From positions 1 to 37,886 of the forward strand of contig JBDRCO010000083.1 in assembly GCA_043821645.1 (NCBI GenBank): a DNA stretch of 37,886 nucleotides, read 5' to 3'. Positions 1-37,886 of this stretch are shown one piece after another. Source of the DNA: Pseudomonadota bacterium (GTDB lineage Bacteria > Myxococcota > JACRCW01 > JAFGSX01). The notes under the pieces are model-generated. The model saw nothing but the letters and a program-made list of their open reading frames with translations, was not told the origin of the DNA and searched no databases. A program made the translations under genes and the position numbers. Each line of letters starts with the position of its first letter. Position 1 is the first letter of the stretch.

Positions 1-213
1 CACATCGACGACGTTCCCCGTCCTCGGATTGCGCCCGGTATAGCCCTTGTAGGTCTTGACCTGGAAGGACCCGAACCCACGCAGCTCGATCCGCTCGCCC
101 CGGGCCATGGCAGCGGTCATGAGGTCGAAGATGTGATTGACGATGAACTCGGCCTTCTTGACGGTCAGCTTGCTCCGCCTGGAGAGTTCCTCGACGAGGT
201 CAGACTTGTTCAT
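1..213 (-). CDS. ihfB: Integration host factor beta / HU-family DNA-binding protein (3' end outside the window)
   Basis: Hand translation (absent from the ORF track): MNKSDLVEELSRRSKLTVKKAEFIVNHIFDLMTAAMARGERIELRGFGSFQVKTYKGYTGRNPRTGNVVDV, with the RIELRGFGSF and GRNPRTG signatures. Confidence 0.85.
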   Translation of the reverse strand, partial: MNKSDLVEELSRRSKLTVKKAEFIVNHIFDLMTAAMARGERIELRGFGSFQVKTYKGYTGRNPRTGNVVDV

Positions 214-397
214 GCGCAAGCCCCCGTATCCGGCTCATTCACCATTGCACTGCAGCAGTCTCTTCTCCCGGGATCGTAGACCGGTTCCGCCCGGCGAAGC
301 CAGGCTCCTGTGAAGGGGCAGAATGAGCCGATGGGATGGGCTCCCGCTGAGGCTAGGAGGCGGGAGCGGGCGAGGTCCAGGCAGGCAGAAAGCAGTC

Positions 398-432
398 GGC
401 AGGGCCACCCCGGACGAGGTGGCCCCCCTGCC
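398..432 (-). terminator. Probable hairpin terminator after the HU gene
   Basis: GGGCCACC (402-409) / GGTGGCCC (418-425) stem just past the stop at 437; the U-tract is weak. Confidence 0.4.
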
Positions 433-436
433 CTGC

Positions 437-733
437 TTACTTCATCACCGCGTCCTTGAAGGCCTTGGCCATGCGGGCCCTGACGACGGTCTTGGCAGGA
501 ATCTGCACCGGCTCGCCGGTCCGCGGGTTGCGGCCCATGCGGGCAGCGCGCTCGCGCTTGGTGAACTTGCCAAAGCCAGGCAGCGAGAAGGCGCCATTGG
601 TCTTGGTCTCCTTGATGGCGAGGTCAGAAAGCTCGGTGAGGACATCGGACGCCATGGCCTTCGGCATTCCGAAGGTATCGGCGATGTGCTTGACGACCTG
701 GGACTTGGACATGACCTTCTGCTTCGTGGGCAT
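437..733 (-). CDS. HU-family DNA-binding protein
   Basis: 98 aa, MSKSQVVKHIA...FSLPGFGKF...RAARMGRNPRTGEPVQIPAK...AKAFKDAV. Confidence 0.93.
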   Translation of the reverse strand: MPTKQKVMSKSQVVKHIADTFGMPKAMASDVLTELSDLAIKETKTNGAFSLPGFGKFTKRERAARMGRNPRTGEPVQIPAKTVVRARMAKAFKDAVMK

Positions 734-1020
734 TTACGTGCTCCTTGAGTTAACAAAACTGCGCGTTTTCTACCCCCGAACAAGATCGCTGTCCATGGAA
801 AAATTCTCTTTTTTTATTCGGAACGGCTCATTTTAATTGACCTCATTTGCGTTGACAGGAGGTCTTCTTGATGGCTGGACCTCGAGCAGGGCCCTGCCGG
901 CGCAACAAGTAGGCCTATTTCTGCACAATAATAAGATGTTACCAGCGTTCAGGAAGCTTTGCGGCAGAGCCCCGGTGTCCAAAATCAGGGCATCCTGGCG
1001 GGCCGGATGATGATGCAACA

Positions 1021-1116
1021 GCCACGAGGGCCCTCGACTTCAAGCGCCTGATGGAGTGGGGACTGATCGAGAGGCAGGGCAAAGGCAAAAACACGTATTA
1101 CAGGCTCACGAGCTGA
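1021..1116 (+). pseudogene. Remnant C-terminal winged HTH (Fic/RecG-associated type)
   Basis: ATRALDFKRLMEWGLIERQGKGKNTYYRLTS*; no in-frame start codon after the upstream in-frame TAG at 910-912. Confidence 0.55.
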
Positions 1117-1125
1117 CCTCGTCTC

Positions 1126-1797
1126 TCAACCCTGGGCCTTCTTGGCCTTGTACTGCTCCCACGCCGACAGCATCTTGTTGCTGACCGCGGCGGGGGCGCC
1201 CTTCACGGCAGCCTTCGGCCTTCCGGGCTTCTTGGCCACGGTCTTCTTGGCGACCTTCTTCGCCGCCTTGGGGCGACCCGGCTTTCCAGCCTTCTTCGCC
1301 GGCTTCTTGGCCGCGTTCTTCGAGCCCTTCGGTCGTCCGGGCTTGCCAGCCTTCTTCTTGGCCACCTTCTTCGCAGCCTTCTTGGCGGTCTTCTTCCTGG
1401 CGACCTTCTTCGTGGCCTTCTTCACCACCTTCTTGGCAGTCTTCTTGGCGACCTTCGCCTTGCCAGCCTGCCGGCCAGCCCAGTAAGCCTTCATGCGCTT
1501 GCGAGCAGCAGCCCGTGCCGCCGCGCTCCAGCCCTTGTTCGACCTCTTGGCCTTCTTGCCAGCCTTCTTGGTTGCTTTCTTCGCTACCTTCTTCGGCCGA
1601 CCAGCCTTCTTCTTGGCAGGTCCGCGACGAGCACCGCCACCACCACCACCCAGAGCCTTCTTGGCTCCCTCCAGCGAGGAAATCTGTCCCTCGATCTTCT
1701 TTTTCTCGACGTCAAGCTCCTTGATGGCTGCGTCGATGGCCTTCATTGCGCTGTCTATCATGTCGAACCCCGTCGGAAGTTGTTGGATACCCTTCAT
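1126..1797 (-). CDS. Histone H1-like Lys/Ala-rich DNA-binding protein with N-terminal coiled coil and GRP (AT-hook-like) motifs
   Basis: Coiled coil IDAAIKELDVEKKKIEGQISSLE, basic helix WSAAARAAARKRMKAYWA, many AKK repeats and four GRPK motifs. Confidence 0.8.
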   Translation of the reverse strand: MKGIQQLPTGFDMIDSAMKAIDAAIKELDVEKKKIEGQISSLEGAKKALGGGGGGARRGPAKKKAGRPKKVAKKATKKAGKKAKRSNKGWSAAARAAARKRMKAYWAGRQAGKAKVAKKTAKKVVKKATKKVARKKTAKKAAKKVAKKKAGKPGRPKGSKNAAKKPAKKAGKPGRPKAAKKVAKKTVAKKPGRPKAAVKGAPAAVSNKMLSAWEQYKAKKAQG

Positions 1798-1975
1798 TGA
1801 TTAGTATCACGTTGATCGATCCTGACTACTACTTAGTGAACTCACGCGGAGGTCAGCACTCGGGATGCCTGCACCTCACATGCGCAGAGGGATGGATGTT
1901 GCACAATTGTCCGCTTGCATCACGGCCGCAATTGGTTCGATGTTCTGGCGCGTCACCGACCTTCGCAGTGTCCTG

Positions 1976-2608
1976 TCACGGCCAGCAGGCGCCTTGGTCG
2001 GCACAGGGACCATAGCCCAGATATCCCCTCGTCACTTGCTCACATGGCCACACTTCTCCGATCCATGTGATCGGCAGCGTCGATGAAGCAACGCGACCCA
2101 CCATCACGCGTTCTCGTGTGGGCTGTTCCCTGACCAGCGCCTGCATCGGTGGAAGCAAACCATTCCTTTTCTGAAACTCGGCGAGCTGCAGAGGGTCGTG
2201 CTCGACCTGGAATGAGATCTGCCAGGTGCCAGGTGGCGGTGAATAGAGGCTGACTGAGACTGCAAACGGCTGTTTCCCTGGCATCAGCAATCGCGGCCCC
2301 AGGTCGACGACCTGACGCAGCATCACTCGCTCGCCCTTGCGTTCGGCCCAGAACGTGGAGCGTCCGACCAGCCAGACCGGCTGGTCGCCACTCACCGCCA
2401 CCACAGCTCGCACGTTGAACACACGATCATATGGCGTGCCATCTGGCACGTTGCGGGGCTCCGGTTCGAGCCAGAGCCGCAGGTGCGAGCCATCTATCTG
2501 CAATGCGCTCGGGACTTCACTCGTCAGTTCGCGAGCTGCCCTCGTGTCGGGGCTGCCGGCGATGACCGCCAGGGCCACAAGAAAGCCCACCGTTCGTCGA
2601 GGGGACAC
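1976..2608 (-). CDS. Hypothetical exported protein
   Basis: GTG start behind GGAGGT; signal-like N-terminus RRTVGFLVALAVIAG; 210 aa. Confidence 0.55.
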   Translation of the reverse strand: MSPRRTVGFLVALAVIAGSPDTRAARELTSEVPSALQIDGSHLRLWLEPEPRNVPDGTPYDRVFNVRAVVAVSGDQPVWLVGRSTFWAERKGERVMLRQVVDLGPRLLMPGKQPFAVSVSLYSPPPGTWQISFQVEHDPLQLAEFQKRNGLLPPMQALVREQPTRERVMVGRVASSTLPITWIGEVWPCEQVTRGYLGYGPCADQGACWP

Positions 2609-2907
2609 GCCTCACCTCCCGTGATCCGCGAGGGGCTAGACGGCAGAGTCGGAGGAAAGTTCTGAAGTGAGGAAGATCCCACCAACCTCCAGGCCATGCC
2701 CTCAAGCAATCCCCTTCCCCAGGACCACCTCCAGGCCACATCCCCACTAGGACCGCATCTTCCCGTTTCTCCTGCATTTCTAGTTTGCGCATTTAGTGAA
2801 CTGCGCACTTGCGCAACACAACCCCCGCCCCTTTCCTGCCCCCCCCTCGCGCCCTCCCCCGCCAGCGAGAGGCCGCTCCGGGGCCTCCAGCAGAAAGGGA
2901 GACCGCA

Positions 2908-3186
2908 ATGCTCATCGAGTTCTCGTTCGACCGCATGGGTTCGCTGTATCTCAGACCGGTGTCGAAGCGCTGGCAGCGCCGCATCGGGCGCCATCTTGCT
3001 GAGTTCAGTGTCGCCTGGGACGGCGACGTCCTGCTCCAGGAGGGCTCGCCCGACATCGAGCCCACGCTGGAGCTGCTCCCCAGCCAGAAGCGCCAGGCCC
3101 TCGAAGCCGGCTGGGGCCCCGTGACGTCGAGAGTGGACCCGTGGATCTTCCTTCACCACGTCGGCTACGACGCCCACTGCCTGTAG
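2908..3186 (+). CDS. Small hypothetical protein (92 aa)
   Basis: ATG at 2908 with AAGGGAG RBS; high-GC3 codon usage like the element backbone. Confidence 0.7.
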   Translation: MLIEFSFDRMGSLYLRPVSKRWQRRIGRHLAEFSVAWDGDVLLQEGSPDIEPTLELLPSQKRQALEAGWGPVTSRVDPWIFLHHVGYDAHCL

Positions 3187-3248
3187 TCCCGTCCTCCCTA
3201 TCTTCCCTTTCAAGGCCAGTGTCTCTGAGCTGTGGGGGTTAACAGATG

Positions 3249-3298
3249 ATGATACTTATTGAATGACATAGTATTCTTGGGTATCCTTTTTGTATCAT
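3249..3298 (+). promoter_or_regulatory. Sigma70-type promoter with flanking inverted repeat upstream of AbiEi
   Basis: TTGAAT (3259-3264), 17-bp spacer, TATCCT (3282-3287); ATGATAC (3249-3255) / GTATCAT (3292-3298) inverted repeat. Confidence 0.55.
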
Positions 3299-3905
3299 GC
3301 CGTCCACCTCCAACACGAAGGTCGAAGAGCTCCTCCGGCTGGCCGAAAAGGGGCCCGTGCGGGCGCGGGATCTCAACCTGGGCGGCATTCCCCGAGCGTA
3401 CCTCAAGAGGCTATGTGACCGCGGAGTGCTCGAGCAGGTCGATCGCGGGCTTTACCGGCTTGCCGACTCACCAGTCTCCGAGCTGCATTCGCTGGCGGAG
3501 GTGGCCAAGCGTGTCCCGCATGCCGTGATCTGTCTGCTCAGCGCCCTGCAGGTTCATGGACTGACGACCGAGGTACCCCATGCGGTCTGGGTGCTCATCG
3601 ACCGCCACGCTCGGCTACCAAAAGTTTCCTACCCCAAGCTTGTGGTGGTTCGAGCGAGTGGCACAGCTCGCTCCCATGGTGTCGAGAAGCGAATCATCGA
3701 GGGCGTTCAGGTTCACCTGACGACCCCCTCCAAGACGGTCGCCGACTGTTTCCGGTACCGTCGCCACGTCGGTCTTGATGTGGCCCTCGCAGCCATGCGC
3801 GACTACCTCCGCAAGCACAGGGGAGGAATCGACGCCCTGGTCGAGGCCGCCCGCGCCGATCGCGTATACCCACTGATGCGCCCGTACCTGGAGGCGCTCG
3901 CATGA
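3297..3905 (+). CDS. abiEi: Type IV TA antitoxin, AbiEi family
   Basis: N-terminal wHTH (RARDL..GI...LKRL..RG.LEQVDRGLYRL), VICLLSAL.VHGLT, TTPSKTVADCFRYRRHVGLDVAL and PYLEAL motifs. Confidence 0.9.
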   Translation: MPSTSNTKVEELLRLAEKGPVRARDLNLGGIPRAYLKRLCDRGVLEQVDRGLYRLADSPVSELHSLAEVAKRVPHAVICLLSALQVHGLTTEVPHAVWVLIDRHARLPKVSYPKLVVVRASGTARSHGVEKRIIEGVQVHLTTPSKTVADCFRYRRHVGLDVALAAMRDYLRKHRGGIDALVEAARADRVYPLMRPYLEALA

Positions 3906-4079
3906 AGGCTGCAAAGCCGAGAAACACCGGCGCGTCCGTGCAAGTCCAAGGTGGCGGGTGGTGAGAACCTGGCCGACACCGTCATGGTCATTGTGGCCTT
4001 CATCGAAAAGCCCCTGCATGCTGCGGCGACCAGGACTCGCCTTGTGGCCCGCTGGCGAGCAGGTGGCCCCTGGAGCTGA
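3902..4079 (+). pseudogene. abiEii: AbiEii toxin with large internal deletion
   Basis: ATGA overlap with abiEi; N-terminus MKAAKPRNTGASVQ joined out of frame to C-terminus KSKVAGGENLADTVMVIVAFIEKPL...RWRAGGPWS* (3942-4079). Confidence 0.75.
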
Positions 4080-4100
4080 CAGGAACGGAGCACATGCCGC

Positions 4101-4631
4101 TCACCCTCCCAAGCTCCTCCCCAACCTCTCATCCCCCTGAGCCGCTATCTCCTCGAAGCACGCATCGAGTCGCGGAAACACGTCCCACCGCTCCACTCCC
4201 AGCTTCCTGGCCACCTGGTCAATGACCTCGAGCTCGAGCTCCGGCTGCCGCCTGCCCTTCCACAGCGTGTCGGCAAGCGCCACCACCAGCTCCTCGAACG
4301 AGACTTCCAGCTCCTGGTAGCGCGAGTGCGACAGGCAGAAGCGGGCGAGCCTCGGATCCACCCCCTGCTCCAGCATGAACCGCTCACCCGCGGGCTCGTG
4401 CTCGTTGCCCCCACCGGACATCTCCTCCGGGTGCACGATCTTGCCAGCGTCGTGGATGGCAGCTCCCAGCTCGACCAGCCTGGCGTCGAACGACACTCCC
4501 AGTCCGCGCAGCTCCTCCACGAGCAGCGCGGCCACCTCCCCCACCAGCTCCAGGTGCCTGAGCAGGTGCTCGGGAGCACCAAGCTCCACCAGGAAGCTCA
4601 GCACCTCGTCCCTGGATTCCAGGCTCCTCAA
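4101..4631 (-). CDS. HD-domain phosphohydrolase
   Basis: LLRHLELV...GAAIHDAGK...HE...H...LADTLWKG motifs; TTG start at 4631 with GGAGG RBS, overlapping the upstream stop. Confidence 0.85.
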   Translation of the reverse strand: MRSLESRDEVLSFLVELGAPEHLLRHLELVGEVAALLVEELRGLGVSFDARLVELGAAIHDAGKIVHPEEMSGGGNEHEPAGERFMLEQGVDPRLARFCLSHSRYQELEVSFEELVVALADTLWKGRRQPELELEVIDQVARKLGVERWDVFPRLDACFEEIAAQGDERLGRSLGG

Positions 4632-4999
4632 CGCTTCCGACCTCCACCCCGTCGTCGCCTGCTGCGCTCGTTCTTCACCTGCGCGACCTCGAGCACCAGG
4701 AAGTCGCGCAGGATGCTGTGGGTTGTTCCCAGCTCCTGCTCCCAGGGTAGATCTGGAAGCGGGTCGTTCTCCATGTTCTCGACGAGAAGGAGTTCGAGCG
4801 CACACAAGGCAAGGAAGTCGCTCTCGTCCGTGTTCGCACCGAAGCCTATGGCGTCGAGGAATTGACTGTGCGCGAGGGCAAGGTGCTTCTGGTACTGGTT
4901 GATCGTCGTGGCGGCGGACGCAGCCTCCCTGTGCCACCTGGCAGAGTCGTAGTACTTGTAAGCCTTTTCAAGTGCTGCCGCCTTGTGTTCATCCGCCAT
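4628..4999 (-). CDS. Hypothetical helical protein coupled to the HD gene
   Basis: 123 aa from ATG 4999; TTGA stop/start overlap with the HD gene. Confidence 0.65.
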   Translation of the reverse strand: MADEHKAAALEKAYKYYDSARWHREAASAATTINQYQKHLALAHSQFLDAIGFGANTDESDFLALCALELLLVENMENDPLPDLPWEQELGTTHSILRDFLVLEVAQVKNERSRRRRGGGRKR

Positions 5000-5153
5000 G
5001 GTTGCCCCCCACAAGGACCATGCAGGCATGCGCCACCCTCACCGGCACTGCCTTACAAGCTCCAGGACGTCTGCCAGGGTCCTTTTCTGACAGCACGTCC
5101 CCCTCTACCCTATGGGGCACCTCGACCCGAGCAGGCCGGCCAACGAAGTCCTC

Positions 5154-5174
5154 CCCCCACCGGACAGGCACCTC
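5154..5174 (+). repeat. 21-bp direct repeat A, copy 1
   Basis: CCCCCACCGGACAGGCACCTC, identical at 10828-10848. Confidence 0.9.
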
Positions 5175-5315
5175 CTGGCCGGGGGGACCGCTTCATGGCC
5201 CATGGCAACAAGACGGTGGTGTGCGACGGAGCACAACGGTGTGGCGCCCGCTAATTGCGACGGATTGTGTGAATCGTGTACCCTGAGGATGACACTTAGA
5301 AGGGGGGGAGGAGAC

Positions 5316-7916
5316 GTGGAAGCGTCCTTGACCGCCCGCCGGCATCTTCAGGAATGCGACGCCGACAACCCCCCACCAGAACGCCGTCGCTCGCCGCGGC
5401 GTCACAACGCGCGCGCGACGACCGCGCTGAGCCTGCTGGCAGCCCTGAGCTGCACTCCTGCAGTCGGTCCCGACGGCGCCGAGCGTGACGCAGGAGCGGC
5501 GGACAAAGGTTGGTTCGACGCCGGGGGCCGCGACTCGGAGGACGCGGCTTCCCTGCGGGACGGGCCTGGTCCTGACATCGCGGATGGCAGCCCCGGCGAC
5601 GCCATGGTGGATTCCGGCTCGCGCGATGTGGCGACCGTGGACAGAGCGCCCGTGGAGTGCGCAGCGCCGCCACCGCTTGCACCCACCTGCCCGATCGTCG
5701 ATGTCGACGGCTTGGCGGCCGAAGGCCCGGTGCGGCCTGGCCAGGTTGCCAGGCTCGACGCCACCCTTCTCTTCCCGGGGCAGTCCCTCGCCGCCAGCGA
5801 TGTGCGCTGGCACGTCTTGTGGGCGCCTCCGCTCAGCCGGGTCAGCCTGTGGCCGGCCGCCGGTGCGCAGACTCGCTTGCTGGTCGAACCGTCGGGGATC
5901 TTCAACACCTACCTCCTGGGGGTCGGCGACGTCGGGTCCTACGTCGTCGAGGCCACACTCGGCGGGGGTGCACAGAGCGCGAGCTGCGAGCTGCAGGTCG
6001 CCGTGCCGATGGGGCTCTACGTGCAGGCCAGCCGCGAGGTGGGAAACCCGGACGTCGAGCTCGTGCTGCTCAAGGAGGACGACCAGCAGCGCTTCTGCCT
6101 GGCGGCCAGCGTGCTGGACAATGTCGATCTGTCGGGCTTGGCCTGGTGGTGCAGCGACGAGGAAGGGCTGCGCTCGACCTGCTATCTCGGAAACTGCGAG
6201 GGTGGCGCGGGGCCGGTGCCCGACTGGGATGGCGATCAGGTGCAGGGCTCGGCCGGCGATCCTCGCATCGCGTTGCGCGATCGCCTGAGCGGCTACCCCG
6301 AGGCCATCCACGTGCCACAGCCGGGCGCCGGACGCTACCTGGTAGGGGCTCTCATCTGGAGCACTGGCGGCGGGTCACCTCCCCCGGTGAGTACCCAGAT
6401 CCGGGTCTACGCCGACGGGCAGCTTCTGGCCGCAGCGCAGAATGACCTGAGCCCGCGCACCTTCTGGGAACCCTTCGTCGTCGAGTGGCCCCAGCCCGCG
6501 TCAGGGACGCCCTGTGCGATGCTGCCGCCAGACACGACGCGGGGTTGCCTGGCACCCACCGGCCAGCCCGCCTGCAGCGCTGCGCAACCCTGCGGTCCGG
6601 GCGCTCGCTGCGACCTCGGGCGCAGCCGGTGCATCCCCGCCGTCCCCTGTTGCGACAGCGCGCTGCAGTGCGATCCGGGTCAGGCCTGCGAGCCGGCCAG
6701 CCAGACCTGCGCGGTCGGCTGGTGCACCCCGGAGCAAGCCTGCGTCGACGCGCACCGCCAGTGCGTGGCAGAGACCCTGAGCTGCAGCGGCCAGTACCTC
6801 CCCTGCGAGGGTGAGCACGAGCCAGACGACACGCTGGCCACAGCGACGCAGGTCCTGCAGCTCCCCTACGGTGACACCGCCTGCCTGGGCAACGACGACT
6901 TTCTTGAGATCCCGGTTCACGCCGGGACCCGGCTGCGCGTGCCTGTCCATTTCACCAGCGCCAACCAGAGCCAGACGGATGGCATCGAGGGCCGTCTTTA
7001 CAACCTGCAGGGCGTCGAGCTGCAGCGGGTGACCATCAACCAGCGATACGAGCTCCGGCTTGAGCAGGACATCGACGCCGACGGCTCCCTGGTGGTGCTG
7101 GTGCGCAACCGCTCGACCGCCGTGGCGAGCCAGCCCTACGAGCTGACGATCCTGGAGACCAGCATCCTGGACTGCGCGAACGACCCCGGCGAACCCAACG
7201 ACAGCCTCGAGCTGGCCAGCCAGTCTCCGCTGGAGGCCGGCTCCCACGACCTGCTGATGTGCGGTGTCCAGGACACCGATCACTACGCGATCAAGGTGCC
7301 GGCCAGCAACCAGCTGCGCACGCACCTGTCCTTCGAGCCGACTGATGGCAGCCTGCACCAGACGCTCCTCGATGCCAGCGGCACTCGGCTTCACACCCAC
7401 GACGATGGCCCGATGTCCTCGACGCATCTGCACTACAAGGCGCAAGGTTCGGATGAGAACGTCGTCCTGCGCATCAGGAGAAGCACGGTCATCGACGACG
7501 ATCTCCCCTATCACCTGGAGCTCGAGCTGGTGGACTGCCAGGACGGCCACGAGCCCAATGACGACAGGGACAGCGCGGTGCGGCTGGAACCGGGGACCTT
7601 CCAGGGCAACCTCTGCGACGAGGCGGAGCTGGACTTCTTTGCCCTGGACACCGCGGTGGGCGGCAGCCTGAGCGTCACCTTTCAGGCACTCAGCGGCCAG
7701 GGCATCGACGTCACCCTGTTCGACGCGGACGGAATGCGCATCGACGGCAACACCTCGCGCGGCACGGCCACCACCCTGACTCGGGACAACCTGACGGGCA
7801 GCCGCTATGTGATCGAGGTGGAGAGCGAGAACGACCTGCTCCCCCTCGACCGCATTTTGTACAGCTTGACCGTCGACGTGGCACCGCACGTGGACGCGGG
7901 GGTGGACGGTGGTTGA
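5316..7916 (+). CDS. Large Cys-rich lipoprotein with PPC-like (EPND) repeat domains
   Basis: GTG at 5316 behind GGAGGAG (start uncertain); lipobox-like LAALSC; DAG-rich linker; Cys-rich segment; three E-P-[ND]-D-led beta domains with D.D.[FY] motifs. Confidence 0.75.
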   Translation: MEASLTARRHLQECDADNPPPERRRSPRRHNARATTALSLLAALSCTPAVGPDGAERDAGAADKGWFDAGGRDSEDAASLRDGPGPDIADGSPGDAMVDSGSRDVATVDRAPVECAAPPPLAPTCPIVDVDGLAAEGPVRPGQVARLDATLLFPGQSLAASDVRWHVLWAPPLSRVSLWPAAGAQTRLLVEPSGIFNTYLLGVGDVGSYVVEATLGGGAQSASCELQVAVPMGLYVQASREVGNPDVELVLLKEDDQQRFCLAASVLDNVDLSGLAWWCSDEEGLRSTCYLGNCEGGAGPVPDWDGDQVQGSAGDPRIALRDRLSGYPEAIHVPQPGAGRYLVGALIWSTGGGSPPPVSTQIRVYADGQLLAAAQNDLSPRTFWEPFVVEWPQPASGTPCAMLPPDTTRGCLAPTGQPACSAAQPCGPGARCDLGRSRCIPAVPCCDSALQCDPGQACEPASQTCAVGWCTPEQACVDAHRQCVAETLSCSGQYLPCEGEHEPDDTLATATQVLQLPYGDTACLGNDDFLEIPVHAGTRLRVPVHFTSANQSQTDGIEGRLYNLQGVELQRVTINQRYELRLEQDIDADGSLVVLVRNRSTAVASQPYELTILETSILDCANDPGEPNDSLELASQSPLEAGSHDLLMCGVQDTDHYAIKVPASNQLRTHLSFEPTDGSLHQTLLDASGTRLHTHDDGPMSSTHLHYKAQGSDENVVLRIRRSTVIDDDLPYHLELELVDCQDGHEPNDDRDSAVRLEPGTFQGNLCDEAELDFFALDTAVGGSLSVTFQALSGQGIDVTLFDADGMRIDGNTSRGTATTLTRDNLTGSRYVIEVESENDLLPLDRILYSLTVDVAPHVDAGVDGG

Positions 7917-7917
7917 A

Positions 7918-10779
7918 ATGGCCCGATGTCGCGCCTGGGTGTGTGCAGCGGGTTGGCTGGCCCTGGTCGCTTGCCCGGCCGTGGCCCCGCGAGATGCCGG
8001 CCACCTCGATGCGGCATCCCTCGATGCCGCAAGCCTCGACACGGCAAGCCTCGACGCCGCCGGTGGGGCGGACACGATGACGCAGGACGCCGGTCCGGGC
8101 CTCGATCTGGCGCCAATCTCCTGCCCCGAGCCCCCGCTGCTGGTGCCGCCCTGCCCGGTGCTCGACGTCGACGGTCTGCCGCCTGGCGATGCGATCCGGC
8201 CCAACCAGACGGTGACCGTGTCGGCGCGACCCCTGCTGGATGGGCCTTGGCCGGCAGGCGCCCAGGTATCGTGGCGTGTGCTGCAGGCGCCTCCCCTCAG
8301 CCGCATCACGTTGTGGCCCGCTGACGCCGCCGAGACGACCCTCCTGACGCAGCCAGGGGCCCGCGTGGGGATGTACCGGCTCGGCATCGATCGCGTTGGT
8401 CGCTACCTGCTCGAGACCACGCTGCAAGCCGACACCGGCGCCCCCATCGTGCTGACCTGCGAGCTGCGGGTCGTGGCGCCACCAGGGCTCTACGTCGAGG
8501 CGAGCCAGGAGGTCGACACCATCAGCACCAGCCTCCTGATGGTGAGGGCCGACGGCCAGCAGCGCTATTGCCTGCCGCAGGTGACACAGGATTGGCTTGC
8601 CGCGGCCGCGCCCGCGCAGTGGTGCACGGACGACGATGGCGTTGAGGACACGTGCTTCGGCGGCAACTGCAGCGACTTCGCCGCGGCGTGGCCCGACTGG
8701 GACAGCGACTCCACGCGCGGCTCTGCAGGGGATCCGCGTCTCGTGCTGTCCGACCTCCCGGCGCATTTCCCGGACGCCATCTGGCTCCAGCATCCGGTTT
8801 CCGGCACCTACCTCGTGGCAGCGATCCCGATGGCTGGTGCCAGCCCCACTCTGCCCAGCCTGAAGGTGGACTTCCGTCTGTTCGTCGGCGGAGTCCTCCT
8901 GGCCACGGTCCCGACAATGGCCAGCCCGCGGGTCCTGGACGGCGCGCTCGAGCTGACCTGGCCAGACCCCGGTTCGCCAGGGCCCTGCGTGACCGTGCTG
9001 GCGACACAGGAGCACTGGTGCCTCGCGGGGCTCGACACGCTCTGTCTGGGCTGCGGGACGGACAGGAGCTGTGGCCCCGGCACGACCTGCGAGGCGACAG
9101 GCGGAGCCTGCCAGGAGGTCGCGGAGGGCTGCGGGACGGGGGCCGGCTGCGGGACCCACCGCGTCTGCGTGCCGGCCAGCCAGACCTGCGCGTCGACGCT
9201 GTGCAGTCAGTACTGGCGCTGCCCCGAGCTCGACCAGACCTGCAGCGAGGACACCCTGAGCTGCAGCGACCCCTTCGCGACCTGCCCGGGCGATGTGGAC
9301 GAACCCAACGATGACCTCGCCACGGCGCAACCGCTCGTCACCTCACTGCACGAGGACCTGCTGTGCCGGGGCAACGACGATTTCTTCTGGATACCCGTGC
9401 AGGCCAATACCCGGCTGCGCGCGGTCATCGAGATGCAGTCCTTGCGCCATGAGGCCACAGGGACCTGGGCCGGGCTGTACGCGCTCGATGGGACCGAGCT
9501 GCAGTCCGTGACGTCCGAGCACAGCGTCGGGATCGAGCTCAGGCTGGCCACCAACATCCGCACCGACGGGGAGCTCGTCCTGGGCCTGCGCGGACGCGCG
9601 ACGACACTCACGCAGATCCCTTACACGATCCAGCTCGTGGAGGACCCGCCGCTGTACTGCGACCAGGATCCCGGCGAGCCCAACGACACGCTGTCCCAGG
9701 CCGGCAATGCGCGGCTGGCCGAGGGCGAGCACGCGTTGATGCTGTGTGGCGTCAACGACGTCGACCACTACCTGCTGACGCTTCCCGCCAATCGACAGCT
9801 GCGATCGGTCCTGTACTCTGAGGCCACCTGCGGCGCGTTGCACCAGCAGCTCTTCACAGCGCAGGGGCTCCCAACCGAGTTCCACGCCGACGGTCCCGCA
9901 GGCGAGGAGCTGCTGTGGCGCGCCGCCGGTGACAGCGACGAGAGCCTCATCCTGCAGGTGGCGCGCACGCTCACCGTTGACGCAGACCAGGCTTACCAGC
10001 TCGCGATCGAGTACATCGACTGCCAAGACGGTCACGAGCCCAATGACACGCTCGAGCAGGCGGTGAGCGTTGGCAGCGGGACGGTCGAGGGCTCGATCTG
10101 TGGCCCCGAGGATGCCGACCAGTTCGTCATCGAGACCGAGATTGGCGGTGACCTCACCATCGGCCTGGCGGCCACGGGATCCGGCGCCGTGCGCGCCGAG
10201 TTCTGGGATCCCAACCTCTCGCTCCCCACGCCCATCGGCCCGACGACGACCAGCGGGGAGGAGGTGACGCTGCAGCTGCAGGGCCTGCGCTCCGAACGCT
10301 ACCGCGTGGTCGTCATGGGGCCCGGCGATTCTGCGCCCGTGGATCGCACCCCATACGCGCTCCGCGTCGTGGTCGGCGGCCGGCTCGACGGCGGCTCCGG
10401 TTGTGGCGACCCCTACGAGCAGAACGACAGCCTGGCGACCCCCGCCGACATCGAGCCGGGTTCCTTGCAGGCCAACATCTGCCACGGCGGGGATGTCGAC
10501 TACTTCCGCTTCACCGCCCCCTCCACCTCCCAGCTCTCGGTCAATGTGCACGAGCAGCTGGTCAATGTTGTGGTCTTCGACCTGCTGGACAACGCGGGTC
10601 AGCTGATCGCGCACTCCAGCGTGTTCGGGCCCATGCAGCACCTCGAGCTGCCTTCGCTGGCCGCGGGCACCTACCTGCTCCGCTTGGCCTGGTCGGGCGA
10701 GGGGGCCGAGCCCGTCATGCTCGCCTACGACCTCTCGGTCTTCTTGGTTCCGGTCGCCGACGCCGGAGCGGGCGACTAG
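7918..10779 (+). CDS. Paralogous Cys-rich lipoprotein with four PPC-like repeats
   Basis: Lipobox-like LALVAC; collinear with the upstream protein (APPLSR..LWPA, PDWD.D...GSAGDPR, DPGEPND, DCQDGHEPND) plus one extra EQND repeat. Confidence 0.8.
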   Translation: MARCRAWVCAAGWLALVACPAVAPRDAGHLDAASLDAASLDTASLDAAGGADTMTQDAGPGLDLAPISCPEPPLLVPPCPVLDVDGLPPGDAIRPNQTVTVSARPLLDGPWPAGAQVSWRVLQAPPLSRITLWPADAAETTLLTQPGARVGMYRLGIDRVGRYLLETTLQADTGAPIVLTCELRVVAPPGLYVEASQEVDTISTSLLMVRADGQQRYCLPQVTQDWLAAAAPAQWCTDDDGVEDTCFGGNCSDFAAAWPDWDSDSTRGSAGDPRLVLSDLPAHFPDAIWLQHPVSGTYLVAAIPMAGASPTLPSLKVDFRLFVGGVLLATVPTMASPRVLDGALELTWPDPGSPGPCVTVLATQEHWCLAGLDTLCLGCGTDRSCGPGTTCEATGGACQEVAEGCGTGAGCGTHRVCVPASQTCASTLCSQYWRCPELDQTCSEDTLSCSDPFATCPGDVDEPNDDLATAQPLVTSLHEDLLCRGNDDFFWIPVQANTRLRAVIEMQSLRHEATGTWAGLYALDGTELQSVTSEHSVGIELRLATNIRTDGELVLGLRGRATTLTQIPYTIQLVEDPPLYCDQDPGEPNDTLSQAGNARLAEGEHALMLCGVNDVDHYLLTLPANRQLRSVLYSEATCGALHQQLFTAQGLPTEFHADGPAGEELLWRAAGDSDESLILQVARTLTVDADQAYQLAIEYIDCQDGHEPNDTLEQAVSVGSGTVEGSICGPEDADQFVIETEIGGDLTIGLAATGSGAVRAEFWDPNLSLPTPIGPTTTSGEEVTLQLQGLRSERYRVVVMGPGDSAPVDRTPYALRVVVGGRLDGGSGCGDPYEQNDSLATPADIEPGSLQANICHGGDVDYFRFTAPSTSQLSVNVHEQLVNVVVFDLLDNAGQLIAHSSVFGPMQHLELPSLAAGTYLLRLAWSGEGAEPVMLAYDLSVFLVPVADAGAGD

Positions 10780-10827
10780 ACACCGCTGCAGCGACCCTCC
10801 CCCCTTTCCTTCCGTTGCCCCGTGCCA

Positions 10828-10848
10828 CCCCCACCGGACAGGCACCTC
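10828..10848 (+). repeat. 21-bp direct repeat A, copy 2
   Basis: Identical to 5154-5174. Confidence 0.9.
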
Positions 10849-10901
10849 AAGCCCGAAACCCCAACGAGTTCCGGTCCCCCCACCCTTCCAAGCCATTCTC
10901 C

Positions 10902-10942
10902 CGCTTACTTCTTCAGCTTCCCGGCCAGGCAGGCATCTTCCC
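10902..10942 (-). repeat. 41-bp repeat B: orphan copy of the 3' end of the 11898-12167 gene
   Basis: Matches 11895-11935 at 39/41 nt; encodes EDACLAGKLKK* versus EDACLAEKLKK*. Confidence 0.9.
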
Positions 10943-11142
10943 CAGGATATATCCTCCGAGGCGCAGGTCAGCGCTTCACGATCCCGACGCGCACGAGCGA
11001 CACGACCAACCCCACACGTGATACCTCCGAGGTACCCGTGCCTTCCGAGGCGGCATGGCTCTCGCCGTGCGCACTTCCAGCAATCGTGAGCATCTGCTAT
11101 TTTTTGCCCAATCTCGGACACGACACACTGGAGGGGGGATCT

Positions 11143-11847
11143 ATGATTCGCATGAATCCCAGAGCGCGCAGTCGCGTCTCGCACTTCCTGTCTCGACGAT
11201 ATTTCTGGCTCTCCACAGTGCTCGCCATCGGTGGTGCTGGTGCCGCCGGTCTTGCGTTCGCCGGCGCTGCGAACCAGGCGATCAAGCTGCGCAGCAAGCC
11301 CGCCATGTGCATGTCGCTCAAGAACAATAATTGGGACAACGGCAACCCGTTGATCCTGGCGCCCTGCAGCGGGCCCGCGAGCCAGGTCTTCTGGCGCTAC
11401 GAGTCGGGCAAGATCCAAGCTGCCAGCAAGACGACCAAATGCATCGTCAAGAAGAACGACAATTTCGACAACGGCAACCCGATCCAGCTCGGGGATTGCT
11501 CGGGGCCTGACCGCAACGTGAAGTGGGCCTTCAACCCGGCGCCGGGTTTCTTCATGCTTGGCGGCAATCCAGGCAAGTGCATCGCCAAGAAATATGGCAA
11601 CACCGATGCAGGCAACCCCATCCACCTGTGGGACTGTTCCGGCAGCGCCGGCAATCTTCGGTGGTCACTCGGCGTCCCGAGCGGGAGCGACGGCATGGGT
11701 ACTCCTGGCGCATCCGGTCCTGGTACCGGCGGCCAGTCCAGTGCGAACAGCTCTTCGGCGGCTGGCCAGACGAACCAGGCGTCGCAGAACACCGACTCGA
11801 CGACACCCGTTCCTGGTGCTCCGACGCAGGCGGGTTCCAGCCAGTAG
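11143..11847 (+). CDS. Secreted ricin-B (beta-trefoil) lectin-like protein, possible Tat substrate
   Basis: GGAGG RBS; SRRYF followed by a hydrophobic signal; three repeats C-x(7-8)-[ND][GA]GNP[LI].L..CSG....W; Ser/Gly/Thr-rich tail. Confidence 0.8.
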   Translation: MIRMNPRARSRVSHFLSRRYFWLSTVLAIGGAGAAGLAFAGAANQAIKLRSKPAMCMSLKNNNWDNGNPLILAPCSGPASQVFWRYESGKIQAASKTTKCIVKKNDNFDNGNPIQLGDCSGPDRNVKWAFNPAPGFFMLGGNPGKCIAKKYGNTDAGNPIHLWDCSGSAGNLRWSLGVPSGSDGMGTPGASGPGTGGQSSANSSSAAGQTNQASQNTDSTTPVPGAPTQAGSSQ

Positions 11848-11897
11848 CTGGAGACCGCAGTCGCTGCTCGCGCCAGCCGCGCACGTGCTCGTGTCGC

Positions 11898-12167
11898 TTA
11901 CTTCTTCAGCTTCTCAGCCAGGCAGGCATCTTCCCGGCAGGCATTGCAGGCCAGGCGACGACGCCAGGGGGCAAGGAAGTGAAAGCCCAGGTTGTGGGCG
12001 AGCAACTGCCTCAGGCTGAGATACTTGACGAAGGCCCGCCCGTCCTCGTGCTCTTCCATCCCCAGCAGCCGGAAGTACACCGGCAGCACCACCAGCCCCC
12101 AGAAGTCTGCCCAGACTTCTGCACAGGCACCCCTGAAGGCCACCACCGCCCGCCTGACCTCTGACAT
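11898..12167 (-). CDS. Small hypothetical backbone protein (89 aa, C-terminal CxxC)
   Basis: ATG 12167 behind GGGGGA; ends LACNACREDACLAEKLKK. Confidence 0.6.
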   Translation of the reverse strand: MSEVRRAVVAFRGACAEVWADFWGLVVLPVYFRLLGMEEHEDGRAFVKYLSLRQLLAHNLGFHFLAPWRRRLACNACREDACLAEKLKK

Positions 12168-12297
12168 GCATTCCCCCCGAAGCGCAGCCCGACAAAACGA
12201 AACGCGCATCATATCACGTCCCGCCACCAACTTTGCTCTTGCATCTTTCGCAGCAATTCCTTCGAAGGCAGTTTCCTCGCACCGCCACACAGGTCTC

Positions 12298-13245
12298 TCA
12301 AGAACCCACCACCCCGCACCTCTCCCCCGTCACCCTCTCCACCCTCCGCGCCGTCATCGCACTGTCCGCCACCTGCAGGACTGAATCGAACTGCCCCTGC
12401 AGCCTGAGCTTCGACGCTATCTGCTCGTTCGAGTAGTTGTGCGAGAAGAACTCGATGGCCACGCTCTGCACCGGCTGACCCGGATACTGGACCTTTAGGC
12501 ACACGTCCGGCGAGGCATCGTAGACCTCGCCCAGGCTCGTCCCCGTCCTGCTCTTGAGAGCCCTCTCCCTGGCCTGCAGGTGCACCTCCAGCAGGTAGGG
12601 CACCTGCTTGCCGTCACCCAGCTCGACCGGAACGAATCGCCCTCCCCTGGCCTCCACCTGGGCCCTGTAGGCCTCGACGGCCTTCAGGGTGGCCAGGTGA
12701 TGCTCCACGTGCCGTGGGTGCATCCTGCGAGGTCTGGGGGCCGCGATGACCCCTGCCCCTTTCGTGCTGAGGTAGGCGACGGGCTCGCCCTGCTGCACCA
12801 GGCTGACGAGGCCAGCATCCCTCAACCTTTCAAGCCGGGTCCTGGCTGCCCGCTCCGGATTGGCGTGCTGCCCGAAGTGCCGCTGCGCCACCAGGGCGAC
12901 GGAGCAGCAGCGGTCGTGCCCCAGCTCCCTGAGCAGCTTCAGGTCCCGGTCCGTCAGCGAGACGGGCCTCAGGCGCCGGGCCGGCCTGCGAGCGACCGTG
13001 ACCCCTCCGAAGCTCAGCTCCGATTCCGTGCACAGCCCCTCATCCTTGAGCCTGGCCTTCACCTCCAGCACCGGATGACTTTTTCGGAACTCGGGACTCC
13101 CTATCCTGTGTCTCCAGCGCTTGAAGGTCCCGTACAAGATGCCCAGCTCGGCGCAGTAGTCCACCTGGGTGAGCGTCTCCTCACCTTCCCTGCGCTGCTG
13201 GTAGCCCTCGACGATCTCTTTCCACTCGGCGCGGGATCGCGTCAT
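12298..13245 (-). CDS. Replication-relaxation (Replic_Relax)-like protein with an N-terminal IS66-OrfA-like HTH; candidate relaxase
   Basis: LTDRDLKLL...HF...ARTRLERLRDAGLV...YLSTKG wHTH, HHL motif, PD...AIE..S....I..K nuclease-like motif; ATGA-coupled to the coupling-protein gene. Confidence 0.7.
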   Translation of the reverse strand: MTRSRAEWKEIVEGYQQRREGEETLTQVDYCAELGILYGTFKRWRHRIGSPEFRKSHPVLEVKARLKDEGLCTESELSFGGVTVARRPARRLRPVSLTDRDLKLLRELGHDRCCSVALVAQRHFGQHANPERAARTRLERLRDAGLVSLVQQGEPVAYLSTKGAGVIAAPRPRRMHPRHVEHHLATLKAVEAYRAQVEARGGRFVPVELGDGKQVPYLLEVHLQARERALKSRTGTSLGEVYDASPDVCLKVQYPGQPVQSVAIEFFSHNYSNEQIASKLRLQGQFDSVLQVADSAMTARRVERVTGERCGVVGS

Positions 13246-15368
13246 CCCTGCCCTCCCCTTTTCTGAATTACGGCACGGATCGTGAGGAAATCTGCGACCT
13301 CCCAGTCCGCAACCAGCTCCTTTTGGCAGTGCGAGCATACCAGCTTGCGATCGTGGGGGTGATAGTTATGAACCTCTCCTGTCGTGCAGACCACGTTCGG
13401 GTGCTTCATCGGATCCAGGAGATAGTAGGGCAGCCTGAACCAGGGACAGGTCTCGATGACCCTCGACTCTCTCTGTGTCACCCCGTCGAAGATGTGGGCG
13501 ATGGCCTGAAACTGCCTCAGGTGCTGGATGGCGTGAGCGCTGAAGCGCTTGCGCTCGCGCTCGGAAAAACTCCTGTTGGCGCCGAGCCCCCGGCTGCGCC
13601 CTCCCCTCGTCTGCACCAGCGGCGAGCTGGTCACGCCCGAGAGGTTTTCCGAAAAGGACATCGTCTCCTGCACCTCCACCGTGTCGCCGAGGCTGTCGGA
13701 GAACTCCCTGGCCGTCTCGTCCGAGACGGACAGCACCACCTTGCTGCGGGTGTTGGACTGCAGGATGCCCCTGTACTCGCGAGGCACCTGCGAGATGGAT
13801 TGGGTGAGCAGCACCGTCGAGACCCGGCACTCCCGGCTCACCGCCATGAAGTCGCCGAGCTTCTTGTTCAAAAAGGCGTGCGCCTCGTCGACCAGCAGCA
13901 TCACCGGCCGCTGCCTGTTCCCCTTGAAGGCCGCATCGCAGCGCTTGAGCATGGCCTGCTGGAAGTTCTTGAGCACGAGGATCCCCAAAAGCCTCGACAG
14001 CCCGTCCGTGAAGCGAGCAGGAGGGCAGGAGAACACCACGATGCCTGGCCTGTTCAGGATCTCCTCGGTCCAGCCCTCGAACGGCCGTCGTCCCCCGTCA
14101 TTCGCGCAGAAGGCCTCCTGCACGGACCTGTTGGTGAGCAGCGTGAGCTGGGCAGCCAACCCCCTCAAAAGCCCTGCCTGGTCCTTGGCATCGAGCCTTC
14201 CGAACTCGTTGAGGAAGTAGTCCCTCGACGCTGCCACGCCCGGGTCGACCACGGCCGGCAGGCTGGCGATGGTGCAGGTCCGGTCCTCGGTCGAGGCTGC
14301 GAAGTTCTTGACGTCGACGAGGTCGGGGGCTCCTCCCCTGGCAGCGGACAGCACCCGCAGGCAGTGCACCAGGAACTCCTTCTGCACCGTCTGGAAGTAG
14401 TCCGGGGAAGGCCTGTCCTTGGTCGACTCCAGGGCTTCCTGGAACTCGATGGCGAGCAGGTCCGTGTCCTGCCAGCCGCTCAGCACGTTGAAGGACACGT
14501 GGCTGGCCTGGGGGATGGTGTCGACGAGGTCAGGCCTCAGCACGTGAAAGTCCTGATCGCGGCCGAAGGCCCTGGCCCAGGCGTGGTAGCGTGGCGTCTG
14601 GTTGCCCTTGAGATCCAGCACCACCAGCGAGGGCTGCCTGTCCCTGTCGCCCTGGAACTTTTGAAAAAGCTGCAAGGCGATGGGATCCGCTATCTGCGAG
14701 GTCTTGCCCGAGCCGATCTGTCCGACGGAGAGGAAGTTCCCAAAAAGCCCCTCCTCCGGCCACACCACCCACTCCCTGTCGCCCTTGACGCCGTGCTCCC
14801 AGTCCTCGGGCCGCGACAGCCCGAGCGTGAGGTCGTAGCTCTCCGCCTGCGACTTCACCTGCTCCTGGTAGCTGCCGAGCTTCCTGCCGGCGAACCCCCT
14901 CAAGGGGTGCAGCACCAGCCCATAGATGAGGAGTGATGCCATGAGCGCACTGGCGAGCACCGAGGTCTGCACCACCTCGTCCCCGAGCAGCCTGTGCACC
15001 ACCTCCCCATCCTCGGCCACCTTCAGCAGGACGTACCCGAGCGTCGCTGCCATGCCATAGGCCAGGGCGCGATTGACCCGGAACAGCACCGGCACCACAG
15101 CCTTCCGGCGGTCCCACCTCCGGACCTGCTCCAGCAAGCACAGCACAGCCACCAGTCCGAGCAGCCACTCCCCGGCCGTGCGCACCTCGCGGCTGCGGCC
15201 GGTCAGCCTCAGCAGGTGCTCCTGAAGCTGCGGCACCGTCTGCGAGCCCTTGATGAGCAGCACCACTGCCAGCCCCAGGCAGGCGACGAACAGCACCGGA
15301 GCCAGCCACAGGTCCTTCCCCAGCAGGTTGTCCTCGGGTAGCTCGTAGCGCAGCAGACGTCCGTTCAT
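13242..15368 (-). CDS. virD4: Type IV coupling protein (VirD4/TraD-like ATPase)
   Basis: About four N-terminal TM segments, Walker A GQIGSGKT, VLDLKG, Walker B LLVDEAH, SRE...LLTQSISQ, TAREFSDSLG. Confidence 0.88.
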   Translation of the reverse strand: MNGRLLRYELPEDNLLGKDLWLAPVLFVACLGLAVVLLIKGSQTVPQLQEHLLRLTGRSREVRTAGEWLLGLVAVLCLLEQVRRWDRRKAVVPVLFRVNRALAYGMAATLGYVLLKVAEDGEVVHRLLGDEVVQTSVLASALMASLLIYGLVLHPLRGFAGRKLGSYQEQVKSQAESYDLTLGLSRPEDWEHGVKGDREWVVWPEEGLFGNFLSVGQIGSGKTSQIADPIALQLFQKFQGDRDRQPSLVVLDLKGNQTPRYHAWARAFGRDQDFHVLRPDLVDTIPQASHVSFNVLSGWQDTDLLAIEFQEALESTKDRPSPDYFQTVQKEFLVHCLRVLSAARGGAPDLVDVKNFAASTEDRTCTIASLPAVVDPGVAASRDYFLNEFGRLDAKDQAGLLRGLAAQLTLLTNRSVQEAFCANDGGRRPFEGWTEEILNRPGIVVFSCPPARFTDGLSRLLGILVLKNFQQAMLKRCDAAFKGNRQRPVMLLVDEAHAFLNKKLGDFMAVSRECRVSTVLLTQSISQVPREYRGILQSNTRSKVVLSVSDETAREFSDSLGDTVEVQETMSFSENLSGVTSSPLVQTRGGRSRGLGANRSFSERERKRFSAHAIQHLRQFQAIAHIFDGVTQRESRVIETCPWFRLPYYLLDPMKHPNVVCTTGEVHNYHPHDRKLVCSHCQKELVADWEVADFLTIRAVIQKRGGQG

Positions 15369-15490
15369 GTCTCCAGCTCCTTGGTTTCGATGCCGTTTCC
15401 AGATCGTGCCGGTCCCTTGTGGTTTCTCGAAATACCTCTTGTGTCCCTGTGGTACCCCCTGGTATACATCGCGAGAGAACGGAGGACAAC

Positions 15491-16585
15491 ATGAACCTGG
15501 ACCCGCACGGCACGGCCATCCTCACCTTCGTGGCGCACCACCGCTGCGCGACCTCGGGGCAGATACGCTTCGGGGCAGGACTTCCCTGGGGCTCGGAGCT
15601 GACCTTCAAGCAGACGCTCGGCGAGCTGCGCTCTGCCGGGCTTCTGGGCCTGTACAGGATCCCGGCGTCAGGCCAGCGCGTCTATCACCTGACCCGCAAG
15701 GGCCTGCAGCAGGTGACCGCCCTGGGCGAGCCTTCCGACCTCTTTCAGAAGCATCCGGACGAGAACTGGGCCATCCACGGCTGGCTGCGCTCCCAGCTCC
15801 ACTGCGTGCTCACGCTCCAGGGCTGGAACGTCGGCCGCGGTGCAGCCGCCGTCGAGGCACTCCGCTCAAGGCTCCTGCTGGGCAGTCGCCACAGCAAGGA
15901 CCTCGCCCGCCTGGTTCGTCTCTCCCCCCTGCTTGAGGTCCCCGAGGTACACCGCTGCGACTGCGGCAGCACCGTGGCGGATGGCATCTCCCAGGCTCGC
16001 TGCCTCGGCTGCTGCACCTCGGTGCCCTACCCCGCCACCTCCATCCACCGCTGCCGTCACTGCGGCTTCACCTCGGTCGAGCCCGTCGAGTTCCACGACA
16101 GGCCCGACACGGCCCAGCGCTGCCTGCGCATCGCCCGGCCAGACCACCTGCTGCCCTTCGACGTGGCCTTCCGCCACCTCGACGGTGAGCCCCTGGTCAT
16201 GCTGCTCCTCGTCGACAACATCCAGCGCAGCGTGACCTCTCAGCTTGGCGAGCTTCCCCTGCGCTACTCCGTCTACGACGCCGGGCTGCATCGCAACGTG
16301 CACCCCGAAAAGCTCCCTCTCATGGTCGTCCCTGCCAACGATGGCAGCGTGTTCGACCCTGTTCGGGACTCCTGGTCCAACCGGGGACCGAGGCTGCGGG
16401 CCTTCCAGCAGCACTTCGACCCGCAACGGCCGGCTATCGATTTCCCATTCTCGCGGACTGCCACCCTCGTCCAGCCGCCAGCCAGCGTGTGCTGGGAGGT
16501 CCTGCGCGTCCCCGGGTCCATCAACGGAGCTGCTGGCTCAGGCCAGTGGCAGGAGGAGGTGTGCTGTGACATCAAGGTTGCGTAG
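15491..16585 (+). CDS. wHTH/Replic_Relax-like protein with inserted Zn-finger; first gene of the tra operon
   Basis: GGAGGA RBS; AILTFVAHHRCATSGQI...LRSAGLL...VYHLTRKG wHTH; CDCG, CLGC and CRHCG knuckles; PFDVAF...LLVDN resembles a degenerate nuclease core. Confidence 0.6.
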   Translation: MNLDPHGTAILTFVAHHRCATSGQIRFGAGLPWGSELTFKQTLGELRSAGLLGLYRIPASGQRVYHLTRKGLQQVTALGEPSDLFQKHPDENWAIHGWLRSQLHCVLTLQGWNVGRGAAAVEALRSRLLLGSRHSKDLARLVRLSPLLEVPEVHRCDCGSTVADGISQARCLGCCTSVPYPATSIHRCRHCGFTSVEPVEFHDRPDTAQRCLRIARPDHLLPFDVAFRHLDGEPLVMLLLVDNIQRSVTSQLGELPLRYSVYDAGLHRNVHPEKLPLMVVPANDGSVFDPVRDSWSNRGPRLRAFQQHFDPQRPAIDFPFSRTATLVQPPASVCWEVLRVPGSINGAAGSGQWQEEVCCDIKVA

Positions 16586-16865
16586 CTCTGTCCTCGTCGT
16601 CCTCGCCCTGTGCATGTCCATGCCTGCCCTCGCCGCCGGCGGCGTGGGTGGCGACATGGGCAGGTTCGGCGACCTCATCAACACCGGCATCACCTGGCTG
16701 CAGGGCCTGGCCCTGGCCGGCTGCGCCATCGGCTTCATCCGCTCCGGCGTCATGTACAACTCCGGCGATCCCCAGGCCCGGGACGCAGCCAAGGGCGCGG
16801 CCATGGGCGCCGCCGTGGTCGCGGGCGCCGTCATCATCGTCCAGTTCGTGAAGGGCTTCTTCTAG
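16566..16865 (+). CDS. VirB2/TrbC-like pilin
   Basis: GTG behind AGGAGG; signal peptide ending PALA; two hydrophobic helices around GDPQARDAAKG; position before the VirB3/VirB4-like genes. Confidence 0.78.
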   Translation: MTSRLRSSVLVVLALCMSMPALAAGGVGGDMGRFGDLINTGITWLQGLALAGCAIGFIRSGVMYNSGDPQARDAAKGAAMGAAVVAGAVIIVQFVKGFF

Positions 16866-17101
16866 TGAACCCGACGACGACAGGACCCGCCGGGCCGCAC
16901 CCGCACGAGCTGTCCATCCACTCGACCTCGGTCGAGCAAGCTCCAGCCTCCCCTGGCCAGCAGTGGGAGGACTGGTCCGGCTCCCTCGCCATGGCCCTCG
17001 CGCCCGTCCTCACCGTCCTGCTGATCCTTTCCCACTTCAAGCGGGTAGCGCGCCTGCTCGGCTCTCCCGAACCTCCCTTCAAGGCAGCGAACCATGGATG
17101 A
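16865..17101 (+). CDS. Small single-TM membrane protein
   Basis: GTG overlaps the pilin stop; hydrophobic LAMALAPVLTVLLIL; overlaps the next start. Confidence 0.5.
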   Translation: MNPTTTGPAGPHPHELSIHSTSVEQAPASPGQQWEDWSGSLAMALAPVLTVLLILSHFKRVARLLGSPEPPFKAANHG

Positions 17102-17465
17102 CGCAGACGTCGCCCTCGACGGCGAGCTCATCTTCCAGGGCCTGACCTACCGCTGGTCCTTCCACGGCCTGCAGCTCGGCCACTTCTCCCTCGCTGGCGG
17201 CCTGACCATGGTGGTCTTCTTCCTGGGCATCTTCCTTGACTTCAACATCCTGTACGGCTTCGCCTTCTTCGCGGCGGCCTGCATGGCCCTGGTGGTCATC
17301 CAGTGGCGCAAGCCTCCGGACTACCTGGGCGAGCTTTATGACCTGGCCACCCTCCCCAGGCACCTCACGGCCCTCGACGACGATCCGTGGACCGTCCCCT
17401 TCCCCGTGGCGCCAGAGGACCTCGCCACGAGTCGGATGGGACCACACAGCAGGAGAACTTCATGA
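17094..17465 (+). CDS. VirB3/TraL-like inner membrane protein
   Basis: 123 aa, two TM segments followed by KPPDYL; ATGA-coupled to the VirB4-like gene. Confidence 0.7.
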   Translation: MDDADVALDGELIFQGLTYRWSFHGLQLGHFSLAGGLTMVVFFLGIFLDFNILYGFAFFAAACMALVVIQWRKPPDYLGELYDLATLPRHLTALDDDPWTVPFPVAPEDLATSRMGPHSRRTS

Positions 17466-20077
17466 GACTGCTTCAGGGCAGCAGCAAGGAAGCTCCCCTC
17501 GCCTCGCGACTTCCCTGGTGGGTCAGTCGCACGGTTCCCACCAGCCTCGGCCCCCTTCCCGTGCTCGTCCTCAAGGACGGCACCATGGCCGTGGGCCTCA
17601 CCGTCCAGGGCATCGACGTCTATGCCTCCGACAACGCCGTCTTGAACCGCAATGCCTCCGTGCTCAAGGACTCCCTCAACATCCTTCCAGCAGGCTGCTT
17701 CCTGCAGGCCATCTTCGAGACCGGCTTCGACTTCGAGCCCCTCCTTCGTCGCTACGAGAGCATGCCTGGCTCCGGCACCAGCCCCATCGTGAAGGAGGCC
17801 CGCCGGCGTCGAGTGCGCATGCTCCGCGCCGACTCCTGGCTCTCCGGGACCCGCATCAGCTACTGGCTAGGGCTGTCCGGGGCTCTTGGGAGGCTCGCCT
17901 CCCACACCTCGAAGCCTGGCTTCCTCTCCCTGCTGGGTCAGGGCCGAAGGCATCCGTCCCAGCTCAAGCTGGAGCACGTCACCTCCGGCGCGGTGAAGCT
18001 TGCCGGCGTGGTCCAGCAGTTCCGCGACTCGCTCGACACCATGGGCGTCGCCACTGCGCTCATGAGCGAGAGCGCCATGCTCGCGGAGCTGTTCCGCCAG
18101 CTCAATCCAGGTACCTCCAGGCTGGTCGGCCCTCCGGTGATCATCGAGACCAGGGAGGACCTGGCCGGCCTCAGCACCGACCAGCGTGTCCTGTTCAGGG
18201 GCCCTGGCCTGTCCTCCCAGCTCGCTGCGGGCCCCATGACCTGGTCCGCCGACCGCTTCTCCCTCGACGATCCGCCGCTGCTTCACCGCGTCCTGGGCAT
18301 CCAGCGCTATCCCGTCGCCACCCAGCCCGACTGGCTGTTCGCCCTTCAGTACAAGCACATGCCCGAGACGCCCATGCGCCTCGTGGTCACGCACATGGCC
18401 ACCGACCGTCAGGTCAAGAAGGAGGAGCTGGAGCGCAGGCGCAACGTGCTGCAGGCACAGGTGGCCTCGCGCACCGTCGACCACGACGCCCTGGCAGCCT
18501 ACGAGGATTTTCAGCAACTCCTGGCGAGGATCGCCTCCTCCGACGCCAGGGTCTTCAACTCGTCAGTGCACGTCGTGGTTTCCGGTAAGAACGGACAGGA
18601 GCTGGACAGTGCCACGCGCGAGGTGAAGAAGGCCTTCGCCGTCGTCCACTGCGTCGCCACGACCTGCGTCAATCGCCAGCTCTTCTCCTGGCTCTCCACC
18701 TTGCCGGGCAACGGCCACATGAGCCCCAACCCCTATCCACTGCTGAGCGCGAGCTGCGCCCACCTGACTCCCTACTTCCAGCCCTCCGAGGGTGACCAGG
18801 ACGCGGACCTCCTGTTCGCGACCCGTCAGCGCAGCCTGCATGCCGTGAGCTGGCGCCAGGCCGGTAGCCGGGACAACACCAACACCTTCATCATCGGCTC
18901 CACGGGATCCGGAAAAACCTTCCTGTTCAGCCACATCTTCAAGACGACCCTGGCCCTGGGCGGCCACGTCGTCATCACCGACATCAAGGGTCCCCGTAAC
19001 AGCACCTACCTCCCCATGTGCGAGCTGCTGGGGGGCCAGTATGTGGCGCTGAACGCCACCGACGGGAGCGTCAGCTTCAATCCTTGCCCGGGCCACGCCG
19101 AGGCCAGGGGCAAGGATGGCTCCTTCGGCAGCGAGGCCATCGACCACCTGCAGAAGATCGTCTGCATGATGGCCGTCCCCGACCTCGACACCACGCGGGA
19201 CCGCGACCTGTACATGCGGGTCGCCAGCGAGGGCATCCGCGACGCCTACGCCGCGACCGCCGAATCAGCACGACAGCCCGTGCTGTCCGACGTCGCCAGG
19301 ACTCTTGAGGCCTACCTCTCCGACCGCGACCAGTTCACCACCCTGGCCCACGACATGGGCCTCAGGCTGCGCCTGTGGTGCGAGGACCGCAGGAGGGGCG
19401 CCCTCCTCGACCGTCCGACCTCGGGCGTGGGCGACCGCGAGTTTCAGGTCTTTGACTTCTTCGGCCTCGACAGCGACCCCGAGCTGGCTGGCGTCCTCAT
19501 CTCCACCCTCTCGTCGAGAATTTTTCGCAAGATGCAGGAGCTTCCTCTGTCCACGCCCAAGCTCTTTGGCTTCGACGAGGCCTGGGCCTTCTTCGATCAC
19601 AGCCAGGTGGCCGCCAACCTCATCGGCAGCCTGTTCCGCGTGGCCCGCTCCTACGGTGCAAGTTGCTTCGTGGCCTCGCAGAGCCACAAGGACGTCAGTG
19701 AGTCGCGGGCCGCGACCGCCATGATGGCCAATGCCTCCATCTACGTGCTGAACCGCATGAACGCCGACCACGAGGCCGTGGCGAGAGTGTTCTCGCTCTC
19801 GCCCCGGGAGCTGTCGCTCCTGAAGTCCCTTCAGTTCAGAAAAGGCCATTTTGCCGAAAGCCTCCATGTCGACCGGCATTCTTCACGAAGCCAGGTCCTT
19901 CGCTACGCGCCGACCCCCTGGGAGCTGTGGACGGACACCTCGCGAGCCGTCGACATCGAGCTGCGCAACAAGTTGCTCGATCGCCTCGGCTCCCCCCACC
20001 GCGTCCTCGACTACCTCTCCCGCAAGCATCCGCACGGCGCCCCGTCCGCGGACGCCACCGACGAGGCCGCCGCATGA
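17462..20077 (+). CDS. virB4: VirB4/TraC-like T4SS ATPase
   Basis: 871 aa; NTFIIGSTGSGKT, VITDIKG, FNP, FGFDEAW, ARSYG...ASQS motifs. Confidence 0.92.
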   Translation: MRLLQGSSKEAPLASRLPWWVSRTVPTSLGPLPVLVLKDGTMAVGLTVQGIDVYASDNAVLNRNASVLKDSLNILPAGCFLQAIFETGFDFEPLLRRYESMPGSGTSPIVKEARRRRVRMLRADSWLSGTRISYWLGLSGALGRLASHTSKPGFLSLLGQGRRHPSQLKLEHVTSGAVKLAGVVQQFRDSLDTMGVATALMSESAMLAELFRQLNPGTSRLVGPPVIIETREDLAGLSTDQRVLFRGPGLSSQLAAGPMTWSADRFSLDDPPLLHRVLGIQRYPVATQPDWLFALQYKHMPETPMRLVVTHMATDRQVKKEELERRRNVLQAQVASRTVDHDALAAYEDFQQLLARIASSDARVFNSSVHVVVSGKNGQELDSATREVKKAFAVVHCVATTCVNRQLFSWLSTLPGNGHMSPNPYPLLSASCAHLTPYFQPSEGDQDADLLFATRQRSLHAVSWRQAGSRDNTNTFIIGSTGSGKTFLFSHIFKTTLALGGHVVITDIKGPRNSTYLPMCELLGGQYVALNATDGSVSFNPCPGHAEARGKDGSFGSEAIDHLQKIVCMMAVPDLDTTRDRDLYMRVASEGIRDAYAATAESARQPVLSDVARTLEAYLSDRDQFTTLAHDMGLRLRLWCEDRRRGALLDRPTSGVGDREFQVFDFFGLDSDPELAGVLISTLSSRIFRKMQELPLSTPKLFGFDEAWAFFDHSQVAANLIGSLFRVARSYGASCFVASQSHKDVSESRAATAMMANASIYVLNRMNADHEAVARVFSLSPRELSLLKSLQFRKGHFAESLHVDRHSSRSQVLRYAPTPWELWTDTSRAVDIELRNKLLDRLGSPHRVLDYLSRKHPHGAPSADATDEAAA

Positions 20078-20877
20078 AACGTTTCTTGACGCTTTCACTC
20101 GTGACCCTGGCGCTTGCTGCAGTGCCGGCCGACGCCCACGCCACTCCCGTGGTCGAGGACGCCACCCTGGGTGCCCTGCTGGCCGAGACCATACGCCAGG
20201 GCCTCGAGGTCACCGCCACCCTGGCCTACATCCAGCAGGGCGTGGACTACGCGAGGCAGCAGGCCGAGCTGGTCGCCGCTGGCCTCGAAGCGGCCGAGAG
20301 CGTGGCCGCCGCCTTCGACGACCCCGAGAACTTCTTCCAGACCGAGGCCGAGAACTTCCAGCGAGCCTTTCCCGAGCTGGATCGCATTCGCTCGAGCGCC
20401 GAGGGCATACGCAGCACCTTCACCAGGGACGAGGATGGCCGGGGTCGCTACAACCCCTACGCCTTCGCCACCGTGCTCAGGGAGCTCAAGGAATCGCGGG
20501 CTGGCGCCTTCGACATGGCCATCCACACCGTGGACCTGTGGGCGGTGAACGAGCCCTTCGACAGGCTGCGCGAGTCCCTGACCGAGACCAAGAACAGCAC
20601 CGCCCGCATGGTCAGGGACACCGTGCTCGAGATCGCCACTGGCATGCGCCCCGAGCGGGCCGCCATCATCTCTGCCCAGGCCGGCACCATCACCGCCGAC
20701 AACACCACCTCCATGAGCCTCACCTTGCAGGAGCTGCTGCGTATCCAGCAGGTTCGCCTGCTCAACGAGGTCAACTCCAAGGTCCAAATCGACGTCGACT
20801 ACTCGAACCAGATGAAGGCCACCCCCGAGGAGTCCCTCGCTCCTGCGAGCTGGGGCCTGGAGGTCGACGTCAGATGA
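20074..20877 (+). CDS. VirB5/TrbJ-like exported protein
   Basis: Signal peptide ending AHA, then PVVED; helical and Gln-rich; lies between the VirB4- and VirB6-like genes. Confidence 0.6.
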   Translation: MKRFLTLSLVTLALAAVPADAHATPVVEDATLGALLAETIRQGLEVTATLAYIQQGVDYARQQAELVAAGLEAAESVAAAFDDPENFFQTEAENFQRAFPELDRIRSSAEGIRSTFTRDEDGRGRYNPYAFATVLRELKESRAGAFDMAIHTVDLWAVNEPFDRLRESLTETKNSTARMVRDTVLEIATGMRPERAAIISAQAGTITADNTTSMSLTLQELLRIQQVRLLNEVNSKVQIDVDYSNQMKATPEESLAPASWGLEVDVR

Positions 20878-21983
20878 TGGACTTCTCCATCACCGAGCTG
20901 ACCCGCAAGGCGGTCACCACCACCTCCCTGAGGACCTTCCTCACGGCAGGTGGCGGCGTGCTGGTCCTGTCCTTCCTCCTCGCCTCGGGGCAGCAGGTCC
21001 TGGCCCTCGTCTCCGGCGACAGACCCCAGTGGCAAAAACCCTTCGCCAGGTTGGGCTTCTTTGCCTTCCTGCTCGGCTCCTACACCCTCATCGTGCCGTG
21101 GACCCTCTCCATCGTGCAGAGCTTCGGTCGCCTGGACGAGTCCTCACAGAGCGTCGAGCAGCGCTTCGTCGACCGCTACGTGCAGTTCCAGCAGATCCGG
21201 GACGGGCTGTCTCGCCCCCCCGAGGATCCCGACGCTGCTGGCACCACCTCCGAGAGCTGGTTTCCCTCCCTCAGCATGGAGGGCTTCAAGCTGAGCCTGA
21301 TGCAGTGGGTGACAGAGCTGACCTACGTGCTGACCCTGGCCCTCGTCTTCATGCTCAAGCATTTTCAGCACTACCTGCTGCTGGTCATCATCAACTTCGG
21401 CCCCGTGCTCATCGCCTTCGCTTCCCTGCACCCCTTCTTCCACGTGCTGGCCGTGTCCTGGTTCTGGTCCCTGGTGGAGGTCTCCGCCTGGGGCTGGACC
21501 ATGCAGCTCCTGCTGCAGGCCCTGGCCGTGGTCCCCGAGCGCGTGGGCTCCCTGTCCGGGGGCATGCCCACCCTGGCCCAGCACATGATGACCAACCTGA
21601 CCTTCACCCTGCTGCTGGTGAGCGTCCCCGTGGTCACCGCCATGATGATCCGTGGCCAGTCCGCCAGCTCCCTCGGTCAGCGCGTCGCCATGGTGGCCCT
21701 TGCCGGGGCCGCCGTCTCCATGTCCGCCATGAAGAACGGCGCCACCGCCGTCGAGCAGGGAATCCGCTCCCGCCTGGGCGGCGGCGCCTCCGCGGCTTCC
21801 TCCTCCCAGGCCGCCTCGGCCCCCTCACAAGCCTCTCCGGGTGGTCCTGCTGCCCGCTCCGACGATCCGGCCGCAGCCGCGAGGCCCGTCGGCAACTTCT
21901 CGGCCGCTGCGGACCCCAGGGCCAGGCGCCAGGCTTACGCCATCAAGAGCAAGCTCGCGAAGCGGGCCAGATCGGACGACTGA
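20874..21983 (+). CDS. VirB6/TrbL-like polytopic membrane protein
   Basis: Multiple TM segments, IINFGPVLIAF motif, Ala/Ser/Gly-rich C-terminal tail; ATGA overlap. Confidence 0.72.
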   Translation: MMDFSITELTRKAVTTTSLRTFLTAGGGVLVLSFLLASGQQVLALVSGDRPQWQKPFARLGFFAFLLGSYTLIVPWTLSIVQSFGRLDESSQSVEQRFVDRYVQFQQIRDGLSRPPEDPDAAGTTSESWFPSLSMEGFKLSLMQWVTELTYVLTLALVFMLKHFQHYLLLVIINFGPVLIAFASLHPFFHVLAVSWFWSLVEVSAWGWTMQLLLQALAVVPERVGSLSGGMPTLAQHMMTNLTFTLLLVSVPVVTAMMIRGQSASSLGQRVAMVALAGAAVSMSAMKNGATAVEQGIRSRLGGGASAASSSQAASAPSQASPGGPAARSDDPAAAARPVGNFSAAADPRARRQAYAIKSKLAKRARSDD

Positions 21984-21985
21984 CC

Positions 21986-22702
21986 ATGAAAGCAGCACCC
22001 CCCAGCAATCCTGGCAGCAAGCTCGTCGACGAGTTCGATGCCTACTCTCGTGTTTTCCGGGAAAACTCTCGCTACCGCCGCCGCGAGTTCTTCTACCTCG
22101 CCACCATCCTCGTCTGCCTCGTCATCGCCGGTGTGGCTGCCATGCAGCCGCCCGTGGTCATCATGAAGGACGCCACCAGGCCCGCCGAGCCTCCACAGCT
22201 CCTCACCCCAGGCAATGCTCCCGAGATCCGCAACATCGACGCCGAGGCCTTCTTCACCTACGTGGTCCGCCGTCGCTACGGCTGGGATTCCGCCACCGTG
22301 CTCAGGGATCTTGAGGAGATCAACCTGCTGATGACGCCGCCCATGAAGGCGGCCTTCCAGGGCTACGTGAACGGCCGCGAGCCGAGCGACGACGACACCG
22401 TCACCGCCACCGAGCACCCGAGCCGCGTGGCGACCTGGATGAAGGCCATGGTCAAGAACACCGTGGCCCTGCCTCGCGACGACCTCGAGTGCCGCCACGA
22501 TGAGGTGGAGGGCGTGTGGTACTGCCACGGCTTCGGCTGGATAGACACCTTCCCCATGTTCGCCCAGCTCGGCCAGGGCCTCTCCGAGCGTCGGCGCGTG
22601 GAGTTCCGCTCGAAACTTCTGCCCTTCCAGTACACGGAGCAGAAACCCTGGGGTATGGTCATCGCATACCTGGACGCCCTCGACGTCACTGGTGAGAAGT
22701 GA
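21986..22702 (+). CDS. VirB8/TraE-like bitopic protein
   Basis: One N-terminal TM (FFYLATILVCLVIAGVAAM), PVVI, and C-terminal QKPWGMVI resembling the VirB8 NPxG motif. Confidence 0.68.
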   Translation: MKAAPPSNPGSKLVDEFDAYSRVFRENSRYRRREFFYLATILVCLVIAGVAAMQPPVVIMKDATRPAEPPQLLTPGNAPEIRNIDAEAFFTYVVRRRYGWDSATVLRDLEEINLLMTPPMKAAFQGYVNGREPSDDDTVTATEHPSRVATWMKAMVKNTVALPRDDLECRHDEVEGVWYCHGFGWIDTFPMFAQLGQGLSERRRVEFRSKLLPFQYTEQKPWGMVIAYLDALDVTGEK

Positions 22703-23613
22703 TGCTTCACACGAGCGCTGCTGCCCTGTTCTCCATGCTCCTGACCCAGTCAGGCGGTCCCGACCTCCTCAAGCCCCAGAACCGGGTCATCGAGCTGGAC
22801 CCCGAGCAGCAGGTGGTCCAGGTGGACGTGCTCGGGGCGCCCTTCGTGCTGACGGCCATCGTCATGCCAGAGGCCTACACCCAGGCCACCTGCGGCAACT
22901 GCACCGACGACAGGAACTCCTCACCGAACGCCAACTGGCAGCTGACCCTGGCGCCCGAGGAGAGGACCGTCTACCTCAAGCCCACGCGGCTTCCCGACGC
23001 CACCAACCCCCTTCCAGCCTTCCACACCACCCTCCACATCACGCTGGAGAGCGGCTATCGCATCAACCTCAACGTCAACATGGCCGACGTCCGGGGCAGC
23101 ACGCCTCCTGACGCCGAGGTTTCTTTCAAGATGCCGTCCTCGTCCACCCTGGCCGGCCGCCTGGCCAAGCGCGACGAGGAGCGCGAGGCCGCCTTCCAGG
23201 AGAAGGTCCACAAGGCGGGCCGCCAGTACATGGCCGAGAACCTCACCGGCAAGCTCCGCTGCCACGACGCCGTGGGTCGGCCCTACCGCAAGGACAGGAT
23301 GGTGGTTCGCCTGGTCCAGCACTGCTCGCGCGGCGACGCCATGTTCTGGGCCGTGTTCGAGGTGGAGAACCGCGGCAACCAGAAGCTCGAGCTGGACCAG
23401 GCCTCCCTGATCCCTGCTGCCACCGCTGCCGGCTCCGGCGGCGACGGGTTGTTCCGCTTCGACAGGACGTCGCTCCTGTTCAATCAAAGGACCAGGGGGG
23501 TCGCCTTCGCCTGGCTGCAGCCTGACGACGCTCCTCCCGAGGCCTGGCAGGTGGTCGTCACCGAGCGTGGCGGCAAGGGCCGCGAAGTCACCGTCGACGG
23601 GATCGAGTACTAG
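22699..23613 (+). CDS. VirB9/TraN-like outer-membrane core protein (DUF2381-like)
   Basis: Signal-like N-terminus; two beta-rich domains (TVYLKP, TTLHITLESG; FEVENRG, VVTERGGKGREVTV) joined by a coiled helix; precedes the VirB10-like gene. Confidence 0.62.
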   Translation: MMLHTSAAALFSMLLTQSGGPDLLKPQNRVIELDPEQQVVQVDVLGAPFVLTAIVMPEAYTQATCGNCTDDRNSSPNANWQLTLAPEERTVYLKPTRLPDATNPLPAFHTTLHITLESGYRINLNVNMADVRGSTPPDAEVSFKMPSSSTLAGRLAKRDEEREAAFQEKVHKAGRQYMAENLTGKLRCHDAVGRPYRKDRMVVRLVQHCSRGDAMFWAVFEVENRGNQKLELDQASLIPAATAAGSGGDGLFRFDRTSLLFNQRTRGVAFAWLQPDDAPPEAWQVVVTERGGKGREVTVDGIEY

Positions 23614-23615
23614 CC

Positions 23616-26231
23616 ATGTGTCCGACCAGGGACGAGCTGGAATTCAGGGAGGAGTCGCTCGGACAGGAGTCCGTGGCTCCCTCCTCCCCCGACCAGGCCA
23701 CGACCCCTCTGCGCCCTGACCGCAAGGCCAGCACCGCAGCAGCGACGCCCGAACCCTCCATCACCGTCACGGCCCAGCTCCTCTACCCCACCACCAGTCC
23801 AAAGCCTGCCCTGGTGTCCGAGCCTCCAGGTCCCTACAGCCCAGAACCTTCCGGCGAGCCCTCCGCACCCGGCGACGGCACCCGCTTTCAGGCCCCGCAG
23901 GCTGGCACCGGCGACGACACCTCCGCCATCGAGGAGCTGTCCCCCGATGACGTCGAGCAGGTGACCAGCTCCAACATGGTCCTCGGCACCACGCTCGGCG
24001 GCAAGTACCGCATCGTCTCCGAGCTGGGCGCCGGAGGCATGGGTCGCGTCTACCGGGCCCGCGACCTGTCCCTGCAGCGTGACGTGGCCATCAAGGTCAT
24101 GCGCGAGTCTTTCCTGGAGAGTGCCAGCGAAGACGTCAAAAAACTCTTCGAGCAGCGCTTCGAGGTCGAGGCCAGGCTGCCCGCGGCCATCTCCCACCCC
24201 AACATCGTGGCCATCCACGACCGTGGCGTGCACCAGGAACTGTCCTACCTGGTCATGGAGTTCCTTCCCGGCTCGCGCTCCCTCGCCGATCTGGTGAAGG
24301 AGGCCATGGCCGCGAAGAAGTTCATCGAGACGGAGCTCGTCAGGGACATCTTCCTGCAGATCGCGTCCGCTCTCAGGGCCGTGCACTCGAGGCCAGGCAC
24401 CTTCCACCGCGACATCAAGCTCGACAACATCCTGCTGTGCGACCTGCCTGGTGGCGGGCAGGTGGTGAAGCTCATCGACTTCGGCATCGCCCACGAGGAC
24501 AGCAGCGACCGCACCCAGACAGGCCTGCTCCTGGGCACACCCCGCTACCTGGCGCCCGAGTTCTTCGAGTACGACGAGGAATGCCGGCCCCTGGTCATGG
24601 ACCACAGGGCAGACCTCTATGCGCTGGGCGTGGTCCTGTACCAGGTCCTCGTGCTCAGGCGGCCCTACGCGAACATCTCGGACGTCCGCGAGGCCATGGC
24701 GTCCTTCAAGTCGACCACGAACTACCCCGCTCCACCGACAGAGTTCAGGCCCTCCATCTCGGTCGGCTGGGACTTCGTGACCATGAAGCTGCTCGCCCGC
24801 AACCGCGAGTACCGCTACCACAGCGCCGCGGACCTGATGGTCGACCTCAAGCACCTCGAGGCCCTTCCCCCCTACGAGGGTCCGGGTGCCCGCCAGCGCC
24901 CCGCAGCAGACAGCATCCTGAAGCCCGTCCAGCCCGCACCCCAGGAGCCAGGGCAGGATCCACGGGACCCTGCCCCTCCCGAGCTTCCGGCACACGAGGA
25001 TCCAGACGCCGCCTCCCTGAGCGCCTTCGGCGTCGGGCCGCAGGCTTCCCCTGCCGGCACCACCTCCCAGCCGTCGAACCCTTCCGGGTCCGAAACCGGC
25101 GCAGCCGCCAGCGCCTCACAGCCCTCCACCTCCAACCTTCAAAGCCTGTCCGGAGCCCTCCCCTCACCAGCCAGGCCCGGAGCACCAGGGCCAGTTCTTC
25201 CGACCCAGGCCACATCTTCCACGGACGCCTGGGCGCCCGCTCCTGACGACGGCAGCAAGAAGGGCATGAGGCTGGCCCTCGTGGCCGGAGCAGCCTTCAT
25301 TGCTGTCCTGATCGGCGTCGGCGCCATCGTGAAGGGCCTGGAGACGCTGTCAGCCCGCAACGAGGTCGCGTCCACCGAGTGGGATCCCCCGGAAGCGGAT
25401 CAGGCCAGGCGCGACAGGGCCGAGTGGATGAAGGCCATGCAGGACGAGGCACCGCCCGTGCGTCCCGAGCCCGTCGTGAAGGCCCCACCAGCCCCTGCTC
25501 CGCAGGAACCCGTCGCCGAACCGGCGCCAGGCCCCAGGAAGACCACCAGCCGCCCAGCCACCACCAGGAAGGCGAGCACCCCGTCGCCAGAGACAGCAGC
25601 AGCCCAGCCTGCTGCGCCCCCTGTCGACGACTACGCAGCCATCTACGGCACGGCCAACAAGGACCTGTCCGGCGGCACCGTGACCATGCGGGTCAACCAG
25701 GACAGCACCGAGCCTTCCGCTGCTGGTTCCGTCGCTGGCAAGGTCATCTCGGCGACCCTCCTATCCGACGTGGCCGACAGGCCCGCGGGCGCAGCCGTCA
25801 TCGCCAGGGTCACAAAGGCCATGACCCTTGGCAGCAAGCGCATTCCAGCCGGTGCCGAGGCCCACGGCACCGTGACCAGCTCGTCAGGCCTGAGGATCTT
25901 CGTGGAGTTCAATCTCTTCCGTCTTTCCGACGGTAGCACCATCACCTTCAAGGGCACCGCCACCGACCCCAGAGGCCGGCAGGGCATTCCTGGCAAGAAG
26001 CTGCTCAATGCAGGCACGGCCACCGGCGTCGCTGCCAACGTCGGCGGCAACCTCGTCGACCAGGCCGGCAGCGTGCTGGCCGAGAACGTCGACAGCAAGC
26101 TGGCCAGGGCCGGCGTGACCTCCAGCTTCTCCGAGACCGGCCGCCGCTCCGGCGCCCTCAGCACCGAGGAAGACGCCGTCGTCGCCAGCAAGGGCACGGC
26201 CTTCAGCATCTACGTGCAGTCGGTCGACTGA
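23616..26231 (+). CDS. Fusion: Hanks-type Ser/Thr protein kinase - TM - Pro-rich linker - VirB10/TrbI-like domain
   Basis: LGAGGMGRVY, VAIK, HRDIKLDN, DFG, GTPRYLAPE, DLYALG; TM at about 25266-25331; C-terminal ISATLLSDV...VIARV...IPAGAEAHG...RIFVEF...DPRGRQGIPG...KGTAFSIYV. Confidence 0.85.
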   Translation: MCPTRDELEFREESLGQESVAPSSPDQATTPLRPDRKASTAAATPEPSITVTAQLLYPTTSPKPALVSEPPGPYSPEPSGEPSAPGDGTRFQAPQAGTGDDTSAIEELSPDDVEQVTSSNMVLGTTLGGKYRIVSELGAGGMGRVYRARDLSLQRDVAIKVMRESFLESASEDVKKLFEQRFEVEARLPAAISHPNIVAIHDRGVHQELSYLVMEFLPGSRSLADLVKEAMAAKKFIETELVRDIFLQIASALRAVHSRPGTFHRDIKLDNILLCDLPGGGQVVKLIDFGIAHEDSSDRTQTGLLLGTPRYLAPEFFEYDEECRPLVMDHRADLYALGVVLYQVLVLRRPYANISDVREAMASFKSTTNYPAPPTEFRPSISVGWDFVTMKLLARNREYRYHSAADLMVDLKHLEALPPYEGPGARQRPAADSILKPVQPAPQEPGQDPRDPAPPELPAHEDPDAASLSAFGVGPQASPAGTTSQPSNPSGSETGAAASASQPSTSNLQSLSGALPSPARPGAPGPVLPTQATSSTDAWAPAPDDGSKKGMRLALVAGAAFIAVLIGVGAIVKGLETLSARNEVASTEWDPPEADQARRDRAEWMKAMQDEAPPVRPEPVVKAPPAPAPQEPVAEPAPGPRKTTSRPATTRKASTPSPETAAAQPAAPPVDDYAAIYGTANKDLSGGTVTMRVNQDSTEPSAAGSVAGKVISATLLSDVADRPAGAAVIARVTKAMTLGSKRIPAGAEAHGTVTSSSGLRIFVEFNLFRLSDGSTITFKGTATDPRGRQGIPGKKLLNAGTATGVAANVGGNLVDQAGSVLAENVDSKLARAGVTSSFSETGRRSGALSTEEDAVVASKGTAFSIYVQSVD

Positions 26232-26280
26232 GCTGCACCACCCGCGATGTGCTAGGATGTCGCCCGGGACAGGGGGATTC

Positions 26281-26502
26281 ATGACGCGCAAGAAGACCAG
26301 CCGCACGACTCCCAGGGAGCCGAAGGAGGCCGCGGGACACGAGGAACCACCGACCAGGCCGACACTCGCCGACAAGCTGCGCGCCTCAGGCATCGAGGTC
26401 CACACCCTCGATACCCTGGGCAATCTCTGGAGCGAGGAGTTCGACAGGGCCGGGGAGGCAAGCGACTCCACGGGAAAGAAGAAGGCAAAGCCCGGCCGCT
26501 GA
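26281..26502 (+). CDS. Small hypothetical protein
   Basis: ATG 26281 behind AGGGGGA; 73 aa; backbone-like codon usage. Confidence 0.55.
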   Translation: MTRKKTSRTTPREPKEAAGHEEPPTRPTLADKLRASGIEVHTLDTLGNLWSEEFDRAGEASDSTGKKKAKPGR

Positions 26503-26506
26503 CCCC

Positions 26507-27292
26507 TCATCCCTGTTCAGGCTTCCTACGCCCGGTGGGCTTGCTCCACGTGCGGATCTTCTGAACCGTCTTGCCGAGCGGCGGGCTTGGCCTCTTGTGA
26601 AGGTCCGCACTGAGCGAGGAGAGTAGCTCGCCCCTCAGTTCGCTGACCTGCTGAAGCACCCGCCGCGGCGTGTCCTCGGCAGCCACGCCAAAGCCGCACG
26701 CGTCCTCGGAGAGCCTCGCGCCATTGAGCGAGATGAGGAGCGCTTCCTCGTCGAGCCCGGAGTCGACCCGCCGCCCCCGCTCGATGAGCTGAGGCAGCGT
26801 CAGCTCCACATGGGCCATGATCCACAGCAGGTCAAACAGGTCCTTCTCGCTGCAGCGGCTCACCAGGGTGGCCGCCTTGGTGCACAGCAGCGTGTCGAGC
26901 GACGCCACGTGCAGCCCACCCTCCAGGACATGAAACCCGCCAACCTCGAAGAGCTGCGGGTCGAGCACCACGTCGATGGTGAACAGGTGACCGTCGAGTC
27001 GAGCACTGGCGTGAAAGTACTGCGCGCTCTGGCGAGCATCGAGCAGCTCGGCGCCGATCTCGGCGAGTGAGCGCACGGCCAGCAGGGTGGCCCTCTGATC
27101 GAACTCGCTGCGGGTGAACAGATCGAGGTCGTCGGAGCGACGGTGCCCGGCGTAGAAACCGGCAAGTGCTGTCCCTCCGACCAGCATCACCTCGCCGGGG
27201 TTCTTGGAGAACACGTGTTCCAGGGCCCTCATCAGCCCTCGCGGAAGCACGGATCTGGCTAGATCAAGCCGAGGCTGCGCTGCAGGTTCCAC
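26507..27292 (-). CDS. AbiEii-family nucleotidyltransferase toxin
   Basis: LVGGTALAGFYAGHRRSDDLDLF, TK..TLVSR..EKDLFDL. Confidence 0.88.
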   Translation of the reverse strand: MEPAAQPRLDLARSVLPRGLMRALEHVFSKNPGEVMLVGGTALAGFYAGHRRSDDLDLFTRSEFDQRATLLAVRSLAEIGAELLDARQSAQYFHASARLDGHLFTIDVVLDPQLFEVGGFHVLEGGLHVASLDTLLCTKAATLVSRCSEKDLFDLLWIMAHVELTLPQLIERGRRVDSGLDEEALLISLNGARLSEDACGFGVAAEDTPRRVLQQVSELRGELLSSLSADLHKRPSPPLGKTVQKIRTWSKPTGRRKPEQG

Positions 27293-27747
27293 AGCTTCTC
27301 CAGGGCAGAGCGCTTGCGCGGTGGCAGGTACTTCTTGAAGCTCGCGAATTTCTTCCAGGCACAGTCGCCTGCAATCCTGGCGGCCTCGAACAGACCCCTT
27401 TTCTCGACCAGGCGAGCCAGGGCGCGGTCATCTTCCCGGGCCAGGGCCACGAGAAATGCGTCGAGATCTTCGAACGAGTGATCCCATAGCAGCTCTGCTG
27501 TGAGGTGCTCCCTCTCGGCAGCAGACAGCCCCGGAAGCGGTCTGGTCAGCACGTCGAGCGACACGCCGAGCCTGTCGGCCAGCGCCGTCAGGTGCGAGCT
27601 GCGCAGGTCGACCGTGGCATCTGTGTGGTCGGGATCGTTGCGTAGCCACAGCGACACGGCCTGACGGCTCACCCCCGCGAGCTTCGCCAGCTCACTCTGG
27701 TTGAGGCCCCTGGCCCGGGCCACCGTCCGCAAGGTCCCCTGGTTCAC
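27259..27747 (-). CDS. XRE-HTH antitoxin/regulator paired with the AbiEii-family toxin
   Basis: RARGLNQSELAKLAGVSRQAVSLW HTH; C-terminal LLWD...ARLVEKRG domain; overlaps the toxin gene. Confidence 0.8.
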   Translation of the reverse strand: MNQGTLRTVARARGLNQSELAKLAGVSRQAVSLWLRNDPDHTDATVDLRSSHLTALADRLGVSLDVLTRPLPGLSAAEREHLTAELLWDHSFEDLDAFLVALAREDDRALARLVEKRGLFEAARIAGDCAWKKFASFKKYLPPRKRSALEKLWNLQRSLGLI

Positions 27748-27753
27748 ACTGAA

Positions 27754-27794
27754 ATTGTATTAAATGGCCACCATTCTGTCAAGTTTACTTGACA
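27754..27794 (-). promoter_or_regulatory. Near-consensus sigma70 promoter with palindromic operator
   Basis: Minus strand TTGACA (27782-27777), 17 bp, TACAAT (27759-27754), 6 nt from the GTG start; palindrome TGTCAAG-TTTA-CTTGACA (27777-27794). Confidence 0.8.
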
Positions 27795-27889
27795 TCATCA
27801 GCGACTCCAATGGCCTTTCTGCGAAGTTCTCCCCCAGCCAGAACAGCACTATCCTCCAGACCGCCTCCGCGTCTCGGTCCCGCAAATCC

Positions 27890-27935
27890 TCCCCCTCACA
27901 AGCCCGCCCGGATTCTTCCTCCTCCTTCCAGCCCT
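27890..27935 (+). repeat. 46-bp imperfect direct repeat C, copy 1
   Basis: Matches 29030-29075 at 41/46 nt (core GCCCGGATTCTTCC). Confidence 0.85.
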
Positions 27936-28115
27936 GCTTCGAACAGGAGCCGGATAGACCTCGTTCTCCGGGGAGCCCCATGGATGAGCAGTGGCAGGTG
28001 CTCTCGTGTTCTTGCTAGTTGCAGCTATGCGAACTGAGGTTGCACGCCGAGCCCACCGCCTGTGGCCAGTAGGTGCCTCCACTTTGGCACTGGGCATAGT
28101 CCTGTGATCCCGCCA

Positions 28116-28150
28116 TTGTATTTTTTTGTAGGTCATGCTACATTTTTGTA
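28116..28150 (+). promoter_or_regulatory. Sigma70-type promoter of the RHH-GNAT operon
   Basis: TTGTAT (28116-28121), 17 bp, TGc-TACATT (28139-28144); TTGTA occurs three times. Confidence 0.65.
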
Positions 28151-28169
28151 TAGCAGGTCGGAGAACACC

Positions 28170-28442
28170 ATGACCATGGTACGTCAGATCTCGGCCACCA
28201 TCTCGCCAGCCACCAAGGCCCGGCTGGATGCCTATCTGAGGGCCAATGGTCTCAAGCAGGCCCACGTCATCGAGGAGGCCTTGCTGCATCACCTGGAGGC
28301 CCTGGACTCACTGCCAGCGACCGTGGTTGTGCCCCCGCGGCTCGTCGTGGACAGGGCCCAGGGCCGTCGCCTCGCCTCGTTGATCTCCGAGCCACCCGAG
28401 GCCACGCCTGCCCTGCAGGCTCTTTTTGACGACGAGGGCTGA
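28170..28442 (+). CDS. RHH antitoxin (TacA/DUF1778-like)
   Basis: QISATIS..TKARLD...GLKQAHVIEEAL RHH; C-terminal PPEATPALQALF. Confidence 0.8.
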   Translation: MTMVRQISATISPATKARLDAYLRANGLKQAHVIEEALLHHLEALDSLPATVVVPPRLVVDRAQGRRLASLISEPPEATPALQALFDDEG

Positions 28443-28444
28443 CC

Positions 28445-28969
28445 TTGACAGACATCGTCATCCGTCGCCTGGAGCCAGGAGACGACAGGTCTTCCTTTGC
28501 TTCCGGAAATGCCGAGCTCGACCTGTTCTTCAAGCAGTACGCGGGCCAGAATCAGTTTCGCCTGCACATCGGTATCACCTACGTGGCGGTGCAAGGAGCC
28601 AGGATTCTTGGCTTCGCGACGGTCAGCTCGGGCTCCATCGAGATAGACGATCTACCGAGGACCGAGGTCCGCCGCCTCCCCCGCTACCCGATCCCGGTGT
28701 TGAGACTCGCCCGGCTTGCAGTGGATGGTACGGCCCAGGGTCTAGGAGTCGGCAAGCTCCTGCTCCGCACGGTGCTGCAGATAGCCCTCTCGCAGCGGGA
28801 CTCCACCGGATGCCTCGGCGTCGTCGTAGACGCCAAGCCTGAGGCGGTCGACTTCTACACTCGCTACGGGTTCGTGCCCCTGGATGTCATCGAGGGCCAG
28901 CTCGGGACCCGCCCGGCCCCGACACCCATGTTCCTGGCCCTTGGCTCCGTCCCGGTAGGCAGGGGCTGA
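28445..28969 (+). CDS. GNAT acetyltransferase toxin (TacT/AtaT-like)
   Basis: DRSSFASGNAELD.F, PRYPIPVLRLARLAVD..AQGLGVG, VVDAK..A..FY.RYGF. Confidence 0.9.
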   Translation: MTDIVIRRLEPGDDRSSFASGNAELDLFFKQYAGQNQFRLHIGITYVAVQGARILGFATVSSGSIEIDDLPRTEVRRLPRYPIPVLRLARLAVDGTAQGLGVGKLLLRTVLQIALSQRDSTGCLGVVVDAKPEAVDFYTRYGFVPLDVIEGQLGTRPAPTPMFLALGSVPVGRG

Positions 28970-29029
28970 GCTTCCAGCAGGTCCGACGCTGTCCCCGCCT
29001 GAAAACTCTCCTGAGCTCGTGCCGAGCGT

Positions 29030-29075
29030 TCCCCTTCAAAAGCCTGCCCGGATTCTTCCGCCTCCATCCAGCCCT
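29030..29075 (+). repeat. 46-bp imperfect direct repeat C, copy 2
   Basis: Matches 27890-27935. Confidence 0.85.
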
Positions 29076-29398
29076 CCACAGCCCAACTACCTTCCCACCA
29101 CCACTCACCCCTTCCTTGCGTGCCTCGTGCCGAGCCTCCCTCGTCGAGGCCACGTGGCGTCGTCCCGCCCGGGCTCGCCCGGCCTTCCTCCTTGCGTGTC
29201 CTTCTCGACGGGCTCCATCCCTGCATCTGCGGGCTCTGCTTTCTGTCCCCTCCCTGAGCTCTCTGCGAGAGCCCAGCTCGGCTCAGCCCCTCCCTGCGGT
29301 CGGGGCCTCGCACAAAGCGCCCTGGGCTGCCGGGAGGTCGCCTCGTTCGGCTGTGGGGCGACACGAGGCCCACCAGGACGGGACCTCAGGAGGACGAG

Positions 29399-30301
29399 AT
29401 GAAGAAGAAGTTCGACCGCGAAGCAGCCAGGGAGCAACTCGAGACGACCTTGAACACCCTCAAGCAGGGCATCGCGGCTCTCACCACCAGCGAGGACTGG
29501 GAAAAGTTCCTGGAGGTCAGCGCAGCCTTCCACAGCTACAGCTTCAACAACTGGATGCTCATCTTCATGCAGATGCCCCACGCGACCCGCGTGGCCGGCT
29601 TCAGGACCTGGCTCAAGCTCGACCGGCAGGTGAAGAAGGGCGAGAAGGCCATCCGCATCCTGGCGCCCAGCCCCCGCAAGTTCACCGCCCAGGTCGAGAA
29701 GCAGAACCCCACCACTGGCGAGGTCAGTGTCGAGCAGGAAGAACGCAGCTACATGCGGTACCGGGCCGTGCCCGTGTTCGACATCAGCCAGACCGACGGC
29801 GAGGACCTGCCGAGCCTCACCACCGAGCTGCAGGGCAATGCCGACGAGGACCTCGTGGCCCAGGACCTCTTCAACCGCCTCGAGTCCCACGCCTTCAAGG
29901 CTGGCTTCTGTGTCGAGGTCAGGCACATCAGCGGAGCTGCCAGCGGCTACATGGACCCCTCAAGCCGCGTGCTGGCAGTGGAGCAAGACCTCCCGGTCCT
30001 GCACCGCGCCAAGACCCTCGCCCACGAGTGCGCCCACATGGTCCTGCACGCCGACCTGGACATGAAGCTCGAGCACAACTCCCGCAGCCAGCAGGAAGTC
30101 GAGGCCGAGAGCGTAGCCTTCTGCCTCCTGAAGGCCTTCGGCCTGGACTCGTCGCTCTGCTCTTTCGGCTACGTTGCAGGCTGGAGCAATGGTGACCCCG
30201 ACAAGGTCACCGAGGCTGGACAGAACATCCACAAAGCCTTCCACCAGCTCCTCGACGCCACGGCCCCCTCCACCACCCAGGACCTCGATACCGCGGCCTG
30301 A
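29399..30301 (+). CDS. ArdC-like ssDNA-binding / zincin-like metallopeptidase protein (anti-restriction family)
   Basis: FHSYSFNN.MLI..Q.P.ATRVAGF.TW..L.RQVKKGEKAI.I.AP, VFDISQT, TLAHECAH, EVEAES, SFGYVAGW; AGGAGG RBS. Confidence 0.88.
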   Translation: MKKKFDREAAREQLETTLNTLKQGIAALTTSEDWEKFLEVSAAFHSYSFNNWMLIFMQMPHATRVAGFRTWLKLDRQVKKGEKAIRILAPSPRKFTAQVEKQNPTTGEVSVEQEERSYMRYRAVPVFDISQTDGEDLPSLTTELQGNADEDLVAQDLFNRLESHAFKAGFCVEVRHISGAASGYMDPSSRVLAVEQDLPVLHRAKTLAHECAHMVLHADLDMKLEHNSRSQQEVEAESVAFCLLKAFGLDSSLCSFGYVAGWSNGDPDKVTEAGQNIHKAFHQLLDATAPSTTQDLDTAA

Positions 30302-30639
30302 CCGAGGCCAGGCCTCGTGCCGACTCGGAATCCGGGCCATTCGCCGCAAGAAGCCAAGCTCATCCAATCTACTTTGGGGCACCCACGACCAGCTCCCGCC
30401 GCTGCCGGAAGCGAATTCAAGTCTGACGTCGGTGTGCTCCACCAAGTCTCTGGGACGCAACCAGCGCCGAGGTGGGTCGAGTCCTACGCTGTCGTGCCGA
30501 GGTCTGACCTTGACCCGGAAGAGCCGCGCTGTGACGATGTGGCGGCTGTTCTAGACTGCCTATCACGACAAGAACCAGACAGGTTGAAGGGAGGAGGGGG
30601 GGGGGGGATGGGCCCTGAGAGGGAACCCGTTTATATTTC

Positions 30640-31458
30640 CTATGCCCCACTGAACATTATCTGAAGAGCACCGTGATTCCCAACCCTGGGCCGCCAAAGC
30701 GAGCAAGAAACGTATTTTTCTTGCTCCCGTCCAAACCAGATCACCCAACTGTTCTGATCACCTTCAACCGGGGAGGCCACAACACACTGTTCTTGCAGCA
30801 ATAGCGGTCTATCAGTTTGCTTTCGATCCAGACCATACCAAGAACCATCATTCTCAACGAAGTACCAATACCTACATTTGGTTCTGACATGTCTGGGTAG
30901 ACTCTCTGGTGGAGTTCCCTCTTGCCACGACGCGAACGGAGAGTTAAGTAATAGATATCTCCGGGTCTCGTCCTCCACCACTGTCATCTCGAGAACAATG
31001 AATCTTTCGGAATCGACGCCGTTTTCCCTCATCCAAGCCACGGTGGATCGAATCCAGCCATTGTACTGGGTCAACACAGCCGGCTGAACATGCGCCTGCC
31101 GATCAATTCCCATGTCGCGGAGACCATGCTCTTTCAGCATCTGAGCGTGATGCAGGACTTCCGCTATGGCGATTGGCTCGTATTTTGCCGCGTGCTTAAG
31201 TTCGACTACGTAGACCGTTGCATCGGCGTCCCAGATGACATCGGGCCGATACTTGTATCCCCACTTAGTCTTGAGCTGTTGCGTAATATTCCTACTTTGA
31301 ATGTTGGAGAGCCATTGGGGGCAAGCAGCAATAGCCCATCCAATTTGCTGACGCCTTGGCCAGTCATCAAGGAGCCTCTGGATATCTTTTTCAGCTAACT
31401 TCGGATAAGACAGCTCTGTCCAGCCCATTGATATTGTCCGTTCTTTAATTTGCCCCAA
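30640..31458 (-). CDS. Putative PD-(D/E)XK nuclease-domain protein (lower-GC cargo)
   Basis: YRPDVIW...VYVVELK motif; visibly AT-richer than the backbone. Confidence 0.6.
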   Translation of the reverse strand: MGQIKERTISMGWTELSYPKLAEKDIQRLLDDWPRRQQIGWAIAACPQWLSNIQSRNITQQLKTKWGYKYRPDVIWDADATVYVVELKHAAKYEPIAIAEVLHHAQMLKEHGLRDMGIDRQAHVQPAVLTQYNGWIRSTVAWMRENGVDSERFIVLEMTVVEDETRRYLLLNSPFASWQEGTPPESLPRHVRTKCRYWYFVENDGSWYGLDRKQTDRPLLLQEQCVVASPVEGDQNSWVIWFGREQEKYVSCSLWRPRVGNHGALQIMFSGA

Positions 31459-31500
31459 CAGTACTCAGTGCAATCACACCTTGCCTTGCCGTCGGTATCT

Positions 31501-31851
31501 CTACACAAAGGTCCGCACAGCACCAAGGTCGACGTCAAATATTGTCCACGTCTTTTCGTTCAGTCGCACGTACAGCGCTAGTGCATTTTTGTGGTTGTCT
31601 GTAACGATTCGCAGCTCACGTGGCATGCCTCCATTTGTGGCTCTCCCCAGCAACCTGACGTCTTGGTCCGCTTTATGGTGCAAGGCCTCGTGGAAGCTAG
31701 TGAACTTCACGTGATCAATATAGAGCCCACTCTTTCTTGAACTTGGAGTATGCACCAGGACATAAACCCAGCCGGCTCCTCTATCAAATTCAATGTAAAC
31801 GGAGCGCTGAGTTCCAGAGTCTGCTGTTCCCGGGAATGTGTCGTCAGGCAT
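31501..31851 (-). CDS. Hypothetical protein (lower-GC cargo; may be 5'-truncated)
   Basis: 116 aa from ATG 31851; the frame stays open upstream through the ardC-copy junction at 32007. Confidence 0.5.
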   Translation of the reverse strand: MPDDTFPGTADSGTQRSVYIEFDRGAGWVYVLVHTPSSRKSGLYIDHVKFTSFHEALHHKADQDVRLLGRATNGGMPRELRIVTDNHKNALALYVRLNEKTWTIFDVDLGAVRTFV

Positions 31852-32006
31852 ATCTGCACCCTTCTTTCGGCCTTTCGGCAATTTCTCCAATATAGCTGCC
31901 TGTAGTGGTTTGGCGGAATGCCGTTCCGACTCTGAGTGCTCCCCTACTCTCCCAAAGCCATGTTCTGGATGACACATGTCACTGAGGTAGAGAACCCCGA
32001 GTTCGT

Positions 32007-32738
32007 TGCCCCACGCGACCCGCGTGGCCGGCTTCAGGACCTGGCTCAAGCTCGACCGGCAGGTGAAGAAGGGCGAGAAGGCCATCCGCATCCTGGCGCC
32101 CAGCCCCCGCAAGTTCACCGCCCAGGTCGAGAAGCAGAACCCCAACACCGGCGAGGTCAGTGTCGAGCAGGAAGAACGCAGCTACATGCGGTACCGCGCA
32201 GTGCCCGTGTTCGACATCAGCCAGACCGACGGCGAGGACCTGCCGAGCCTCACCTCCGAGCTGCAAGGCAACGCCGACGAGGACCTCATGGCCCAGGACC
32301 TCTTCAACCGCCTCGAGGCCCACGCCTTCAAGGCTGGCTTCTGTGTCGAGGTCAGGCACATCAGCGGAGCTGCCAACGGCTACATGGACCCCTCAAGCCG
32401 CGTGCTGGCGGTGGAGCAGGACCTGCCAGTCCTGCACCGCGCCAAGACCCTCGCCCACGAGTGCGCCCACATGGTCCTGCACGCGGACCTGGACGCGAAG
32501 CTCGAGCACAACTCCCGCAGCCAGCAGGAAGTCGAGGCCGAGAGCGTAGCCTTCTGCCTCATGAAGGCCTTCGGCCTGGACTCGTCGCTCTGCTCTTTCG
32601 GCTACGTTGCAGGCTGGAGCAATGGTGACCCCGACAAGGTCACCGAGGCTGGACAGAACATCCACAAAGCCTTCCACCAGCTCCTGGACGCCACGGCTCC
32701 CTCCACCGACCAGGACCTCGACAAGGCGGCTTGACCGA
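32007..32738 (+). pseudogene. 5'-truncated second copy of the ArdC-like gene
   Basis: Aligns without gaps to 29574-30305 (about 26 substitutions by hand count); lacks the first ~58 codons and the RBS. Confidence 0.9.
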
Positions 32739-33027
32739 TCTGGGACGATTGCGGCGGCGATGTCACCAATTCGCAGTCCTTCACGCTGCAATGTCGGACG
32801 GGGGAGGCTATCAAGCACGAGTCAGCAGATCTCTCCTGGTGGGCGCCCCGTACCGATTACGGGCGCCAGCCTTGATCATCGATTCGGCGAGAGGCTGCGC
32901 GTTGTCGGGCCCGGTCTGATCGTGAGCATTCTTGTTCGGCCTCTCGATTCCCCAAGATCCCCGGTCCTATTTTTCTCCGAGCCCTCATGTTACACTCTCG
33001 GTGCTCAATTTGTGGGGAGGGAACCCG

Positions 33028-36000
33028 ATGCATCGCCTGCATTACTCTCACCTCGCTGTGGTGTGTCTTCTGGCAATGACCGCAGCGGCTTGCCCCGCGC
33101 CAGCAGCAAACAGCGACGGCGGCACCACGACGCGTCCGGACGCCGCCAGCGGGGATGGGCAGTCGGGGCAGGACACCGGGGTGCCCCCGCCCACCGATGC
33201 GGGAGGCCACGACATCCAGCTCACTCAGGATAGCGGAACCCCTCCGCCCACCGACGCAGGGGACCGCGACACCCTGCTCACTCAGGATAGCGGGAACCCT
33301 CCGCCCACCGATGCAGGAACCGCGGACAGAGTGATTGACCTGCGAGGCTCTATCCAGAAAGGGCCATTCGTTGTTGGCTCCTCTGTGTCGGTGTCTCTGC
33401 TCGACAGTTCCCTGTCACCCACGGGACTGGTCTTCAACACGACAACCAGCAACAACCGTGGAGAGTTCGAGATCAGCTTTTCGACCGCTGGTCCTGTATC
33501 CCTTGAGGGATTTGGCTATTACTACAACGAGCTTCTGGGATCTCTGTCGTCGTCGACGCTGACCTTGCGGGCGCTCCATGTACCGACTGGCTCGGGACCT
33601 CAGTACGCATTCATCAACATGGTCACCCACCTGACCACTCCGAGAGTTCGCGCCCTGGTGGTTGGTGGACAGTCCTTTTCAGATGCGGTCCAGCAGGCCG
33701 AGCGGGATCTCTGGCGCGAGCTGGCGATCACTCCATCTGATTTCGAGCTGAACTTTCGAGGGATTGACCTCAGTGTGCTGGGAGGCGATAGCGACGGCAA
33801 TGCATACCTGCTTGGGGTCAGTTCCGTGCTCATCGAGGTCGCGGTGTTGCGAGGTGGCAGCGTCGAGGCGAACCTTCAGGAACTTCTCAACACCTTTGCC
33901 CTGGATCTGGCCGACGGCGTTCTTCAGCCCGCGCTTGAAGCGGAGTTCGCCACTGCGCTACTGGCGCTCGACACCGTCGATGTCGAGCAGAAGCTTGGCG
34001 AGCGCTTCATTTCCATCGGGTCAAGCGAGACAGTGCCCGATATGGACCGGGTACTTGACCAGGATCGAGATGGCTGGACCAATGCGACCGACAACTGTCC
34101 ACTAGTCGCGAATCCTGGTCAGGAAAATGCCGATGGCGACGATCTCGGTGATGCTTGCGACGAATGCCCTGCGTTGTTCTGCAATCATCAATGCTTGCCC
34201 GCTTCGGGGAGCGCGGGGCGGTCGGTTGATCTGTGCTGGGAGCCCTGCCCCTTGGAGGGCTGCGGGAGCGGGAACTGCGTGACGTCAGGGGACCTGGCGG
34301 TCCTGGATGACGGCAGCACGACCATGGTCGCCTTCTGCGCCGAGGGTTGCGATCCGTCCGTTTCCGGTGCATGCGGTGATGGGATGGAGTGCTGCGCCCT
34401 TGTCGAGGGCTCCATACATCTGGGCGTGTTTTTGTTCGACCTACCTCACTGGTCATGTGTGGCGGGCGACTTCTGCGGCACAAAGAGCGAGGAAGAGTCT
34501 TGTCCTGAACACGACGTGACCAGGAATGACTGTGGACCTGGCCTGCTATGTAGCCGGCTTCTTTTCGAGGAAACTGCCCACTGTCATGCTGGTTGTGACC
34601 CATCAGATGTGATGTCTTGCGGAGGTCGCAGCTGCGTTGAAACCACTTGGGAAACAAGGGGTCTGTTCCATGTCTGCGAATCTGGACTTAGGTGCGACTC
34701 GTCCAGCAGTTGCGAGGATTGTCTAACCAGTACTTGCGCGCTCGAGACCTGCGCATCGGCAATTGATGCCTGCCTGGCTGACGAGAATTGCCTGGGCGTC
34801 AACGAATGCATCGCTGCCTGTGCCGTGGATCATTGGATGGATTCTTGTATCATTGGGTTCTATGGTGGCGAGCCTGCGCCCGGACTCTCCGAAGATTGCT
34901 ACAAGCATTTTAGCACCCTTCCCCCACCCCAGGAGTGCATCGATAGCTGCACGAGCTACAACCCATCGGGTGCCGCGATCCTGGATGCCGCGAATGAATG
35001 CATGCGATGTGAAGCCTGTTCCGCAAGTTGTCATTCCGCGGAATGCTCCGTTTGCGGAAACGGAAAACAGGAGCGAGGAGAGCGTTGTGACGGCGACGAT
35101 CTGGGAAGCGTCACTTGTGCAAACCTGGGGCTGGGCACCGGCAGTCTCGATTGTTTGCCTGACTGTAATTCGTTCGATGTGTCCGGCTGTTCCGGCAACG
35201 AGACATGCCATGACGGAATGATCCAGTACCCGGAACTGTGCGACGACGACGCGCTCGGCGGTGTCACGTGCAATGACCTCGGATTCTCTGGCGGTGGTGT
35301 CCTCGGTTGCATGACGGATTGCTCGGGCTACGACACAGGGTCGTGCCTGTACGAGGGCTGTGCCGGGTTGACTTGCTCTGCCTGGCGAACGAGCACATGC
35401 GTGGAAACCCCGCTTGTCCAGATGCAGGGAGGAGCGCAGGACAACCCTTGCCGCGAAAATTTCGACCTTTGCCTGGCTGACAGCCTGTGCTCCCAGTTGA
35501 TGATCTGCTTGAACGGTTGCGGAACGTTAGCCGGGACCTGCGTGCAGCAGTGTCGCGCTTCCAACAGCGCAGGCGCTCCACTGTTCGATTCGATCGTCGA
35601 CTGCCTCATGTGCGACTATGCTCGACCTCCAGCATGTGATCGAGCATGCGACCGCTGCGGAGATGGCAAGCGAGATCGGCTTGAGACCTGTGATGGTGAC
35701 GACCTGGACCGACAGTCCTGTGCCGGGCTCCATCTTGGCGGCGGTGTGCTCGGCTGTGCACCAGGCTGTGATTCCTTTGACACAAGCGCGTGTACCACAG
35801 TCAGCACCTGTGGTAATTCCGTGGCTGAAGGAAACGAAGAATGTGACGGGATTGATCTGGCTGGGCAGGACTGTCTGACATTGGGTTTCGGAGGCGGTGG
35901 AGATCTCTCGTGTCGCGAAACGTGCAAATTTGACACTACTCGCTGTCTGGGCAATTGCTTCGATCCGTCGGCCAGGTGCACGCTTTCGACAGATGGCACA

Positions 36001-37806
36001 GATGGCGCGTGCGCGGAGCTGGTCTGTGACCACGAGGAATCAGTTTGCCTGGGAGAAGCAACCTGCATCGACTACTTCAACTGTGTGACCGGCTGCAAGT
36101 ACGAGGAGTCGTGCGTGGCTTCCTGCGACATTACATACAGCGAGAGCGCGACCTACCGCGCAGCGAATGACGCGTGCAGGATCTGTAAGGCGCACCACCC
36201 ACAGTGCCGTGATCAGTGTGGCAGTTGCGGCGATGGTGTCATCAACAACAATGAGCGCTGCGACGGCGTTTCCCTTGCTGGGGAATCCTGCTCATCCCTT
36301 CTGCTCGCTGATGGAACCCTGGCCTGTTCTCCGGACTGTCTCAGCTTCGATGTTTCTGGATGTGGCTCCGTGGCTTTCTGTGGAAATGGCGCGGCAGAGG
36401 GAAACGAACTCTGCGATGGAGACGATGTCCGGCACGTCACCTGTTTCTCTCTCGGGTTTAGTGGTGGTGGTCTGAAGTGCACCTCCGGATGTAACGCCTT
36501 CGACACGTCAGGCTGCATGCCCCTCGACTGCGGCGCAGTCTGCGACAAGAATCCCGAATGCGTTGACCTGCGCGCTTGCGACCCGGCAGGAAACTCATCA
36601 GCGTGCTTTGACCTTCATCCAGAAGGCGTAACGGATTTCAACCAGCAACTCTGGTGTCAACAGTGCCATGTTGTTGGCATGCAAGATTTTCAAGGCTGTC
36701 GCTGCGGTGACAACCTCCGGCTATACCCGGAAGTTTGCGATGGTCCTGACCTCGGCTTCGATTCTTGCAGTTCCCTAGGGCTCGGCGGCGGTCAACTCGC
36801 GTGCTCTGCAGATTGCGGATCTTTTGACATCTCTGGTTGCTGGGAAAAACCATCGTGCGGCGATGGAGTGGCTGAATCAGGCGAGGTCTGTGATGAAGCG
36901 GACCTCAACGGTCTATCCTGTGAGGGATACGGGCTGATCGGGCACCTCCAGTGCAGCGCAGACTGCGCAGCGGTAGACCTCGATGGCTGCATGACGATAC
37001 CCCAACCCTACTCCGCCTGCACTGTTGCGACGTGCAGTGGCACCTGCGATGACTGCAGAAGAAGCGGCTGTGCTGAAAGTTCGTGTGCCGCCGAGGTGGA
37101 GACATGCGACACCAGCGCCGATTGTGTGGCATTTTCCACCTGTCTCGAGAGCTGCTCGGACAGCTCATGCATCACGGCATGTGAAGCTCTGCACCCTGCA
37201 GGGGTACCGCTATTTGGTGCCAGGTTCAACTGTTCCCTGTGCGCGTGTCCAGACTGCCGTGGCATGTATTACCCACGTGCCGTGTGCGACGGCGGTGTCT
37301 GTGCGACTTGCCTGGAGGACACCTGTGCTGTCTCAGGATGCACGACGCAGACCGACGCGTGCAACGGCATCCCCGAATGTGTCTCTCTCAAAGCCTGCGC
37401 TCTTGGCTGCACCGATCAGGAATGCGTCTATGACTGCCGCCTGCTGCACCCTGCCGGTGTGGCTGCTTTCGAACCCCTGATGAGCTGTCTCTGTCCGAAG
37501 TGTCCCTCGGACTGTGCGGGCATCTGCTCATTCAGTCCATCCTGCTACGCTCTGGATTGCTCAACCTGCATGAGCACAGGCTGTGCGAGCGATGTCTGTG
37601 ACGGCCGCACGGCTGTCTGCGGTGCAAATGCGGAGTGCGTCGAGTTATATGGCTGCGTTTTCGGATGCTCAGACCTGACTTGCACCGAAGCATGTCAGAC
37701 CCAGCATCCGGCTGGCGTTGATGACTTCAGGGCCTTCCTCGGATGCTTCTGTGACAGATGCTCGCTGGATTGCAGCGAAGACCTTCGCTGTCTCTCCTTG
37801 AGATGA
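33028..37806 (+). CDS. Very large Cys-rich lipoprotein (QKGPF domain, TSP3 repeat, myxobacterial CG[ND]G repeats)
   Basis: ATG 33028 behind GGAGG; lipobox-like TAAAC; three PPPTDAG repeats; DQDRDG...DNCPLVANPGQENADGDDLGDACD; about eight CG[ND]G...E.CD..DL....C..LG...G.L.C...C..FD...C repeats. Confidence 0.85.
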   Translation: MHRLHYSHLAVVCLLAMTAAACPAPAANSDGGTTTRPDAASGDGQSGQDTGVPPPTDAGGHDIQLTQDSGTPPPTDAGDRDTLLTQDSGNPPPTDAGTADRVIDLRGSIQKGPFVVGSSVSVSLLDSSLSPTGLVFNTTTSNNRGEFEISFSTAGPVSLEGFGYYYNELLGSLSSSTLTLRALHVPTGSGPQYAFINMVTHLTTPRVRALVVGGQSFSDAVQQAERDLWRELAITPSDFELNFRGIDLSVLGGDSDGNAYLLGVSSVLIEVAVLRGGSVEANLQELLNTFALDLADGVLQPALEAEFATALLALDTVDVEQKLGERFISIGSSETVPDMDRVLDQDRDGWTNATDNCPLVANPGQENADGDDLGDACDECPALFCNHQCLPASGSAGRSVDLCWEPCPLEGCGSGNCVTSGDLAVLDDGSTTMVAFCAEGCDPSVSGACGDGMECCALVEGSIHLGVFLFDLPHWSCVAGDFCGTKSEEESCPEHDVTRNDCGPGLLCSRLLFEETAHCHAGCDPSDVMSCGGRSCVETTWETRGLFHVCESGLRCDSSSSCEDCLTSTCALETCASAIDACLADENCLGVNECIAACAVDHWMDSCIIGFYGGEPAPGLSEDCYKHFSTLPPPQECIDSCTSYNPSGAAILDAANECMRCEACSASCHSAECSVCGNGKQERGERCDGDDLGSVTCANLGLGTGSLDCLPDCNSFDVSGCSGNETCHDGMIQYPELCDDDALGGVTCNDLGFSGGGVLGCMTDCSGYDTGSCLYEGCAGLTCSAWRTSTCVETPLVQMQGGAQDNPCRENFDLCLADSLCSQLMICLNGCGTLAGTCVQQCRASNSAGAPLFDSIVDCLMCDYARPPACDRACDRCGDGKRDRLETCDGDDLDRQSCAGLHLGGGVLGCAPGCDSFDTSACTTVSTCGNSVAEGNEECDGIDLAGQDCLTLGFGGGGDLSCRETCKFDTTRCLGNCFDPSARCTLSTDGTDGACAELVCDHEESVCLGEATCIDYFNCVTGCKYEESCVASCDITYSESATYRAANDACRICKAHHPQCRDQCGSCGDGVINNNERCDGVSLAGESCSSLLLADGTLACSPDCLSFDVSGCGSVAFCGNGAAEGNELCDGDDVRHVTCFSLGFSGGGLKCTSGCNAFDTSGCMPLDCGAVCDKNPECVDLRACDPAGNSSACFDLHPEGVTDFNQQLWCQQCHVVGMQDFQGCRCGDNLRLYPEVCDGPDLGFDSCSSLGLGGGQLACSADCGSFDISGCWEKPSCGDGVAESGEVCDEADLNGLSCEGYGLIGHLQCSADCAAVDLDGCMTIPQPYSACTVATCSGTCDDCRRSGCAESSCAAEVETCDTSADCVAFSTCLESCSDSSCITACEALHPAGVPLFGARFNCSLCACPDCRGMYYPRAVCDGGVCATCLEDTCAVSGCTTQTDACNGIPECVSLKACALGCTDQECVYDCRLLHPAGVAAFEPLMSCLCPKCPSDCAGICSFSPSCYALDCSTCMSTGCASDVCDGRTAVCGANAECVELYGCVFGCSDLTCTEACQTQHPAGVDDFRAFLGCFCDRCSLDCSEDLRCLSLR

Positions 37807-37831
37807 TACTTCTCTGACCTGTGCGAGATCT

Positions 37832-37886
37832 AGGCCGAGAGCGTAGCCTTCTGCCTCATGAAGGCCTTCGGCCTGGACTCGTCGCT
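37832..37886 (+). pseudogene. Third, shorter 3' fragment of the ArdC-like gene (runs off the window)
   Basis: Identical to 32535-32589; one difference from 30102-30156. Confidence 0.9.

Follow-up and report, generated by a model that had tools for sequence, protein, structure and literature searches.

The window analysed here, an entire contig of 37,886 nucleotides (C83), comes from the 7.07-Mb genome of an uncultured groundwater myxobacterium. A conjugation set comprising a coupling protein, a VirB4-type ATPase and a relaxase candidate occupies positions 12298 to 20077 (Table 1); the two Replic_Relax-like ORFs match their Pfam family weakly (E 2e-5 and 8e-3). Judging from these genes the window is part of a conjugative element, either a plasmid or an ICE, and a tblastn search of the genome found no second copy of the conjugation backbone genes. 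Further along the window lies a gene for a 300-residue protein, the start of which overlaps the stop codon of an ORF for 127 residues, so that the two probably belong to the same operon.

The domain content of the 300-residue protein makes it a member of the ArdC anti-restriction family: Pfam recognises ArdcN (PF08401) at residues 19-127 (E 4.3e-12) and the IrrE/M78-like Peptidase_M78 domain (PF06114; E 7.6e-8). The sequence on its own finds no match to ArdC of plasmid R388, and only a profile built from 30 homologues detects that distant similarity (structures 6i89/6sna, E 6e-7); the same profile also matches IrrE (3dte, E 1e-3). Residues H209, E210 and H213 are invariant across the 30 homologues. 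R388 ArdC combines an N-terminal ssDNA-binding domain with a C-terminal HExxH metalloprotease, and it is for this protein only that a role in guarding incoming DNA against type I restriction in the recipient is known (Gonzalez-Montes et al. 2020, PLoS Genet, PMC7213743). The two proteins have both domains in common; they differ in that their similarity is distant and in that the passages on R388 ArdC in that study describe no array of truncated copies. In a protein search of 5.8 billion sequences 6182 of 7372 candidates reach E <= 0.001, and the nearest matches outside this contig, encoded on Logan contigs, are 61% and 57% identical.

Table 1. Features of the conjugative element and of the ardC array in the window.
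Feature	Position	Strand	Remarks
Replic_Relax-like ORF	12298-13338	minus	Pfam, weak
Coupling protein	13242-15368	minus	Pfam TraG-D_C/TrwB, E 1e-10
Replic_Relax-like ORF	15419-16585	plus	Pfam, weak
VirB4/TraC-type ATPase	17387-20077	plus	TraC_F_IV/P-loop_TraG, E 6e-17
127-aa ORF	29019..29402	+	no family match
Intact ardC (copy 1), 300 aa	29399..30301	+	ArdcN and HExxH (HECAH) metalloprotease domain
Segment D	30302..30345	+	non-coding; common to copies 1, 3 and 4; not after copy 2
Cargo 1	30346..32006	.	two minus-strand ORFs; G+C 0.526
Cargo 1 ORF, 262 aa	30640-31428	minus	candidate NucS_C/DUF91-type PD-(D/E)xK nuclease
Cargo 1 ORF, ~158 aa	31501-31977	minus	no family match
ardC copy 2	32007..32738	+	ardC nt 176 (codon 59) to stop plus 4 nt
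Cargo 2	32739..37828	+	one large gene; G+C 0.593
Large cargo 2 gene, ~1592 aa	33028-37806 (ORF 32932-37806)	+	
ardC copy 3, start	37829..37886	+	from ardC nt 701, codon 234; cut by window end

Downstream of the intact gene, pieces of the ardC 3' end alternate with unrelated DNA. A blastn search with positions 29101-30700 against the window recovers two further matches: copy 2, which aligns without gaps to positions 29574-30305 (732 bp; 26 mismatches, 96.45% identity), and the first 58 bp of copy 3, which align with positions 30099-30156 with two mismatches. This confirms the layout that a sequence-only reading of the window had proposed, namely a full ardC, cargo, a 732-bp copy, further cargo and a shorter third copy. 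The same reading had counted about 96% identity, with half of the changes synonymous and no frameshift, and had seen copies 1 and 2 part 4 bp past the stop codon (TGACCGA being the last shared bases) with unequal 5' breakpoints; each of these details holds, the base changes being divided into 14 synonymous and 12 non-synonymous (the latter in nine codons) and the truncated copies starting at nt 176 and nt 701. Copy 2 is open across codons 59-300, its HExxH codons are unchanged and its translation carries both ArdC domains in Pfam.

A dN/dS comparison, which had been suggested as a check, gives dN 0.021, dS 0.093 and a ratio of 0.22 for copies 1 and 2 (P 6e-4, binomial test against neutral proportions). 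These values suggest that the divergence arose while both copies worked as genes, in separate elements. Going by their base changes, copies 1 and 2 behave as alleles of separate elements that diverged under purifying selection, in agreement with the earlier suggestion of sister-element alleles, and X1, the single sequencing run that contains the window (a groundwater metagenome, share of words 0.05), has other ardC variants that are ~88-92% identical at a depth of 6-14. Copies 1 and 2 have their mismatches in clumps, with identity tracts of 138 and 124 nt in between; a second-largest gap of at least 124 has a probability of 0.006 in 200,000 permutations, a distribution compatible with conversion between the repeats.

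Extending the contig, another check that had been proposed, completes copy 3 and adds a further unit. The reverse complement of a second contig, C62, overlaps the end of C83 by 141 exact bases, 83 of which are unique cargo 2 sequence, and carries copy 3 onwards at its positions 84-287 as far as the stop codon, for a total of 205 bp. The contig break inside copy 3 and the k-sized overlap point to a branch of the assembly graph at this place, and the continuation on C62 may be one of several population variants. Copy 3 is damaged by a 1-base deletion that shifts the frame and by a TAG at its second codon. Its 5' part has the variants of copy 2 at four sites, its 3' part those of copy 1 at five sites and segment D too, and a single switch point accounts for nine of the ten informative features; by these variants copy 3 is a mosaic of copies 1 and 2, as would be predicted for a crossover inside the repeat. 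Beyond copy 3, C62 holds cargo 3 and a fourth remnant of ~47 bp, which comprises the last few codons, the stop and ~35-40 bases downstream, has its breakpoint at ~nt 860, and derives from an allele far more distant than those of copies 2 and 3. The 5' breakpoints of the three truncated copies (nt 176, nt 701 and ~nt 860) thus differ from one another, and every copy reaches or passes the same ardC stop. With distance from the intact gene the remnants shrink and decay, from 732 intact base pairs through 205 frameshifted ones to ~47.

Directly behind the stop codon the homology of copies 1, 3 and 4 goes on for ~30-45 nt, in a non-coding stretch that we call segment D. The sequence-only reading had placed the boundary of variable DNA right after the stop; this is so for copy 2, which diverges at +4 nt, and not for copies 1, 3 and 4, where it lies ~30-45 nt further on. 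Segment D has only three copies in the 7.07-Mb genome, each directly 3' of an ardC stop inside the array. In copy 1 it holds a 15-bp palindrome (CGAGGCC-A-GGCCTCG), which is broken in copies 3 and 4. Segment D was also considered as a structured RNA or terminator and was rejected as such: its folds are not more stable than shuffled sequence (z -0.1 to -1.1), no terminator-like site coincides with it, and no Rfam family is found on C83 or C62. In remnant 4, segment D is conserved at 25 of 29 positions and the coding tail at 24 of 48 (Fisher P 0.0015), a difference that could point to a function of D as a site, beyond passive homology.

The DNA between the ardC copies is heterogeneous. The backbone has a G+C content of 0.659, and the cargo blocks have 0.526 (cargo 1), 0.593 (cargo 2) and 0.702 (cargo 3); these unequal values fit separate origins of the blocks, and the first of them agrees with the lower-GC cargo that had been noticed after ardC. 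Cargo 1 contains no family known to Pfam, NCBIfam or PADLOC and has one non-self homologue, 32% identical; for its 262-aa ORF an Atlas feature score of 0.91 to NucS_C clusters and a Cas4 match at E 0.14 offer a lead, and nothing firmer, to a NucS_C-type nuclease. Cargo 1 was examined as a transposon and discarded, the block having neither terminal inverted repeats nor a target duplication around it. The protein of the large cargo 2 gene begins with MHRLHYSHLAVVCLLAMTAAAC, which we take to resemble a lipoprotein signal, making it a putative lipoprotein. The gene contains three 57-bp tandem repeats (33169-33339), shows weak TSP_3 and Omp28-related matches, and has repeat domains that recur in chromosomal genes of the same genome. 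Cargo 3 (~3.2 kb, on C62) encodes a 461-aa protein without assigned function and a hybrid histidine kinase, and is directly bracketed by two copies of segment D. A 671-aa protein encoded beyond remnant 4 has matches at the domain level only, in 17 of 30 relatives, which are too unspecific to mark the flanking DNA as conserved chromosome. No common function is evident among the cargo blocks; family searches detect no toxin or immunity families in them, and the units have no repeats in common beyond those derived from ardC.

Genes for a recombinase that might have moved these blocks were sought by six-frame searches. Tyrosine recombinases (PF00589) have five matches in the genome, all of them outside C83 and C62; serine recombinases have none on the two contigs, and no recombinase-like family matches occur in the cargo blocks, leaving a stretch of 48 kb without a recombinase, although one may be encoded on an unassembled part.

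The reading that we favour, at about an even chance of being right, is that the locus is a displacement array at the edge between backbone and variable cargo, built by at least three recombinations with sister elements through ardC homology. In each of these events, DNA of a sister element would have entered the resident element with ardC as the common homology, setting the ardC 3' end and the donor's following genes beside the intact ardC. The ardC 3' end already in place would have been shunted downstream together with its cargo, so that the shorter and more decayed leftovers would be the older ones. The incoming piece, an ardC 3' fragment with its cargo, would have been circular or would have had ardC homology at both sides, and would have integrated into the resident ardC through RecA-type homologous recombination; every joint between a fragment and its cargo would have been made once, by homology-facilitated illegitimate recombination, and a dedicated recombinase would not be required. 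The most likely route through the ardC anchor is, in our view, the mechanism proposed for rhs tips. We infer the order of events, the recombination pathway, the sister elements as donors and the role of ardC as anchor from the nested truncated copies, their allelic divergence, the mosaic structure of copy 3, and the lack of both recombinase genes and cargo-end repeats on the two contigs. An anchor upstream, unrelated DNA downstream and displaced remnants are all present where no recombinase is found, the order of age being read from length and decay. That all three illegitimate joins should lie inside the 0.9-kb ardC would call for an added assumption, such as portable units or the preferential survival of short repeats, and the better preservation of D than of the coding tail in remnant 4 could speak against stacking by homology. 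It also counts against this reading that no donor or sister element, with intermediate forms, shared joints or microhomology to compare, was found in genome_contigs, metagenome_contigs, 61 relatives or 401 genomes of the phylum.

An unlikely alternative is site-specific accretion, in which the stop region or D is an attachment site for a recombinase or relaxase whose gene lies elsewhere and which would act in trans; either cargo would have been inserted at D, or whole elements would have piled up and decayed, as in CIME/ICE and tRNA-gene islands. The threefold occurrence of D in the genome, always directly after an ardC stop in the array, would fit such a site, as would its preservation relative to the coding tail of remnant 4, the two D copies around cargo 3 and the palindrome of copy 1. 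However, neither contig nor any cargo block encodes a tyrosine or serine recombinase, copy 2 diverges 4 nt past its stop and has no D, the palindrome is unbroken in copy 1 only, and the folds of D are no better than those of shuffled sequence. A D-like site that could mark a left end was not found elsewhere in the genome, and the exact pattern of stop plus D has no match in metagenome_contigs. The usual att repeats are, moreover, far shorter than duplications of 732 and 205 bp, which counts against this explanation.

Similarly improbable is a collapsed cointegrate, in which at least two whole sister elements fused, in tandem or as a cointegrate, and large illegitimate deletions then removed the duplicated backbone while short pieces such as the ardC 3' ends stayed. 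In such a case ardC would not be special, since short repeats survive where long ones recombine away. This explanation draws on another contig of the genome, C112, on which two full copies of a 738-nt gene lie 14.8 kb from each other, with 26 differences (dS 0.080, dN/dS 0.26), a divergence equal to that of the ardC pair. C112 also carries a second pair, of 311 bp at 96.1%. One merger with a ~96%-identical sister lineage would explain all three pairs, and the shortening of the fragments with distance from the intact ardC is also in keeping with it. On the other hand, C112 may not belong to the replicon of the ardC element, the other backbone genes of the window are not duplicated, and three independent deletions would all have to end inside ardC. 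Copy 4, moreover, comes from a much more distant allele, so that a single merger is insufficient for the whole array.

The third alternative, which we consider rather improbable, is an assembly chimera, in which the assembler would have linked co-assembled strains or variants that have one cargo block each, such as a variant with cargo 1 inside ardC and a second with cargo 1 behind it. The genome bin, of 140 contigs, has 3.95% contamination, and the 93-96% identity of several pairs of contig ends suggests that the sample contains a second close strain; the contig is broken inside copy 3, and X1, which over the window yields contigs of 150-360 bp at a depth of 2-4, bridges no joint of the array. 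However, the 5' joints of the truncated copies to unrelated DNA are all unique, and shared k-mers could not make such joints. Copies 1 and 2 match exactly over at most 138 nt, less than the 141-nt contig overlap, so that the path through them was probably unambiguous; the overlap of C83 and C62 contains 83 unique bases, and an alternative branch appears on none of the bin's contigs.

About as doubtful is the idea that the ardC 3' end together with D forms a dedicated platform for cargo capture in a family of conjugative elements. Portable cassettes of fragment plus cargo would then pass from one sister element to another in the course of conjugation, by means of a homology arm that each cassette brings along or of an unrecognised enzyme that recognises D. 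If true, it would amount to integron-like accretion without an integrase, beside an establishment gene with early expression in the recipient. Far less probable than any of these is an origin inside a single element, in which ardC would have been duplicated where it stands, its truncated copies would have drifted and cargo would have entered between them afterwards. Such a history would produce direct repeats of a gene on one contig and the decay of the distal copies (frameshift and TAG in copy 3). Against it, a dN/dS of 0.22 is not expected for a pair of which one member was a dead fragment from the split onwards, copy 2 runs through 732 bp at 3.6% divergence without a frameshift, and copies 1 and 2 differ from +4 nt after the stop.

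Returning to the displacement array, its relatives were sought at several levels. A protein search of genome_contigs gave no sister element, the 61 relatives contain only one ArdC match (28% identical), and the best full-length matches in the 401 genomes of the phylum are 37-38% identical. Among distant ArdC loci, 80 each from genome_contigs and metagenome_contigs (61 and 26 of them, respectively, with at least 5 kb downstream), none of the 160 has an extra ardC piece of at least 100 bp. An independent replicate is therefore missing, and the cargo hotspot suggested behind the ardC stop is, by these loci, not a general one. A second ArdC protein match accompanies three of the 80 loci from genome_contigs and none of those from metagenome_contigs; all three involve the N-terminal domain and lie 8-10 kb upstream. 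Extra DNA matches of a locus to its own ardC occur at 7/80 and 29/80 loci in the two sets, all 29-77 bp long, and mostly represent one 36-bp linker repeat within a longer ORF in gut Firmicutes, besides short intergenic repeats. PLSDB has 2523 records with an ArdC match, at 2721 places and all below 60% identity; the match is at a single place in 39 of the 40 records listed out of the 2523. A limited search of the literature, covering titles, abstracts and passages of PMC7039861, found no description of an ardC-anchored array. As a single metagenome-assembled example, with joints that reads do not bridge and with no relatives, the array is for the present a lead from which no general rule should be drawn.

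The cargo of plasmids and ICEs is usually put down to transposons, insertion sequences, integrons and integrases. In integrase-driven islands at the 3' ends of tRNA or protein genes, including CIME/ICE, the island DNA and, beyond it, a displaced 3' fragment lie behind an intact target, tandem stacks are formed, the integrase is encoded on or beside the island, and the att repeats are short. The ardC array resembles these islands in having an intact target gene followed by a tandem stack of displaced 3' fragments; it differs from them in the absence of a recombinase on 48 kb, in duplications of 205-732 bp and in one unit without the putative site D. With integron cassette arrays it would have in common the entry beside a fixed point and the movement of older units to the back, but there is no intI on C83 or C62 and no attC-like structured repeat at the cargo ends, and its units are genes of several kilobases, each with signals of its own.

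Further parallels are found in displacement arrays. Homology-facilitated illegitimate recombination does occur in E. coli conjugation, albeit rarely, at 3e-10 per recipient in the account of PMC3240628. For the Vibrio cholerae T6SS effector-immunity arrays, an upstream homology anchor combined with an illegitimate join has been proposed (Kirchberger et al. 2017, Sci Rep, PMC5361080), and as in these arrays units would have been shifted backwards with the oldest furthest away, remnant 3' ends stay behind and no known integrase is involved. The units retained in the T6SS arrays are, however, immunity genes under clear selection, whereas the ardC cargo has no evident common function; and intermediate arrays are reported from other Vibrio strains in that paper, whereas no relative of the ardC array was found here. 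The model for displacement of rhs C-termini invokes homologous recombination by way of circular intermediates, with core fragments that vary in length (Jackson et al. 2009, BMC Genomics, PMC2935791). The sequence-only reading had likened the locus to Rhs/CDI orphan arrays, with the difference that whole downstream genes are exchanged, and the comparison is apt: as in the Rhs arrays described in that paper, an intact gene is followed by 5'-truncated conserved fragments with different downstream DNA and G+C, and the old unit would be shunted downstream undeleted and without a recombinase. In Rhs and CDI systems, what varies is a toxin tip in frame with the rest of the protein, along with its immunity gene. 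In the ardC array all fragments end at the ardC stop, and what varies beyond it is a series of separate genes unrelated to one another, namely a nuclease-like ORFan, a putative lipoprotein of giant size and a hybrid kinase. YD repeats, a CdiA core and a toxin tip are absent from ArdC, and the array is situated on a conjugative element and not at a chromosomal toxin locus. If the array is real, cargo can be stacked, and not only swapped, at the boundary between backbone and cargo through the homology of a backbone gene alone; nested 3' fragments of the last backbone gene would then be a footprint for spotting such events, and the displacement logic of Rhs, CDI and T6SS loci would extend to the ordinary accessory genes of a conjugative element.

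The window is one complete contig (C83) and ends in an array founded on an ardC-like gene, in which an intact gene (copy 1) is followed by a first cargo block, a truncated 3' copy (copy 2), a second cargo block and the start of a third copy. The sequence-only reading had described the repeat accurately: in blastn copy 2 matches 29574-30305 over 732 bp with 26 mismatches and no gaps (96.45%), 14 of the changed bases being synonymous and the other 12, in 9 codons, non-synonymous, and the two copies diverge 4 bases past the stop. The 58 bases of copy 3 that lie on C83 match 30099-30156 with 2 mismatches. The search for more units past the contig end, which that reading had proposed, led to C62, a contig of 10,651 bp whose reverse complement and the end of C83 have an overlap of 141 identical bases (83 unique bases of cargo 2 and 58 of the repeat). 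C62 completes copy 3 up to its stop (205 bp, lacking one base and with TAG as its second codon; identity 96.1% with copy 2 and, over 236 bp including downstream sequence, 94.5% with copy 1) and adds a third cargo and a fourth remnant. This remnant is about 47 bp long; it agrees with the corresponding part of copy 3 at 87% identity and includes 32 bases 96.9% identical to 30293-30324. Its in-frame end reads ...APASDERQVEAA against ...APSTTQDLDTAA in ArdC, and relatives likewise end in AA. The array thus has four ardC ends (903, 732, 205 and about 47 bp), whose length and preservation fall with distance from the intact gene.

The source is a metagenome-assembled genome of 7.07 Mb in 140 contigs (completeness 94.7%, contamination 3.95%), and pieces of the window occur in only one sequencing run, X1, a groundwater metagenome by its label. 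By family search C83 codes for a conjugation apparatus. The ArdC protein matches Pfam ArdcN (E 4.3e-12) and an M78/IrrE-type protease domain (E 7.6e-8) with the HExxH motif HECAH; as a single-sequence query it has no match in the PDB, and a profile from 30 homologues matches the solved R388 ArdC structure 6i89 (E 6e-7). Judged from sequence, its membership of the ArdC family is sound; beyond the contig, the closest proteins reach 61% and 57% identity.

Features of the array, of the surrounding element and of related loci (C83 unless another contig is named)
Feature	Position	Strand	Remarks
Stretch shared with C20 (12128-12464, inverted)	424-759		337 bp, 95% identical
AbiEi-type antitoxin-like gene	3297-3905	+
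Giant paralogue	5112-7916	+	934 aa
Giant paralogue	7909-10779	+	956 aa
Ricin-B lectin-domain ORF	10822-11847
Coupling protein	13242-15368
VirB4/TraC-type ATPase	17387-20077
Ser/Thr protein kinase	23616-26231	+	871 aa; Pkinase E 4e-37
AbiEii-type nucleotidyltransferase toxin-like gene	26507-27292	-
HTH gene	27259-27747
46-nt motif	27890-27935; 29030-29075		89% identity
Replic_Relax ORFs			two, weak matches
ORF127	29019-29402		127 aa
Intact ardC (copy 1)	29399-30301
Segment D at copy 1	30302-30345		non-coding
Cargo 1	30346-32006
Second small ORF of cargo 1
Copy 2	32007-32738
Cargo 2	32739-37828
57-bp tandem repeats in cargo 2	33169-33339		three, 63-100% identity
Copy 3, C83 part	37829-37886		continues on C62
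671-aa and 170-aa proteins; open 1311-aa Big_7 protein	C62, past remnant 4 to contig end
X1 ardC variants	29388-29572; 32433-32709		about 88-92% identical; depth 6-14 (2-4 for exact pieces)
C112 gene pair	C112, 2310-3055; 17118-17863
C112 second pair	C112, 55-365; 7997-8303		311 bp, 96.1% identical
Repeat at start of C15 ArdC-like gene	C15, 12737-13096		locus L009, about 7738-8097

Several other features of the element deserve mention. The kinase lies within the row of conjugation genes, and its C-terminus weakly matches the conjugative-transposon protein TraM (E 3e-3). The two adjoining giant paralogues, upstream of the lectin-domain ORF, are 38% identical; they fall in no firm family by family search, and relatives of theirs lie on C111, C59 and C113. 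The AbiEi- and AbiEii-type genes belong to the same element and stand wide apart, the HTH gene coming next after the latter. The 46-nt motif (TCCCC.TCA.AAGCC.GCCCGGATTCTTCC...) precedes two plus-strand gene sets, the ORFs toward a GNAT gene and the ORF127-ardC pair, within unrelated flanks, and may be a common promoter or operator of establishment genes. At the left end, the ORF beside the stretch shared with C20 has a 42-aa match there (93% identical), indicating that the element has a small module in common with another locus.

No common function of the cargo blocks is apparent, and defence-system models run over the cargo gave no match except receiver-domain noise. Cargo 1 codes for a 262-aa ORFan, for which a single non-self homologue was found (32% identity); a language-model search puts the ORFan close to clusters of NucS_C/DUF91-type nucleases (score 0.91, 174 shared features) and Pfam offers Cas4 only (E 0.14), so that a nuclease of the NucS_C/DUF91 type is a lead rather than an assignment. 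Cargo 2 consists of one gene, whose product of about 1592 aa carries a lipoprotein-like signal and repeat domains that also occur, at 30-47% identity, in genes of the chromosome; the 57-bp tandem repeats of the gene code for a Q-D-S/T-G-x-P-P-P-T-D-A-G stretch directly after the signal peptide. Cargo 3 (about 3.2 kb) encodes a 461-aa protein with no family match and a hybrid histidine kinase/response regulator. The G+C content of cargo 1, 2 and 3 is 0.526, 0.593 and 0.702, respectively, and that of the backbone 0.659.

Copies 1 and 2 differ with dN 0.021 and dS 0.093, a dN/dS of 0.22 (NG86; 0.21 with LWL85, 0.07 with YN00), and the non-synonymous share lies below the neutral expectation (P 6e-4). 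This low share indicates that most of the divergence arose with both genes functional, in different elements, and the proposal that the copies are alleles from separate elements therefore holds; by the same measure it is unlikely that the gene was duplicated in place and one copy was dead from then on. The mismatches fall in clumps, between which stretches of 138 and 124 nt are free of differences (second-largest gap of at least 124, P 0.006); this is compatible with conversion between the repeats, and uneven constraint may have added to it. Copy 3 has mosaic structure, its 5' part carrying four copy-2 variants and its 3' part five copy-1 variants together with segment D, with one exceptional site. 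Other ardC variants, one with 22 differences over 185 bp and one with 23 over 277 bp, are present in X1 at deeper coverage than the exact window pieces, and such communities therefore contain related elements. One of these variants departs from the window sequence about 25 nt before the stop and so has another C-terminal tail.

A six-frame search of the genome found five tyrosine recombinases, all of them outside C83 and C62, and not a single serine recombinase; the cargo ORFs match no recombinase or transposase family (Pfam, NCBIfam, PADLOC), cargo 1 lacks terminal inverted repeats, and the units have no repeats in common except ardC-derived ones. In the displacement model outlined for rhs C-termini by Jackson et al. 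(PMC2935791), an episomal circle with a variable-length core fragment and a new tip enters by homologous recombination, and the old tip is moved further downstream; the layout behind that proposal is the layout seen here. Homology-facilitated illegitimate recombination with an upstream anchor is proposed for stacked T6SS immunity genes in the account of Kirchberger et al. (PMC5361080), and a report on E. coli conjugation describes such events as observed and rare, alongside recA-dependent single crossovers of circularised DNA (PMC3240628). Presumably an ordinary double crossover, both of its arms falling within that gene, could also bring a unit of ardC 3' part, cargo and 5'-truncated ardC into a sister ardC, and a crossover inside the repeat would leave the mosaic seen in copy 3. 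On the missing recombinase, the make-up of the units, the published models and this mosaic, we favour homology-anchored stacking from sister elements with middling confidence; ardC would then be the anchor, and the position after its stop a putative cargo hotspot. The wider interpretation first offered is partly supported: the allelic origin and the Rhs-like layout stand, and the boundary 4 bases past the stop proved true of one unit only.

A site-specific process acting at segment D, a further 30-45 nt past the stop common to copies 1, 3 and 4, would account for the conservation of that segment. Its 32-nt core occurs at only these three sites in the genome with up to 7 substitutions allowed, and between remnant 4 and copy 1 segment D is 25/29 identical against 24/48 for the coding tail (Fisher P 0.0015). 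However, D is missing after copy 2 and a recombinase from C83 and C62, which renders such a process improbable; D folds no better than shuffled sequence (z -0.1 to -1.1). A collapsed cointegrate, also unlikely, draws on C112 (locus L008), where a complete 738-nt gene (245 aa) occurs twice, 14.8 kb apart, with a divergence equal to that of the ardC pair (26/738 bases, dS 0.080, dN/dS 0.26) and homology that begins about 10 nt ahead of the ATG and ends precisely at the stop. Together with the second pair on that contig, this may record a further exchange with a sister lineage of about 96% identity. Slightly less probable still is an assembly chimera passing through a shared cargo block: the bin holds several contig-end pairs 93-96% alike and C83 breaks inside copy 3, which makes population variants likely, but every truncated copy meets unrelated DNA at a joint of its own, which shared k-mers are unable to make, and copies 1 and 2 match exactly over 138 nt at most, less than the contig overlap, which presumably equals the assembler's word size and would hence leave no ambiguous path. 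The X1 contigs over the window, of 150-360 bp only, bridge no joint of the array.

The ardC array does not look general. Sister elements were found neither among 61 genomes (ArdC match in 2, including the window's own) nor among 401 (11 at E <= 1e-10, again including its own; best full-length identity 37-38%), nor in further searches of genome and metagenome contigs. The suggested survey downstream of ardC homologues gave no second instance: an extra ardC piece of at least 100 bp occurred in 0 of 160 distant loci, 87 of which had at least 5 kb downstream, and the short extra matches were linker repeats within longer ORFs or intergenic repeats. In PLSDB, ArdC has matches in 2523 plasmids (2721 places in total), all below 60% identity. 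A second ArdC-like protein of the genome, only distantly related, is encoded on C15; it is 417 aa long, matches ArdcN at E 1.5e-4 and shares about 30-34% identity with the ArdC of the window. At the start of its gene lies a repeat of about 350 bp, found 82-91% identical on at least 8 contigs (also C112, C77, C16, C128, C5, C138 and C139). No description of an ardC-anchored array was found in a limited literature search. The array is best filed with the displacement arrays, a known kind, its putative anchor here being a conjugative-element backbone gene that encodes no toxin, and its stacked units whole genes; from a single metagenomic example, it would extend the reach of a known displacement mechanism.
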